Shown one piece after another: positions 1-64,000 of a stretch of DNA of 64,000 bases. Source of the stretch: Calditrichia bacterium (GTDB taxonomy: Bacteria > Calditrichota > Calditrichia > JAJRVZ01); contig CAVZSQ010000019.1 in NCBI GenBank assembly GCA_963777955.1, forward strand, positions 416,001 to 480,000. Direction: 5' to 3'. The translations under genes were made by a program, and so were the position numbers. The notes beneath the pieces were generated by a model that worked only from the letters and a program-made list of their open reading frames with translations, was not told the origin of the DNA and ran no database searches. Every line of letters begins with the position of its first letter. Positions within the stretch are counted from its first letter, which is position 1.

Positions 1-64
1 CTGTTTAATTTAGATTGAATTCCTTTGCTTAATAAAAACTTTATATTAATTATACAATCAGATA

Positions 65-1420
65 TTAATTTATATTATATTTTTTCAGCTTGGACATAAA
101 CGTACTGCGGTGCATTTTCAGATACTGGGCTGTCTTGACCTTATTGCCGCGGTTTTTTTCCAGTTCCGCAAGAATCAATTTCCTTTCGAATTCCTCCACT
201 ACCGGCATTAATCCATTACTGGTATCATACTCGATGCCCGGCACCCGGGAACGGGCGATGGTATCAGGAAAATCAGCCTGGCTGATGATACCGTTTTTAT
301 TCAGTACGATAGACCTTTCCAGGTAATTTTCCAGTTCGCGGATGTTGCCCGGCCAGTCATACCCTTCCAGGGCCGTCAGTACACCTTCTTCCACTTTATT
401 GATTTTCTTCTTATGTATTTTTTCAAATTTTTCTATGAAATGATCGGTCAATAACTCGATATCACCTTGCCGCTCACGCAGGGGCGGAACGGTAATGGGT
501 ATCACATTCAGACGATAAAAAAGATCCTGGCGGAACTTACCATCACGGATCCGCTCTTCCAGATTCACATTGGTGGCGGCGATGATGCGTACGTCAACCT
601 TGATGGTTTCCGTACCCCCTACCCGTTCAAATTCGCCTTCCTGCAGAACCCGCAGCAATTTTACCTGCATATTGGGCGAGATCTCGCCGATCTCGTCCAG
701 GAACAGTGTGCCGCCGTTGGCCAGTTCAAACCGGCCGATCTTATCCTTGATCGCTCCGGTAAAGGCGCCTTTCACATGACCGAATAATTCAGATTCCAGC
801 AGGGTCTCGGCTAAAACGCCGCAATTTAATTTGATGAACGGTTTATTCACATTCGGACTGTTAAAATGAATGGCATTGGCAATTAGTTCTTTACCGGTAC
901 CGTTTTCGCCCTGGATCAGGACGGTAGTATTGGTCGGTGCTACATCCTGGATCAGTTTGAATAATTCCATAATCTTGACGCTTTTACCAATGATATTTTT
1001 AATACTGAACTGGGTGGCCAGCCGGCTGCGCAAATATTCATTCTCCTTAACCAGGCTGCGTAACTGGGCTATGGTTTCCACTTTGGCCAGGATCTCATCA
1101 AGCCGCAACGGTTTCAGAATATAGTCTTTGGCCCCCATTTTAATCGCTTCCACGGCCGCTTCAATGGTACCATGCGCCGTAACCATGATGACCGGGATAT
1201 GGGGATAGCGTTTGCTCAACTCGGCCAGCAGTTGCGTACCATCCATTTCCGGCATACGGATATCGGTGATTACCATGTCCGGTTCATCTTCCTGGATCTG
1301 CTTCAGAGCTTCCAGACCATTGGTGGCAGTAACCGGTTTATAACCCTTATTCTCAAACAACTCTTCCATCAAGGCCAGAGCGTCCACGTCATCATCAACG
1401 ATTAAAATTTTTGTTTTCAA
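65..1420 (-). CDS. Sigma54-dependent response regulator (NtrC/AtoC family; REC-AAA+-HTH)
   Basis: Receiver ILIVDDD/TDIRMP, Walker A GENGTGKE, ESELFGHVKGAFTGA, LFLDEIGE, WPGNIRELEN, C-terminal Fis-type HTH; TTG start. Confidence 0.95.
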   Translation of the reverse strand: MKTKILIVDDDVDALALMEELFENKGYKPVTATNGLEALKQIQEDEPDMVITDIRMPEMDGTQLLAELSKRYPHIPVIMVTAHGTIEAAVEAIKMGAKDYILKPLRLDEILAKVETIAQLRSLVKENEYLRSRLATQFSIKNIIGKSVKIMELFKLIQDVAPTNTTVLIQGENGTGKELIANAIHFNSPNVNKPFIKLNCGVLAETLLESELFGHVKGAFTGAIKDKIGRFELANGGTLFLDEIGEISPNMQVKLLRVLQEGEFERVGGTETIKVDVRIIAATNVNLEERIRDGKFRQDLFYRLNVIPITVPPLRERQGDIELLTDHFIEKFEKIHKKKINKVEEGVLTALEGYDWPGNIRELENYLERSIVLNKNGIISQADFPDTIARSRVPGIEYDTSNGLMPVVEEFERKLILAELEKNRGNKVKTAQYLKMHRSTFMSKLKKYNIN

Positions 1421-1478
1421 GTTACAATACCTCGTTCATATTTTATACTCTTTTCATTTACCCTTTCGCCACACACCC

Positions 1479-1518
1479 CGCCCCGACCGGTCGGGGCACC
1501 CCTCTCCAGAGGGGAAAT
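1479..1518. repeat. Two short GC-rich palindromes (REP-like)
   Basis: GCCCCGACCGGTCGGGGC followed by CCCCTCTCCAGAGGGG. Confidence 0.5.
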
Positions 1519-1561
1519 CCCTTTCGTTTTTCTAAGGTACTCAGGGACTTAGGAACTCAGC

Positions 1562-1585
1562 GGGCAGGTCACGACCTGCCCCTAC
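1562..1585 (-). repeat. GTAG-type REP palindrome
   Basis: Minus strand GTAGGGGCAGGTCGTGACCTGCCC; contains the gltX TGA stop. Confidence 0.75.
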
Positions 1586-3041
1586 TTTGTAACTCTGTGC
1601 CCTTGTCCCTTTGTCCCTTGATGTAATCCACCGCCTTAGCGATTCGATGTATTACCTTCCTGCGTCCCAGGACCTCTATAACTTCAAATATTCCCGGACT
1701 GCTGGAGTGACCAATTAAAGCCAGACGCAAAGGATGAATTACCTGGCCGGCACTCATATTCTGTTTTTCTGCAAACTGGCGTATGTTTTTTTCCAGCTGC
1801 TCTGCCCGGAATGATACTGACCCGTTAAGAACATCGGACAGTTGAATTAAAAGATCTGCAGCTCCGGCCACGGTAAAATATTTCTGTACGGCAGCCTGCT
1901 CATAGTCATCAGGATCCGAAAAATAAAAACGGCTTCCCTCCAGGAAATCGAGCAGAGTACGGGATCTTGGTTTTAACAGACCAAGTAATAACAAAAATGA
2001 ATCCTTGTTATCCTCGATCTCCCCTTTTTCAACAGAACTTAAGCGGTTGTTTATCTTAGCAAGTATTTCCAAAGCGGACAGACTGGACAGGTATTTAGCA
2101 TTCATCCAGATCAATTTTTGCTGATCGAAAACCGTATTTGCTTTATTAATCCGATCAAGAGAAAACCGCCGCAGGATTTCCTCTCTGGACATAATCTCCG
2201 TGTCGTCACCCGGCGACCAGCCCAGCAGACATAAGTAATTGAATAGGGCCTCCGGCAGAATGCCTCTTTCTTGAAATTCTTCGACCGAGGTTGCACCATG
2301 TCGCTTGGAAAGCCGCTGTCTGTCGGAACCCAGTATCAATGGCAAGTGGCTGAATTGTGGTACTTTCCAGTTCAGCGCCCGGTAAATATGTATCTGCTTG
2401 GGAGTATTAGAGAGATGATCATCACCCCGCAAAACATGCGTCACACCCATGTCGTGGTCGTCCACCACTACAGCAAGTTGATAAACTGGAGTTCCATCTG
2501 AACGCAAAAGTACAAAATCATCTAATTCTGTATTCTTTATGGTGATTTCTCCATGTACCCCGTCGGTAAATCTTGTTATTCCCGTTGGCAACTTTATTCT
2601 GACGACTGCCGGGAGTTGCCGGTTAAAATTCTGGCGGACTTCGTCCCGGCTCAAATTCCGGCAGCGACCATCATAGAGATACGTTTTCTGTTCTGGTTTA
2701 TCAGTGCCTTCTTCTGTTTTCTCTTTTGAACAGAAGCAATAATATGCTTTACCCATTTTAATCAGCTTCATAGCGGCCTGATGATGACCCTTAAGACGGG
2801 TACTTTGGAATAGAGGCGGGCCATCCCAGGAAATACCTAACCACTGTAAACTTGAAATAATCTGCTGCACATATTCCAAAGTTGATCGCTGGCTGTCCGT
2901 GTCTTCTACTCTTAGTAAAAATTTTCCCCCTTCTTTTTTGGCCAGCAACCAGTTAAAGATGGCAGTTCTTGCTCCACCTACATGTAAGAATCCTGTCGGA
3001 CTTGGTGCAAAACGATAAATTGGTCTCAGATTTTTGTTCAT
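1569..3041 (-). CDS. gltX: Glutamate--tRNA ligase
   Basis: RFAPSPTGFLHVGGART (HIGH motif), LSKRHG (KMSKS motif), anticodon-domain PLRLALIG..SPGIFE. Confidence 0.97.
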   Translation of the reverse strand: MNKNLRPIYRFAPSPTGFLHVGGARTAIFNWLLAKKEGGKFLLRVEDTDSQRSTLEYVQQIISSLQWLGISWDGPPLFQSTRLKGHHQAAMKLIKMGKAYYCFCSKEKTEEGTDKPEQKTYLYDGRCRNLSRDEVRQNFNRQLPAVVRIKLPTGITRFTDGVHGEITIKNTELDDFVLLRSDGTPVYQLAVVVDDHDMGVTHVLRGDDHLSNTPKQIHIYRALNWKVPQFSHLPLILGSDRQRLSKRHGATSVEEFQERGILPEALFNYLCLLGWSPGDDTEIMSREEILRRFSLDRINKANTVFDQQKLIWMNAKYLSSLSALEILAKINNRLSSVEKGEIEDNKDSFLLLLGLLKPRSRTLLDFLEGSRFYFSDPDDYEQAAVQKYFTVAGAADLLIQLSDVLNGSVSFRAEQLEKNIRQFAEKQNMSAGQVIHPLRLALIGHSSSPGIFEVIEVLGRRKVIHRIAKAVDYIKGQRDKGTELQSRGRS

Positions 3042-3303
3042 ATTGCAAAAAATTGATGAAATTTTGGACAGTTAGAACAACGATGTATAAAATTCAGACA
3101 GAATTTAAGCGAATATGTACAATATTGCAAGTGATGCTTTAAATATTGCTTGGCCGGTAATTCGATATTTGATTTGACTAATTTTGAAACCGTGACAAAA
3201 ATAGTGTGAAGATTATATTCGTATTTCCTATATTAAAACAAAATAAGATTGAGTCTGATCTGTCGTCACACAATAGAAACAGGGACACTGTTATAACGAT
3301 TCT

Positions 3304-5415
3304 ATGGCCCGGGACAAACGCGAACAACTTCTCGAAGTAATTCAGCCATCATTCAAAATATCCCGCGGATTGCCATTACCCTTTGGACCCAGCATAACCC
3401 GCGCAGGGATCAACTTTGCAGTATTCTCCAAGAATGCCACCCAGGTTACGTTGGTAATCTTCACGGCTCAGGCAAAAAATCCCCTGCTGGAAATTCCTCT
3501 GGATCCGCGATTCAATAAAACAGGTGATGTCTGGCATGTCCATATTTCCGGATTAGATCCCGGTATTGAATACGGTTATCGTGTCAACCGTGAACCTAAT
3601 GGTCCACCCCACCTGCACCGATATGATTCCGATCTTATTTTAATCGATCCTTACACTAAAGCCCTTTCCGGCAGCCACAAATGGGGGGAACAAATACTCT
3701 CCGCTCGGCACAGGCAAACTCACCGTCATTCTTTAATCGCCCGGGATAATTATGACTGGGAAGATGACCAGCCCCTGAATATTCCTCTGGCCGACTCGAT
3801 TATTTATGAATTGCATGTACGTGGATTTACCCGGCATCCCACGGCTGAGGTCAGGCAGCCGGGGACTTTTCAGGGCCTGATTGAAAAAATACCCTATCTG
3901 CAGGAACTGGGTATTACCGCAGTTGAACTTCTGCCGATTAATGAATTTGATGAAACTCACAACGATAAGGTAAATCCTCTCACCGCTAAACCACTGCTGC
4001 AATTCTGGGGGTACGATTCCATTGCATTTTTTGCCCCGAAGTCTTCCTATGCAGTCGACGATAAACAGGGCCATCAGATCAGTGAATTCAAAGATATGGT
4101 CAAAGCATTGCATCAGGCCGGGATCGAGGTAATTCTGGATATTGTCTTTAATCATACTGCTGAGGGGGGAGCCCAGGGGACCACTTTTTCTTTTCGCGGT
4201 TTGGATAACTCCATTTATTATATGATTGACAAGGAAACAGGTCAATATCATAATTTTTCCGGCTGCGGAAATACTCTGAATTGCAACCACCCGGTGGTCC
4301 GCGACTTAATTCTTGATTGTTTGCGCTACTGGGTAGTGGAGATGCATGTGGACGGTTTTCGATTTGACCTGGCCGCAATTCTGGGACGGGGTCAGGATGG
4401 TACGTTATTAGCCAATCCTCCTTTGCTGGAGCATATTGCTGCCGATCCGGTACTGGCTAACACCAAAATTATTGCCGAAGCATGGGATGCCGCCGGACTG
4501 TTTCAGGTTGGTTCTTTTCCGGCCTGGCAGCGCTGGGCCGAGTGGAACAGCAAATTCCGTGATGACATTCGGCGTTATGTCCGCGGTGAAAGGGGGCTGG
4601 CCGGTGTATTAGCCACACGTTTAGCCGGCAGTTCAGACCTGTATCAGCAGAGCGGCCGGGCTCCTTACCACAGCATTAATTTCATCACCTGTCATGATGG
4701 CTTCACCCTTTTTGATCTGGTCTCTTATAACCATAAATACAACATTGAAAATGGTGAAAACAACCGCGATGGCAGTGATCAAAATTTCAGTTGGAATTGC
4801 GGTAAAGAAGGACCATCCAGTCATCCCCGTATTACTGCACTGCGCAAACAGCAGATAAAAAACATGTCGTTATTGTTATTACTTGCTCAGGGCGTCCCCA
4901 TGTTGCTGGCCGGTGATGAAATGGGGCGAACGCAAAAAGGAAATAACAACGCTTACTGCCAGGACAATGAAATCAGCTGGCTCAACTGGGAGTTACTGGA
5001 AGAGAATAAGGATCTGTTTCATTTTTTCAAAAATGCCATACTTTTCCGCAAGAATCATCCTGCTTTGCGCCGCCGCACTTTTTTTAGTGCTGATCCGGAT
5101 GGGGGATGTGATATTTCCTGGCATGGTCTTGAATTGAACAAACCGGATTGGGGCAAAAGCTCGCGCTGTCTTGCTTTTCAGCTGACTCCTTACCATGAAG
5201 ATAAAGGCCATATTTATATCATATCAAATGCCGGTATCAAAGCACAGACTTTTCAACTGCCGCCAACCGGAACAAACGACCGCTGGTACCGGGTAGCCGA
5301 CACTGCTGTCAAATATCCTGATGATTTTTATAAGGCAGGACATGAAAAAAGGCTGGATAAACCTGCGGAATATCACGCCCAACCCAGGTCTACGGTACTT
5401 TTAATATCGAAATAA
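3304..5415 (+). CDS. glgX: Glycogen debranching enzyme/isoamylase (GH13)
   Basis: IIYELHVRGFT, DIVFNHTAEG, VDGFRFDLA, AEAWD, NFITCHDGFTL, GNNNAYCQDNEISW. Confidence 0.96.
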   Translation: MARDKREQLLEVIQPSFKISRGLPLPFGPSITRAGINFAVFSKNATQVTLVIFTAQAKNPLLEIPLDPRFNKTGDVWHVHISGLDPGIEYGYRVNREPNGPPHLHRYDSDLILIDPYTKALSGSHKWGEQILSARHRQTHRHSLIARDNYDWEDDQPLNIPLADSIIYELHVRGFTRHPTAEVRQPGTFQGLIEKIPYLQELGITAVELLPINEFDETHNDKVNPLTAKPLLQFWGYDSIAFFAPKSSYAVDDKQGHQISEFKDMVKALHQAGIEVILDIVFNHTAEGGAQGTTFSFRGLDNSIYYMIDKETGQYHNFSGCGNTLNCNHPVVRDLILDCLRYWVVEMHVDGFRFDLAAILGRGQDGTLLANPPLLEHIAADPVLANTKIIAEAWDAAGLFQVGSFPAWQRWAEWNSKFRDDIRRYVRGERGLAGVLATRLAGSSDLYQQSGRAPYHSINFITCHDGFTLFDLVSYNHKYNIENGENNRDGSDQNFSWNCGKEGPSSHPRITALRKQQIKNMSLLLLLAQGVPMLLAGDEMGRTQKGNNNAYCQDNEISWLNWELLEENKDLFHFFKNAILFRKNHPALRRRTFFSADPDGGCDISWHGLELNKPDWGKSSRCLAFQLTPYHEDKGHIYIISNAGIKAQTFQLPPTGTNDRWYRVADTAVKYPDDFYKAGHEKRLDKPAEYHAQPRSTVLLISK

Positions 5416-5430
5416 AATTCAACCCGGTAC

Positions 5431-5483
5431 CCGCAGATCAAGGATCTGCGCCTTCACGGTTGCCGACTTATGTCTGCGGCTAC
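5431..5483. repeat. REP-like hairpins between converging genes, possibly a terminator
   Basis: CGCAGATC-AAG-GATCTGCG and a degenerate element ending GCGGCTAC. Confidence 0.45.
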
Positions 5484-5488
5484 TTTCT

Positions 5489-6580
5489 TTATTTTCGTCG
5501 CCAATAATATTTTTTCAACAACGCGAATTCCTGTTCAAAATTTGGTGTAAACACCTGCCGGCCCAGATTTGCTTCTATCTCCTGGATTTTCCAGAACCGT
5601 CCAACCTCGATTTCTTCCCGGTTAATTTTAAATGGACCGTTATTGACCAGGCGGAAGGTATACACCAGTTCACTCTCAAAGTTATTGCGCATTATATATC
5701 TGTACAAAGTCTGAAAATTACCTTTGGATATACCCAATTCTTCGGCTGCCTCCCGCTGCAGAGCCGTATTCAGATCTTCACCGGCATGTATATGGCCACC
5801 CACCGCGGTGTCCCATTTGCCTGGTTGAACATCTTTGTTCCTGGATCGTTTTTGCAGGAATAACTGCCCATTATGGTCGAAGACATGTAAATGTACCACC
5901 GGATGCAGTAAATTTGGGTTGCCATGCACTGCGCTGCGCGGTGCTTTACCGATCACTTTTCCTTCCGGTGTGACCAGATCGAACCATTCTTCCCCTGCCC
6001 TGACAATAAAACCACCTGAACCGCCTTTAAAAAAACGGGTATAGATAAATTGGCCGGCCAGGATCAGGCCAAAAACGATATAAAACAGTCCGCCGGAGAT
6101 GAATCCCCATGCTTCCTTACTCATGAAATAGGCAGAATAAACAATTAATCCTGTATGCAGCAACAATATTATAAACAGCAACCGGGATAACTGCCGCATC
6201 ATCTTCAACTGCAGGTCGTTGACGGTCAGATCCTTCATGTATCTTTTACTCACCATCAACAGCACAGGAGTGTTGGAGAAACCATGTACTCCCAGCATTA
6301 TGACCAGAATTAGTTCAATCAGCGCCGGTTTTAGTTTAAAGAAAATATCATTATCGAGCAGAATCGAGATTCCGCCCATGAGGATAATCAGACCCACATC
6401 AAACAAAACGAATCCTTCTACCTGACGAAAGCGGATATAATAGTATAAAAATTCGATCAGACCGGTCACCACGGCAGTAATTAAACCAATCCTGGTACCG
6501 AAAAATTCGTCGGCCAGAATAAATACCAGCAAGGGGATGAAACCCACTGTAAAGTTTTTAAGCAGAGATTTTTTATCCAT
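5489..6580 (-). CDS. YciB/IspZ-like membrane domain fused to a NUDIX hydrolase (YfcD/IDI-like)
   Basis: N-terminal TMs with DIFFKLKP motif; C-terminal LFLQKRS..KD..PGKWDTAVGGH..AGE..ALQREAAEELG Nudix box; start could be 6592. Confidence 0.8.
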   Translation of the reverse strand: MDKKSLLKNFTVGFIPLLVFILADEFFGTRIGLITAVVTGLIEFLYYYIRFRQVEGFVLFDVGLIILMGGISILLDNDIFFKLKPALIELILVIMLGVHGFSNTPVLLMVSKRYMKDLTVNDLQLKMMRQLSRLLFIILLLHTGLIVYSAYFMSKEAWGFISGGLFYIVFGLILAGQFIYTRFFKGGSGGFIVRAGEEWFDLVTPEGKVIGKAPRSAVHGNPNLLHPVVHLHVFDHNGQLFLQKRSRNKDVQPGKWDTAVGGHIHAGEDLNTALQREAAEELGISKGNFQTLYRYIMRNNFESELVYTFRLVNNGPFKINREEIEVGRFWKIQEIEANLGRQVFTPNFEQEFALLKKYYWRRK

Positions 6581-6797
6581 AATCCGGGTCAATAATGATT
6601 AACAGAATATAGAAGTTATCGTTACTTGATGCAACCACCCTGTCCTTTTAGGCGACAGACCGGAATATTTTTAGCAATCTGCTCGTCCAATCAGTTAAAG
6701 TACATTTTCTGCTTAAAAACTTAAAAGATACGGAAATTAGATTTGTGCCCGTAATTAAATATTACTATATTTAATGTTTGATACTGTGTTTATGTGA

Positions 6798-9700
6798 TTG
6801 TGGGGAATTTTATTGATTGCCATCAATATCAAGGAACTGCGCGAAAGGATTCCCGAAATCATTTTCAAGCAGGGCCTCGATTATTATAAACAGGGCCGGG
6901 TTAAAATCACCAATCGCGATCATTCTTCGGTAATCGCTTCGGTGCAGGGTACCAACCTGTATATTGTACGTCTGACTGCCGACACCCGTCTGTTTGAATC
7001 GGTCTGTACCTGTCCGCATAAATATATCTGCAAGCATGCCGTAGCCGTGGCTCTGGCTGTTATTGAAGATCATGTGCGGGACAGCGAGTTGATTTCAGAT
7101 TCAAACTGGCGCGAATATTTCGAGAAACAGATAGCCATCCAGCGGGTGAATTCCGAGTTTTCCCAGGAAGTACGCTGGAAATTGATCTATGTCATCCATG
7201 TTCTGGAAAATTACTGGAATCTGAAACCGATCAAAGTGTACATGAAAAAAGACGGGACCTACGGCCGGCTGCAGGAACCTTCTTACAGCGAACTATCCAA
7301 ACAAAATGTATTTAATACTTCCAGTGATCTGATCGTGATCTCCTACCTGGAACGCTTACAATCATTACAATCCAATACATACTACCGGGGACGCCTGGAA
7401 GCATCGTATCTTAATTTTGGCCTGGATGCCGGCGAAATATTTAATCTGTTACGCAACAGTGAGATCCATCTCAAAAACGAAGACGGCTCGATCGGACAAC
7501 GGATCCGTTACGGGAAAAAATCATGGCGGCTGGTATTCCGCCTGGAAGAAAATAATTCCCACTATTCTTTTCATCCCTATTTTTTACGTGACCAGGACCA
7601 GATCAGACTGGATCGGCAGATTAAAATTCTGACCACCCGCCCCATCTGGTTTTATAAGGATGGTGAACTGCATACGGCAAATTTCCCCTTTGATTATTCA
7701 TATGTTAAATCATTCAGTGAAGAAGAAATGAAGATTTCTTTTTCCAAAGATGAATATCAACTGTTTATCTCCGATTTCCTGGCCAAACTGCCTATCTTTC
7801 CCTATCTGGAGTTCCCGGAAGGGATCGCTGTTCAGGAATTAACCCAGGTGTCCGGAAAACGGATTTATCTGGAAGAGATGGATGAACAGCTGGTTGTATC
7901 TTTATCTATTCTGTATAATAATGTGGAAGTTTCGTTTAATCAGAACAACGAGCAATTCCTGCATTACGACAAGAAAACCAATCATATCATACGTATCCGC
8001 CGGCGGCGCGAAGTAGAGGAGAAAATTCGCGACGAGGTCGTCGCCAGCAGTATCATCGAGGATACCCCGGGATTATTTTATGCGAATTACGAAGCGGCCC
8101 TGGACTGGTTATTTGACGGTTTACCCAAACTGGTGCAGGCGGGGTTCGAGGTGATGGGTGAAGAGAGTTTAGTGCGCTTCCGGGTTCGACGACACAAACC
8201 GACTATCAGTACCTCGTTTTCTTCCGAAACCGATTGGTTCGATTTACATCTGGAAATCGATTTTGATGGAGTCAGTCTGACACTGGCCGAACTTAAGAAA
8301 GCCCTGCAAAAACAGAAAAGATATGTCCGGCTGCGTGACGGCAGCATTGCCCGACTTCCGGAAAGACTGATCCAGAAATTTCAGTACCTGATTGAATTCG
8401 GCCAGACCAATGAAAAATCAATCCGCTTGCGCGATCATCATCTTTCCTTTGTCGACCGCCTGCTGACCGAATCCGAGCACAAACAATACGACGAAGTCAG
8501 TCAAAGCAAACTGAAAAAACTGGATGACTTCAGCAAAATAAAGAGCTACAACTTGCCTAAGAATCTGAAGGGTGAGTTGCGCGATTACCAGCGCGCAGGT
8601 TTCAACTGGTTAAATTTCCTGAAGGAATTCGCTTTTGGCGGAGTGCTGGCTGATGATATGGGTCTCGGAAAAACGGTGCAGGCTCTGGCTCTGGTTCAAA
8701 ATGAAATTAATAAAAATAAAATTCCGATTCTGATCGTGGCCCCTACTTCCGTGCTGTTCAACTGGCAGCGGGAAATTGAAAAATTTACTCCGGGCATCGA
8801 TTATATCCTGCATTACGGCACCAAACGCACCCGTGATGTAAGACGACTGCGTAAAAAACCATTGATCCTTACTACTTACGGACATTTGCGCCGGGATATA
8901 TCTTTCCTGTCGGAAATCGATTTTCATTATGTAGTACTGGATGAATCCCAGAACATCAAGAATCCACAGTCCGATACAGCCCAGGCTGCGCGGAATTTAC
9001 TGGCTAAAAACCGTCTGGCGCTGACCGGAACTCCGATCGAAAACAATACCATGGAATTATGGTCGCAATTTTCTTTTCTCAGTCCCGGCCTGCTGGGAAA
9101 CCAGAATTTCTTTAAGGATAACTTTATGCGGCCGATCGAAAAGGAACAAAACAATGACGTGGCCGCCACACTGAAACGACTGATTTTTCCCTTTATCCTC
9201 AGGCGCACCAAGGAAGAGGTGGTAAAGGAACTACCGCCCAAAGTGGAAAACATAATCTTTTCACCAATGAGTGAAGCACAACAGAAAATATATGATCAGG
9301 TCCGCGATACTTTTCGCAATACGATCATTTCCGAAATTGAATCCAAAGGCCTGGATAAAACCAAGATGCGTATACTGGAAGGATTGACCAAACTGCGCCA
9401 GGTATCCTGCCATCCCCAGCTGGTCGATGCAACATTTCAGGACGAGGCCGGAAAGTTTGAAGCACTGAAGTTGATGATCGACGAAATCATATCGGAAAAT
9501 CATAAGGTGCTGGTTTTTTCACAGTTTGTACGCATGCTGACCATCATCCGCGAATATCTTGAAGAACAGGCCATTGATTATGCCTACCTGGACGGATCAA
9601 CCAGGGACCGGGCCGCGGTGGTAGACAAGTTCCAGGATGAAAATGATGTGCGGATTTTTCTGATCAGCCTGAAAGCCGGTGGCTTTGGTTTGAATTTAAC

Positions 9701-9953
9701 CGCGGCCGATTATGTTATCCATTACGATCCCTGGTGGAATCCGGCAGTGGAGATGCAGGCCAGCGACCGGGCCCACCGCATCGGTCAAACGAAAAAGGTT
9801 TTTACCTATAAGTTAATCGCCAAGGATTCGGTAGAAGAAAAAATTTTGGCTTTACAGCAGCATAAGAAGGAACTGGTCAAACAGATCATTACTACCGAAG
9901 GCGGATTCTTCAAATCCCTGACTAAAAATGACATCCTCAATCTATTTACATAA
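6798..9953 (+). CDS. SWIM zinc finger + SNF2 family helicase-like ATPase
   Basis: CTCPHKYICKH SWIM; LADDMGLGKT, LDESQNIKN, LTGTPIEN, SLKAGGFGLNLTAAD, QASDRAHRIGQ; exact start uncertain. Confidence 0.93.
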   Translation: MWGILLIAINIKELRERIPEIIFKQGLDYYKQGRVKITNRDHSSVIASVQGTNLYIVRLTADTRLFESVCTCPHKYICKHAVAVALAVIEDHVRDSELISDSNWREYFEKQIAIQRVNSEFSQEVRWKLIYVIHVLENYWNLKPIKVYMKKDGTYGRLQEPSYSELSKQNVFNTSSDLIVISYLERLQSLQSNTYYRGRLEASYLNFGLDAGEIFNLLRNSEIHLKNEDGSIGQRIRYGKKSWRLVFRLEENNSHYSFHPYFLRDQDQIRLDRQIKILTTRPIWFYKDGELHTANFPFDYSYVKSFSEEEMKISFSKDEYQLFISDFLAKLPIFPYLEFPEGIAVQELTQVSGKRIYLEEMDEQLVVSLSILYNNVEVSFNQNNEQFLHYDKKTNHIIRIRRRREVEEKIRDEVVASSIIEDTPGLFYANYEAALDWLFDGLPKLVQAGFEVMGEESLVRFRVRRHKPTISTSFSSETDWFDLHLEIDFDGVSLTLAELKKALQKQKRYVRLRDGSIARLPERLIQKFQYLIEFGQTNEKSIRLRDHHLSFVDRLLTESEHKQYDEVSQSKLKKLDDFSKIKSYNLPKNLKGELRDYQRAGFNWLNFLKEFAFGGVLADDMGLGKTVQALALVQNEINKNKIPILIVAPTSVLFNWQREIEKFTPGIDYILHYGTKRTRDVRRLRKKPLILTTYGHLRRDISFLSEIDFHYVVLDESQNIKNPQSDTAQAARNLLAKNRLALTGTPIENNTMELWSQFSFLSPGLLGNQNFFKDNFMRPIEKEQNNDVAATLKRLIFPFILRRTKEEVVKELPPKVENIIFSPMSEAQQKIYDQVRDTFRNTIISEIESKGLDKTKMRILEGLTKLRQVSCHPQLVDATFQDEAGKFEALKLMIDEIISENHKVLVFSQFVRMLTIIREYLEEQAIDYAYLDGSTRDRAAVVDKFQDENDVRIFLISLKAGGFGLNLTAADYVIHYDPWWNPAVEMQASDRAHRIGQTKKVFTYKLIAKDSVEEKILALQQHKKELVKQIITTEGGFFKSLTKNDILNLFT

Positions 9954-9961
9954 ATAATGCG

Positions 9962-11401
9962 GTGGATAAAATATTTAAAATTGCCCTGGTTGATCCTTTG
10001 CTGGCAGGCCGTCCGCAGTACATACCCACCGGTTTGTGTTATCTCAGCGCCTATCTGAAACGTGCTCTGGCTGCTAAAGTTGAAATCAGAATTATGTCTT
10101 TATCTATTTTAAACCTGGAGCAATTATTTAATTTCAATCCGGATCTGATTGGTTTTTCTGCCCTGACTCATAATTTTAACATGGTCCGGAAAATGGCCAG
10201 TGAAATCAAGAAAACCGTAAAAAATGTACCGCTGGTACTAGGCGGACAGCATATCTCCATGGCGCCCTGGTCCATGCCGGCAGAATTTGACTATGCCATA
10301 CTGGGTGAAGGGGAAGAAGCCTTTTTAATATTTGTACAGGCACTGCTGTCAGATTCTGTTAAGAACAAAACAAGCTGGCCCGGTGCTCAGTTCTGGGAAA
10401 ATGGCAAATTGACAACTGTGCCCAAATTAGGACTTATCGAACCGTTAGATAATATCCCATTTCCAGACCGGGACAGTGTGGCAGATATCGAATCGATCAT
10501 TACACTGGACAGTTACAGAAGATTCAATAAATCCGGTTTGCGCAGCATGCAAGTCACCACCTCGCGTGGTTGTCCTTATAAATGCAAATTTTGCCAGCCT
10601 TCCATAATGTGGGATAAATTTCGCCTGCATTCGCCGGAATATATAGCCGAGGAAATAAACTTTATCGTTTCACGCTACGGCATCAAGGCTATTCATTTTG
10701 AAGATGATCTGTTCGTGAGTAATAAAAACCGTATTGCGGCTTTAATTGATCAGCTTGGCAAAAAAAATCTATTGAATAAGATAGTATACTATGCTGCCGG
10801 AAGAACCCGGCAGATCGACAATGAATGGCTTACCCTGCTCAAAAAGTTAGGAGTGGTCAAATTAGAGTTTGGTATCGAGTCCGGTTCCGATGCAGTAGCG
10901 CAATATCTTAAAAGCGGAGCAACTTCAAATGAGATCACTAAATCTACAATCCAGCTATTGAACCAGGCCGGTATCACCGTCTACGCTTCATTTATAGCCG
11001 GTTCACCTACTGAATCAACGACTGATCTGCAACAAACCTGGCAATTGATAAAATGGATCAAGCGTAATCATCCACACAACAGTTGCGGATTATCATTAGC
11101 CACTCCCCTGCCCGGCACGCAATTGTGGGACTATGCTGTACAAAACAGTATCATCAATCCGGCAGATATAAACTGGGATAAACTTAATTCGCTGGCAAAA
11201 TTTCCTGCAGATGAATCAAAGTATTATCACCTGAACAACAGAATTGAGCCCGGAAAACTTTTGAGAAAGGTTCGCTTTATAAACTTCCTGATGTGGCTGG
11301 GAACACCGTCAGAATTTTTATTTTCAATCCCCAGAAGAATTATGAAAATACCTGCCAAACTGATCGCTCTCTTACACCGTCTTCTTTTTATGACGGATTA
11401 A
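9962..11401 (+). CDS. Cobalamin-binding radical SAM enzyme
   Basis: B12-binding VLGGQH..GEGEE; TSRGCPYKCKFC (CxxxCxxC); FGIESGS; TPLPGT. Confidence 0.9.
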   Translation: MDKIFKIALVDPLLAGRPQYIPTGLCYLSAYLKRALAAKVEIRIMSLSILNLEQLFNFNPDLIGFSALTHNFNMVRKMASEIKKTVKNVPLVLGGQHISMAPWSMPAEFDYAILGEGEEAFLIFVQALLSDSVKNKTSWPGAQFWENGKLTTVPKLGLIEPLDNIPFPDRDSVADIESIITLDSYRRFNKSGLRSMQVTTSRGCPYKCKFCQPSIMWDKFRLHSPEYIAEEINFIVSRYGIKAIHFEDDLFVSNKNRIAALIDQLGKKNLLNKIVYYAAGRTRQIDNEWLTLLKKLGVVKLEFGIESGSDAVAQYLKSGATSNEITKSTIQLLNQAGITVYASFIAGSPTESTTDLQQTWQLIKWIKRNHPHNSCGLSLATPLPGTQLWDYAVQNSIINPADINWDKLNSLAKFPADESKYYHLNNRIEPGKLLRKVRFINFLMWLGTPSEFLFSIPRRIMKIPAKLIALLHRLLFMTD

Positions 11402-12364
11402 CAGCCAGATAAAAAATGGTCCGCCCAGCAGAGCCGTAACGATGCCCACTGGTAACTCAGCCGGAGTAATTATCGTGCGGGCCAGGGTATCGCACCAGAC
11501 CAGAAAAATTCCGCCCACCAGCGGTGCAGAAAATAAAAGTCTATGATGATCGGGACCGACCAGCAGCCTGACCAGATGCGGGATAATCAAACCCACAAAT
11601 CCGATCGGTCCGGCCAGGGCCACAACCATCCCTACCAATAAAGCTGTTCCAAAAAAAGACCGTTTCTGCAGCCGGTAAAGATCGACCCCTTTACTTAAGG
11701 CCATTTCCCGCCCGGCCGTGAGGATGTTCAAAGCCCGCGACTGGTTCAAGAAATATATGAAGGCCAGAAATACCGGAATAACCAGAATTCCATTATAAAT
11801 CCAGCCGGTCGTCTGTAATCCGCCCATCAGCCAGTGGATCATGCGGTAAGTTTCGGTGAAATCGGCCAGGTAGTGTATGAATAAAATCAGCGAGGAAAAG
11901 AGCAGGCTGATAGTTACCCCGGTTAATACCAGGGTAACAGCAGACATACCCCGTTGGCCCCGCGCTATCAAATAAATAATAAAAACCGTACCCAGGCTGC
12001 CCAGCATGGAAAACAGTACCGTACTGCTCATACCCAGATAGGTTATCTCCAATCCTGATTTAATTGCCAGCACGGCTCCCAGGGCTCCACCGGAGGAGAC
12101 CCCCAGCGTATAAGGTGTAGCCAGGTCGTTTCGCAGCAGAGCCTGAAAAACAGCACCCACCAGGGTTAACGAGAATCCTACCAGAAAAGCGAACAGTACC
12201 CGCGGCAAGCGAAGATTTAAGAAGATATCCTGTTCCAGAGAGGAATGAAACAAAGCTGGCAGCGGAATGGCCAGGCTGCCGAGCAAAGGTGCCAGAACCA
12301 ATGTAAACACCGTCAACGCAATCAATGAGACAAAAATCAGTCGCCAGGATAAATTGTTCTGCAT
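11372..12364 (-). CDS. btuC: BtuC/FecCD family ABC permease (cobalamin import)
   Basis: LRLPRV, FQALLRNDLATPYTLGVSSG, GPIGFVGLIIPH, ELPVGIVTALLGGPFF; downstream of cobalamin riboswitch. Confidence 0.85.
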   Translation of the reverse strand: MQNNLSWRLIFVSLIALTVFTLVLAPLLGSLAIPLPALFHSSLEQDIFLNLRLPRVLFAFLVGFSLTLVGAVFQALLRNDLATPYTLGVSSGGALGAVLAIKSGLEITYLGMSSTVLFSMLGSLGTVFIIYLIARGQRGMSAVTLVLTGVTISLLFSSLILFIHYLADFTETYRMIHWLMGGLQTTGWIYNGILVIPVFLAFIYFLNQSRALNILTAGREMALSKGVDLYRLQKRSFFGTALLVGMVVALAGPIGFVGLIIPHLVRLLVGPDHHRLLFSAPLVGGIFLVWCDTLARTIITPAELPVGIVTALLGGPFFIWLLIRHKKKTV

Positions 12365-12367
12365 AGG

Positions 12368-13135
12368 TCAGGCGTAGGGTAAAATATAGAGACTGTTGGT
12401 AATCGGATTGATATCAATATACACTTTTACACCGAAAGTATTTTGCAGTACTTTAAACTTCAACACCTCGTCCGGTTTGCCATCACTTATGATTCGCCCC
12501 TGGTACAACAGTACCATGCGGTTACAATACTGGGCGGCCAGGTTGATGTCATGGGTAACGATAATAACCGTAAGGTTCTTCGTTTTTTGCTGTTCTTGCA
12601 GAATCTGGTAAATGGCAATCTGATGGTGCAAATCCAGCGCTGTTGTCGGTTCGTCCAGCAACAGTATTTTTGGTTCCTGGGCCAGCGCACTGGCGATCAG
12701 AACCCGTTGTTTTTCACCACCGCTTAATTCATTAAAATAACGTTCACGGAAATCCTGTACTTCCATCAATGTTAAAACACGGTCAATGACCTGTTCGTCG
12801 GCAGGACTGTAATAGCCAATACCCTTTACATGCGGATAGCGGCCCATGCGCACCACCTCATCAACCGTATAAGCAAATGAAAATTCCGTGTCCTGGGGGA
12901 GATAGGCAACCTGCCGGGCTAACTGTTTACGGGTGTATTCAGCCAGAATTTTATCCTGCAGAACGACTTCACCCTGCGGCTCCACCAGACCATCGATGAT
13001 TTTCAGCAGCGTTGATTTTCCGGCGCCATTAGGACCGATAATCGCCACAAATTCGTCAGTGGATACAAAAAAATTTAACCCATCCAGTATCCTTCTGGAG
13101 CCATAATTAAATTTGATATTCTTCAGTTCCAGCAT
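12368..13135 (-). CDS. btuD: ABC ATPase, BtuD/FecE type
   Basis: GPNGAGKST, LSGGEKQRV, LLLDEPT, THDINLA. Confidence 0.85.
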   Translation of the reverse strand: MLELKNIKFNYGSRRILDGLNFFVSTDEFVAIIGPNGAGKSTLLKIIDGLVEPQGEVVLQDKILAEYTRKQLARQVAYLPQDTEFSFAYTVDEVVRMGRYPHVKGIGYYSPADEQVIDRVLTLMEVQDFRERYFNELSGGEKQRVLIASALAQEPKILLLDEPTTALDLHHQIAIYQILQEQQKTKNLTVIIVTHDINLAAQYCNRMVLLYQGRIISDGKPDEVLKFKVLQNTFGVKVYIDINPITNSLYILPYA

Positions 13136-13136
13136 A

Positions 13137-14024
13137 CTATTTTGTCACCTGCTCGATGAGCTTATTGAAGTCCAGCGCTAATAAGTAAAATCTGGGTCCC
13201 GGAATAAAGACATAATCTCCGCCGATGGTATATATGTTCCCTTTTTTCACTGCATCAACCTCTTTTAAATACTGCCATTCCGGTTCATCGTTGCAGGTAT
13301 ATATTCCCCCGGGACGATTCGGGTCGAACTGAATAATCGCCTGCGGATTTCGTTGAATAATAGATTCCAGATTAACCGTGGAATAATGGACCGGCAGATC
13401 GGCAAAGACATTGATTCCGCCGGCCATAGTCCACAATTCATTCAGAAAGGTTTCACGACCCGCCACCATCAGGTTCTGCAGGGAGCCGGTTTCTTTCCCG
13501 ATAACCAGCATAGCCGCCAGCGGTTGGTGTTGCCGTTTCTTGCTGCCGAGTAAAAGTATATACTGGTCAATACGTCCGATTAAATTTTGTGCCTCAGTTT
13601 CATACCCCAGAATTTGCCCCAGGGTGTCGATTGTATGGAAAATATCCACTACGGTTTCATTCGGCAGCATCACGACAGGCAAATTAAACTGCCGCAGATC
13701 ATGATCAAGTTTTTTATGAGCGGGAGTGCCAAGCAGTAATGTGGGTTTCAAACTGACCAGTTTTTCAATATTCGGATCAAACAGACCGCCGATCTTCGCT
13801 TTCTGTTGTGCCTGAACCGGGTATTTACAAAAAGTGGTAACTGCCACCAAATCATGCTCTGCACCCAGAGCGTAAATGATTTCTGTAATATGCGGAGATA
13901 AAGAAATGATCCGTCTTTCCTGGCCGTACTGCTTAGTATTATTATTACAGGATGTGACCAGGATAATTACCAGGAAAATATAAAATAGATATCTTATTGT
14001 ATTTTTCACTATAACTTCAGCCAA
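13137..14024 (-). CDS. btuF: Cobalamin-binding lipoprotein (helical-backbone substrate-binding protein)
   Basis: Lipobox LVTSC; RIISLSPHITEIIYALG; NIEKLVSLKP; PGPR; start TTG 14024 or GTG 14009. Confidence 0.8.
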   Translation of the reverse strand: MAEVIVKNTIRYLFYIFLVIILVTSCNNNTKQYGQERRIISLSPHITEIIYALGAEHDLVAVTTFCKYPVQAQQKAKIGGLFDPNIEKLVSLKPTLLLGTPAHKKLDHDLRQFNLPVVMLPNETVVDIFHTIDTLGQILGYETEAQNLIGRIDQYILLLGSKKRQHQPLAAMLVIGKETGSLQNLMVAGRETFLNELWTMAGGINVFADLPVHYSTVNLESIIQRNPQAIIQFDPNRPGGIYTCNDEPEWQYLKEVDAVKKGNIYTIGGDYVFIPGPRFYLLALDFNKLIEQVTK

Positions 14025-14054
14025 CCCACCCGCGCAGGTTATTTTTGAATATTC

Positions 14055-14222
14055 ATTTCAACCGGTTTCCTGGCTCAGGCTTCACCCTACTCTTCTTACC
14101 TTCCCACCCGGCAGCCGCCGGGCAGTGGTACCTTTAGAATTTCGTCGGCCTTCACAGTTGCGGGGCAGCGGCGGATTCACACCGCACTTCCCGTACATTG
14201 AAATGTTTAACACCGCTTAGCC
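14055..14222 (-). ncRNA. Cobalamin (AdoCbl) riboswitch
   Basis: Minus strand GGGAAGTGCGGTGTGAATCCGCCGCTGCCCCGCAACTGT ... CCACTG ... GGGAAG ... GAGCCAGGAAACC (B12 box), directly upstream of btuF. Confidence 0.95.
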
Positions 14223-14313
14223 TAATTTTTAAATTTAGATGTATTAGAATCCAAATGCAATTGATTTGAGGCAGCCTGGACATCTCCGGCTCGCTTTAAT
14301 AACAATAATGCGC

Positions 14314-14376
14314 TTGCAATAATCTGTAATTATTATTATATTATCTTTATTCTTAAATAGTAATTATTCTTATTTA
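14314..14376 (+). promoter_or_regulatory. Sigma70-like promoter with overlapping Per/Fur-box-like sites
   Basis: TTGCAA-17bp-TATATT (14314-14342); CTGTAATTATTATTA and TAGTAATTATTCTTA resemble TTATAATNATTATAA. Confidence 0.6.
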
Positions 14377-14385
14377 GAGGAAATC

Positions 14386-14808
14386 ATGAACACCTTGGCC
14401 ATCCGGGATAAATTGCGATCGGTACATTTAAAAGTCACACCACAACGTCTGGCGATATACGAGGCAATTTACGAACTTGGCAATCACCCGACTGTTGAAC
14501 AAATTATCACTTATATCAAAAACAGTTATCCCAATATCGCCACCGGTACAGTCTATTCTGCCCTGGAAACATTTGTGGCCAGGGGCCTGATTATGAAAGT
14601 CAAAACCGATGATGAGCTGAGGCGTTATGATGCCATACTGACCAAACACCACCATCTCTATTGCGCCAAATCAGATAAGATCGAGGACTATGAGGATGAA
14701 AAACTCGATACCCTGCTGATTAAATATTTCAAGAATAAACATATACCCGGCTTTACTATTAAAGATATTAAACTGCAAATAGTCGGTATATTTAATAAAA
14801 ATCATTAA
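14386..14808 (+). CDS. perR: Fur-family repressor, probably PerR
   Basis: LKVTPQRLAI, HPT, TVYSALETF, RYDA..KHHHL; heads a peroxide-defence operon. Confidence 0.8.
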   Translation: MNTLAIRDKLRSVHLKVTPQRLAIYEAIYELGNHPTVEQIITYIKNSYPNIATGTVYSALETFVARGLIMKVKTDDELRRYDAILTKHHHLYCAKSDKIEDYEDEKLDTLLIKYFKNKHIPGFTIKDIKLQIVGIFNKNH

Positions 14809-14828
14809 CGACAACAAAGGGGATTGAA

Positions 14829-15341
14829 ATGGGAAAACAAGCCGTTGATATTTTGTCAATCGATGTCCCGCGCCTGGTTAAAATGCTGAACGCTGCGCTG
14901 GCCGAAGAGTGGCTGGCCTATTATCAGTACTGGATCGGAGCCCGCCTGATGGAAGGACCGATGCGCAGTGAAATTGAACCGGAATTATTATTGCATGCAA
15001 CCCAGGAACTGAACCATGCGGTTTTAGTTGTCGACCGCATTATCCAACTGGGCGGAAACCCGGTGCTCCATCCTCAGGACTGGTTTAAACTGAGCCGCTG
15101 TAAGTATGACGCACCGGCAGATCCTTACGTGGAAGTAATTCTGGAACAGAACCTGCAGGGAGAACGCTGTGCCATCCAGCGCTATAAAGAGATCGCCGAT
15201 TACACCAGCGGGAAGGATCATACCACGCACCAGATGTCGACAACTATATTGAACGAGGAACTGGAGCATGAAAATGATATCGAAGACTGGCTGACCGATA
15301 TCAAACGAATGAAACAGGAATTTAAGAAAATAAGAATGTAA
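14829..15341 (+). CDS. DPS-like ferritin, bacterial (Bacteroides-type) DPSL
   Basis: LNAALAEEWLAYYQYW, ELNHA..DRIIQLGG, Cys pair RCKYD / ERCAI, EELEHE. Confidence 0.85.
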   Translation: MGKQAVDILSIDVPRLVKMLNAALAEEWLAYYQYWIGARLMEGPMRSEIEPELLLHATQELNHAVLVVDRIIQLGGNPVLHPQDWFKLSRCKYDAPADPYVEVILEQNLQGERCAIQRYKEIADYTSGKDHTTHQMSTTILNEELEHENDIEDWLTDIKRMKQEFKKIRM

Positions 15342-15360
15342 ACGCCCGAAAGGAAAATTT

Positions 15361-16098
15361 ATGGAACAAAAAAACGCATCAGCACCTGCTATCACCGGCA
15401 GCGAATCTTTTGCCATGCCGCGAATCGGCGACGATGCACCTTCATTTAAAGCCGTTACCACCCAGGGAGAAATTAATTTCCCGCAGGATTACAAAGGTAA
15501 ATGGGTAATTCTGTTCAGTCACCCGGCCGATTTTACACCGGTGTGCACATCGGAGTTCATTACCTTTGCTTACCAGGAAGATGAATTCAGAGCCCTGAAT
15601 TGCCAGTTGGTCGGACTTTCCATCGATGGACTTTACAGTCATATCGCCTGGCTGCGCACCATCAAAGAAAAAATTGAATTCAAGGGAATGAAAAACGTCG
15701 AAGTGAAATTTCCACTGATCGAGGATATTACCATGGAAGTGGCCAAGAGGTATGGCATGATCCAACCAGGTGAAAGCAATACCAAAGCCGTCCGCGCGGT
15801 TTTCTTTGTCGATTCGAAAGGAAAAATCAGAGCAATCATCTATTATCCGCTCTCGCTGGGCCGCAACTTTGATGAACTCAAGCGCGTACTGATTGCCCTG
15901 CAGACCGCCGACAATTTTTCTATCGCCACTCCGGCGGATTGGCGTCCGGGTGATGATGTTATCGTACCACCGGCCGGATCCTGCGGCACCGCCAAAGATC
16001 GTATGGATGGTAAAGAAGCGGGGGTCACCTGTAAAGACTGGTTCTTCTGTACTAAAAAATTGTCAAAAGAAAAAGTAATGGAAGCGCTTAAAAAGTAA
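15361..16098 (+). CDS. Peroxiredoxin (Prx6 subfamily with extra C-terminal Cys)
   Basis: FSHPADFTPVCTSE, GRNFDE, TPADWRPG, CKDWFFC. Confidence 0.95.
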   Translation: MEQKNASAPAITGSESFAMPRIGDDAPSFKAVTTQGEINFPQDYKGKWVILFSHPADFTPVCTSEFITFAYQEDEFRALNCQLVGLSIDGLYSHIAWLRTIKEKIEFKGMKNVEVKFPLIEDITMEVAKRYGMIQPGESNTKAVRAVFFVDSKGKIRAIIYYPLSLGRNFDELKRVLIALQTADNFSIATPADWRPGDDVIVPPAGSCGTAKDRMDGKEAGVTCKDWFFCTKKLSKEKVMEALKK

Positions 16099-16190
16099 AA
16101 TTGTTATTATCCTGTTAAGTAAAAATGAATTGAACATTGTATTTATATATTTAATTAAACCTTAAATAAAACAAAGAAAGGGGATTATGT

Positions 16191-16742
16191 ATGGCCAAAG
16201 TAGCACGGGAAATGGTAGAAAAAGCGGGGGTAAATGTTGACCAGTTGGTTGAGTTGCTGGTCAAGAATGCCGCCGCAGAACTTACTACTTTTTATTATTA
16301 CACCATTCTGCGGGTAAACCTGATTGGACTCGAGGGGGAAGGGATTAAGGAAATTGCCGAGACCGCGCGTATCGAAGACCGCAATCATTTTGAAGCGCTG
16401 GTTCCGCGTATTTATGAACTGGGCGGGAAGTTACCCGAAAACATGAAGACTTTTCATGACATGTCAGCCTGCCCACCGGCTAACCTGCCCAAGGATCCTA
16501 CCGACATCAAAGCTATGCTGAAAGTGCTGGTGGAAGCCGAACGCTGTGCAGTACGGGGTTATACTCACATCTGTAACATTACCGCTGGGAAAGATCACCG
16601 TACCTATGCCCTGTCACTGGCGATCCTGAATGAGGAAATCGAACATGAATCCTGGTTTTCCGAATTTCTGGGTGAAGGACCGTCCGGTCACTTCATGCGT
16701 CGCGGTGAAACCTCGCCTTTTGTCGATAAGTTCATGAGATAG
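16191..16742 (+). CDS. dps: DPS-like ferritin, archaeal (Pyrococcus/Sulfolobus-type) DPSL
   Basis: AAAELTTFYYYTILR, EDRNHFEALVPRIYELGG, SAC / AERCA Cys pair, EEIEHESWF, PSGHF. Confidence 0.88.
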   Translation: MAKVAREMVEKAGVNVDQLVELLVKNAAAELTTFYYYTILRVNLIGLEGEGIKEIAETARIEDRNHFEALVPRIYELGGKLPENMKTFHDMSACPPANLPKDPTDIKAMLKVLVEAERCAVRGYTHICNITAGKDHRTYALSLAILNEEIEHESWFSEFLGEGPSGHFMRRGETSPFVDKFMR

Positions 16743-16758
16743 TTTAACCGGAACTCAG

Positions 16759-16797
16759 CGGGAAGACTGTTTTTAATGTCCGGTCTTCCCGTTTTTT
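16759..16797 (+). terminator. Rho-independent terminator
   Basis: CGGGAAGAC...GTCTTCCCG followed by TTTTTT. Confidence 0.75.
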
Positions 16798-16809
16798 AAA
16801 GAATCTGGA

Positions 16810-17052
16810 ATGATGGGCCAACAAAAATTTACCATAGCAGATTTAAAAAAGTATGATGGACAAAACGGATCACCAGCCTACGTTGCCTTTAAAGGAATCG
16901 TCTATGACGTATCACTTAGTTATCACTGGCGGGATGGCAAGCACTGGGTAGAACATCGGGCCGGTACCGATTTGACTGCAGAAATGGCACAGGCGCCGCA
17001 CGGTGCTGATTTACTCGAGACTTTTCCTGTTGTAGGCGAATTGATTGAATAA
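16810..17052 (+). CDS. Cytochrome b5-like heme/steroid-binding protein
   Basis: LKKYDGQNG.PAYVAFKGIVYDV..W..G.H...H.AG.DLT....APHG. Confidence 0.88.
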   Translation: MMGQQKFTIADLKKYDGQNGSPAYVAFKGIVYDVSLSYHWRDGKHWVEHRAGTDLTAEMAQAPHGADLLETFPVVGELIE

Positions 17053-17111
17053 TAGATCCTGATCTTTTCCTGATTCACGGCAACAGGACCTGAATCTCCT
17101 TCAAACGCTTA

Positions 17112-17732
17112 TTACTTCAGGTACTTCCAATTTCTTACTTTTCCCTTGGCTAACCAGTCCAGGGCTTGCGCAATTCTTTTATCACGGGTATCCTCGCTTT
17201 TGGCTTCCTGGAACCACTCAAGATATTCTTTTTTATTGGAATAACTGAAGTTCTCAAATGTTGCCCTGGCCTGCTTATTCCGCTTCAATACCTGCGAAAA
17301 GTAAACAGGTATTTCTAAATCATTTTTAATTCTATTCGCAGTGCGGGCCGGTAATTTCCTGCCTTCTTTATTCAGTTGCATGGCCTCCCTGATGTACAGC
17401 AACAAGACATCATCCCCGGGTAGATCCTGATCCGAGGCCAGTTTGCCCAAATGTCCCATGGCCTTATCTTTTACCTGCGAAAAAACTTTATGCGTATCGG
17501 ACAACAGGGCGGCTTTCCAGAAAGTAAAGGCACAATGCTGTTTAAAAGCCGCCATACTGCACAGAATCCCATGATACTCAAAATGCGGAAAACCCCATTT
17601 AATAGTTTCCTGAACCTCCGGACAAGCCTGATGCACCAGCTGGCGTAAATGGTTTAAGATCGATCGGGCAAAAGGCGCCGCTTTGGCAATATAGGCATCG
17701 ACCTGTTTATTTTTAGAATTCATGTTTTTCAC
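17112..17732 (-). CDS. YdeI/OmpD-associated (DUF1801) protein
   Basis: VDAYI..LRQLVH..CP..ETIKWGFP; C-terminal FENFSYS.KKEYLEW..EAK..DTR.KRI. Confidence 0.88.
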   Translation of the reverse strand: MKNMNSKNKQVDAYIAKAAPFARSILNHLRQLVHQACPEVQETIKWGFPHFEYHGILCSMAAFKQHCAFTFWKAALLSDTHKVFSQVKDKAMGHLGKLASDQDLPGDDVLLLYIREAMQLNKEGRKLPARTANRIKNDLEIPVYFSQVLKRNKQARATFENFSYSNKKEYLEWFQEAKSEDTRDKRIAQALDWLAKGKVRNWKYLK

Positions 17733-17753
17733 CTGTCTATATAAATTTCACAT

Positions 17754-17908
17754 TCACACCCAGCCATTTTTTCTGTATAACTCATGACCCAGTTCAAGGG
17801 ACTCTTTTATCTGACCCAGGAGTTCAGAATCCAGTTTTTTGATATGGACGCACGATTTACCCTTTTCAATTGTCTAAAAATCTCCTGCCGGGTATCTTTC
17901 TTAGTCAT
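17754..17908 (-). pseudogene. Internally deleted remnant of a DUF1801-like gene
   Basis: MTKKDTRQEIFRQLK start joined out of frame to KGKSCVHIKKLDSELL...GHELYRKNGWV-stop. Confidence 0.55.
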
Positions 17909-18049
17909 TGTGACGATCCTGTTTAGATTCAGAAGCCGAGCTGTTTACAAATTACCAATTACCAATTACTAATATATTTATGGTATTAAACGACAGGTAG
18001 CCTGCAAATATTCTGGGTATGCCAGGTCAAGACGGTTCAGCAAAATTTT

Positions 18050-18478
18050 CTATTTTATCCTGGCTTCTGTTAAAGCTGACAGCAAGGAAGCTCTAAAAAG
18101 ATTATATGACCAGGTGGCACCAGTAATTGCATCGACCTTATTGATATCCTGCACTTTCAATAACCGCCCGGGATAGGTTTGCACACCCTGCCAGTCATTA
18201 CGGCATTGCTGGATATATTCAGGAATGTCCTTGTAATGATTTTCATATTTCTCATCGAAGATTTCATTTTTTGCTTTATCCAGCACCGTAAATTGCACAG
18301 CGGTTATAAGATCGTTTTTGATGACAATTGTGGTGATACCATAATATGACTCGGCGGTGTAGATGGATTGTGACTCGCCCTTATATGTGCCGTCCCGGTA
18401 AATTAATCCGCCGGTGTGGTGGCAGGAAAGGATCTGCATTAGCAGGAATATTATGGACAATCTCATTAAATTTCTCAT
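18050..18478 (-). CDS. FMN-binding domain lipoprotein
   Basis: Lipobox ILSC; YRDGTYKG; VDAITGATWS flavinylation motif. Confidence 0.8.
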   Translation of the reverse strand: MRNLMRLSIIFLLMQILSCHHTGGLIYRDGTYKGESQSIYTAESYYGITTIVIKNDLITAVQFTVLDKAKNEIFDEKYENHYKDIPEYIQQCRNDWQGVQTYPGRLLKVQDINKVDAITGATWSYNLFRASLLSALTEARIK

Positions 18479-18700
18479 TTGATCACTCCTTTAAAGGATT
18501 CTTCATTTGACAGTATAAACTGCAGTAAGATCCCCGCCAACTTGCGATCAAGTGTGCCAGACGCTCTGCGAGAATGACACTTTGTCTCTACTTAGCCGTA
18601 GGTCTCCGATCTTTGTCTTAATAACCCTCCCCAAAATCCCCTCCCTTATATTTAAGGGAGGGGACATAGGGGGGGGTATTTTATGCCTTAGTGCTTTTTT

Positions 18701-21098
18701 TCACCGCACCACCCTTACACCAAAAACCCCTCCTGCCGTGTTATCAGGGTGTGCCTGAAATTTGACCGTGATTTTATTTTTGCCGCTGATCAATTCGCGC
18801 GAAAGCGGATAATTCACATCGATAAACTCCCCGGATTTATTATTTTGCAGTGATTGGGTCGCCAGGATTTGTCCATCGATCAGAATATCGAAGGTACGCT
18901 GGCCGCTATCACCGCCCCAGTAGGTACAAACCAGGATATTAGTTGTGTCCGGTAGTAATTTAAGATCAAATGAAAACCAACCCCCATCATAGGCCTGGCG
19001 ATATTTACCATCCCAGGCTTCACCGGAAGCGCTTTTGTCTCCCTGCTGATTATGATCCTGCTCGGATTGCTTATCACCAGGTTGTACAAAATCGACCGAA
19101 CGTTGATCCAGTTCATGAATCCTCGCTAATTCAGCCTTTATTTCTTCCTGTCTGGTCAGCAATTGTTCTGCAGTCAAAACTTCCCAGTAAACCGAATATC
19201 GTTTATTATGCATTTTATAAAAGGGATATAGCACCACGTCACGCGGCCGGCCAACCGCAACGGTCTGAAAAGTAACTGCTTTGTCCGGCAGAGGTTTAAT
19301 CCATTCAGACAGACTCTTCCCGGCTGTGATGAACACCGGCACATAGTTCTGTCCCTGTACAATTAAATCCTCTGCGGCGCCAAGTTCTCCGGCCAGAACC
19401 AGCGGTCCATAACAGACAGCAATCCGCTGCGGATTATCCGGCATCGATTCCAGACGCAACGACATGGGGATGGTGATTTCAATGGTATCCCCGTTTTTCC
19501 AGGTGCGTTCCACTTCGATATAACTGCCGGGGGCAGAATAAATCTTTTGAATTTTACCATTCACCAGAATAGTTATCCCCTTCTGCGCCCAGGAGGGATA
19601 ACGGAAGCGCATGGTGAGTTTGAGCGGTTTTTTAACCTGTATATTAAAATGGATTTTATCGTTTTCGGGAAAATTTGTCTGCTGTGTCAGCTCAAGACCT
19701 TTTTCTGGCCATTGCAATACCGAGGCGATGTAGAGATTAACCCACAAACCGTCATCATCGTGGAAGTAAATATTCCCGCCGTATTTAGCATGATTTTCCA
19801 TACCTGTACCGACACAGCACCAGAAACTATCGTATGGATCAGAGTACTCCTTGAATGCACCCGGTTTAAGCGGGATAAAATAGCAAAACATACCGCTGCC
19901 TGGATTTTGTGAAGCAAGAATGTGATTATAGAGCGCCCTCTCGTAATAATCGACATAGGCAACACCGGCCTGCCAGCAAAACAGATGCCGGGTCAGTTTC
20001 AACATGTTATAGGTATTGCAGGTTTCACAGGTATTATTGCTCAGGCGCTTATCCAGTTCATCCGCCTCTGCCAGGTATTCATACGAACTGTTCCCGCCGA
20101 TGACATAGGAATGATGATTGACCATTCTATCCCAGAAATATTCTGCCGCGGTCCGGTCGTTGAGGTCTCCGGTAATTTCATACCGTCTGGCCAGGCCGAT
20201 TAGTTTGGGTATATTGGTGTTGGCATGAAGCCCGGCCAGTTTATCTTCATGCCGGGTCAGCGGGTCTAGAACAAATTTATGATGAAAGCGTTTGGAGAGA
20301 TTCAGATATTTTTCCTCGCCGGTACAGGCATACAGTTCCGCTAAAACTTCATTCATACCACCATGTTCACAGGCCAGCATTTTTTGAAATTGCTCTTCGT
20401 TCAGATTTTTAGTTGTTTCTAGCGTAAAATCGGCAAGTTTGGCGGCTATGATCAAGGCTTTTTGATTATCGCAATAATGCCGGGCATCCAGCAAGCCGGC
20501 CAGTTCTTTATGCAGCGTATACCATGGTACCCAGATGCCGTTCAGATCAAATCCCTTGGCCCGGATATTTCCGGTGGAAATTTCGGCAAAAACTCTGCGA
20601 CCGTCGGGAATCGCTGCCACGTAACCATCGCCATGGGCACGCTGGCATAGTTCCAACTCATCAACAATATAATCGACCCGCTGTTTAAAAAGGCTGTCCC
20701 CGGTCGATGCGTACATCATGGCGCAGGCTGAGAGATAGTGTCCCAGTGAATGACCGGCAATCCCCTCTTTTTCCCAGCCGCCATAACCTTCTGCTTTGGG
20801 CGATAAACCCGCCTCTTTCCTGAATCCGCTCAATAAGCGATCCGCTTCCAGCAGTAATAAATAATTGGCGTCGAGTTGCTGGGCCTGTCGAAAAGGTCCC
20901 GGCAGCAGACGCACCGCACCCCAGCTCAAAAGGATAAGCCTTGAATTCAATCCGGTCAGCGATTATTACTTGTTTTTTGTTATCCGAATCTGCCGCAAGC
21001 GAATCCGTGCAGACTCCAACCAGTAAAAATGTCATAAATATGACCATGACGTTATTCAGGGCCAAAGACTTCCTGCGCGGTCTGAATGTACTATTCAT
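18701..21098 (-). CDS. Secreted GH127/GH146-like beta-L-arabinofuranosidase; one frameshift at 20919-20922
   Basis: Signal peptide in one frame joins FELGAVRLL if one G is removed; [44 protein letters not shown]. Confidence 0.88.
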
Positions 21099-23097
21099 TG
21101 CGCGTCTCCGTTTGAAATAACATGTGTGCCGGAATAATCTGCTTGGTCAGAGCGGGACCGGAAATACTGACCTCCAGCACTTTACCCCCCGGTCCTTGAA
21201 AAAATCCAACTTTAAGTTCATGGAAACCGGCTTTCAGCATGATTGTACCGGACTGTTCCTGCGGGGCATGGTCTCCGTCGTTGTCGACCAGCACTTTTTT
21301 ATCAATGCACAGATCGGAGCCATCGTCTGAGTTCAAATAGAATGTATATAAACCATCAGCGGGTATCTTGAGATAGCCTTTATATTGCACTCCGAAATTT
21401 TCACCGGAATTTTCCGCCGGCAAAATAATTGTATCAACTACACCCGTACGTTTGGCGGGCAGGGATTCAAAACCAGGAATTCTGTCCCATTGCCCTTCAT
21501 AATAACCAAAGTTAATTCCGGGTTTGGGATTTTTTATCTCCAGGGCCGGTGGTAATTCGTACTTTCCGGTTAATTCCAGAACCACGACCGATTTCGGCGG
21601 CAGGTTGATTTCAATACTGTTATTATCCAACTTGAAATCTGTAAATTTTATTGGTCGAACGACATCCGGATTTTCAAACGTATTATGAGCATTCATTTCA
21701 GCGGCAGTCAGAATTTGTCCTGAAATACCTGCGGTTTTGAACCGGATTAAATCACAGGAAATCTTCTGCCGGATCCGGGGATCAATATTACATAACGAGA
21801 TATGAACTTTGCCCTGCTGGTCTAACGAAGCTGAAGCATTCACAGCCGGAAGTTTCTGGTCGTCCAGCATATAATCGGCCGTTTCGATTTTCAGCGGGAT
21901 CAGCATAGCATCCTGGTGAACTTTGAACAGGTCGAACACGTAATAGGTGGGAGTGAGGACCATCCGCTCTTCATCGGTGAGGATGACCGCCTGTAATACA
22001 TTGATCATCTGGGCAATATTGGCCATGCGCACCCGGTCACAATGATTATTGAATATATTTAAATTGCAGGCAGCCGTAACAGCATCACGCAATGTATTCT
22101 GCTGGTACAGAAAACCGGGATTGGTTCCGGGCTCGACTTTATACCAGGTACCCCATTCATCAACTATCAGGGCAATCTTTTTATTCGGATCGTATTTATC
22201 CATTACCGCGCTGTGTCCGGCAATGTATTCGTCTATTACTAAACTGCTTTTTAAAACAGCAAACCATCCTTTTTCATCAAAGTCGGTGGCGATCCTGCCG
22301 TCATTGAAAGCGTAATGATGCAAGGATAATCCCTGCATGGCACTCGCGGCATTTTTCATCAATACTTCTGTCCAGTTATAGTTGCCGTCAGAACTGCCGC
22401 AGGCAATTTTAAATATTTTATTCTGGCCATAATCGCGGCAATAGGTTCCGTAGCGGCGTAACTGGTCGGCATAGTACTCCGGCCGCATGTTTCCTCCGCA
22501 GCCCCAACTTTCGTTGCCAATACCCCAGTATTTAACACCCCACGATTTTTCCCGGCCGTTTTGTTTACGCAGATTGGTCATAGGACTGATATTATCGGAG
22601 TTGATATACTCAATCCATTGCGACAACTCCTGCACTGTACCGCTGCCGACATTACCGCAGATACACGGTTCGCAATCCAGTTGCCGGCATAATTCCAGGA
22701 ATTCATGGGTGCCGAAACTGTTATCTTCGGTCACCCCGCCCCAGTGGGTGTTGATCATACTCGGTCTATTTTCGCGCGGACCGATGCCATCCTGCCAGTG
22801 ATACTCATCGGCAAAACAACCGCCCGGCCAGCGCAGCAGCGGAATTCTTATTTTCCGGAGTGCCGCCACCACATCGTTTCTGATCCCGTTGGTGTTGGGA
22901 ATTTTGGAGTTCTCCCCGACCCAGATTCCACCATAGATGCAGTGACCAAGATGTTCGGAAAAATGACCATAAATGTTTTTGTTGATCTGGTATCTCAGAT
23001 CCGATGCATCAAATATCAATTTAGCGCTTTGAGCTCCGGCCCGAATATTCAATAACAGGAATAAACCTGATATACAAAGAAAAAGTGTTTTTTTCAT
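21091..23097 (-). CDS. GH51 alpha-L-arabinofuranosidase with C-terminal PA14 domain
   Basis: [43 protein letters not shown]14 [17 protein letters not shown]. Confidence 0.93.
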
Positions 23098-23239
23098 CAC
23101 TACCTCCCATTCTAATTTAGTAGAGTACAATATCCATATTGTTATTCAATAATTAGGCAAAATGTATCTGCCGCACTGTTGCTCGTCGTCGTCGTAGACC
23201 TGTTATCTTGCTGTAATCTATTTTTTGCATTATACATTA

Positions 23240-23383
23240 CTAATCCCAGTTGAACTCGACAAGATTATTATTCAGTTTCCATACTCTGGGTAATTGGTTG
23301 TTCAGCCAATCCAACGGTTCACCTGCAGGTAAGGATTGCGATGCTGTTTTAAAACACTGTCGAATAAATTTTCTGCGTTTCAT
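23240..23383 (-). pseudogene. 47-codon remnant: Tat-like start fused to a C-terminal fragment
   Basis: MKRRKFIRQ lacks a hydrophobic h-region; ends LPRVWKLNNNLVEFNWD. Confidence 0.35.
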
Positions 23384-23484
23384 ATGCATACATTCCTGTT
23401 TACTGAGGAGTAATTTCTCCTGGCATATATGATTCTAATCTACCGGTCATATATCCAAACTAAATTAAAGCAAGCTGTTGTCTT

Positions 23485-23853
23485 TCAAGCAAGTGCACGA
23501 TATATTTTTTGTACTTCTTGATTGCTCGGCCAGTCACTGCGTATACTGGGAAACTTCAGGATCTCGAATATCGACAAAGCATTCAGCGATTGGGCACTGG
23601 TAATATCATCCACAGGAATCCAGGTTCTGTACTGCGGATCATTGCCTTCCTGGTAATCGATCTCCTCGTAGAATTCATAAAAATACAATTGTCCGCATTT
23701 TTTACATTTCATCAATCTCCGCATTAAATGGGACTCGTCGTAATAAATCTTTTCATTTTCTAAATCCTGTCTCAAATCTTCAGCTGTAAGATCCGTTTTA
23801 TTCCAGAGATGACATGGTGATGAAGTACTGATTTTTATATCATTCATTAACAT
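23485..23853 (-). CDS. Hypothetical protein with CxxC
   Basis: 122-aa ORF, CKKCGQLYFYEFYE. Confidence 0.6.
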   Translation of the reverse strand: MLMNDIKISTSSPCHLWNKTDLTAEDLRQDLENEKIYYDESHLMRRLMKCKKCGQLYFYEFYEEIDYQEGNDPQYRTWIPVDDITSAQSLNALSIFEILKFPSIRSDWPSNQEVQKIYRALA

Positions 23854-23922
23854 GTCCTGTTTTAATTAATTTATTTCGAACACCACCTGATCTATTTTTC
23901 TGCCAAAGATCCAACCCGATTT

Positions 23923-25047
23923 TTATTGCCGCAGACCCAGCTGCCGGAGCAGATCGAGACCCAGCCACAGCGCCGCGGCTCCAGCCGGGGCGATTTTCCC
24001 CGGGACCAATCCAAATTTTTCACACAATAAATCATCTGTACTATTTAGCGGAATTCGACCCGGTTGACCGCTTAGCGTAGCCCACTCTTCATTTAACTGA
24101 AATCTCAGTCCTGCTGTGTTATTTGTACGGTGGTATGAATACCAGTCATTTGATTTAATTAACAATAACAGGCAGATTTCCGGTCTTAAATTCAACAGAT
24201 TAATGGCGGTCCCGCTGAAATAAACAGCGGCCGAACCATTTTCGATAAGATGCTCAAGAAATACTAACCGTGGATCGCCGTAAAAATAGCTGAAATCTCC
24301 TTCATTTTTTTGGGGCTCGGGTCGATTGAAGAGTTCTTCCAGATATTCTCTCTTTAGATTATGAATGATAGAATATTCCTGTTCTAAAAAAACGGTCGCA
24401 GGTTGGAAAACAAATGAAGGGATTACATGAAACTGGTTCGTATCGACTGCTACCGCTGTATCCGATCTTTTCCTTAACCACAGGTAATAATCTTCACCGT
24501 CCCGGTAGCAGATTAACACAGAGATACCGATGAAAGCGCTCCGGCCGGAACCGGATTTAATCGGATCCGAACAATGCAGATGGATTTTTTCACGCAGTGG
24601 TAATCCGGCCTTGAAATCATTATAAGCAGGTTCAGAAAAATCTGTCAGAGGCTTATTAGCAAATCCTTCTAAAAGTTCCCATTCCAGAGCATAACATGTA
24701 TCCAGGGCATCGTAATAATAGCCAAGGTCGCATTGTAAAGAAACTCTGTTATCAACCTGCAGCGACCGGAAAGTAAAGGAAGGGCGGTTCTCAATTTTTT
24801 TCCCTGCCTTTTCCAATAAACGACGATAGGTTTCATCTCTGCTAATGAAATCATTCTCCTGACGATAGGTTGTGATCAACGGGACAGCAAGTGCCGATTC
24901 AGGATCATTAATTTGTGCTGGTGCTGCCGGGAATATTACCACAGGGTAAGTTTTTCCAAATCGTTCCAGCAGCGGATACTCTTTGTATCTCCAGCTCAAA
25001 AAATCATACAAAAACCGGTTTTCCAGAATATTTTGATCTTGCTGCAA
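23923..25047 (-). CDS. Hypothetical protein with a possible divergent Nudix-like fold
   Basis: 374-aa ORF; LRKRS...FHVIPSFVFQP...REYLEELF. Confidence 0.6.
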   Translation of the reverse strand: MQQDQNILENRFLYDFLSWRYKEYPLLERFGKTYPVVIFPAAPAQINDPESALAVPLITTYRQENDFISRDETYRRLLEKAGKKIENRPSFTFRSLQVDNRVSLQCDLGYYYDALDTCYALEWELLEGFANKPLTDFSEPAYNDFKAGLPLREKIHLHCSDPIKSGSGRSAFIGISVLICYRDGEDYYLWLRKRSDTAVAVDTNQFHVIPSFVFQPATVFLEQEYSIIHNLKREYLEELFNRPEPQKNEGDFSYFYGDPRLVFLEHLIENGSAAVYFSGTAINLLNLRPEICLLLLIKSNDWYSYHRTNNTAGLRFQLNEEWATLSGQPGRIPLNSTDDLLCEKFGLVPGKIAPAGAAALWLGLDLLRQLGLRQ

Positions 25048-25106
25048 TTTTGCTGCAATCCTGTATGAAAACTTTCACTAATCCTGTATATCGCCCAGGG
25101 CTTCGA

Positions 25107-25865
25107 TCACTTTTTTGCCACTACCAGCATTTCATAATCTTTGGTGGTCAGTTGCCGGTCACGGCTAAACTTGCCCATTTCCGCTCCAAGTATATCCACT
25201 TTACAGAAACCCAGTGATTTTAATAACCAGGTTATCTCTGCAGGAACATAATAACGCTCATTGCACTGTAAAGTCTTTTTATTGCCGTCATCATCGACCT
25301 GTTCGTATTCGGAATAATCTCGAAAAGTCAGCAAATCAAACGTATCGGTTTTATGAACTTCATGATCCTGATGCTGATTGATAAAATCTTTTACCGAATG
25401 GAATAAAGGAAACAAGCCGTTCAAAGTGGTAAAAATGAATATGCCGTTTTTCTTCAGGGCTCTGCCCGCATTTTTTAAAATTTCAAAATTCATTTCATCC
25501 GTTTCCATTAAGGGGAAAGCCCCCTCGCACATCATAATGGCCAGATCAAAGCGCTGGCGATATTTAAGCGAACGGGCATCGGCTTTCCTGAAGCGTACTT
25601 TCACCTGGGCCTTTTTGGCCTTCAGGCGTGCCTTGGCTAACTGCACCCGGGACAAATCGACCGCCAGAACCCGGTAACCTCTTTTAGCCAGTTCGATAGC
25701 ATGGCGACCCGTGCCACAACCGATATCAAGGATGGAAAAATTTTTATTAAATTGTATCTCTTTTTCGATAAAATCAACTTCGCCTGTAGTACCTTTAGTA
25801 AACGGTTCCTGATCATAGCTATTGGCATAATTTTCAAAAAATTCTTCATACCATTGTTTCTTCAT
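25107..25865 (-). CDS. Class I SAM-dependent methyltransferase
   Basis: ILDIGCGTGRHA, VDLS, DAR; start re-called at MKKQWY. Confidence 0.9.
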   Translation of the reverse strand: MKKQWYEEFFENYANSYDQEPFTKGTTGEVDFIEKEIQFNKNFSILDIGCGTGRHAIELAKRGYRVLAVDLSRVQLAKARLKAKKAQVKVRFRKADARSLKYRQRFDLAIMMCEGAFPLMETDEMNFEILKNAGRALKKNGIFIFTTLNGLFPLFHSVKDFINQHQDHEVHKTDTFDLLTFRDYSEYEQVDDDGNKKTLQCNERYYVPAEITWLLKSLGFCKVDILGAEMGKFSRDRQLTTKDYEMLVVAKK

Positions 25866-25869
25866 GCTC

Positions 25870-26409
25870 TCACCTTTCATCATAACCCTGGGCGACCAGC
25901 CTGGTACCGATATTTTCGTAAATACCCTGTTCTTCCGGAGTCCAGGTGCCAAGACCGTCAACATAGCGGTTGAACATACAAAAAGCCGCAGCAACCAGGA
26001 CAGTATCGTGAATGGCCTGGTCATCGGCACCGGCAGCGCGGGCACGCTCTATCTGATCTTTTGTTACGTATTTCCCCCCTTGCTGGACTGCAGCAGCAAT
26101 ATCCAACAGCGCCTGCATTTTTTCACCGAATGATTTTGTATCTGACTGCCGCAGGACTTTGTCGACCTGCCCGGCCTGATCCGGCGGCAACAATTTCCTG
26201 GCCGCGGCGCTATGAGCACGCATACAAAATTTGCACTCGTTTCTCCCTGAAACAAAAGCAGCGATGAGTTCCCGCTCTCCTTCCGTTAAAGATGATTTAC
26301 CGCGTAAAATCTGCTGAGTGAATATGTTCAGCGACTGCGCCGTATCGGTATAGGTGGATAGCAGGCTAATAATTCCGGGCGCCCCCGGTGTTACCTTTAT
26401 ATATGCCAC
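25870..26409 (-). CDS. AhpD/carboxymuconolactone decarboxylase family peroxidase-related protein
   Basis: ERELIAAFVS..NECKFCMRAH; FCMFNRYVDG. Confidence 0.88.
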   Translation of the reverse strand: MAYIKVTPGAPGIISLLSTYTDTAQSLNIFTQQILRGKSSLTEGERELIAAFVSGRNECKFCMRAHSAAARKLLPPDQAGQVDKVLRQSDTKSFGEKMQALLDIAAAVQQGGKYVTKDQIERARAAGADDQAIHDTVLVAAAFCMFNRYVDGLGTWTPEEQGIYENIGTRLVAQGYDER

Positions 26410-26489
26410 TTATTGTCTCCCTTATTTTTCTATTTATAAACCAGCACTTCTTGACTGCTTGATTCTCCATTCTCTAATCTTTAATCTTT

Positions 26490-26607
26490 ACTCAGTGCCC
26501 TGTTGCCGAAGTGCACCTCTGTGCCTGAGTGCCTGAGTGCCTTGCTTTGTCCCTTTGTCCCTATGTCTCTTTGTCCCTACCTAACGGTAGGTCTCCGATC
26601 TTTGTCC
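26490..26607. repeat. Octamer tandem repeats (GTGCCTGA, CTTTGTCC) plus a GTAGGTCTCCGATC element
   Basis: Read directly; GTAGGTCTCCGATCTTTGTC recurs at about 18598. Confidence 0.7.
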
Positions 26608-26616
26608 TTTTTTGAT

Positions 26617-28398
26617 TTACATCAACCTGTCCCTGGCCGAGAAACGCTTGGACCGGTCATACGGTATAACGTCGAAAATCTCACCCTGGTTCAGTTTTTC
26701 GGTAATATGTTTCCAGAATTTGAGGGTGTATAAATCGCCATGAACAGATTTAAAGACCTCCTTCAGCGGTTCCGGAATACCGGAGTAGCGGTCCAGCTCA
26801 TCTACAAAAAATTCATCCTCTCTGGCCAGAATCCAATTTTCTTCAGGTTCTATTTCTTCGAGCTCGTCCCGCGGTTCCGGTTTTTCCCGGAACTTTATTT
26901 GCTCGATCGGTAGGACATCATCATAATCAAAGAGAACAACTCTGCCCCAGTGGGTAATCCCGTAATTCCAGGTATTAAACAAGTCGGAAGGAAAAACACC
27001 GCTGGCCGCCAGATCCTTCAGAAAATAACCAAAATCAATCAGCACATGCCGCAGTATTTCCGGATTTCGCTCCGATTCGAAATACATCGGCAGCGGGATA
27101 ACTTTCCGTTGTACATACAGATGCTTAATAACTACATAATCACTGCTAATGCTGACATTATTCCTGGCTGCCAGTCTGAATTCTTCCAACAGCATTGCTG
27201 AAAAGCGTTTTTTCCTGAAACGCAGATTTTCAAATTCCTGGGTATCGACCATTCTGCCGGCGCGATCATGATGCGAAACAAAATTATAACGGAAGCGTAC
27301 CTGTTCCCTGGTAATCGTTTTCAGCGTATCAATCCGGGAGCGCAGAAAACATGGCCGGTCCTTGATTACCTTGAATACAAAATCATAACTGGGCATCGTA
27401 AAACCGATCATCACCGCGCCTTCTAAACCCGGAGCGATGACGAATTGTTCCTTGGACACATGAACAAACCGGTGCAGATCGCGGTAAAATTCCGTTTTAC
27501 CGTGGCGGTTGTAGCCGAGTGAAGTATAGAGTTCTGCCAGTTGGGCGTGCGGTACAATAAAATGTAAAAAATCAATGAGCATATCATATCTTTCCACATC
27601 AACCAGGAAATAAGAATAGGCAAAACTAAAAACAATACTGGCTTCTACTTCACGTAGCAGCACCGTATCTGCATAGATCCCTTTTTCGCTATTGATCAGC
27701 GGGATAATCAGCGGAATGGAACGGGCATTGGCCACAATCCGGCCGATGATGTAGGCTTCTTTATTCCGGTAAAAAACTGCCTTGACGATATCGACATTAT
27801 AGACCTGGTTCATACCAACAACAGGCCAGAGGTATAAGTCGATTTCCCGGGCTATCCGGCAAACATCCCGTTCCAGATTCTCGTAATTTAAATTGAAGGA
27901 AAAATCTTCTAAAATATTTCTCACCAGATATCTGGTGGCGGATTCTTTTGGATAGCGGCGATATACCGCCTCAGCATCTCCCGGCTGGGATTTGCTCACT
28001 TTTGGATTGAGGTAAAAAAATTCCACTTCACGGTTGATACCCAGGGTTTTCAGTATTTTCCGGGTGACTGAATTAAAAAATGTTTCAGCGCGGTCGATAT
28101 CATATCTCTGGGCAACCAGAGTCGCGAAGCGTTGCTTGGCAGTTATCCAGAGTTGGGCTTCCCGCACCTGATCACTAAAAATAGAATCAAGTTGGCTGGT
28201 GAAGCGTTCGAGTACCTGGTCATAAAGATCCAATCGCTCGGTGGCATCGCGAAGTCCGCCCAGCCAATCTTTTTCCTCAAACTTTTGTTTGGCCCGGTAT
28301 GTTATGGCCCGGAATGCGGTATTGAAGGAATCGAAAGCGTCCAGGGTAAGTTTTGCCACCAGAGTGGCATTTTCGTCAAGTTTCACTAACTCTGGCAT
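26617..28398 (-). CDS. aceK: Isocitrate dehydrogenase kinase/phosphatase
   Basis: AETFFNSV, FYRNKEAY, HGKTEFYRD, IAPGLEGAVM, VFKVIKD, DRAGRMVDTQEF, RVVLFDYDD. Confidence 0.92.
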   Translation of the reverse strand: MPELVKLDENATLVAKLTLDAFDSFNTAFRAITYRAKQKFEEKDWLGGLRDATERLDLYDQVLERFTSQLDSIFSDQVREAQLWITAKQRFATLVAQRYDIDRAETFFNSVTRKILKTLGINREVEFFYLNPKVSKSQPGDAEAVYRRYPKESATRYLVRNILEDFSFNLNYENLERDVCRIAREIDLYLWPVVGMNQVYNVDIVKAVFYRNKEAYIIGRIVANARSIPLIIPLINSEKGIYADTVLLREVEASIVFSFAYSYFLVDVERYDMLIDFLHFIVPHAQLAELYTSLGYNRHGKTEFYRDLHRFVHVSKEQFVIAPGLEGAVMIGFTMPSYDFVFKVIKDRPCFLRSRIDTLKTITREQVRFRYNFVSHHDRAGRMVDTQEFENLRFRKKRFSAMLLEEFRLAARNNVSISSDYVVIKHLYVQRKVIPLPMYFESERNPEILRHVLIDFGYFLKDLAASGVFPSDLFNTWNYGITHWGRVVLFDYDDVLPIEQIKFREKPEPRDELEEIEPEENWILAREDEFFVDELDRYSGIPEPLKEVFKSVHGDLYTLKFWKHITEKLNQGEIFDVIPYDRSKRFSARDRLM

Positions 28399-28479
28399 AA
28401 GTTGATTTCAGTTTTAACCTAAAAATGATCCAAAAATCCGGTTTGCCTGACTATAATTTTGTACAAACTGGTATTATTA

Positions 28480-29472
28480 TTACCAGTAATGATGAACGTG
28501 CGGACGTACAAGGCGGTTATATACTTCATTAATCTTGGTCATTGTACCGGCTGAGAGTGGAGGAAGGCCTTCGGCGGCGGCAGCTTTGATATTCTCCTCC
28601 ACTTGTTGCGGGCGCTTGGCTCCCGGGATGGCGCAGGTCACCGCCGGGAACATCAATATCCAGCGCAGAGCCAGCTGGGCGAGTGTTTGTCCGGCCGGAA
28701 CCAATGGACGCAGAATTTCAACTACCTGTAAACTCAGGTCATAATCCAATCCGGAAAAGGTTTCACCACGATCGAATGCTGCACCCTGACGGTTAAAATT
28801 GCGGTGATCTTCGCTGGAAAAAGAACTTTCGCGTGTAAACTTGCCGGTCAGCATGCCGGAGGAGAGTGGTAATCTGGCCAAGATGCCCACTTTGCGGCGC
28901 AGTGCTTCTTTGAAAAATAATTCAGCCGGTCGCTGCCGGAATATATTGAAGATAATCTGTACCGACTGCACACCCGGATATTCAATAACTTTAAGCGCCT
29001 CCTCTACTTTTTCTACACTGACCCCATAATAGCGTATTTTACCTGCCTTGACCAGATCATCGAGGATACCGAACAACTCGGGGCGATAATACACTTCGGT
29101 CGGCGGGCAGTGCAATTGTAACAGGTCCAGAGTATCCGTCTGAAGGTTCTTCAGACTTCGTTCGATGAAAGAAGTCAGATTTTGCCGGTTATATCCCTCG
29201 CTGACATGCGGATCAAGCCGGCGTCCGGCCTTGGTAGTGATATAAAACGGTTCTTTACGCTCACTACGGAGTTTTGCTAACAATCTTTCGCTGTGGCCAT
29301 CACCGTACACATCGGCAGTGTCGAAGAAATTCACTCCCAGATCCAGGGCGCGATGTAATGCGGCCAGCGATTCCTTATCATCCACCGTACCCCAGGTACT
29401 GCCGATAGCCCAGGCACCAAAACTGACTGCCGACACCCGCCAACCGGTGCGTCCCAGTTCACGATATTCCAT
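28480..29472 (-). CDS. Aldo/keto reductase
   Basis: GVNFFDTADVYG.G.SE, SLKNLQTDTLDLLQLH, QLALRWIL..IPGAK. Confidence 0.93.
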   Translation of the reverse strand: MEYRELGRTGWRVSAVSFGAWAIGSTWGTVDDKESLAALHRALDLGVNFFDTADVYGDGHSERLLAKLRSERKEPFYITTKAGRRLDPHVSEGYNRQNLTSFIERSLKNLQTDTLDLLQLHCPPTEVYYRPELFGILDDLVKAGKIRYYGVSVEKVEEALKVIEYPGVQSVQIIFNIFRQRPAELFFKEALRRKVGILARLPLSSGMLTGKFTRESSFSSEDHRNFNRQGAAFDRGETFSGLDYDLSLQVVEILRPLVPAGQTLAQLALRWILMFPAVTCAIPGAKRPQQVEENIKAAAAEGLPPLSAGTMTKINEVYNRLVRPHVHHYW

Positions 29473-29514
29473 AGCTGCCCCCGATTTTTCTAATAGCCCT
29501 GACGATATCACAGG

Positions 29515-29880
29515 TCATGGTATAAATGATTTTCTGAGTTCCTCCAGCCGGGTCGGCGCCCCCGGATCATCAGCAAAGATTTTCACCAGATGCTCGCAGG
29601 CGTAATCTGCACAATAGGCACAACTTTCAAGTTTTCTTTCCTGTGCACATTTCCTGATCTGGCACTTCCGGCAGGTCGAAAAAATCCTGTCCGTGGTAGT
29701 CCGGCAGCCGTCACAGTCATTAATTTCATGCGGCTGCAATTTCATCCCGTATTGTTCAGAACAGATCCGGGCAATGGAGATCCTCATCGCTTGTTGTGCA
29801 GCCACATCCTGTTCCAGGCTGGCCAGATAAATCGGACAACCGCTGCAATTCAAACCGCAATATGCTATCATATTATTCAT
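29515..29880 (-). CDS. DUF3795 Cys-rich protein
   Basis: IAYCGLNCSGC, CDGC, CRKCQIRKCA, CAYC..YAC. Confidence 0.85.
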   Translation of the reverse strand: MNNMIAYCGLNCSGCPIYLASLEQDVAAQQAMRISIARICSEQYGMKLQPHEINDCDGCRTTTDRIFSTCRKCQIRKCAQERKLESCAYCADYACEHLVKIFADDPGAPTRLEELRKSFIP

Positions 29881-29906
29881 AATAAGTATTATTTATTTTA
29901 CAACCT

Positions 29907-29930
29907 GGGCGCGGTGCACCGCGCCCTTAC
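29907..29930 (-). repeat. GTAG-type REP palindrome
   Basis: Minus strand GTAAGGGCGCGGTGCACCGCGCCC. Confidence 0.7.
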
Positions 29931-29970
29931 AGATATCTTTCATCGAATCCATGCCTATAATATATTTTAT

Positions 29971-30180
29971 TCAAATAACCTGCAATAGCGCCGGAGGCAA
30001 ATATGGAATAGGTTTCTTCAGGACTCTAGTCAGATTTCCGGTACCACAGCCGGCATCCAGTACACTTTCATCTTTATGGATATCCAAAAGCGTAAAAAGA
30101 ATATCCGCTGCGGAACTTTGAATAATGGAGGTTTCCTTATATCTCCGTGCAATTTCTGAAAAGTGTTCCGTGGACATCAT
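29971..30180 (-). pseudogene. Truncated methyltransferase (N-terminus only)
   Basis: VLDAGCGTGNLT motif I, then ends at 69 aa; no continuation found downstream. Confidence 0.65.
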
Positions 30181-30203
30181 CCGACACTTAGCATTCTAAT
30201 ACA

Positions 30204-30641
30204 TTAACTGAGCAGGAGTATCAGTAACCACACTACTAAAGCAACAGCGTAAATTCCCAGAACAATCAAAGTTAACACACCGAAAAAAGTGAAATGAGAA
30301 TTCAAATTTTTTAAGGCATAGGCTAAATCATTGCTATCTGCATGAGCCAGACTGCTTTTTGTGTGCACCGAAAAACGATACAGATATAGATATGGAAAAA
30401 AATAAATAACTGCGATAATTATAAAAACAATAGCAAGAATAATTCCGGAAACAGGCCCCAGCGCTTCTTCACTGTCGAGCATCGACATGACAAAGGTCAT
30501 AGCGATGCCCATGATAATCATAATACCAAGACCAATGAATCCTAAAACCGAAAAGAACATAGTCCATTTTCTGATTTGACCGAGATGCGTTACTGCTTCC
30601 TGAGTGAGTCCAATTTTAAATTCCGGAACGAAATTTTCCAT
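30204..30641 (-). CDS. DUF5362-like membrane protein
   Basis: KWTMFFSVLGFI, IYFFP..YLYRFS, L..HFTFFGVL; three TMs; GGAGG RBS. Confidence 0.75.
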   Translation of the reverse strand: MENFVPEFKIGLTQEAVTHLGQIRKWTMFFSVLGFIGLGIMIIMGIAMTFVMSMLDSEEALGPVSGIILAIVFIIIAVIYFFPYLYLYRFSVHTKSSLAHADSNDLAYALKNLNSHFTFFGVLTLIVLGIYAVALVVWLLILLLS

Positions 30642-30737
30642 TTTTCCCTCCCAAACTTTTTTCACTGTGTTCTGATTAATTATAAAATAAGTCGAAAAGC
30701 AGACAAATCAAACACCATACTTGACCGTACGGCAAAT

Positions 30738-31445
30738 TTATAAAAGATAGGTCAAAATAGCATTCATTAATTTATTGCCGGTATTATAATTAGAAGTAGA
30801 AACCAGGCGAAGATCTTGCTCGGTTTGAACATAGGCTGCCGGGCAGAGTTCGTCACGACAGTTTTCTATGAGACTCAGGACACCTGCGGGGGTCGTTTCC
30901 AGGTGAAACTGCAGTCCGATTACATTTTGCCTTAACTGAAAAGCCTGATGTTCGCAAGCGGCACTGCGGGCCAGTGGAACAGCACCTTCAGGCAAATCAA
31001 ATGTCTCGCCATGCCAGTGGAAGGCTATAAACTCTGCAGGGAAATTAAAGACATGATTTGAGGTGATTAGTGACTGGACAGGAAACCAGCCGATTTCCTT
31101 GACGGGGTTGGTATAAATATGGGCACCAAGGGCACTGGCAATGAGTTGCGCACCCAGACAGATACCCAGAACCGGAATATTTTGCCTGATCGCCTCACGG
31201 ATAAAATGTTTTTCAGATATGAGCCAGGGATATTTTTCTTCGTCATTAACGCTCATTGGACCGCCCATGACAATCAGCGCATCAACCTGTTCAAGGGCAG
31301 GCAAACTATCGCCGGCAAAAAAACGTGTATAACTGGTGAGCATGCCCCGCCTTTTCAACCATGGAGCGATACTCCCCAGATCCTCGAAGGGAACATGCTG
31401 AAAAACGTGGACTCTAATTTTTTTTCTGATCGTGGTAGTACGCAT
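30738..31445 (-). CDS. Type 1 glutamine amidotransferase
   Basis: QHVPFEDLG, MGGPMS, GICLGAQL, WHGETF, QFHLE. Confidence 0.92.
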   Translation of the reverse strand: MRTTTIRKKIRVHVFQHVPFEDLGSIAPWLKRRGMLTSYTRFFAGDSLPALEQVDALIVMGGPMSVNDEEKYPWLISEKHFIREAIRQNIPVLGICLGAQLIASALGAHIYTNPVKEIGWFPVQSLITSNHVFNFPAEFIAFHWHGETFDLPEGAVPLARSAACEHQAFQLRQNVIGLQFHLETTPAGVLSLIENCRDELCPAAYVQTEQDLRLVSTSNYNTGNKLMNAILTYLL

Positions 31446-31567
31446 TGCACAGATGCCAGATTTTTTCAGCAGAAGCAAGTATTCCTATTATTTTCAATGT
31501 AACAGCGTGTTCACCTGGTTTATTTCCGGGTAATTTTATACGTAAACCCGGTTTTATTTTTTCATCA

Positions 31568-31594
31568 GTAGGGGCGAGGTTACCTCGCCCTTAC
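31568..31594 (+). repeat. GTAG-type REP palindrome
   Basis: GTAGGGGCGAGGTTACCTCGCCCTTAC; its end supplies the TAA stop of the isochorismatase gene. Confidence 0.75.
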
Positions 31595-32271
31595 ATGAAA
31601 ACGGAACGTAATGCCTCGATTATCTGGGCCTGGGATAAAACCCGCGCAAAACCCTTACGTAATACTTTCAGTTCCGGTTCCTGCATGGTTGGATCATCCG
31701 TTGAGGTCACATCACTGCCGAAAACCACTTTGAACCCGCGTTCATAAGCCTGCCGGGCGGTGGTGCCGCAGCAGAAATTAGTTAATGTTCCACAAATGAT
31801 CACTGTATCTTTATTAAGATTTTTCAGGATGGTCTCTAAGGGAGTATCATAAAATGCTCCATAGGACGGTTTTAGAATCACCAGATCATTGGGCAGCGGT
31901 GTTAATTCAGGCCATATTTTGGATTCCTTAAACCACGAGAAATGATCAATGCCAACTTCGGGATAACGGTTGGGCATGGCTTCGCCTGTTTTAGGACGGT
32001 CCAGGAAATGGTGAGTAGGACCGAATGCCGTATAAATAATCGGTATATTTTGGGATCGGCAGAATTCGATCAGAGTTTTAATGGAATTAACCTGACGGGT
32101 TGCTTCGGGAACCCAGTAAGGAGTCCAGCCGGGTTTTACAAACTCCTCCTGCATATCGATCACCAGCAGAGCACATTTTTCTGCTACAATCTCGAATTTT
32201 GCCTGGCCTTCCGAGTAAGCCCTGCGGGCCAGATTCAGGACTTCCTGTTCGCTGTAAGATTTTTGTTTCAT
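31591..32271 (-). CDS. Isochorismatase-family cysteine hydrolase
   Basis: ALLVIDMQ, K.SYGAF..TPL, GTLTNFCC.TTAR.A. Confidence 0.92.
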   Translation of the reverse strand: MKQKSYSEQEVLNLARRAYSEGQAKFEIVAEKCALLVIDMQEEFVKPGWTPYWVPEATRQVNSIKTLIEFCRSQNIPIIYTAFGPTHHFLDRPKTGEAMPNRYPEVGIDHFSWFKESKIWPELTPLPNDLVILKPSYGAFYDTPLETILKNLNKDTVIICGTLTNFCCGTTARQAYERGFKVVFGSDVTSTDDPTMQEPELKVLRKGFARVLSQAQIIEALRSVFM

Positions 32272-32273
32272 GA

Positions 32274-33080
32274 TTAAGTACCCTTTATGCCTTTCCCTTT
32301 AAAAAATGTGTAACAAAATACACCACCCTCTTCCGCGGTACGATAAAGATCTGCGATACCCTGCAGCCATTCCTGTTTGGAGATAAGAGCATTCTGCAGC
32401 GCGTTCTGCTCCACCCCTTCAATCATCGCGGTAAAAGTGTTTTTTGTAAAACCTTCGACTAAATCCGGCCGGTTATGATCAGCATAGACCATACGCGGTG
32501 AAACAGTACAATTGATAAATCCGGCCTGTTGCAGCAGGGGGAAAAGTGTTCTGCCGATCAGGGAATTCCCGCCGCGTCCAGCCTGTAAATCCACCAGGCA
32601 GTTTATGGCTTTCTGGGCAGCGGCACTATATGGATAATAATAGGCCGAACCATGATCCCCCTCAATCACGGTCATGCTTCCACCTGTTTTAAGCACTCTT
32701 TTTAAACAATCCAGGGCTCGCAGCGGATCGGCCAGATGTTCCAGTACAAAACAGACAAAAATGTGATCAAAATATTCAGAATCAAAATTCAGGTTAAAAA
32801 TATCACCTGTCTGAAATTCCACATTTTTAATCTGTAACGATTGAATCAGTTTCTGCGCCTGGAGCAGTGACGATTCGGATATATCGATTGAGGTAAAATG
32901 ACAGGCAGGATTTTTCGCAGCGATGATTTTGGTTTGGGCTCCCACACCGCAACCCGCTTCCAGTACTTTGCTTTTCACGGGAAATACAGAATCGTGGTGC
33001 AACAATTCATCTAAGGTATCAGCCTGGTCATGCAACCGTTCAGATTCCCGGTCGGAATATCCATGAACATAATTATCCAT
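32274..33080 (-). CDS. Class I SAM-dependent methyltransferase
   Basis: YVHGYS.RE..RL, VLEAGCGVGAQT, CFVLEHL, RVLKTGG. Confidence 0.9.
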   Translation of the reverse strand: MDNYVHGYSDRESERLHDQADTLDELLHHDSVFPVKSKVLEAGCGVGAQTKIIAAKNPACHFTSIDISESSLLQAQKLIQSLQIKNVEFQTGDIFNLNFDSEYFDHIFVCFVLEHLADPLRALDCLKRVLKTGGSMTVIEGDHGSAYYYPYSAAAQKAINCLVDLQAGRGGNSLIGRTLFPLLQQAGFINCTVSPRMVYADHNRPDLVEGFTKNTFTAMIEGVEQNALQNALISKQEWLQGIADLYRTAEEGGVFCYTFFKGKGIKGT

Positions 33081-33190
33081 GTCATTACCTTAAAAGAAAA
33101 AATGACTTATATATGTTTTACAATTTTAACTAAAAGGAATGATAAAAGTAAGTAGCGGGCAGTATTATTTCGCTTTAAAGTTCATGGCCT

Positions 33191-34325
33191 TCATTGATCG
33201 AGTCTGATTCCATCAAGATCATCGAAACGGGCTACTATGCCCCAACCATAGAAAAAGTTGGTAACTCCGATCAGCAGATAGTTTTCACCTTGGTGTAATG
33301 GAACTTTAAACGAACAATTTTCTATAGAACATCTGCCGTCAGGATTTTTAGCCATAGGGGTGTTATAGAGGTTTTTATCAACATACAAAGGACTTTCGTT
33401 TATGATAACCCACACTTCATCACTAAATCCGAGATGAAGCATTTTATTCTGGTCCTTATCCGAGTGAATGGCTGTTTTCAACCAAACGATTCTCCTGCCA
33501 TTTGTCATGCCAAACTTGCGAGTGAGATTGATCAACCCACGGCGTTCAGCCGAAATCGTTTCCCATTTCGTTTCCGGGGTAGGTATATATTCATAACTGA
33601 AATCGATATTTTGAGCCGTGGTAATTGGCTCACTAACCTGCCATTTTCTCAAGTAACGTGGATCGCTGGTGAAAGGATCAATACCCGCTTCCGGTGCGAG
33701 TCCTTCTACAGAATTATGTTTAATTTGCAGATTTGCTATAATTACCTGGCCGTCAAATGCTAAAGTACCTGAAGTTACATTTCCTTCCAACATGGGTACT
33801 TCCAACGTTGGTCTGGCCAGGTCATTTACATAAGCCCGCATTTGTTTACCTGAAATTACCAGTTTCACATGGTTCCAGTTTTCCTTTATGAAGTTTGTGT
33901 TTGTTTGAAAATAAAAAAGCAGATCCCAAAGATTTACTCCATCAATTGTCGGAGCATATTGAATAGCATCAATAGCTTGTGGATGGCCTGCCCGCTCTGT
34001 CCGGAAATAGAAACATTCATTTTCTTTTGCATCTTTCCATCTGAAATATATTGATGTGAATCGGGGATCCAGTGGTTCCATATCATATTCAATTGTACCG
34101 TTGCTGAAATTTAAGTTCTTCAGTATTACCGGATCGCTGCTGGTCAGTAATTTCATAGTCGGTACGGATTTGTACTCCAGAAACTCTGCAGTTTGGGGTT
34201 TAAATTCCCAATTCATGAGCTTTAAGTGGAATAATATTTACACCTGTATTCTGTTTCTGGGCGAAACAGCAAACACAGCAGAGAAAGAGGAGGCAGAGTG
34301 AAGTTATCTTGTGCAGATTTATCAT
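33191..34325 (-). CDS. Secreted hypothetical protein (DUF1080/ConA-like); frameshift at about 34215
   Basis: ATG overlapping the upstream TGA gives signal peptide MINLHKITSLCLLFLCC..FAQ, which joins NWEFKP if one base is removed; FSNGTIEYD, WNHVKLVI. Confidence 0.65.
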
Positions 34326-34862
34326 GGCTTTAATATCCTTATAGTAATTGGATATTTATATGGTTGATTATTCATAACTTTGATCGTATTTATTATGATG
34401 ATGACCATGCTATATATACCCAGAAAAACTAGTATCGGTATGGTTATGAGTAAGAAAACCAATAAGGCACATGGAACTAGGTAAAGTAACATGCTCAACT
34501 GAAAGTTTATAACATCAATTCCATGTTCCCTCACATTTTTGATTTTATCTTTTTTCCAGACCCAGATAATAACCGGCGGAAAAAGCAGAACAAACAAACC
34601 ACTCAAATGCAGGAGTGGTAACCATATACTGTTGTCATTTAATTGTGCTGCTTCGAGAGCAGTTTGATTACAGTCGGTCAGTTCCTCAAAATTGACCTCT
34701 AAGACCTTTGCTATAGTTTTTAAGTGTAAATCCTCTGGGGACGACATCACCATTTTCGATACGCTGGATCGTTCGGACACTCATATAGGTTTTAGCCGCA
34801 AGTTCTTCCTGGGTAATGCCCATTTTTAATCTTAAATCTTTTATTAATTGCCCGCTGGTCAT
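34322..34862 (-). CDS. XRE-family HTH regulator fused to a DUF4870-like membrane domain; frameshift at 34717-34721
   Basis: IKDLRLKMGITQEELA..SVRTIQRIENG..PR; joins LKTIAKVLEV; LHLS..IIWVWKKD..HG..VINFQLS..YP. Confidence 0.82.
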
Positions 34863-34909
34863 AAAAGTCTCCTGGCTAAGTATAGGCATAGATAGGGGAT
34901 AATCCAACT

Positions 34910-34947
34910 ACATTCACCCGACATTCATCCGACATTCCCCCGACATT
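34910..34947. repeat. Four 11-bp-phased direct repeats (putative operator)
   Basis: ACATTCACCCG ACATTCATCCG ACATTCCCCCG ACATT. Confidence 0.75.
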
Positions 34948-34981
34948 TAAAGATCAATCCTTATCAATCAGAAGAATATCA

Positions 34982-36974
34982 TTATCGCGCAGGAGCCAGA
35001 TGTGGAATCCAGACCATCATTTTTGTAATGCCGCGGTTATTCCACAAATAATACGGAATGGCGGTAATTTGATTGTTCGTAGGGGCACGATGCATCGTGC
35101 CTCTACCAGGGCCACCAATAATCGTTTTCACCCCCGTGAATTCATTAATACCGTCCAATATTGACAATTCCTCATCATCCGGAAGAATTATATTGTCAAT
35201 CTTGTTATTGTTATCAATCCCCTCCAGACAATAGACAATCGGACCGCGTTCAATCGCAACTTTTCCCGTATCATCAGTGACATTAATGTTGGCCGTCACC
35301 CGGTGAATATTCAGCGGCAGCACATACTCGATAATATCCCCTGCTTTCCATTCTCGGTCAATTACTGCATACCCGTTTTCGGTTTTATATTCTGCATCCT
35401 TTCCATTTACTTTGATTGAAAAAGTTTCATTGACTCGGTGAAAGATATGAATACAAATCACCGGGTACCGGCTGATTGCGGACCCAGCCGGGAATCCGCA
35501 GATAAAGAGCAAAGGATAATTTCTTGGCTGGATTTACTTTGATTTTAATGCTGCCGTCCCAGGGATAACGGGTTTCCTGGCTGATTTCAACCGGAATTTT
35601 TCCGTTGAGTTTGATTTTGGCCGTGCTGCCGATAAAAAGATTCACATAAATACTTTTTTCTTTCTGCGCGTAAATATAACCGGGAACAGACGGCAGGAAA
35701 CGGCATAAATTGGTCGGACAGCAGGAACAATTGAACCAGGGCTGGCGGGTCAAGGCCCCCTGGTTAAATTTATATTTGGCATCACAGGCCAGCGGATTAG
35801 CATAGAAAAAGGTGGAACCATCCTGTCCCACTCCCGAGATGACATTATTATACAGACTGCGTTCCAATACATCGATGTATTTTGAATCACCGTGTAAAAG
35901 AAACATACGGTAATTCCAGTACACATTGGCTATGGCTGCACAGGTTTCGTTATAAGCCGTAAGATTCGGCAATTCATAGTTATTGCCAAAACTTTCACCG
36001 CCATGCCGGGCCCCGATGCCGCCGGTAATATAAAGTTTTTTCGAAACCACATTATTCCAGATCCTATCGATGGCCTGAATATAATCCTGGTTACCGGTCA
36101 GGGCTGCCACATCGGCCACGCCTGAATACAAATATCCGGCCCGCACGGCATGACCGACCGCTTCGTCCTGATCAATCAACGGTTTATGATCCTGGGAGTA
36201 GATACGGGTAGAGTCCATCTCTTTACCACGGCAATCGATAAAGAATTTGGCCAGATCGAGATATTTCTTTTCTCCGCTCAGGCGATAAATCTTTACCAGT
36301 CCCATTTCCACGATTTCGTGTCCCGGGGAATCATTACGTTTTCCCGGACCAAAAACCGTGGTCAGCAACTCAGCATTTTTCAAGGCGATATCCAGCAGGT
36401 TTCTTCTTCCGGTGGCTTTGTAATGAGCCGCTGCCGCCTCAAATAAATGTCCGGAATTATACAATTCATGGCTGCCGTTGGCTTCATTTACCCAGCGTTC
36501 TTTACCGGCCCATTCATGCGGATTCTGCGGATCAATGGTCCGGGCAGTATATAAATAACCGTCCGGCTCCTGAGCAGCAGCAATTATGGTAATGAGGCTG
36601 TCTACATATTTATCAAGTACAGGATCAGGATGGACAGTCAAGGAGTAGGAAGCGCCTTCAATAATTTTATATACATCAGTATCATCAAAAGGATAAGCAG
36701 TTAATAATTTGCCCTGCTTTTTCGCAGCCAGTATAAAATTTTCAATCCGTCCGGTTTCTGCGCATTTTTTAAATGAGACAGGAATTGTGACGGTGCGATT
36801 GATTTCGATCCGCGGCAACCAGAATTCATCATGAATCGTCACCTGATCGAAAGGAACGCCCTGATACATATAATCAGGATTTGGTTGGATTAGAGTGTTT
36901 ACCCTGCTACAGGTTAATTGGATGATAGTTAATAATAGGAATAAATAAAAAGAAATGTAATTTTTGGGATTCAT
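34982..36974 (-). CDS. GH127 beta-L-arabinofuranosidase-like lipoprotein; frameshift at about 35435
   Basis: PFDDTDVYK, HELYNSGH, GHAVRAGY, YNETCAAI, WFNCSCCP, LRIPGW, RGPIVYCLE, AIPYY.WNNRG..M.VW. Confidence 0.9.
35079..35106 (+). repeat. GTAG-type REP palindrome inside a CDS
   Basis: GTAGGGGCACGATGCATCGTGCCTCTAC. Confidence 0.8.
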
Positions 36975-37010
36975 AATTCAAATAACCTCTAAATATATTC
37001 TGACATGTTT

Positions 37011-37038
37011 GAAGGGGCAATTCATGAATTGCCCCTTC
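37011..37038. repeat. REP-like perfect palindrome
   Basis: GAAGGGGCAATTCATGAATTGCCCCTTC. Confidence 0.75.
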
Positions 37039-37172
37039 AATTATAAAAACCGTTAATTATTATCCGGTGTTAATGACCGCCGCCATAGTTAGAAGGTCAA
37101 CCACCAAACTGCAATACTTCTCAAGCCAGGTAGTGTGTTTTCATACCTGTTTTGTTGTGATTATATACAGTA

Positions 37173-38087
37173 TCACTGGTAAGGCTCATCAAAATGTCTA
37201 TTCCGTTTCAGATACAATTTTTTATTAGAGTAATCAAATATCAAGTTAAACCTGCGCAGAGATCCATTTCCCAGAATGGCCTCGGCACCATCTTGTTTTG
37301 AACGGACTGCTGCGGGGGCAAAAGATGCTTTTACATTATTTAACTCAAACGGACCAATACATAATTTTTTTATAGTGCCGGTTTTCCCGTAGATATCACC
37401 GCTCAGACCTCTGCCAAGATATTGATTAGAAGTATCATGTGGAAATGAAAACTTCATATCGGGTTTTTCCAATAAGAGAACAGCATCACTCGCAGCAAAA
37501 TCAATATACATGGCCAGAGAAATCTGTTTTTCTTTTTCAATTACCACGGAAGCATTCAGCCAGGGGATGTTATTTGTTTTAAAATATAAAGGAACTTCAG
37601 TCCAACCAGAGTCGAATTTAATATCATTTGTTTTGTGCAAGATCATGGTATTCTTATCGTAATCAAACTCAGTTGTATAATGGCCGAAAATTGAATAACC
37701 AATTATCCCATTTGATGGAAAACCTTTATAAATGTCATTCTGCAGTATAATAATCCGCTGATTTATCATTGTAATATCGCCAACATTAAAATCAGCCGAA
37801 TCAATCATCAATGCTATTGAGGCCTCTCCACTTCCGGCACCGCCAAGTTGTACTGCCATCGCGTTGTTTAAGTCCAGAGAATCATTATACTCCGGATTAT
37901 AGATCATTAATCCATCATAGGCGAATCCGGTATCAAGTATTATATCAGGAATCAACAGATTCCCTATTTTTACCGATACCATTGTCTTGTTTCTGACCAC
38001 CTTAATGGCAATGCTATTTGTTTCCTGACCGTTCGCAGAAGAATTCAACAGGGTTAAGAGTAAAAAGAAAATAATACAATTTTTCAT
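37173..38087 (-). CDS. Secreted retropepsin-like aspartyl protease (tandem domains)
   Basis: Signal peptide; ILDTG, NGIIG, second degenerate IDFAA, ILGNG.L.RF..IFDY. Confidence 0.75.
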   Translation of the reverse strand: MKNCIIFFLLLTLLNSSANGQETNSIAIKVVRNKTMVSVKIGNLLIPDIILDTGFAYDGLMIYNPEYNDSLDLNNAMAVQLGGAGSGEASIALMIDSADFNVGDITMINQRIIILQNDIYKGFPSNGIIGYSIFGHYTTEFDYDKNTMILHKTNDIKFDSGWTEVPLYFKTNNIPWLNASVVIEKEKQISLAMYIDFAASDAVLLLEKPDMKFSFPHDTSNQYLGRGLSGDIYGKTGTIKKLCIGPFELNNVKASFAPAAVRSKQDGAEAILGNGSLRRFNLIFDYSNKKLYLKRNRHFDEPYQ

Positions 38088-38177
38088 GCTTAAGCAATGA
38101 TTGGATGTTTGTTGATATCAACAATATGTATAAATTGTACTTTCAATTTTCCCTCTCAAAATGGAAAGCAGTAGTAA

Positions 38178-38453
38178 TCAGCGTTCTGCAAAAGATTGAT
38201 CCGGCAGTTTATTAAGATTTTCTATAAATCTGGCCAGGTTGAAGGAATCTTTGTATTTCATGATATAGTATGTCTCAGCGGCAATGGCCGATCCAATCAA
38301 CAGTTTGGCATCATGCTCACTTATACCGGCTGCGAGTAAACGGTCAAAGGTCTTTCTGGTTTCGGGCGGATTATTATCGCGCAATTGATTTTCCACAATT
38401 TCAAGATAGGTGGCTTGTAAAATGGGATTATAATCTGATTGTTTCTTTTTCAT
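38178..38453 (-). CDS. Small conserved helical hypothetical protein (DUF1841-like)
   Basis: EIVENQL..NNPPETR.TF.RL...G.SE.DAK. Confidence 0.65.
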   Translation of the reverse strand: MKKKQSDYNPILQATYLEIVENQLRDNNPPETRKTFDRLLAAGISEHDAKLLIGSAIAAETYYIMKYKDSFNLARFIENLNKLPDQSFAER

Positions 38454-38623
38454 AAAATCATCCTATATCTAATGAATGACATATTATATTATTTCGATTT
38501 ATTACTAAACTCAATAAAATTCTAAAATGAATTGTATTTTCTGACGACCTGCAGAGATTTTATAAAATGTCTGGATGGTTCGTGACCTATCCTTAAATGA
38601 ACCTAACACGCTGCAAAAGATCA

Positions 38624-38702
38624 AGCCGCAACTCAAGAGTTGCGGCTACCGTTCTTCAATGACCGCTATAACTATAAAGCGCAATCTGAAGATTGCGACT
38701 AC
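38624..38702. repeat. Two REP palindromes ending in CTAC
   Basis: AGCCGCAACTCAAGAGTTGCGGCTAC and GCGCAATCTGAAGATTGCGACTAC. Confidence 0.7.
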
Positions 38703-38872
38703 CAATCATCGTCGCCAATATTCTACTGATTCTATTTTACGCCTGCGGGGTCACGGATTGATGGAGAAATTCCCGTGGCTATAAATATCCGGTGCCTGCG
38801 GCACCATTACTACAATATATATTATGCTTTTACCGTTTCTATCTTATCTCTAAATTAATAAGTTTATATATT

Positions 38873-38943
38873 TCTTTGTCCCTTTGTCCCTTTGTCCCTT
38901 TGCCTGCCCTTTGTGCCTTTTCTTTACTCTTTACCCTTTGTCC
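38873..38943. repeat. CTTTGTCC octamer tandem array overlapping the cytochrome 3' end
   Basis: CTTTGTCC x3 plus degenerate copies. Confidence 0.75.
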
Positions 38944-40180
38944 TCATGAATCTGATTATTTCTGCCATTTCTTTTATCTCTGCTAAATCTCTTACCATCT
39001 CGCTCCAGCCATACCACAGCGAGTAATCGGGATTGGCATGAAAAGCACCCTGGAACAGACGCATGCGGTGCTGCAAATGCATTACAAACAAGCGCTGTTC
39101 AATGGGCGTGGCGGCATCATGAAAGGTTAACAGATCGGGAAAATCAAATTTATATGCCGCCGGCTTTTTTAAGATTCCTTCCTGATATAAACCTGCCACG
39201 ATTTTAATTGCCTCAGCCAGCAGGCGGTCGCCATTTTCTATAGTTTTATCTGCTTTGTTTAATTCGGCTTTGGCAAAATTTTCAGAATGGCATTGAGTGC
39301 AGGTCTGGATCATTTTCGTTCGTTCACGGTCGAAAGTTTCGGTACTCAAACGGGCCACATCGGCATTTCTGACCAGATCCAGACGGCCGGTCGGATTCCC
39401 CTGTGGATCCAACACCCCCAGGGCCTGTAAAATCGTTACGCGGTCTTTCCACCATGATTCGCTCTCGCCCGGATAGGGAGCAAGTCCGTTAGTACGCACG
39501 GCTAAAAAACCCCAGGCGGTACGCACTTCATGATTCCCTTCCTGCATGTGACAGGTCTGGCAGGTCGGGGCAGCGGAATTTTCGGGAATCCGGCCCGACA
39601 CTTTCAAGGTGTGGCGCACTCCGTGTTTGGATGATGAATACATTTCCCATTGCGGATGATCGAAGCCCATATGGCAGGTCTGGCACGCCTCCGGCTGGCG
39701 GGCTTCATCGGCCGAAAACAGGTGCCGGGTGTGGCAGGCGTCGCAGGAAGCACGGCCGAAGCCGGCTCCTTCTTTATTCAATTCTTTTAAATCGGCTCCG
39801 GATTTGATACCGATTTTATGACAACCCCCGCAACCTTTGATCCCTTCGATCAGTTCCATAGGCTGCCAGTGAATGGTGGGCATGGCATACATGGCCGCCC
39901 AGGCCAGGGCATGCTTTCCTTTTTTAAATTGAGTCACCTGCTGCTCATGGCAATCGGCACAGGTTTCGGGTAGGGGGATCATCACCTTGCTGACATCGGC
40001 AGCAGACATGTGCAGTTCACCATGACAGACGGAACAATCGACATTATTTTTGCTGTGCTTGCTCAACTGCCAGTCTGTGACGATGCCCGGTGTTTCGGTC
40101 TGGTGACAGGTAATACAATCAACCGCCTGTGCAATGGAAAAAGTTGCAGCAATCAAGAAAACAACAAATACTTGTTTCAT
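38924..40180 (-). CDS. Octaheme c-type cytochrome, hydroxylamine oxidoreductase-like family
   Basis: Signal peptide; eight CxxCH motifs; CHTRHLFS, CHMGFDHPQWEMY..SKHG, HANPDY. Confidence 0.88.
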   Translation of the reverse strand: MKQVFVVFLIAATFSIAQAVDCITCHQTETPGIVTDWQLSKHSKNNVDCSVCHGELHMSAADVSKVMIPLPETCADCHEQQVTQFKKGKHALAWAAMYAMPTIHWQPMELIEGIKGCGGCHKIGIKSGADLKELNKEGAGFGRASCDACHTRHLFSADEARQPEACQTCHMGFDHPQWEMYSSSKHGVRHTLKVSGRIPENSAAPTCQTCHMQEGNHEVRTAWGFLAVRTNGLAPYPGESESWWKDRVTILQALGVLDPQGNPTGRLDLVRNADVARLSTETFDRERTKMIQTCTQCHSENFAKAELNKADKTIENGDRLLAEAIKIVAGLYQEGILKKPAAYKFDFPDLLTFHDAATPIEQRLFVMHLQHRMRLFQGAFHANPDYSLWYGWSEMVRDLAEIKEMAEIIRFMRTKGKE

Positions 40181-40377
40181 ATATACCCCTCTGCTGAATA
40201 ATTACACTGGAAATCTTAGCCAAGATTGTAATTACCGGTATTTTTTCTGAGTCCGGTAGTAAAGTTATCATTGTAATAAATACCACGTTTAAATGAATTA
40301 TAAATCATGAAGTGAATAATAAATATGCTGAATTTACAGTAAAAAAAGTTGATTATAAATATTTATAACAGGATAGA

Positions 40378-41106
40378 CTAATGCGATAAAACAACACAGA
40401 TGTTTTCAGACAGGCAATGATTATATTCCGCCAAGGTTAAATTCCCGAACCAGCTGACTTTATTAAAACCATTGTCAGCAGCTAATTGGGATAGTTCAGC
40501 GGATTGTAACGGATATAATTCATTGGAGATCTTGCGTTTCCCCAGGGGTGTTTCAATGCTGATAGTGAACAGTATGGTAGATTTCAGATATTGATATGAG
40601 CGGGTATATTTGTGGTCACCATGCTCTTTGACCGAGAATGTCTGCGGTTTTTCTTTTAGTATTTTGTCGTAATTCATTAACTGCAGAAAGACATACCCGT
40701 CCGGTTCCAGAGCCCGCCTGAAATTCTGCAAGACATTACGGCGCTGAGCAGCAGTCAGCAGATGCGCAAAACTATTGCCCAAACAGAAAATTGCGTCAAA
40801 TTTATTTTTGATCTGCCGGTTGAAATTTAAAAAATCAGCATTAATAAATTCCGGAGTAACCTGCCACTGCCGTGAATTTTCCCGTGCTTTTGCCAACATC
40901 GCTGCCGAGTTATCAATGGCAGTTACTTTTTTCCCGAGCAGGGATAATACAATACTGTGGAAACCCGTGCCACAACCGGCATCCAGTATATTTTTCGCCG
41001 GAAACCGTTTGAATATTTCACGGAAAATTTCAGTCTCTTTTTCCAGACGATCACTGAATCCGATCATCTGATCGTATGCGCCAGCCAGTTGAGTGTAAAA
41101 ATCCAT
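40378..41106 (-). CDS. Class I SAM-dependent methyltransferase
   Basis: ILDAGCGTG, IDNS..ML, FDAIFCLGNSFAHL. Confidence 0.88.
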   Translation of the reverse strand: MDFYTQLAGAYDQMIGFSDRLEKETEIFREIFKRFPAKNILDAGCGTGFHSIVLSLLGKKVTAIDNSAAMLAKARENSRQWQVTPEFINADFLNFNRQIKNKFDAIFCLGNSFAHLLTAAQRRNVLQNFRRALEPDGYVFLQLMNYDKILKEKPQTFSVKEHGDHKYTRSYQYLKSTILFTISIETPLGKRKISNELYPLQSAELSQLAADNGFNKVSWFGNLTLAEYNHCLSENICVVLSH

Positions 41107-42207
41107 TTAATCCTCAGATGTATAGTCCGCCACTTCGCCGCGATTGTGTCCATAAACCGGTTTATCGATCTCCTGAATCCTTTTGCGGTATTCGGCAGCA
41201 CTTATGCTGTTTTGCCAGTGTCCGCTGAAGCGGGCGAGCAGGAAACCGGCAATAAAAATACCAAGTACCAGAAATCCAAACAGCCAGGAGGGGATATATG
41301 TTTTCGATTTTCTACTGAACTTAAATTGAAGTGTATCCGCCACCGGACAGGCATCGATGCATAGAGCACAGGCAGTACATTCATCCGAAATAATACGCAG
41401 TGGTTTATGAACCGTGATTAAATTAGGACAAACTCTGGTGCACCTGCGGCAATCCGTGCAGGTAACCGGATTGCGGGTGACTTTGACCGGACTGAACAGA
41501 CTGAGAAATCCCAGCAGCGCTCCGTACGGACAGAGATAACGGCACCAGAAATTTTTAATAACTATTGAAAGCAGAATCAGCACGGCCAGAGTCCAGAAGG
41601 CAAATGAAGATAATTCGGTAAAAAACAGTAACATCTTAACATCGGCTACTTTATTGTAAGGACTGTAGATGAATTTCTGCACCCCTGCGGCATCCATCTG
41701 CCACAGGATAGCGTACAGGAAAAACAACAGTAATATATATTTCAGGGACCTTAAGGGAATATCGAGCCATCCGGGCAGGCGCATATTTTTGCTGAAAAAC
41801 TTTTTCCCCACTTGCCACAGGCTTTCGGACAGCAAGCCGACCGGACAGATCCAACTGCAAAAACTTTTTTTCAAAAAGAAACCAAGCAACAGGATGATAA
41901 TCAACAGCACCAGCCCGGCAGGATGAATGTCATTGAATACTCCGCTTAAAAGCCAGTGCTTCAGGCTGATCAATGAACTGATCGGCAGGAATCCTTCTAC
42001 CCCCGGCGGCCGGCCAAGATACAGACCCTGCTCCCCCTGCTGATAATAACGGACAAACAAGTAAAACTCAAACCCAACCCATAATACTACCAGCAGGAAT
42101 CCTATTTGTATGTATAGCCGTACTTTTTGACCATCATGCTTCAAACCGGTCCAGTACTCTTTAATTCTCTGTAAATATTTCCTTGTAAAGATTTTTTTCA
42201 TGTTCAT
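41107..42207 (-). CDS. NapH/YccM-like membrane polyferredoxin
   Basis: FCSWICPVG, WCRYLCPYG, CTDCRRCTRVCP, CTACALCIDACP; several TMs. Confidence 0.9.
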   Translation of the reverse strand: MNMKKIFTRKYLQRIKEYWTGLKHDGQKVRLYIQIGFLLVVLWVGFEFYLFVRYYQQGEQGLYLGRPPGVEGFLPISSLISLKHWLLSGVFNDIHPAGLVLLIIILLLGFFLKKSFCSWICPVGLLSESLWQVGKKFFSKNMRLPGWLDIPLRSLKYILLLFFLYAILWQMDAAGVQKFIYSPYNKVADVKMLLFFTELSSFAFWTLAVLILLSIVIKNFWCRYLCPYGALLGFLSLFSPVKVTRNPVTCTDCRRCTRVCPNLITVHKPLRIISDECTACALCIDACPVADTLQFKFSRKSKTYIPSWLFGFLVLGIFIAGFLLARFSGHWQNSISAAEYRKRIQEIDKPVYGHNRGEVADYTSED

Positions 42208-42234
42208 TATCAAATAAATCGTATCATATATTTA

Positions 42235-42258
42235 ATTTAAGACAATCTTGTCTTAAAT
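42235..42258. promoter_or_regulatory. Perfect 11-2-11 palindrome, putative repressor operator
   Basis: ATTTAAGACAA-TC-TTGTCTTAAAT in the divergent intergenic region. Confidence 0.6.
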
Positions 42259-42378
42259 ATAGTCTGGTTCATTTTATGAGGCAAGAAAATTTTATTAATT
42301 GTTATCTTTTCTAGTACTAATAGTCTGCATTTTGTGTAAAATTAATGTTTTATGATGATACTTTTTGAAAGGAAAAAT

Positions 42379-43792
42379 ATGACTCCAAAAGCATTTTTTG
42401 AATTTGCCAAAAGGGCTAAAGCCGAAATGGTTGATCTGAAATTTACCGACCTGCTGGGTACCTGGCAGCATTGTACCTTTCCTGTCGAGACCTGGGATGA
42501 AAAAACATTTGTCGAAGGGGTTGGATTTGACGGTTCTTCCATCCGCGGCTGGCAGGGTATTCATATGTCCGATATGCTGGCGGTTCCGGATTCCAACAGC
42601 ACTAAACTGGATCCGATTTTCCGGGAACCCACTGTCAGCGTCATCGCCAACATTGTCGATCCCATTACACACGAAGACTATTCCCGCGACCCCCGTCACG
42701 TGGCCCGCAAGGGTGTGGAATATCTGCGACAGACCGGGATTGCCGATCTCTGTCAGATTGGTCCGGAACCGGAATTTTTTATTTTCGATGAAATTCGCTA
42801 TGAACAAAATCAACACATGGGTTTATACCAGATCGACTCTGTCGAAGGCGCCTGGAATACCAACCGTATCGAAGAACCCAATCTCGGCTATAAACCGAGT
42901 TTTAAAGGGGGTTATTTTCCAGTCAGTCCTACTGACACTTATCAGGACCTGCGCGGCGATATGGTCAATACCCTGCGCAAGCTGGGTATTGTCTGCGAAG
43001 CGCATCATCATGAAGTAGGCACCGGGGGACAAAGCGAGATCGATATACGTTTCACCGACCTGTTGACCATGGCCGACCAGATGATGTGGTACAAATACAT
43101 TATCAAGAATATTGCCCGCAATGCCGGTAAAACAGTTACCTTCATGCCCAAACCGATTTTTGGGGATAATGGCAGCGGCATGCACACCCATTTTTCATTG
43201 TGGAAAAAGAACAAACCTCTGTTTGCCGGAAATGATTATGCCGGTTTGAGCGAGATGGCCTTGCATGCCATCGGCGGAGTAATAAAACATGCAGCCGCCA
43301 TATCTAGCTATCGCCGCGCCTACTACCAATTCCTACCGCCGCCTGGTACCCGGTTTCGAAGCCCCGGTAAACCTGGCTTATTCCCAGCGCAACCGCTCGG
43401 CCTCGGTCCGTATACCAATGTATTCCCAAAATCCCAGGGCCAAGCGCTTTGAATTTCGTTGCCCCGATCCAAGTTGTAATGGTTATCTGACTTTTACTGC
43501 TATTCTCATGGCGGTACTGGACGGTATCCAGAACAAAATGCATCCGGGTGATCCGCTGGATCGCGATATTTACGAAATGTCACCGGCAGAGTTGGCCCAC
43601 GTGCCAAAAGTACCGGGGACACTGGGAGAATCTATGCAGGCGCTGCAGAATGATCATGAGTTTCTGACCAGAGGGGGAGTCTTTACGGATGACCTGATCG
43701 AAACCTGGATAGATTACAAACAGAAAAATGAACTGCATGAACTGTCCATGCGTCCCCATCCGTATGAATTTTTTCTTTATTATGACAGTTAG
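42379..43792 (+). CDS. glnA: Glutamine synthetase type I; frameshift at about 43303
   Basis: [72 protein letters not shown]. Confidence 0.96.
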
Positions 43793-43815
43793 AGAGTAGC
43801 CTGAATTATTCGCTA

Positions 43816-43856
43816 GCCACCTTCGAGGTCTGGAGAATCTCGAAGGTGGTTTTTTG
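43816..43856 (+). terminator. Rho-independent terminator after glnA
   Basis: CCACCTTCGAG...CTCGAAGGTGG followed by a T-run; GTGCCTCA-type octamers follow. Confidence 0.7.
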
Positions 43857-43959
43857 CCTCAGTGCCTTAGTGCCTCAGTACCTTTTTTTCCACATTTCAT
43901 TTGTGTCTTCTCTCTGCAAAGTATAATTTAAACTTTAATCATTGCGATTTTAACTAAAA

Positions 43960-46900
43960 ATGCCTAATAAATCTTTTACTCTTCTAGTTTGTATTTTCTT
44001 TATACTGCTGTCCGCTATGGTAATCGCCGAACAGCCTGCCGACAGTACGTTCTCGGTCATCTTCCGGCACCGGCAGTCACGGGAATATGTACCTGATATA
44101 AGAGACGCTGCCGGGGTTGCCTTCAGGGATATCAATGATGATGAATTACCCGATCTCTACATAGTCTGTATCCGGGGAGATAATCATCTGCTGCTGAACA
44201 GCGGTGCTTATCGTCCCTTCAAAGATGCAACTGCACTGTCCGGCCTGGATGGCAATCCGCGTCCCAGGGGATTTTATAATATGGAAACCGGGACCAATAC
44301 TTACGATCAGAAATTCGGTACCAACATTTGCGATCTCGACAATGACGGGGATGGGGACATCCTGATTGCCGGTTGGGGTATTGCTACCGCCCTTTACCGG
44401 AATAACGGTAATCTGCAATTCAGAAATATAACCGATCAACTGGAATTATTTCCCCCCATCAATGCCAACCAGTTTTATGCGGCTGATCTAGACAACGACG
44501 GTTTGCTGGATCTGTTACTGACCGATGAAAATCACGGCGTCAGGCTGTTACGCAATTTAGGCGATAACTTTTTCCAGGATATTACTTCCGGCAGTGGATT
44601 GGATACGGTCAGCACGGCCCGTTCGGCAGCATTTTGTGATTTTGATAACGACGGAGACGCAGATCTGTATCTGACCCGCTACAATAAACCGGATCAAATG
44701 TACCGTAATTCAGGTGATGGCCGCTTTATACCCCTGCCGGCCTTCCTGGCCGTGCTGCGACAGAATCTACCCTCTACCGGAATTAAGCTGGGGAGATATC
44801 GATAACGATACTGATCTGGATTTCCTGGTTACAGCCTCTGATGGCCACAACCGGTTATATCTGAATCAGACTGCACCCGGCGATTCCAATTGGATTTTCA
44901 GCGAATTCAACCCGCTCAGTGACGGGAAGTACCTTTTCCCCTCCTACGGGAGTATAATGGCTGATTTTAATAACGATGGCCTGCTTGATATCTTTATTGC
45001 CAATAGAGGTCCGAATGAACTCCTGTGGCAGCGCTCTCCGCTTCTATTTGAGCAAAGTTTTGAATATTCCCCGGCTATCGTTAGATCTGCGACTCCGGCC
45101 GGCAGCCGCAGTGCAGTGTGCGCTGATTTTGATCTGGACGGTGATCTGGATGTGTTTGTTACCAATCTGGATACTTTCTGCGTGCTTTATCAGAACATGA
45201 CCAACACTTCATCTTTTATAAAATTCAAATTAACCGGTACCATTTCCAACCGCGATGCAGTGGGAGCCAGGATTGAATTACACCCGCCGGCGAATGATAA
45301 AGAAATAATTGCCATCCGTGAGATCAATGGCGGCGAAGGGTATCTTTCCGCCAACGAACCGCTGGTACATTTTGGACTGGATACACTGACCCGGGTTGAT
45401 GCGACCATTCGTTTTCCCGGAGGCCGGATTATCAAGGCACAGGGACTGGCCGCCGGTCAGGTCCACCAGATCTATGAGTACGCCCTGCTGGAGCGTTCCT
45501 TTATTCAATTTTACCAGCATTTGTTGAGCCTGATGCGTCAGACTGTTTTCTGGTATCAGGTCATTCTGGCCCTGTTATTCTTTATGTTGATTTTTGTCTT
45601 TGTACGGCTGGGCTTGAAGCGCTACCGTTGGAGTCCCGGAGCAGCGAGTGGTTACCTGGTAGGATTTTTTATTTCAGCACTGATTGCGATTACGGCCTTA
45701 AAGAAACTTGGCTTGTTGACCATCTATATCACCATCGATATACTGACGATCCTGTTTATTATTATTTCCATCATTAACTCGGAGCGTCTGTACCGTCTGC
45801 GCAGCATCCGCGAAAGATATCGTTCGATTCTGATCGACCTGAGCAACCAGATTGTCAATATTCATGATAATGACGAGTTATTCCGAACCGTAATCGAAAA
45901 CATTCTGCAGATAACCGAATTTGATACCATCGTTATATTGGCACTTGATCGCAGTGAAAAAAATGTGGAGAACGTATTATCACGGGGAGTCGAGGTCGGA
46001 CCTCAGGATCCCGGTGCGCAGCAATGCTGGCCGGAATTTCTCCCGGCCATGCGGATTCATAAACATATACAGAAGAATTTTCACCGCAATTATATCCCTC
46101 TGTTCAGTTTACTCGGTGCGGAAGTCATCTTAAGTATTGAAAGAGGCACCAGGATATACGGTTTACTATCTCTAGGCGCCCGGCACCCGATCAGTCCGCT
46201 TAAACGGGAAGATCTCGAATTATTCAAATCCTTGTGCAATCAGATGGCCGTGGCCCTGGAAAATAATGAATACATTCACCGTTCCACCGAAATGATCAAG
46301 CGCTTAACTGCCGCTGAAGTACAGGAAAAATACCTGAAGGAACTGGAAGCAGCCTATACAGTTCTGGATTCAAAAAACCGCGACCTGCAGCAGCTGTACG
46401 ATGAGTTGAAGAATACCCAGGCACAGTTGATTCAGGCTGAAAAAATGGCTTCCCTTGGTCAACTGGTAGCCGGCATATCGCATGAAATAAACAATCCGGT
46501 CGGATTTATTTATTCCAACGTCAAGCAACTGCAACAGTATACCCAGAGGATTGAAAACTTTATTGCCCGGCAATCCGAGGCCGATCAAATCAAACAGATC
46601 CTGCCCGATATAAAGAACCTGATCGAAGATACGATCACCGGCAGTAAAATGATCAAAGAACTGGTCAGCGATCTGCGTAGTTTTTCACACCTCGATCAGG
46701 CCAAGTGGCAAATGTTTAATATACATGATGGTCTGGAGAACAGCATTAAGATCATGCTGACCCAGTTCAAGCATCACCTCACCATCCAGCGCAGTTTCCA
46801 CGCCGCAGGTGCACTGGAATGCAATCCCGGTCAACTTAATCAGGTTTTTCTGAATCTATTGACTAATGCGGCACAGGCTATTAAGGAAGAAGGTACCATT

Positions 46901-47161
46901 TGGATAGAAACTGAGGACCTGCGGCGGCAGAACTCCCTGGTTATCCGGATCAGGGATAATGGCATCGGTATGCCTGCTGAAACGGTCAATAAAATATTTG
47001 ATCCATTCTTTACTACCAAGGACGTTGGTGAAGGAACCGGCTTGGGTTTGAGTATCAGTTATTCGATCATTAAAAATCACGGCGGCAGCATCGAAGTGAC
47101 CAGCACTCCCGGCAAGGGCAGCACGTTTACGATCACCCTGCCGTATAAAAAAACTTCGTAG
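43960..47161 (+). CDS. Membrane histidine kinase with extracytoplasmic FG-GAP propeller + ASPIC/UnbV domain, 3 TM, GAF, HisKA-HATPase; frameshift at 44785-44786
   Basis: Signal peptide; seven DxD/NxDxxxD repeats; NRDAVGARI..GGEGYLS..VHFGL; SHEINNP, NLLTNA, DNGIG, FTTK..G.GTGLGL; removing one A gives TGISWGDIDND. Confidence 0.88.
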
Positions 47162-47270
47162 GCACGATAAATGCGCCCCCGCGAACACAATAATAAATCA
47201 TGTTTCGTATTTAAACTTTACCCACATTCCTACGTACTATCTTTTATAGAACGGGAGGGATTATCGGATC

Positions 47271-48360
47271 ATGACCAATTCGAAAAGCAGAGACGCCGAG
47301 CCGAAATTATTCAAAACATTTTTTGATGATATAAACCGGGTAAATATCCGGCGTTCTTTTAAAACCGACTGGAATGAGTTAAAGGAATTTTTTATAACCG
47401 AGCAGCGCAAAAAAAAATTACTGCACATGTCCCGGTTCCGCCGCTGGTTGTATACCGTCGGCTGGATGTTAAAGGGCCTTTTTCTGCGTCTGACCCCTTT
47501 TCGCCGACTGACTGCTGGTAATTGCCACTTTTTGCTTACTGATCTCCCAGAACACACAAAATAATCAGAATAGCCTGATATTTATAGGGCTGCTGATATT
47601 ACTCTTTATCTTAATGCTGGAACTCAAAGACAAGTTACTGGCTCATGAAGAATTAGAGGCCGGCCGGGCGGTGCAACAGGCTTTATTACCGGAATCGAAA
47701 CCTGCCATTCCGGGCTGGCAAATCTGGCTATCCACCTCACCGGCTTACGAAATTGGCGGAGATCTGGTGGATTATATTCCTTTTAATCGGCATCATGCCC
47801 TGGTGCTGGCGGATGTATCGGGTAAAGGACTGGCCGCAGCCCTGTTCATGGCCAAACTGCAGGCTACCATCCGCGCCCTGGTTGCCGATGTTTCCGATCT
47901 GACCACGCTGGGAAGAAAAATCAATTCCATTTTTTATCGTGATACCCGCCGTCAGAGTTTTGCTTCCCTGCTGCTGATCGGTCTTGGATCGATCCCGGGA
48001 AAAATAAATTTGCTGAATGCCGGACATCTGCCGCCGCTGCTGATTCAAAACGATAAGATTGTAGAACTACCTAAAGGTTCAACAGCAATTGGACTGGCTG
48101 CCGGAACAGTTTTTGCCGAACAGGAGATTACACTCCAGCCCAACGATATTTTCCTTGGCTATACCGATGGACTGGTCGAATCCCGGAATTCCGCAGGAGA
48201 ATTTTTCGGAGAGGAACGATTAAGAAATTTACTGTACGATTTTGCCCATCTTTCGCCGGAATTGCTGGCCCAGCGAATATTCGATACAATCCATGACTTC
48301 GTCAATGAAACAGCCAAGCATGACGATCTTTCCCTGGTTATAATTAAACGTATCGCTTGA
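47271..48360 (+). CDS. Membrane-anchored SpoIIE/PP2C phosphatase; frameshift at about 47511
   Basis: Two TMs after the join; IGGDLVD, LADVSGKG, NAGHLPP, YTDGLVE, DDLSL. Confidence 0.88.
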
Positions 48361-48425
48361 TTATTATTCCTGCCCTGATTAGGTTTAAACAGACTATTGG
48401 CACTTAATCATTCTAATAATCGGCT

Positions 48426-49859
48426 ATGAATAAAGATACTATTCTTATAGTTGATGATCAGCCGGAAATCCTGAATGCCCTGGAACGTCTGTTAAAAGAA
48501 GAATATCAGATACTGACGGCAGCCAGTGGTTCAGCTGCCCTGGAAATCCTGGCTAAACAACAGGTAACCGTCATTCTGGCCGATCAGCGCATGCCCGGGA
48601 TGACCGGCGTCGAATTTTTTTCCCGGGCTCTTGAACAGCAGCCGGATACCATAAGAATCCTGATCACGGCTTATGCCGACATCACCGCTTCCATTGATGC
48701 TGTCAACCGCGGACAGATATTTTATTATATTTCCAAGCCATGGGAACCGGAAGAGTTGTTACTGATTGTACGCCGGGCCGTGGAAAAATTCCGCTTGCTG
48801 CGCGAGAATAAAGAACTGAATCAAAAATTACATGAAGCAAATGTACAACTGCAGCAGGAAAATGTTTTGCTCAAACAGAGTATCACCCGGGAATATGATT
48901 TCAGCAGCATTATCGGTCACGCTCCGCGGATGCTGCAGGTGTTCAAACTGGTTTCCCGGATTATCGATACTTCCACCACCGTATTATTGCTCGGTGAAAC
49001 CGGAACCGGCAAGGAGTTGATCGCCCGGGCCATACACTTTAATGGCCCCCGTAAGGGTGAACTGTTTGTGGCCCAGAATTGCGGTGCCCTGCCGGATACT
49101 TTGCTGGAGAGTGAACTTTTCGGTCATACCCGCGGATCCTTTACCGGGGCAGTTGCCGATCGTAAAGGTATTTTCGAACTGGCCGACGGCGGAACTGTTT
49201 TTCTGGATGAGATCGCCGATACTTCCCCGGCACTGCAGGTACGCCTGCTCAGAGTACTTCAGGAAGGGGAAATCAAACCGGTTGGCGGTACCAAAACGAA
49301 TAAAGTGGACGTACGGGTAATCGCGGCGACTAACAAAAATCTGGAACAAATGGTCAGTGAACACAATTTCCGTGAGGATCTTTATTACCGCCTGAATGTA
49401 TTTCCGATCATTCTACCGCCTCTGCGCGAACGCCGTGATGATATCAGCGACCTGGTAAATCATTTTGTTATTAAATATGCCCAAAAGATCAATAAGAACA
49501 TAACTGCCATAACCCCGGAAGCTATGCAATTGCTGATACAGGCTAATTTCCCCGGCAATATCCGTGAACTGGAAAACGAAATTGAACGGGCTGTCACCTT
49601 AACCGACGATAACTCTGCCATAACACCCGAAGTTCTGTCAACCCGCTTCCACCAGTCGCAAATATTTTCGCTACCCGAGAAAGACATTTTACAGCGCCCC
49701 ATGAAAGATCAGGTGGAAGAACTGGAAAAACACATGATTCTGCATGCCCTGCGGGAAACACATGGCAACATACTGCATGCGGCTGAAAAACTTCATCTTA
49801 GCCGCGCCGGCCTGCATAAAAAAATTAACCGTTATAAACTCCCCGTCAAAGTAAAGTAA
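48426..49859 (+). CDS. Sigma54-dependent response regulator (REC-AAA+-HTH)
   Basis: VDDQ, ADQRMPG, KPW; GETGTGKE, ESELFGHTRGSFTGA, FLDEI, FPGNIRELEN; HTH. Confidence 0.95.
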   Translation: MNKDTILIVDDQPEILNALERLLKEEYQILTAASGSAALEILAKQQVTVILADQRMPGMTGVEFFSRALEQQPDTIRILITAYADITASIDAVNRGQIFYYISKPWEPEELLLIVRRAVEKFRLLRENKELNQKLHEANVQLQQENVLLKQSITREYDFSSIIGHAPRMLQVFKLVSRIIDTSTTVLLLGETGTGKELIARAIHFNGPRKGELFVAQNCGALPDTLLESELFGHTRGSFTGAVADRKGIFELADGGTVFLDEIADTSPALQVRLLRVLQEGEIKPVGGTKTNKVDVRVIAATNKNLEQMVSEHNFREDLYYRLNVFPIILPPLRERRDDISDLVNHFVIKYAQKINKNITAITPEAMQLLIQANFPGNIRELENEIERAVTLTDDNSAITPEVLSTRFHQSQIFSLPEKDILQRPMKDQVEELEKHMILHALRETHGNILHAAEKLHLSRAGLHKKINRYKLPVKVK

Positions 49860-49894
49860 ACATAGTTTACACACAACTGTAAACAGTGTTTACA
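49855..49894. promoter_or_regulatory. Tandem palindromic enhancer (UAS) sites for a bacterial enhancer-binding protein
   Basis: AGTAAACATAGTTTACA (49855-49871) and TGTAAACAGTGTTTACA (49878-49894), centres 23 bp apart. Confidence 0.75.
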
Positions 49895-49978
49895 TATTTC
49901 TATTCAGAATAGATTTATTGTTGTATATTTTTATATGTAACTTCAATAAAAACAATACACATACATATTTTAATTATC

Positions 49979-49994
49979 TGGCACGCTAATTGTA
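49979..49994 (+). promoter_or_regulatory. Sigma54 -24/-12 promoter
   Basis: TGGCACG-CTAA-TTGTA (consensus TGGCACG-N4-TTGC; one mismatch at -12); AT-rich spacer to the UAS. Confidence 0.75.
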
Positions 49995-50042
49995 TATTTA
50001 TTTTCCAGTAGTTATAATAAAGGAAGTAAAGGAGTAAATAAA

Positions 50043-51312
50043 ATGAAAAAACAAAACTGGTTCCTAACCTTAGCCGTAGTGATGCTGGCTAGTTTTGCCC
50101 TGGTGGGGTGTTACACCAGATTCGGCTTCGTTCATCAGGAAACCGGTTATGAAGATGAAGAGACTTTATGAAGCGGAAGTTGCTGACGAAGCTGAAATCG
50201 GTGAAACCGACGATGTCCCTTGTTGTGATGACAGGTATGACCATTATTATGTCCGCGATCATTATTTCTATGATCCCTGGTGCTGGGAGCCCGGATTTTA
50301 CGTTTCGGTAGGTTTCGGCTGGGATTATTTCGATCCGTACTGGTACTATCCTTACTATTATTATCCATATCGTCCTTACTACCACTATCCCTATGTGGCT
50401 TATCCTTATCCGTTTGTTTATCCATGGGGTTATCCGGTCTGGTACTATGAGCCCGATTATAACTATGCTTACAACTATGAACGCCGGCCCTTTGTAAAAC
50501 GGGGACAGTATCTGCCGGCCAGACGGGGAATGGATCTTAACGAGCGAATGGAATTGGCCAACCGGCCCGGACGCCGCGTGGGAGTTACCGATCGTAATCG
50601 CGAACTGGTCTCCGGCAACATCAGAACTGCTGATATCAGCCGCGATAATAACCGCGATAGAATTTCCGCCCGCAGTGCAGCAGTCAAAACTCGTGAGAAA
50701 GACAATACTGCTACTCGCGCCAAATCTACGACGACCGCAGTCGGGGAACGACGGGAAGTCACCAATTCAGGAAATCGCGAAACTACCCGGCGCAATGGCA
50801 AAGAAACTACCACTACGACCAGGGAAAATACGGGAAAGAGATCTGCGACGACGACAACAAAACGTACTGATTCATCATCGACAAGAGTGAATAAAGTAAA
50901 TAATAATACTCATGATTCAAATAGCGGCAACTCTTCAGTGAACGGACGGTCCAGTGTGACGCGACCGGCTTCAGGATCTAACAAAAATTCTTCCGGTTCC
51001 GCTAACTCTTCAAGATCATCAAACTCCTCAAACGGAAATTCCAAGGTCACCCGTTCCAATTCCGGTTCAAGCGATCGTTCAGCTGGTTCCCGCAGCAGCA
51101 ATTCCTCAACGGTTACCCGTTCCAGTTCCGGTTCGGGTAAAAGTTCCTCGAGTTCAGGCAGAAGTTCTTCCGGTTCCAGCGGCCGTTCCTATTCAGCCCC
51201 GTCCAGCAGCCACGGTAGTTCTTCCTCGGGCGGCAGCCAAAGTTCCGGCAGATCAAGTTCAGGTAGTTCAGGTGGATCAAGCAGATCCGGTTCAGGCGGA
51301 CACAGACGCTAA
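50043..51312 (+). CDS. Lipoprotein with Tyr/Pro/Trp-rich core and Arg/Thr/Ser/Gly low-complexity tail; frameshift at 50165-50167
   Basis: AAGGAG RBS; MKKQNWFLTLAVVMLASFALVG-C lipobox; joins EDEETYEAEV if one T is removed. Confidence 0.82.
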
Positions 51313-51344
51313 GAGCCCGAGTCAATATAATGGAGAAAATTAAA

Positions 51345-52721
51345 ATGAAAAAGTATATAACTCTGCTAATCATGGCCTTCGGCCTGCTGCAATGGTGCCT
51401 GGCTCAATCCCCGCAAGAGGCAGTGAATCTGCTGGATAACGAAGACGGAGTGGGCGCCAGAGCTCTGGGCATGGGTAATGCTTTCAATGCTGTGGCTGAT
51501 GACTATACAGCCACGTACTGGAATCCGGCCGGATTAACCCAACTGGACTATAATGAAATCTCAGCCAACCTTTCCAATTTACGGTTTGAGAATGAAGCCT
51601 TATTCCATAATACCACTACTCTGGATAATCGCAGCTGGGCAAAATTTCATTCCTTTGGCCTGGCTTATAAATTCCCGACCACCCGCGGCAGTTTTGTACT
51701 GGGTTTTGGTTTTAATCGTTTCAAAAATTATAATGACTTCCTGTCCTTTAACGGTTATAACCGCAACAGCAACGGCCTGGAATTTGAACTGGAGGATGAT
51801 TTCGGGGAGTACCAGTACTATCCGTTTGATCAGGATGTGCAGCAGAATGAAACGGTCAGCCAGGACGGCAGTTTAAATGCCTGGACCCTGGCAGGCGGTA
51901 TGCAGTTATCACCCACTTTTTCTCTGGGCCTGGCTATCAATGTATATACCGGTAAAAGCGAATACCTGCTGGATTTCAACCAGGAAGATGTGGATAATAT
52001 CTATAATCAGTACCCGGGTGATTTCAATTATTATGAACTGCATCAGCAGATCCTGACCGATATGTATGGTTGGGGTCTCAAAGTGGGCAGCTTGATAAAA
52101 GTGACCCCGCAACTGAATCTGGGCTTTACCGTCGAATTTCCGACCACCTTGCATGTAACAGAAACTTACGCCGCCAATGATCTGCTGGAATTCGACGACG
52201 GATATATCAGCGAACTGGATCTTGGCAGCGGCGAATGGGAATACCTGGTCACTTATCCCTATAAATTCAGTGCCGGTGCCGCTGTGAACCTGAATCTCTT
52301 TAAACTGGCCGGTTCTATTGATTATCGCGACTGGTCGCAGGTTCGTTTTGACATACCGGACGGATTCGCACTGGATGAATACTACAACGATTTATTGTAT
52401 GAGAATCAAAATTTTCCAGAACAATTCAAATCGGTGCTTTCTTATTCAGCCGGAGGCGAAGTACGTATTCCCGGTTCGCCGTTACTGCTCAGAGGCGGAT
52501 ACCGCTTTGTGCCCTCCCCTCTGCGTGAAACGAATCCTGATCTGGACCGTAATTATTACAGTGCCGGTTTGGGGTATGATATTGATGGATCTACTTCTCT
52601 GGACGTAGGCATGACCTGGGGCAAAATCAAACGGCAAAGCGTCGATTCCTATACTCCCGGCGGAACCGATGAATCGATTAGCACCACCCGGGTCCTGGCG
52701 GGAGTTACATTTAGGTTGTAG
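51345..52721 (+). CDS. OmpP1/FadL/PorV-like outer-membrane beta-barrel
   Basis: Signal peptide; GARALGMGNAF.AVADD.TA.YWNPAGL; DWSQ, LRGGY, SAGLGY; C-terminal VTFRL. Confidence 0.88.
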   Translation: MKKYITLLIMAFGLLQWCLAQSPQEAVNLLDNEDGVGARALGMGNAFNAVADDYTATYWNPAGLTQLDYNEISANLSNLRFENEALFHNTTTLDNRSWAKFHSFGLAYKFPTTRGSFVLGFGFNRFKNYNDFLSFNGYNRNSNGLEFELEDDFGEYQYYPFDQDVQQNETVSQDGSLNAWTLAGGMQLSPTFSLGLAINVYTGKSEYLLDFNQEDVDNIYNQYPGDFNYYELHQQILTDMYGWGLKVGSLIKVTPQLNLGFTVEFPTTLHVTETYAANDLLEFDDGYISELDLGSGEWEYLVTYPYKFSAGAAVNLNLFKLAGSIDYRDWSQVRFDIPDGFALDEYYNDLLYENQNFPEQFKSVLSYSAGGEVRIPGSPLLLRGGYRFVPSPLRETNPDLDRNYYSAGLGYDIDGSTSLDVGMTWGKIKRQSVDSYTPGGTDESISTTRVLAGVTFRL

Positions 52722-52724
52722 TAC

Positions 52725-52816
52725 AGGGACAAAGGGACAAAGATACAAAGGGACAGAGAAATAAAGTCAATCATATCCAGCACTTTGTCCCTTTGTCTCT
52801 TTGTCCCTTTGTATCT
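52725..52816. repeat. Inverted pair of octamer arrays (GGGACAAA)n / (TTTGTCCC)n
   Basis: About four units on each side of a roughly 25-nt spacer. Confidence 0.8.
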
Positions 52817-52854
52817 TCTTAGAACACCCACAGGCATTCTCTGCCTGAATCCAT

Positions 52855-52891
52855 AAAGCATCCGCTGATTGCGCGCAGCGGGTGCTTTTTT
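52855..52891 (+). terminator. Rho-independent terminator
   Basis: AAAGCATCCGCTG...CAGCGGGTGCTTTTTT; a second long hairpin follows (about 52897-52941). Confidence 0.65.
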
Positions 52892-53018
52892 ATCTGACCA
52901 CCCTCCGAGTTGCTCCTGGAGCAACCGGATCGGAGGTGGTTAATGAACTATTTTCCAAATATTTTTAGTTTAAATTTTAGCAGATTCATAGGATTATTAT
53001 CTAAGGAAAGACTAAATT

Positions 53019-53483
53019 ATGTTCAATAATCTCAAAACAACTTTCGATCAACTGGATCTGAAAATAGTACGGTTTATGTCGACCTACGGTCTCAAATCGC
53101 TGCGCATCAGCCTGGGTATTATTTTTTTCTGGTTTGGATTCTTGAAATTCTTTCCACATCTCAGTCCGGCCCAGCAACTCGCTACCGCCACCATTTCCAG
53201 ACTCACCTTCGGCCTGGTCTCCCCGGCTACTGCTCTGTTCCTCCTGGCCTGCTGGGAAACCATGATCGGTATCGGTCTTATCTTTGGCTTCTGGATGCGG
53301 TTTATCCTGTTTTTACTTTTTATGCAGATGCTGGGCACCATTACTCCGCTGTTTCTTTTTCCGGCCGAAACTTTTTCGCATATTCCCTATGCTCCTACTT
53401 TAGAGGGACAATATATTATTAAAAATATCGTGTTGATCTCCGCGGCACTGGCCCTGGGGGCGACAGTGCGCAAACCCTCCTGA
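53019..53483 (+). CDS. DoxX/YkgB family membrane protein
   Basis: LRISLGIIFFWFG.LKF, E..IG.GL, PTLEGQYIIKN. Confidence 0.85.
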   Translation: MFNNLKTTFDQLDLKIVRFMSTYGLKSLRISLGIIFFWFGFLKFFPHLSPAQQLATATISRLTFGLVSPATALFLLACWETMIGIGLIFGFWMRFILFLLFMQMLGTITPLFLFPAETFSHIPYAPTLEGQYIIKNIVLISAALALGATVRKPS

Positions 53484-53626
53484 TCAGCACCAAATCCGGA
53501 TTTACGCCAGTGTAATAATAATTATCTGGACAACGGTCGAAATTTCTTGTAATATATTATAGTAGATCTTCCTATCCTTCACGTACTTATTTACTTGAAG
53601 ATTAATGCTATCATAGTACCAAAAGA

Positions 53627-56065
53627 ATGATAAAAATTTCAAAACGGATCGGTTTATACCTGGCTATAAACCTGGTCATACTTATTGTTTGCTTCCTGCA
53701 TTTACCGGCGGTTTTAAACCGTCCTATGGTTCCCTTCCATATAATTAAAACCGGTCAGGGTCTGATTATCGATAAAATAAATGATCCCCTGGCCAGCGGT
53801 GAATTGCAGATTGGCGACCGGGTAATTGCCTGGGATAAGCAGTCTGTCAATATTCCTGAGGTTACAGAATTCCTGGGCGAAATGTCAAAAATCGGAAATA
53901 ACGTTACTATTACTTTTCAACGGCAGGTCATAACCGGCACGACTGCCATAACCCTGATCCCCTTTCATCATACTCTTCGTTATATATTCATTATTTTCTT
54001 CGTCGGCCTGATGACCTGGGGCGTGGCAATTTTTGTTTTACTCAAAGGTCCGCCTGCACTCAGCACCACGGTTTTGCATTGGATCATGGCCTCTTTTGGA
54101 TTTGTGATCATGTTGACCACGGGGGTCATCGACCAGGACAGTATATTCTCATATTTGACCCGCTCTTTATTCCTGATTTTTTATATGACCACTGCCAGTG
54201 GTTTGTTCTTTTTTTCCGCCATATTTCCCAAACAAAAGTCGGTAATCAGTAAGGCAATTTCCATCTTCATTCCGGCCGCTGTTTTTACTGCCTTACTGAT
54301 TTTTTATATGCTGCGGGCTATATATTATTACTCGGTAATTGAGTACGCCCGCTTTCAGTTCTTGTTCAATATTTTCCATATATCCCTCTATATTTTTATC
54401 GGCGGAAGTTTAATTAATTTTTTTCATGCCTATTACAGCAGCAAACAGGTTGACGATCACCTTCGCTTGCGTCTGATTTTCTGGGGAATACTGCTTGGTG
54501 CCGCACCATTTTTATTACTCAGCATTCTGCCTCAAATCCTGGGCCGCAGTGAATTGATCCGCGAGGAATTCACTCTCATTTTTTTCCTGTTCATTCCGTA
54601 TGCCTTTGCCCTGGCTATTCTCAAGTATCGTCTGCTGGACATCGACCTGATCATCAATCGTATTCTGGTTTATGGTTTACTGACTTTTTTTCTCGGTGCC
54701 ATCTATATCCTTACGGTCCTGATGGTAATTTCGGTAATCGGTGGTGAAATCGTATTCGACGATTATCTGTTCTTATTGCTGACCACTCTGTTCGTGGCAA
54801 TTATCTTTAATCCTCTGCGGCGGGGTTTACAGAAAATAATCAACGATCTGTTTTTTTCAGCCAGGGAAAATTACCGTCAGGCGGTTCATGCTATCAATAC
54901 CGATCTGGAAAACTGCTGGAGCAGCGATGCGCTGTTCCGGCAATTGATTAACAGTTTGAGCCGTTTTGTACCCAATCAGCATCTGGCTTTATTCCGGGTC
55001 GTGGAAGACACACTGCAGTTGCAGTATTCCTCCCGCAGCGATACTCCACGGCAGTTCTCCTTTCCGGGTATAAACCTGCAGCAGTTAATTTCAACCGGGC
55101 AGATTCATGCTTTACCGAAATCAGTTTATCTGCACCCGGAACAGGTGGATTTTGCGCAGAGCGATTTTTTACAGCAGATTAATTTCCCGGTATGTATACC
55201 GCTGCTGACCAAAACATCTTATTTTAAAGGTATACTGTGTGCTACGCCGTACCATAACCGCTTCATTGCCGCCGAGTTGGATTTATTGCGCACCGCCTGC
55301 CTGCAGGCCTCGGAAATACTGGACCGGCTGATCTTACAGGAACGCATGATCATCGAGCGGGAAGAAAAAAATCGACTGAAGGAAATCAGTTCTTACATCA
55401 TCTCGCTGGTAGCTCATGAATTGCAATCACCGCTTACTTCCATCCGCTTATTTTCCGAAATGCTGTCGCAGCAGAATAAAAACTTATCCGCAGAACACCG
55501 GGAATACCTGGAGACTATAAATAATGAAACCATGCGCCTGTCACGACTGATTAAAAACGTTCTGGACTTTTCCCGGATCGAACGGGGCCTTAAGGAATAT
55601 CACTTCGAAATATTAACACTTAACCGGTTGGTTGAGCATACGTTGAATCTATTTAAACAGCAACTGCAGCAAGCTGGTTTTCAACTGGAGCTGGCTCTGA
55701 CCGAGCAGGATACTACTTTGCGGGCCGATGAAGATGCTTTGATTTCAGCCCTCGGAAACCTGATCGTCAATTCGATCAAATATTCACCGGCAGAGAGATA
55801 CCTGGCCATCTCAACCCGTTGCCAGAACCAGCACATTCAGCTCTGTATCAAGGATAAAGGTATCGGTATTCCTGAGACAGAACAGAATCTGGTATTCGAT
55901 GATTTTTACCGTGCAAGCAGCAGCCAGGTACAATCATTAAGCGGGCTCGGGCTGGGTTTAGCCCTGGTTAAACGCATTATTGTCGCCCACCATGGTGAAA
56001 TCAGACTGGAGAGCAGGCCCGGGCAGGGCACGACATTTACAATCACTTTACCAGCGGGAGTCTGA
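53627..56065 (+). CDS. Histidine kinase: periplasmic PDZ-like domain, multi-TM region, GAF-like, HisKA-HATPase
   Basis: LQIGDRVIAWD (PDZ-like); AILKYRLLDID; AHELQSPL, NLIVNSIKYS, DKGIGI, GLGLGL. Confidence 0.88.
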   Translation: MIKISKRIGLYLAINLVILIVCFLHLPAVLNRPMVPFHIIKTGQGLIIDKINDPLASGELQIGDRVIAWDKQSVNIPEVTEFLGEMSKIGNNVTITFQRQVITGTTAITLIPFHHTLRYIFIIFFVGLMTWGVAIFVLLKGPPALSTTVLHWIMASFGFVIMLTTGVIDQDSIFSYLTRSLFLIFYMTTASGLFFFSAIFPKQKSVISKAISIFIPAAVFTALLIFYMLRAIYYYSVIEYARFQFLFNIFHISLYIFIGGSLINFFHAYYSSKQVDDHLRLRLIFWGILLGAAPFLLLSILPQILGRSELIREEFTLIFFLFIPYAFALAILKYRLLDIDLIINRILVYGLLTFFLGAIYILTVLMVISVIGGEIVFDDYLFLLLTTLFVAIIFNPLRRGLQKIINDLFFSARENYRQAVHAINTDLENCWSSDALFRQLINSLSRFVPNQHLALFRVVEDTLQLQYSSRSDTPRQFSFPGINLQQLISTGQIHALPKSVYLHPEQVDFAQSDFLQQINFPVCIPLLTKTSYFKGILCATPYHNRFIAAELDLLRTACLQASEILDRLILQERMIIEREEKNRLKEISSYIISLVAHELQSPLTSIRLFSEMLSQQNKNLSAEHREYLETINNETMRLSRLIKNVLDFSRIERGLKEYHFEILTLNRLVEHTLNLFKQQLQQAGFQLELALTEQDTTLRADEDALISALGNLIVNSIKYSPAERYLAISTRCQNQHIQLCIKDKGIGIPETEQNLVFDDFYRASSSQVQSLSGLGLGLALVKRIIVAHHGEIRLESRPGQGTTFTITLPAGV

Positions 56066-56066
56066 C

Positions 56067-56747
56067 ATGAAGAAAATACTGATCATTGAAGACGATCCCA
56101 CAATTTCCAAAGGTTTACAGATCAGTTTGCAGGCCGAGCATTATGATATTCTGACCAGTTCCAGCGGCGAAAAAGGATTTCAGTTAGCACAGCAGGAAAA
56201 TATCGATCTGATTATCCTTGACCTGATGTTACCGGGAAAGAACGGAGAGGAAATTTGCCGGGATTTGCGGCAAAAAGGCCTGCGCACGCCCATCCTCATT
56301 CTGACCAGCCGCAGCGAAGAGATCGATAAAGTTTTGTTGCTGGAAATGGGCGCAGACGATTACATGACCAAACCTTTCGGGATTCGCGAATTGCAGGCCA
56401 GGGTGAAAGTCCTGCTGCGCCGGGGCAGCGAAATACGTGCCCAGATCGAAACATATTCTTTTGCCGATATCAATCTTGATTTTATCAAGCAGGAAGCCAG
56501 CAAGAAGAAAAAACCGTTACAACTTACCACCAAGGAGTTCGAGATCCTGCATTTCTTTATCCAGCATGAAGGACAGGTGATCAGCCGCGATGTACTTTTA
56601 GATGAAGTGTGGGGTTATGAAGTTTTCCCCACTACCCGCACTGTGGATAATTACATTCTCGCCTTGCGAAAAAAAATTGAAGCAGATTCAACCCAGCCCA
56701 GACACCTGCTGACGATCCCCAAAGCCGGTTATAAGTTTGTGAAATGA
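56067..56747 (+). CDS. OmpR/PhoB family response regulator
   Basis: IEDD, LDLMLP, GADDYMTKPF, LTTKEFEIL, VWG..TRTVDNYI..LRKKIE. Confidence 0.95.
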   Translation: MKKILIIEDDPTISKGLQISLQAEHYDILTSSSGEKGFQLAQQENIDLIILDLMLPGKNGEEICRDLRQKGLRTPILILTSRSEEIDKVLLLEMGADDYMTKPFGIRELQARVKVLLRRGSEIRAQIETYSFADINLDFIKQEASKKKKPLQLTTKEFEILHFFIQHEGQVISRDVLLDEVWGYEVFPTTRTVDNYILALRKKIEADSTQPRHLLTIPKAGYKFVK

Positions 56748-56767
56748 TAACACGTATATATTCTAAC

Positions 56768-56806
56768 TGACATATTTTTGACATTATTCTATCCGGAGTG
56801 TGACAT
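56768..56806. promoter_or_regulatory. 11-bp-phased TGACAT direct repeats (OmpR/Pho-box-like)
   Basis: TGACAT at 56768, 56779 and 56801. Confidence 0.7.
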
Positions 56807-56873
56807 CTGCTTATTTGAGCAGGAATATATTATCTGTGAAATCAAAGTAATTTATAAGAAAATAGGAGGTGTT

Positions 56874-58518
56874 ATGAAAAAAGTATTACAATTCATTTTT
56901 ACTCATCGGCCTCTGGTCAGGTCTGCTGATGCTGCCCTGCCGGGCTCAGTTGGATACCCTGACTATCATTCATGTCAATGACACCCATTCCAATTTAATA
57001 CCGTACGGGGCGGATAAATACGGGGGTATCGCCCGGGCAGCCAGTGTTATAGGAGATTGGCAACTAAGCGAACCAAATCCTATCACCGTTCACGGTGGTG
57101 ATTTCATGGTTGGTACGTTGTTTTTTAATACTTATTTCGGAGCAGCCTGAGTTACAACTGCTGCAAGCCATGGGTTTTGATGTGCTACAGTTGGGAAATC
57201 ATGAATTCGATCCCGGATCCGACTGATTTGGGTGAATGTCTGTATAGTCTAGGTCTCTGATTCCAGTTTCAATGTCTCAGCAGCAACGCTGTGATCCCCG
57301 ATTCGGTTCAACCATTAAAAATGATGGTACGTACTACCGCTATTGAGCAACGCGGGAACGTTAAAGTCGGTTTTTTCGGATTGACCACACCGGCAGCTAA
57401 TGTTGAAAGTAATCCTGCTCCCGTATTTATCGACACCAATTTAGTTCCCATCGCCATGAGTTCCATCGCTGCACTCAAAGAAGTTGATAGTTGTCAGGTT
57501 GTAGTTATGATGTCCCACCTGGGTCTGGCCAATGATATGCAGACTGGCTGCGACCGGATATCTTAGCGGTGTTGACCTGATCGTCAGTGCCCACAGCCAT
57601 GACACAATCACCGCACCGGTTTACGTCAATGACATTCCGATCATCCAGGCCGGTTCATTTTACCGTTATGCAGGCAAAGCAACCCTGGTGTTTAACGGGG
57701 ACTCCACGCAGTTGGTGAATTATACTTTGCAGGAAATCAACGATCAGATTCCGGCAGAAGCCCCTCATTAATGCGACGGTGGAAGGATTAAAAGCAGGTA
57801 TCCAGGCACAGTATTCTCCGGTAATCGGTGATCCATTCCGCGATGATCTTTGATGCTACCGATGATCCAATGGCCGGGTATCCGTACTATTCCCTATCCT
57901 TCCGGTAACGATGCAGGATACTCTGGACACCCCGGTGGGTAATCTTGATCACGACCGCCTGTTGGATTACGCCGATAGTGCCGAGCTGGCCATTGAAGCC
58001 TGCGGCCATATGGTTGAAGGACTTGTATCCCGGTCCGGTTACTCCTTACGATCTGTTCCGTACCTATTCGTATGGCTTCGATGAAAGAGATGGCCTGGGT
58101 TTTCGTGTCGCTACATTTGATCTGTATGGTGCACAATTGATAGGCATTCTGGATGTTCTCGCTTCGACATCGTACGCCCAGTTCAAATTATTGGGACTAT
58201 TTATTACAATGTTCCGGATTGTCCTACCAAGTCAAAATCGCGAGTCCGGAGGATACGGTACAAGTGGTCAATGTGACCGTCCAGGGAAATCCGGTGGAAC
58301 CTGAACGCTTATACAAGATTGTCAGCAGTGATCAGGTCGTCGGTTATTTGAATTTCCTGTTCGGGATTATTCCGGAAAATCTGCAAATTGATTCGGTATC
58401 CGTATTTAAAGCAGTAATGGATTACGTCATTAATCTGGATATTCCCGCAGCGGAAGCAGTTCTCGGTTTCGAGAATGACACATATAGGATAGGCCCGGAA
58501 TTTAATCAAATGGAATAA
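56874..58518 (+). CDS. Secreted 5'-nucleotidase/UshA-like metallophosphoesterase, broken by at least six frameshifts
   Basis: Fragments carry HVNDTHS, GGDFMVG, LGNHEFD, KVGFFGLTT, MSHLG, SAHSH, IIQAG, DTPVGNLIT; GGAGG RBS. Confidence 0.8.
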
Positions 58519-58520
58519 TT

Positions 58521-59636
58521 ATGAGAACTAAACAGTCTGTATATTTGTTCTATGTTCTGATTTTGTTCTCTTGATGACTATATTCCAGCACTTATTCTGC
58601 CGGGCAGGATCACCCGGACTCAGATTCTCTCACCGCAATTTCCTTTGAACCGTTACCCATAATTTCCTATGATACCAATACCGGTCTTGGTTACGGGGCC
58701 AAGGTCTTTCTGCTGAACGCTTTTAAGGCCAGGGAATCTTTCGACCTGATCCTGTTCAACAGTTCCAAAGGTGAACGCTGGTACCGTTTTGTATTTTCCA
58801 TCCCCGACTTCGAACTACGCCAGGGTAAGGAATATCCGTTATCCCTGGATCTGATCATCGACTTCGACCGCTGGATCGCTTATTACTTTTATGGTATCGG
58901 CAATCAGTCCCATTACCAGGATGAAGAAAAATATACCCGGCGGCTGTTTGAAACCAGTCTGATTTTCAGCCGCGGATTTAGCAGAAAAATTATCGGCCAG
59001 ATTGGCCTGCGCTACCGCAATATTGCCAATTCCGCCATAAAAGCAAACAGCCGCTTATTCGACCCGCTGCCGGTTCAGAATCAGGGTACTGCGGAATCCT
59101 TTTCCGCTTACTGCAGTGGACGTTATGACAGTCGTAATAGTTTTATCAACCCGGCCAGTGGCCAGGTAGTACAACTGGAAGCAGAGGTCGTACCGGCTTT
59201 CGCAATGAATAATCTCTCATATTTTTATTGGGCCGGCTGGTACCAGTTTTATACCCGCAGCCCGATACCCAGGACCACGCTGGCCTTCCGCTGTGGTGTA
59301 AGACGTATTGATGGTAAAGAGTTGCCCATCCAGGTGCTGATACCAATTGGCGGAGGCGGCACCCTGCGCGGATATACCCAGGATCGTTTCCTGGATAAAT
59401 TTTCTATGCTGTTCAATCTGGAACTGCGATTTCCCATGTACAAACGCCTGGGTGCAATCGCCGGACTGGATGGCGGTAAGGTCTGGTCCAGACCAGATAA
59501 ATTTGATTTGCACAACTGGCCCTGGAATTCAGTATTGGGATTACGTTATTACCGCGATACGTATGTAGTGAGACTTGATCTTGGTGTCGGCAAAGAGACT
59601 TTTGGTTTATATATTAATTTTGGACATGTCTTTTAA
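58521..59636 (+). CDS. Omp85/BamA-TamA family barrel lacking POTRA domains; frameshift at about 58585
   Basis: Frame open from about 58585 to 59636 with no start codon until 59205; PIISYDTNTGLGYG, YDSRNSFINP, GG..TLRGY, C-terminal GHVF. Confidence 0.85.
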
Positions 59637-59638
59637 TG

Positions 59639-60055
59639 CTAATCAGGATTGATCAGATAGGAATGAGTTATGTCTACTGCCTTCTTTAACATAGCGCTGA
59701 CCGAACAATATTTTTCCGTGGACAGGTTGATCGCTTTCTCAATATTAGCCTGATTAAGATTTTCACCCCAGAATTTATAGGTAATATGTATTTTGGTAAA
59801 TACCTTGGGATGTTCCTGGGCATTTTCCGCTTTCAGGTCAATCTCAAAGCGGCGCAGAGGTTCACGCATTTTAATCAGGATCGAGGCTACATCACTGGCT
59901 GTACAACCTCCCAGTCCCAGCAGTACCAGTTCCTTGGGACGGGCGCCGGCATTACTCCCTCCCAGTTCAGTCGGGCCGTCCATGGTTACCCAATGATTAC
60001 TGTCTGCTTTACCGGCGAAAGTAACACCTTGCATATGTATGACTTTGGCTTCCAT
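59639..60055 (-). CDS. OsmC/YhfA family protein
   Basis: GARPKELVLLGLGGCTASDV, KYCSVSAML. Confidence 0.92.
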   Translation of the reverse strand: MEAKVIHMQGVTFAGKADSNHWVTMDGPTELGGSNAGARPKELVLLGLGGCTASDVASILIKMREPLRRFEIDLKAENAQEHPKVFTKIHITYKFWGENLNQANIEKAINLSTEKYCSVSAMLKKAVDITHSYLINPD

Positions 60056-60069
60056 ATAGCGACCCTCGC

Positions 60070-60234
60070 TTATCTTATCGCAATCAGCAGCCCCAGCAGG
60101 GCAAAAATGAACATACTGATTTTGGGATTGCACAATAACGGACAACCCAGACTTGTACGTGACAAATATTTACCCAGCACATATCCGAAACCCCCTCCGG
60201 CTACAGTAGTTAAAATTACCAGCAGAATATTCAT
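60070..60234 (-). CDS. Small membrane protein (DUF6132-like)
   Basis: GGGFGY..GCPLLCNP..GLL; GGAGG RBS. Confidence 0.65.
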   Translation of the reverse strand: MNILLVILTTVAGGGFGYVLGKYLSRTSLGCPLLCNPKISMFIFALLGLLIAIR

Positions 60235-60299
60235 CGCCTGCACCTCCACATTAGTTTGAACATAGTATTGGATGATTGAAACAGCGCAAAGATACACGA

Positions 60300-61391
60300 T
60301 TAATGATGATGCTTGTAGGTCTTTGCTTTTTCCTGATGTTTGAGTACGCGCAGGGCGCCCATGGCCAGGGCCCGCATTTCCTGCTCGCCGGGAATAATTA
60401 TTACCGGAGCAATAAATTCAATACGGGTTTTAATCAGTTTCACGAATTGTTTGCTCTTAGCCATGCCCCCGGTAAGGGTAATGGCATCGACCTTGCCATT
60501 CACGACCGTGGCTAATGAACCGATCTCTTTAGCCACCTGGTAAGCCATGGCTTCATATACCAATCTTGATTCTTCTTTACCTTTTTTAATATCATCTTCA
60601 ACCGCCCGCAAATCCTGGGTACCCAGGTAAGCCACCATACCGCCATGACCTTTGATTAACTTCTGCATCTCCTCCTGGGTATATTCACCTGAGTAACAGA
60701 CTCTGACCAGATCACCCACCGGCACACTGCCGGTGCGTTCGGCGCTGAAGGGACCATCCCCATCCAGAGCGTTGTTTACATCCACTACCCGGCCCTTCAC
60801 GTGGATACCCACACTGATGCCTCCGCCCATGTGGGCAACAATGATATTCAACTGATTATACGGTTTCTTTAAACGATCGGCGACTTCGTGTGCCGTGGCC
60901 CGTTGATTTAGTGCATGAAAAATACTTTTTCGTTTGATCAGCGGCATTCCCGAAACCTTGGCAATCGGTTCCATCTCATCCACAACTACCGGATCAACGA
61001 TATAAGCTTCACAGCCCAGGGAACGGCTGATAGCATAGGCAATTAATCCGCCGCAATTAGAAGGGTGATCACCCATTACACCTTTGCGCAAATCGGCGAT
61101 CATCTGATCATTGACTGTAAAAGTTCCCCCCTGCACCGGATAGATCAACCCCCCGCGTCCGACCAATGCTTTTATTTTATACAGATCGACATTTTTATCA
61201 CGCAAAACCCGGATGACCAGTTCCATACGATAGAGGTCCTGGTCGGTGGCACGATGGTAGCGGGATAACTCTTCAATTTTATGTCCGATATTCTCTGTGA
61301 ATACCTCCTGATCATTCTTGAACAGGGAAATCTTGGTGGAGGTGGATCCGGGATTGATCACCAGTATATTACCGTTGACTTTGGCTTCCAT
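60300..61391 (-). CDS. buk: Butyrate kinase
   Basis: INPGSTSTK, VGRGG, VDPVVVDE, FHALNQ, HMGGGISVG, DVNNAL.GDGPF. Confidence 0.96.
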   Translation of the reverse strand: MEAKVNGNILVINPGSTSTKISLFKNDQEVFTENIGHKIEELSRYHRATDQDLYRMELVIRVLRDKNVDLYKIKALVGRGGLIYPVQGGTFTVNDQMIADLRKGVMGDHPSNCGGLIAYAISRSLGCEAYIVDPVVVDEMEPIAKVSGMPLIKRKSIFHALNQRATAHEVADRLKKPYNQLNIIVAHMGGGISVGIHVKGRVVDVNNALDGDGPFSAERTGSVPVGDLVRVCYSGEYTQEEMQKLIKGHGGMVAYLGTQDLRAVEDDIKKGKEESRLVYEAMAYQVAKEIGSLATVVNGKVDAITLTGGMAKSKQFVKLIKTRIEFIAPVIIIPGEQEMRALAMGALRVLKHQEKAKTYKHHH

Positions 61392-61401
61392 AGTTACACC
61401 T

Positions 61402-62309
61402 TTAGCTGATTTTTAGCGCCGTAACAATTGACAGAAATTTGGATTCTTCCGAATCAGACCGCGAGGTCAGTACTACCGGTGCAGCGGCACCGATTATAAG
61501 TCCGGCCACTTTGGCCTGACCCAGGACGGTCAGTAATTTATAAAAAGCATTACCCGTTTCGATATTGGCTACGATGCAGATGTCGGCGTCCCCGCCCACG
61601 GGGGAACGCAGATCTTTAACCGTACATGACTCTGTGGAAAATGCATTATCCACTGCCAGCGGACCGTCAATGATCGCACCCTTGATCTGGCCGCGATCCC
61701 CCATCTTGGCAATGATGGCGGCATCGGCCGATGAAGGTATTCCGGCGGCATTGACTTTTTCTACGGCAGAAATAATGGCCACCTTGGGCAGCTGGTATCC
61801 GAGTCTTTGTGCCGCGGCAATGGCATTTTCGGTAATGGCTACCTTGGTAGCCAGGTCCGGAGCAATGTTCATAGCCGCGTCGGACATCATGAACAGTTTA
61901 TGATAAAGCGGACTCTCAAATAAAGCCAGGTGAGAAATAACATTGCCGCTGCGCTGTCGCAGACCAGTACTTTTATCCAGGATGCCTTTCAAAAAAGAAT
62001 TGGTAGAACAGAGTCCTTTCATGACCACCTGGGCCTGATTGTCACGAACCAGTCTCGATTGCCTTCTGTACCGCTTCGTTCTCATCGGCCGCTGGCCACC
62101 AGTTGATACTGATCAGCCTTGATCTTCAGCTCCTTGAAAAGTTTGTGGATTTTATCTTCGCGCCCGGTCAGAATGGCCCGGGTCAGACCCATGGCACGTG
62201 CTTTCTCCAGTGCGGTCAAAACATCTGCATCTTCCGCCAGGGCAACCGCAATAGTCCGCGGAGCCTGATCGCGTAACTGGTTTACAAGTTGATCAAAATT
62301 TTTCAGCAT
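61402..62309 (-). CDS. ptb: Phosphate butyryltransferase; two frameshifts at about 62055 and 62096
   Basis: MKG...T..FLK, SDAAMNIAP, DGPLAVDNA, GDADI, PVVLTSRSD; adjacent to buk. Confidence 0.9.
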
Positions 62310-62320
62310 GCGCTACCCCT

Positions 62321-63346
62321 TTAATTGAAAAATGTATCGGCCTTTAATATTTTCACCGTAGCCTTGCGCTTGCATTCAACCAGAGCATGTTTAAGGGCCG
62401 TCAATAAACCGCTGAAAGTTTTGGCATTATCCGGGAAGGTGGCCACACCTACAGATAGATCTATTTTCAAGCCATGTCTGGTAAAATTTGTTTCGGTAAT
62501 AACCTCGTATAATTTTTGCACGCAGCCAAGCGCTTCTTCGCTGCTACTACCCGGCAGGCAGATGATAACCTCGTCGGTGCCGAATTTACTGTGACAATCA
62601 TATCTGCGGATATTTTTATGTATAATTGTCAAAATTTCATTCATCAGATCGGTACAAATATCATCGCCATAAGATGTCAGCAGATTATCGAACTTGACCA
62701 CATCGATGAGCACCAGAGACAGATTCTCCTCCAGGCGCTGAGCACGGGCGATGGCTTCCTGCAGCCGGTGGTAAAAGATATTGTAATCAAAGGCACCGGT
62801 ATGTTCGTCTTTTTCGGCATGCTTGTGCAGATCCCGCAGCATGGTCTCTTTCAGGAACGCCAGTGATACAATCCGCGCATAAAGTTGCACAATCAACTGA
62901 AAATCAGAATTGAAATAATTTTCCTCAGTACTGTCGACATAAAGATAACCCAGAGGTCTTAAATTGGCTATCAAATTGACGAAATAGCAGGATTGAAAAT
63001 CGTTTTCCAGGCGAACTTCTTTGCAAAGCTCCGGATTGTCTTTTACTGTATTGATCAGCACCGGTTTACCGGTCCAGATCACATCATTGAGCATGTGGGT
63101 AATCGGACGTTGCCGGAAATCCTTGCAAAACTGCCAGGACAGACCATGTGAATTGAGTATCTCCAGTTTTTCTGTCTTCGGGTTGATGCGGATGACAGCG
63201 CAGGTCTGGCACCCCAGGCCTTCGCTGAGGTTTTTGACTACATTATGAACTGTTCGTTCCAGATTCTGGGTGGTGGTGAGATCATCAAGAATTTCGGTCA
63301 TGGCGATTATACCACTGCTCACCGACTTGATTAATTCTTTTGGCAT
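62321..63346 (-). CDS. GAF + degenerate GGDEF-domain protein
   Basis: GAF N-terminus; DEHTGAF, LIDVVKF, RRYD..SKFGTDEV, SVGVATFP; AAGGAGG RBS. Confidence 0.82.
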   Translation of the reverse strand: MPKELIKSVSSGIIAMTEILDDLTTTQNLERTVHNVVKNLSEGLGCQTCAVIRINPKTEKLEILNSHGLSWQFCKDFRQRPITHMLNDVIWTGKPVLINTVKDNPELCKEVRLENDFQSCYFVNLIANLRPLGYLYVDSTEENYFNSDFQLIVQLYARIVSLAFLKETMLRDLHKHAEKDEHTGAFDYNIFYHRLQEAIARAQRLEENLSLVLIDVVKFDNLLTSYGDDICTDLMNEILTIIHKNIRRYDCHSKFGTDEVIICLPGSSSEEALGCVQKLYEVITETNFTRHGLKIDLSVGVATFPDNAKTFSGLLTALKHALVECKRKATVKILKADTFFN

Positions 63347-63410
63347 GAACACCTCCTTCACCCGCATAGATTTACGGTTTTTTTACAGCAGTCTATCACT
63401 GCCGGGATAA

Positions 63411-63500
63411 TTTAACCGGAGGGTAGCTCAAAAGATTCTTCCTCGTCCGGAAAATACCGGACTCGTCAGAATGACACTTTCAGTCCAACCTCCGGTTAAA
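63411..63500. repeat. 90-bp element with 12-bp terminal inverted repeats (MITE/REP-like)
   Basis: TTTAACCGGAGG ... CCTCCGGTTAAA enclosing AGATTCTTC..GTCCGG-AAAATA-CCGGAC..CAGAATGAC. Confidence 0.55.
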
Positions 63501-63505
63501 GAGTA

Positions 63506-64000
63506 TCAGTTCTTCTGAGCATCCAGAACAGCGATTGCTGTCATGTTCACAATTTCATTCACTTCACAACCGCGCTGCAATACATGGATAGCTTTACCCA
63601 GACCTACCAGGATCGGGCCTATCGCCTCGGCGCCACCAATGCGGTTCATCAATTTATAAGCGATATTCCCGGCCTCAAGGTTTGGAAAAATCAGTACATT
63701 AGCTTTTTCACGCAATTGATTAAAGTCGTAAGTATCATTCAATATTTCCGGAACTACAGCCGTATCGGCTTGCATTTCTCCATCGATGATCAGGCCGGGA
63801 CGTGCGTTCTTTAACCAGGCGTGTTGCCTCGGCGACTTTCCGGGCCAGCGGATGACGAACACTTCCGAAATTACTGAACGACAGCATGGCCACGCGCGGT
63901 TCAATATCAAAATTCTTGACCAGATCGGAAGTCAGGATGGCAATTTCAGCCAGTTGTGCAGTGCTTGGTTCGATATTCACCGTGGTGTCGGCAAAGAAAA
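63506..64000 (-). CDS. maeB: C-terminal phosphotransacetylase-like domain of NADP-dependent malic enzyme (partial); frameshift at about 63803
   Basis: [63 protein letters not shown]. Confidence 0.82.

Follow-up and report, generated by a model that had tools for sequence, protein, structure and literature searches.

The window, the stretch of 64,000 nucleotides that was analysed, comes from a Calditrichota MAG of 4.2 Mb. Gene and Pfam calls agree on the five genes of the original prediction, which lie on the same strand and code in order for a kinase, a PP2C phosphatase, an activator, a lipoprotein and a barrel (Table 1). A terminator-like hairpin was found after the barrel, where a terminator had been claimed, and another separates the cluster from the neighbouring glnA. 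The three frameshifts proved to be single-base assembly insertions: the contigs of close relatives have one base fewer in the kinase gene (3 of 4 runs), in the PP2C gene (2 of 4) and in the lipoprotein gene (1 of 4). The same type of defect is present in glnA, at 43304, and in a same-genus genome (G043) both the kinase (1080 aa) and the lipoprotein (451 aa) are intact. A role in nitrogen control, considered on account of the adjacent glnA, was dropped, because a terminator lies between, the NtrB/NtrC models fail and the upstream neighbours vary. An Rfam search of positions 43000-54000 gave no match, and a scan for sigma-70-type promoters stayed at chance level (21, with 16.1 +/- 3.5 expected).

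Table 1. Features of the cluster, in window coordinates
Feature	Position	Strand	Details
Terminator-like hairpin	43815..43851	+	15 pairs, T-run; separates glnA from the cluster
Sensor histidine kinase	43960..47161	+	FG-GAP_3, UnbV_ASPIC, GAF, HisKA, HATPase_c (Pfam); extra assembly base 44783
Membrane PP2C/SpoIIE phosphatase	47271..48360	+	SpoIIE (Pfam); extra assembly base 47512
Sigma-54 activator, HoxA/HupR type	48426..49859	+	REC, Sigma54_activat, HTH_8 (Pfam)
Distal enhancer palindrome	49855..49871		overlaps the activator stop codon
Proximal enhancer palindrome	49878..49894		consensus TGYWAAC-N3-GTTWRCA; 23 bp from the distal palindrome
AT-rich spacer	49895..49978		17% GC
Sigma-54 -24/-12 promoter	49979..49994	+	TGGCAC-N5-TTGTA
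Lipoprotein	50043..51312	+	lipobox LVG-C; no Pfam family; extra assembly base 50163
14-stranded FadL-family outer-membrane barrel	51345..52721	+	Toluene_X/FadL (Pfam); NPA motif, apparently extended N-terminal plug
Terminator-like hairpin	52855..52888	+	3' of the barrel

A gene-neighbourhood search showed that, as anticipated, the kinase is syntenic with the activator and the lipoprotein-barrel pair in most related genomes. The kinase lies on the same strand and at most 10 kb upstream of the barrel in 41 of the 46 genomes that carry both on one contig, and in 33 of 41 loci the activator immediately precedes the lipoprotein or lies one gene away. Since the genomes are related, these counts are not independent, and because the kinase is unlinked in several genomes (G064, G062, G077 and G024), the kinase-activator pairing rests on majority synteny. 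In G048, neither a kinase nor an activator orthologue was found with the queries used, and the motif described below was jointly absent. A scan of genome contigs matched only the same-genus locus. The predicted five-gene order did not extend beyond the genus: the window and G043 are the only mapped loci with the PP2C gene between kinase and activator. In 32 further genomes, its homologues are on separate contigs or far away, and the same insertion spot holds other, unrelated genes in G040, G041, G042 and G074. Judged by gene order, the conserved unit comprises only four of the five genes, namely those for kinase, activator, lipoprotein and barrel, and the PP2C appears to be a bystander insertion outside this core. 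Co-orientation and close spacing in the window and G043, in the family with the diverged sensor (see below), could suggest that the PP2C belongs to the circuit as a working fifth component and adjusts it, perhaps by removing phosphate from the Ser-rich tail or from a regulator. This is very unlikely, given its absence at this position from every other mapped locus, the unrelated genes that occupy its spot, and the fact that PP2C domains act on cytoplasmic Ser/Thr, and would not act on Asp or exported proteins.

Two palindromes, an AT-rich spacer and a -24/-12 promoter, all expected between the activator and the lipoprotein, were located there. The -12 element is TTGTA and not the textbook TTGCA; across the class, these promoters usually have TTGWA. 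With weight matrices trained on 36 other genomes, the own genus being left out, the paired-site-plus-promoter arrangement ranked first of 48 candidate rows in the genome, and it is not attributed to chance. The -24/-12 site was kept in 37 of 39 loci (23 of 390 shuffles) and the palindromic enhancer in 38 of 39 (35 of 390 shuffles), the two occurring together in 2 of 390 shuffles; these patterns were derived from the same 39 loci in which they were counted. Six of nine further loci passed a stricter motif test, and the other three combined the promoter with weaker sites. In G006, G057 and G059, where the lipoprotein-barrel pair is no longer near the activator, the motifs are still present. An exact tandem-site pattern, which was too strict, matched in 2 of 86 genomes only. 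In the spacer, an IHF consensus was matched only with two mismatches, and no IHF site is claimed. With the promoter, the paired upstream sites and rpoN (present in 83 of the 86 genomes), the locus has the elements of a sigma-54 system. Synteny, motif conservation, the distribution of rpoN and the joint absence in G048 agree with the proposal of a cognate kinase-activator pair that controls the lipoprotein-barrel genes from paired sites upstream of their sigma-54 promoter.

The kinase comprises a signal peptide, a seven-blade FG-GAP propeller followed by an ASPIC/UnbV domain, three TM helices, a GAF domain, a coiled coil, and HisKA and HATPase domains, with HE[IL]NNP as its H-box. The FG-GAP/ASPIC sensor of the original prediction is thereby placed in the CRTAC1/ASPIC-UnbV family. 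Murine CRTAC1 (9ETN, E 7e-33) was the sole match of the sensor profile among PDB sequences, and 9ETN was also the best fold match of the sensor model (TM 0.76, 20% identity), spanning both the propeller and the ASPIC domain. The sensor carries DxDxDG-type loops. The propeller and the kinase core are equally conserved (0.59 and 0.56-0.65, respectively), and in the structure model the conserved sensor residues lie on one face, with motifs where strand A begins and in the turns between strands B and C. By predicted topology, the kinase sits in the inner membrane and its sensor in the periplasm; direct touch of an outside surface would therefore be impossible, and the suggestion of surface-contact sensing was not supported. 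In the family of the window genome, the sensor has lost 28-32 of ~130 otherwise fixed residues while the Cys-Tyr-Thr motif of the lipoprotein (see below) is unchanged, which makes it less likely that the sensor reads this motif. The sensor profile is matched by 23,100 representatives at E up to 1e-30; among the best 150, 16 have a kinase motif and the remainder are mostly long, with several matched stretches. A Reg_prop/Y_Y_Y sensor fused to kinase, receiver and AraC, as in the Bacteroidota hybrid two-component systems, was not found by Pfam in the intact orthologue.

The kinase core grouped with HoxJ, apart from AtoS, ZraS and 19 paralogues of its own genome (support 99); this tree and that of the activator are FastTree runs with sparse outgroups. 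The subfamily that contains HoxJ is large, and 14 unrelated metagenome kinases outscore HoxJ. A metagenome scan with kinase-core words gave generic kinases and was uninformative on range, and in a quick kinase tree with an incomplete search the unlabelled homologues were not assignable to phyla. The few kinase homologues labelled outside Calditrichota come from MAGs (Marinimicrobia, Caldisericaceae and Methanobacteriota); as these labels may be due to mis-binning, no range beyond the phylum is claimed.

The activator has the domains of a REC-type sigma-54 enhancer-binding protein: a receiver with the motif DQRMP, an AAA+ domain with a GAFTGA-type loop and a Fis-type HTH. The loop reads GSFTGA in the window; among the orthologues, GAFTGA occurs in 29 of 34 and GSFTGA in 5 of 34. 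Of the 34 orthologues, 33 retain the recognition helix SRxGL[HQ]K, consistent with a constant site. The NtrB/NtrC label first given to the pair was not retained, as the NCBIfam models scored below their cut-offs (ntrC, 383 against 559 bits; NR(II), 89 against 240) and the two proteins grouped with HoxA/HupR and HoxJ. The best PDB match of the receiver was HupR (2JK1; 117 bits, against 69 for DctD and 56 for NtrC), and the receiver is 39-47% identical to those of HoxA proteins (105-117 bits, against 47-77 for AtoC, ZraR and the best own paralogue). The full activator is 43% identical to the HoxA/HupR type, and its clade is sister to HoxA/HupR-type plasmid matches (support 100, 28 rows); both receiver type and phylogenetic grouping place it in this subfamily. 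The top full-length plasmid matches include three checked ones inside hydrogenase clusters. A comparison of domains and neighbours with pHG1 revealed neither the regulatory hydrogenase partner nor the hydrogenase targets that mark HoxBCJ/HoxA hydrogen sensing.

An excerpt of PMC10073562 describes HoxA as sigma-54-dependent and active in its unphosphorylated form. Since the activator groups with HoxA/HupR, the idea that the kinase switches the activator on may be backwards, and by this analogy we lean towards phosphorylation switching it off. Canonical polarity, with a ligand turning the kinase on and the phosphorylated activator driving the operon, is less probable but a serious contender. It is the rule for most REC-type sigma-54 activators, in which the phosphorylated form drives transcription. 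Moreover, the AAA domain by itself shows no preference for HoxA over AtoC (51-53% and 54% identity, respectively), and the kinship with HoxA is strongest in the receiver, where the shared residues are not known polarity determinants. The receiver scores, the sister grouping and the failure of the NtrC and NtrB models speak against it.

The lipoprotein consists of a lipobox, an acidic stretch, a Tyr/Trp/Pro-rich block and a long Ser/Arg/Gly tail, basic at its end. Across 35 lipoproteins, no columns but Cys-Tyr-Thr are invariant, and the composition of the blocks is conserved without sequence conservation (aromatic block with 21-35% Tyr+Trp and tail with a net charge of +25 to +69 in 38 of 39 proteins). 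No named family was found in Pfam or NCBIfam, nor, for the first 200 residues, in the ESM Atlas, which returned only unnamed clusters at 0.94; by composition the protein is without a folded binding domain. Export of Bacteroidota lipoproteins is signalled by two or more acidic residues within six after the Cys. Here these six residues mostly lack two acidic ones, although the rule may not apply to Calditrichota.

The barrel belongs to the FadL/OmpP1/TodX family (PF03349, 67 against 29.7 bits; 14 strands; N-terminal plug with NPA). Of the "FadL/PorV-like" description, the FadL part stood. The PorV part did not, as the PorV and PorQ models matched the N-terminus only and below their cut-offs (NF033709, 41 against 90 bits; NF033711, 20 against 220), the barrel has an N-terminal plug, and the structural similarity to the PorV/PorQ type (Z 27) is lower than to FadL and BamG (Z 32-35). 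The structure model ties between FadL transporters (Z 34.7 to CymD, 34.0 to FadL) and BamG, the top Foldseek match (9hiv_F). Alignment ranges of this model give an N-terminus ~6-9 residues longer than in FadL, apparently as in BamG, and an extension of this type separates BamG from transporting FadL channels, according to an excerpt of PMC12578637. As modelled and aligned, the barrel shares the fold of FadL and BamG without being either BamG or PorV. Similar barrels bear the labels KSB1, Fidelibacterota and Ignavibacteriota. Among seven other FCB phyla, BamG has been reported from six, and the NCBIfam BamG model (NF053685) matched the barrel over its full length. It is nevertheless highly improbable that the barrel represents BamG in Calditrichota and that the circuit is a stress response raising a BAM subunit: this match reached 51 bits against a cut-off of 250, C17 elsewhere in the genome is a better candidate (pieces of 109 and 58 bits), PDB sequence searches, profile included, gave no match though a BamG-containing PDB was present, and the partner has no BamH-type domain.

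We consider it rather probable that these genes form a dedicated two-component circuit, conserved across Calditrichia, that would control one outer-membrane module. Topology and conservation suggest a kinase in the inner membrane that carries a CRTAC1-type propeller on its periplasmic side and recognises a ligand from the envelope through the propeller face that lies opposite the Ca2+-type loops. A peptide or protein would be the best candidate, short of an even chance; a glycan or cell-wall fragment is somewhat less likely, and another ligand less likely again. The kinase would very probably exchange phosphate with the neighbouring activator. Going by kinship, we find it marginally preferable that the activator is inactive while phosphorylated, following the HoxJ/HoxA model, and that the cue reduces the output of the kinase. 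In all likelihood, the activator would bind the paired palindromes ~100-140 bp upstream and open the sigma-54 promoter of the lipoprotein-barrel operon, a step strongly supported by sequence. Finally, the chances seem even that the barrel would act as a plugged dock, not an importer, binding the invariant lipidated Cys-Tyr-Thr end of the lipoprotein as BamG binds BamH, and tethering the disordered acidic/aromatic/cationic chain to the outer membrane, for upkeep or remodelling of the envelope. The structural tie of the barrel between FadL transporters and BamG, its kept NPA motif and the GSFTGA of the window activator, in place of GAFTGA, were counted against this explanation. It is conceivable, if rather doubtful, that the CRTAC1/integrin-like propeller is a true bacterial transmembrane receptor in an inverted, hydrogen-free HoxJ/HoxA-style circuit, monitoring the envelope and controlling an ancient FCB-group machine. 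This would be a plugged FadL-type barrel anchoring a disordered condensate-like (aromatic and Ser/Arg) chain, a second BamG-BamH-like module with its own role in outer-membrane biogenesis.

Alternatively, the barrel could import a hydrophobic compound like FadL or TodX, the propeller sensing the compound or a degradation product and the lipoprotein capturing it. The FadL fold and the NPA motif would suit such nutrient-inducible uptake; propeller-sensing kinases that induce uptake genes exist, for example BT4663, a fold match of the sensor; and PG1626, the putative namesake of this barrel type, is annotated as "putative hemin receptor" and listed among hemin-responsive genes. We regard uptake as unlikely, because gene maps, which give sizes and strands only, show no conserved catabolic gene next to the cluster, the barrel is present in 82 of the 86 genomes, more like a core envelope gene, its apparent N-terminal extension would be of the BamG-distinguishing type, and its partner is without a folded binding domain. 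It seems less likely still that the lipoprotein is exported and displayed as a sticky Tyr-rich cationic disordered polymer, with the circuit on at surfaces or in biofilms. The conserved block composition would fit, FilD, a FadL-type pilus component, is a weak NCBIfam match, and sigma-54 is linked to the cell exterior by the title of PMC3162934, but the sensor is predicted to be periplasmic, the Bacteroidota-type export signal is mostly missing, and the Parabacteroides partner (see below) has no lipobox.

We know of no established ligand for bacterial CRTAC1/ASPIC-UnbV proteins. In this little-studied group it is coupled to a kinase and, through it, to a defined promoter, so that a reporter could serve to screen for the ligand. 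PorV and BamG are protein-handling FadL relatives; after these, the barrel with its disordered partner, common to Calditrichota and gut Bacteroidales, is an obvious uncharacterised clade, and regulation of the pair points to conditions where it is needed. The circuit is thus a route to learning the role of both the sensor fold and the outer-membrane pair. If the inverted polarity is true, HoxA/HupR logic extends beyond hydrogen sensing. The locus also adds a sigma-54 enhancer motif with good support, and the -12 variant TTGWA, for a phylum without such regulatory work in the literature searched. No description of the circuit was found in that literature, whose coverage leaves out most subscription journals, and no mention of its components was found in the C. 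abyssi genome paper. As far as this search extends, the circuit is an undescribed variant within the REC-type sigma-54 enhancer-binding protein systems.

With HoxJ/HoxA of Cupriavidus necator and HupT/HupR of Rhodobacter capsulatus, the circuit shares the receiver type, 43% identity over the full activator and the helix SRxGL; HoxJ has a similar HELNNP-type core (37%), and HoxA is itself sigma-54-dependent. Unlike in those systems, the kinase is a membrane protein with a periplasmic propeller and a GAF domain, and the cluster holds no regulatory hydrogenase or hydrogenase targets. NtrB/NtrC, AtoS/AtoC, ZraS/ZraR and PrsK/PrsR likewise combine a kinase, a REC-AAA+-HTH activator, a paired enhancer and a -24/-12 promoter, but all their NCBIfam models scored below cut-off here, and AtoC/ZraR and AtoS/ZraS fall outside the window clade in both trees. 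The sensor resembles CRTAC1 in its propeller and ASPIC fold and its DxDxDG-type loops, and differs in its fusion to three TM helices, GAF and kinase and in family-specific motifs on one face. The Bacteroidota hybrid sensor BT4663 (4A2L, TM 0.45) also has a periplasmic beta-propeller and beta-sandwich as kinase input, but its propeller is of another family, and its fused receiver-AraC output is replaced here by a separate sigma-54 activator. BamG-BamH is a similar pairing of a 14-stranded FadL-family barrel, with an apparent N-terminal extension here, and a lipoprotein most conserved at its lipidated N-terminus; in contrast, the window barrel scores below the BamG cut-off in a genome with a better BamG candidate, its partner is of low complexity and not a folded BamH, and the pair has a sigma-54 enhancer. 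The pair WP_008779584/WP_008779585 of Parabacteroides distasonis, whose barrel, like that of the window, we take to be of the PG1625/PG1626 "putative hemin receptor" type, lacks upstream matches to the -24/-12 and enhancer motifs, neither a kinase nor an activator lies within 7 kb of it, and its partner has no lipobox. Its barrel, however, aligns with that of the window end to end (hhalign 99.6%, E 6e-25), the gene order is the same, and the partner has the same order of acidic, aromatic and Ser/Arg/Gly blocks, ending in RR.

The five co-oriented genes and their domains are present in the window as the original prediction described them (Table). The class is represented by 86 genomes of eight families; the window's own genome is 4.24 Mb long and 92% complete, with the window on contig C19. 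The assembly breaks the kinase, PP2C and lipoprotein genes once each. At 44783, 47512 and 50163, the contigs of close relatives have one base fewer (in three, two and one of four runs, respectively, which span the stretch only in part), and glnA (42352-43792) shows the same defect, being split by one extra base at 43304 that is absent from a relative's contig. Moreover, the kinase (1080 residues) and the lipoprotein (451 residues) are intact in G043, a genome of the same genus. The three breaks are therefore most likely sequencing insertions, and intact orthologues were used in place of the broken genes.

As judged by synteny, the conserved unit consists of four genes, coding for the kinase, the activator, the lipoprotein and the barrel. 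The barrel has a strong full-length match in 82 of the 86 genomes, and a kinase orthologue was accepted in 79, a count that leaves out a paralogue in G048 (24%) and a weak fragment in G056. Both genes were found in 77 genomes and on one contig in 46; in 41 of these 46 the kinase lies on the same strand and at most 10 kb upstream of the barrel, so that the gene-neighbourhood search supports the proposed linkage, whereas the distance is 13-15 kb in two and the genes are far apart in three. Among 41 barrel loci that were mapped, drawn from the better-scoring matches, the activator precedes the lipoprotein in 33, and the order kinase, activator, at most one small gene, lipoprotein, barrel is found in 23; a contig edge ends several of the remaining loci. 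Twenty further stretches yielded eight more full clusters, as well as true splits in which the kinase, or the kinase and the activator, is located elsewhere. The predicted five-gene order was not borne out across the class, as PP2C lies within the cluster in the window and in G043 only. Its N-terminal part has matches in 34 of the 86 genomes, 32 of them at other places, and the gap that holds it carries other genes in G040, G041, G042 and G074, suggesting that the gap is an insertion site. Judged by their motifs, the enzymes between kinase and activator in G042 are presumably of the type listed in the Table, and the small protein found at the f3 and f5 loci carries a DxNGT motif that we take to be HAD-like. 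The trio that follows the cluster in the window has the same sizes and order in G043 and was not seen in the other loci.

Table. Coordinates of the cluster, candidate targets and associated features. G, genome of the class (G000, that of the window); C, contig; L, locus taken from such a genome; f, family (f1, that of the window); positions without prefix are those of the window.
Feature	Location	Strand	Remarks
Kinase	43960-47161	+	
PP2C	47271-48360	+	
Activator	48426-49859	+	
Lipoprotein	50043-51312	+	
Barrel	51345-52721	+	
Palindromes	49855-49871, 49878-49894		
-24/-12 element	49979-49994		
Second candidate target	G000:C22:330343-328740	-	Perfect enhancer site, -24/-12 element 78 bp downstream; L001:6738-8350; L201 in G043
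Best BamG match of the genome	G000:C17:145838-146948	-	Split in two (109 and 58 bits), does not reach the cut-off
f1 sensors	43960-45200; L075, L037, L184, L185		Most fixed motifs of one propeller face lost, kinase core normal
Enzymes between kinase and activator	L034:4167-7418 (G042)		Glycyl-radical-like enzyme and activating enzyme
156-residue protein	L042, L043, L064, L067, L070, L073 (f3, f5)		Between activator and lipoprotein
240-residue outer-membrane barrel-like gene	L058:9199-9921, L059:6107-6829		Interrupts the regulated operon, after the lipoprotein and ahead of the barrel
Tandem Cys-Tyr-Thr lipoproteins	L040:7658-11377 (G048)		Two, before the barrel and behind another exported protein
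Distant promoter	L045, L046, L047, L048, L053, L056, L057 (f8)		About 300 nt before lipobox
Second barrel paralogue	e.g. G070:C17, G073:C18, G082:C1:1735959 (f7, f8)		Full-length, about 35% identity
Downstream neighbours	53019-56747		DoxX protein, multi-TM GAF histidine kinase, OmpR-type regulator
Upstream neighbours	38924-42213	-	Multiheme cytochrome c, methyltransferase, 4Fe-4S membrane protein
Short intergenic repeats	52724-52810, 43855-43880		REP-like; core words with 41 and 24 matches in the genome

The region upstream of the lipoprotein was compared in 39 of the 41 mapped loci, the other two having the lipoprotein start cut by the contig. The promoter motif TGGYN-N6-TTG was found in 37 loci, and the enhancer site TGYWAAC-N3-GTTWRCA, with at most two mismatches, at least once in 38 and at least twice in 35, counts that are partly circular because the patterns were read off the same loci. 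Shuffled sequences (n = 390) gave the promoter in 23 cases, the enhancer site in 35 and both together in two. Of nine later loci, six pass a stricter motif test and three have the promoter with weaker sites. Across loci, most sites are found at about 112-115 and 136-139 bp upstream (100 and 123 bp in the window), and with matrices trained on 36 other genomes the window site ranks first in its own genome. Two cases serve as natural controls. In three genomes (G006, G057 and G059) the pair formed by the lipoprotein and the barrel lies away from the activator, which is still in the genome, yet the sites and the promoter stay with the pair. The queries used detected neither of the two regulators in G048, which is 88% complete; the best receiver match there is 35%, as against 51-55% for orthologues, and no promoter or enhancer motif was detected at the barrel locus. 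The rpoN gene is present in 83 of the 86 genomes. The second candidate site precedes the gene of a 438-residue exported protein without a Pfam family; the site is kept in G043, and among ten genomes of the family the protein is confined to the window's genus. Apart from the pair and this candidate, the predicted regulon is small. At the family f8 loci of the Table, the lipoprotein frame has 60-80 additional residues in front of the signal peptide; this extension contains a hydrophobic motif common to the loci and may be a leader or a membrane anchor.

By hydropathy, the ASPIC domain is followed by three membrane helices in almost every one of 22 kinase orthologues, and most of these proteins also have a hydrophobic segment at the N-terminus. 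The propeller and the ASPIC domain are thereby placed outside the cytoplasm, and the GAF and kinase domains inside. The only PDB match of the sensor profile is murine CRTAC1. The structure predicted for the sensor of G060 (pLDDT 90, pTM 0.92) has seven blades and a beta-sandwich and aligns with 9ETN at a TM-score of 0.76; the next fold matches (GlcNAc lectins, integrins, the BT4663 sensor and other propellers) reach 0.41-0.49. Named homologues of the sensor kinase are mostly from Calditrichota, including a canonical orthologue in Caldithrix abyssi DSM 13497, with a few other, uncertain MAG labels. Conservation of the propeller equals that of the kinase core, and the family-specific motifs YGV, FRxxNR, GWG, DEH, SQG, NWF, YSTG and NKD are located where the A strands start and in the B-C turns. 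In propellers generally, these positions face away from the DxDxDG loops. By this geometry, rather than from coordinates, the motifs would form the face opposite those loops. The two orthologues scored from the window's family depart from the otherwise fixed residues at 32 of 130 and 28 of 132 sensor sites, as compared to 1-11 in the 20 others; for the kinase core, the counts are 11 of 93 and 4 of 94, with 0-11 in the others. Two further members of the family also lack most sensor motifs. A ligand switch is the likely reading of this divergence; the ancestral ligand has probably been exchanged or given up in this family, and the window kinase would therefore be an atypical member.

The barrel model (pLDDT 90) has 14 strands, with Z-scores of 32-35 in a tie between FadL/TodX and BamG and of 27 for PorV. 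Once mature, it extends some 6-9 residues further at the N-terminus than FadL; the protein scores below the BamG and PorV cut-offs. The split of the BamG candidate on contig C17 is probably another assembly frameshift. Cys-Tyr-Thr are the only invariant residues in 35 aligned lipoproteins, and the order of blocks is kept, from an acidic one through one rich in Tyr and Trp to a long, basic tail rich in Ser. In a record of Parabacteroides distasonis, a protein made up of these blocks is followed by a barrel homologous to the present one (hhalign 99.6%). In that record no lipobox was found in the partner and no sigma-54 motifs at the pair, suggesting that the pair is probably older than its sigma-54 regulation. 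We take the Parabacteroides pair to be of the PG1625/PG1626 type. PMC1887533 gives PG1626 the annotation putative hemin receptor and counts it among the signature proteins of the Bacteroidetes. By analogy, docking between the lipoprotein and the barrel of the cluster could follow BamG-BamH, in which BamH inserts its conserved N-terminus as a wedge into BamG and the BamG extension fills the lateral opening (PMC12578637).

The top PDB match of the receiver is HupR (117 bits; DctD 69, NtrC 56), and the best full-length plasmid matches of the activator include hydrogenase-cluster proteins (three checked), one being the pHG1 gene that has the maturation genes on one side and the regulatory hydrogenase on the other. 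We assume the names HoxA and HoxJ for these genes from their position rather than from the annotation. In a quick and sparse tree, 11 activator orthologues and three HoxA proteins form one clade (support 100) as against AtoC, ZraR and 12 paralogues; the AAA domain does not discriminate between the groups. A similar tree of kinase cores groups them with HoxJ and 14 generic metagenome kinases, which score above HoxJ, and apart from AtoS, ZraS and 19 paralogues of the window's own genome. Thus, by sequence kinship, the activator and the kinase core look like HoxA and HoxJ. Unphosphorylated HoxA activates and is inactivated by HoxJ, with sigma-54 required (PMC10073562). We lean slightly towards the same inverted polarity here, with phosphorylation switching the activator off.

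The sequences show which genes are present, their synteny, the conserved motifs, the folds and the kinship. In the most likely circuit, the propeller would read a periplasmic cue through its ligand, and the kinase would determine, by phosphotransfer, how far its HoxA-type partner is phosphorylated. In its active form the activator would bind the two palindromes and open the sigma-54 promoter, and the co-produced lipoprotein and barrel would bind each other as a dock in the outer membrane that carries a disordered chain. The original prediction knew of no described system of this kind, and literature searches likewise returned no description; a term search of the C. abyssi genome paper (PMC5317091) gave no mention of the circuit, and passages of PMC8121099 held nothing relevant to it. 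The barrel or its C17 paralogue may be among the proteins counted where two BAM papers (PMC12611786, PMC12578637) tabulate the distribution of BamG. Of interest are the receptor domain of CRTAC1 type, the logic, which may be inverted, and the pair of barrel and lipoprotein, which is unexplained. The circuit is real and class-wide and apparently undescribed to date, and it is built of known kinds of parts, those of a sigma-54 two-component system.
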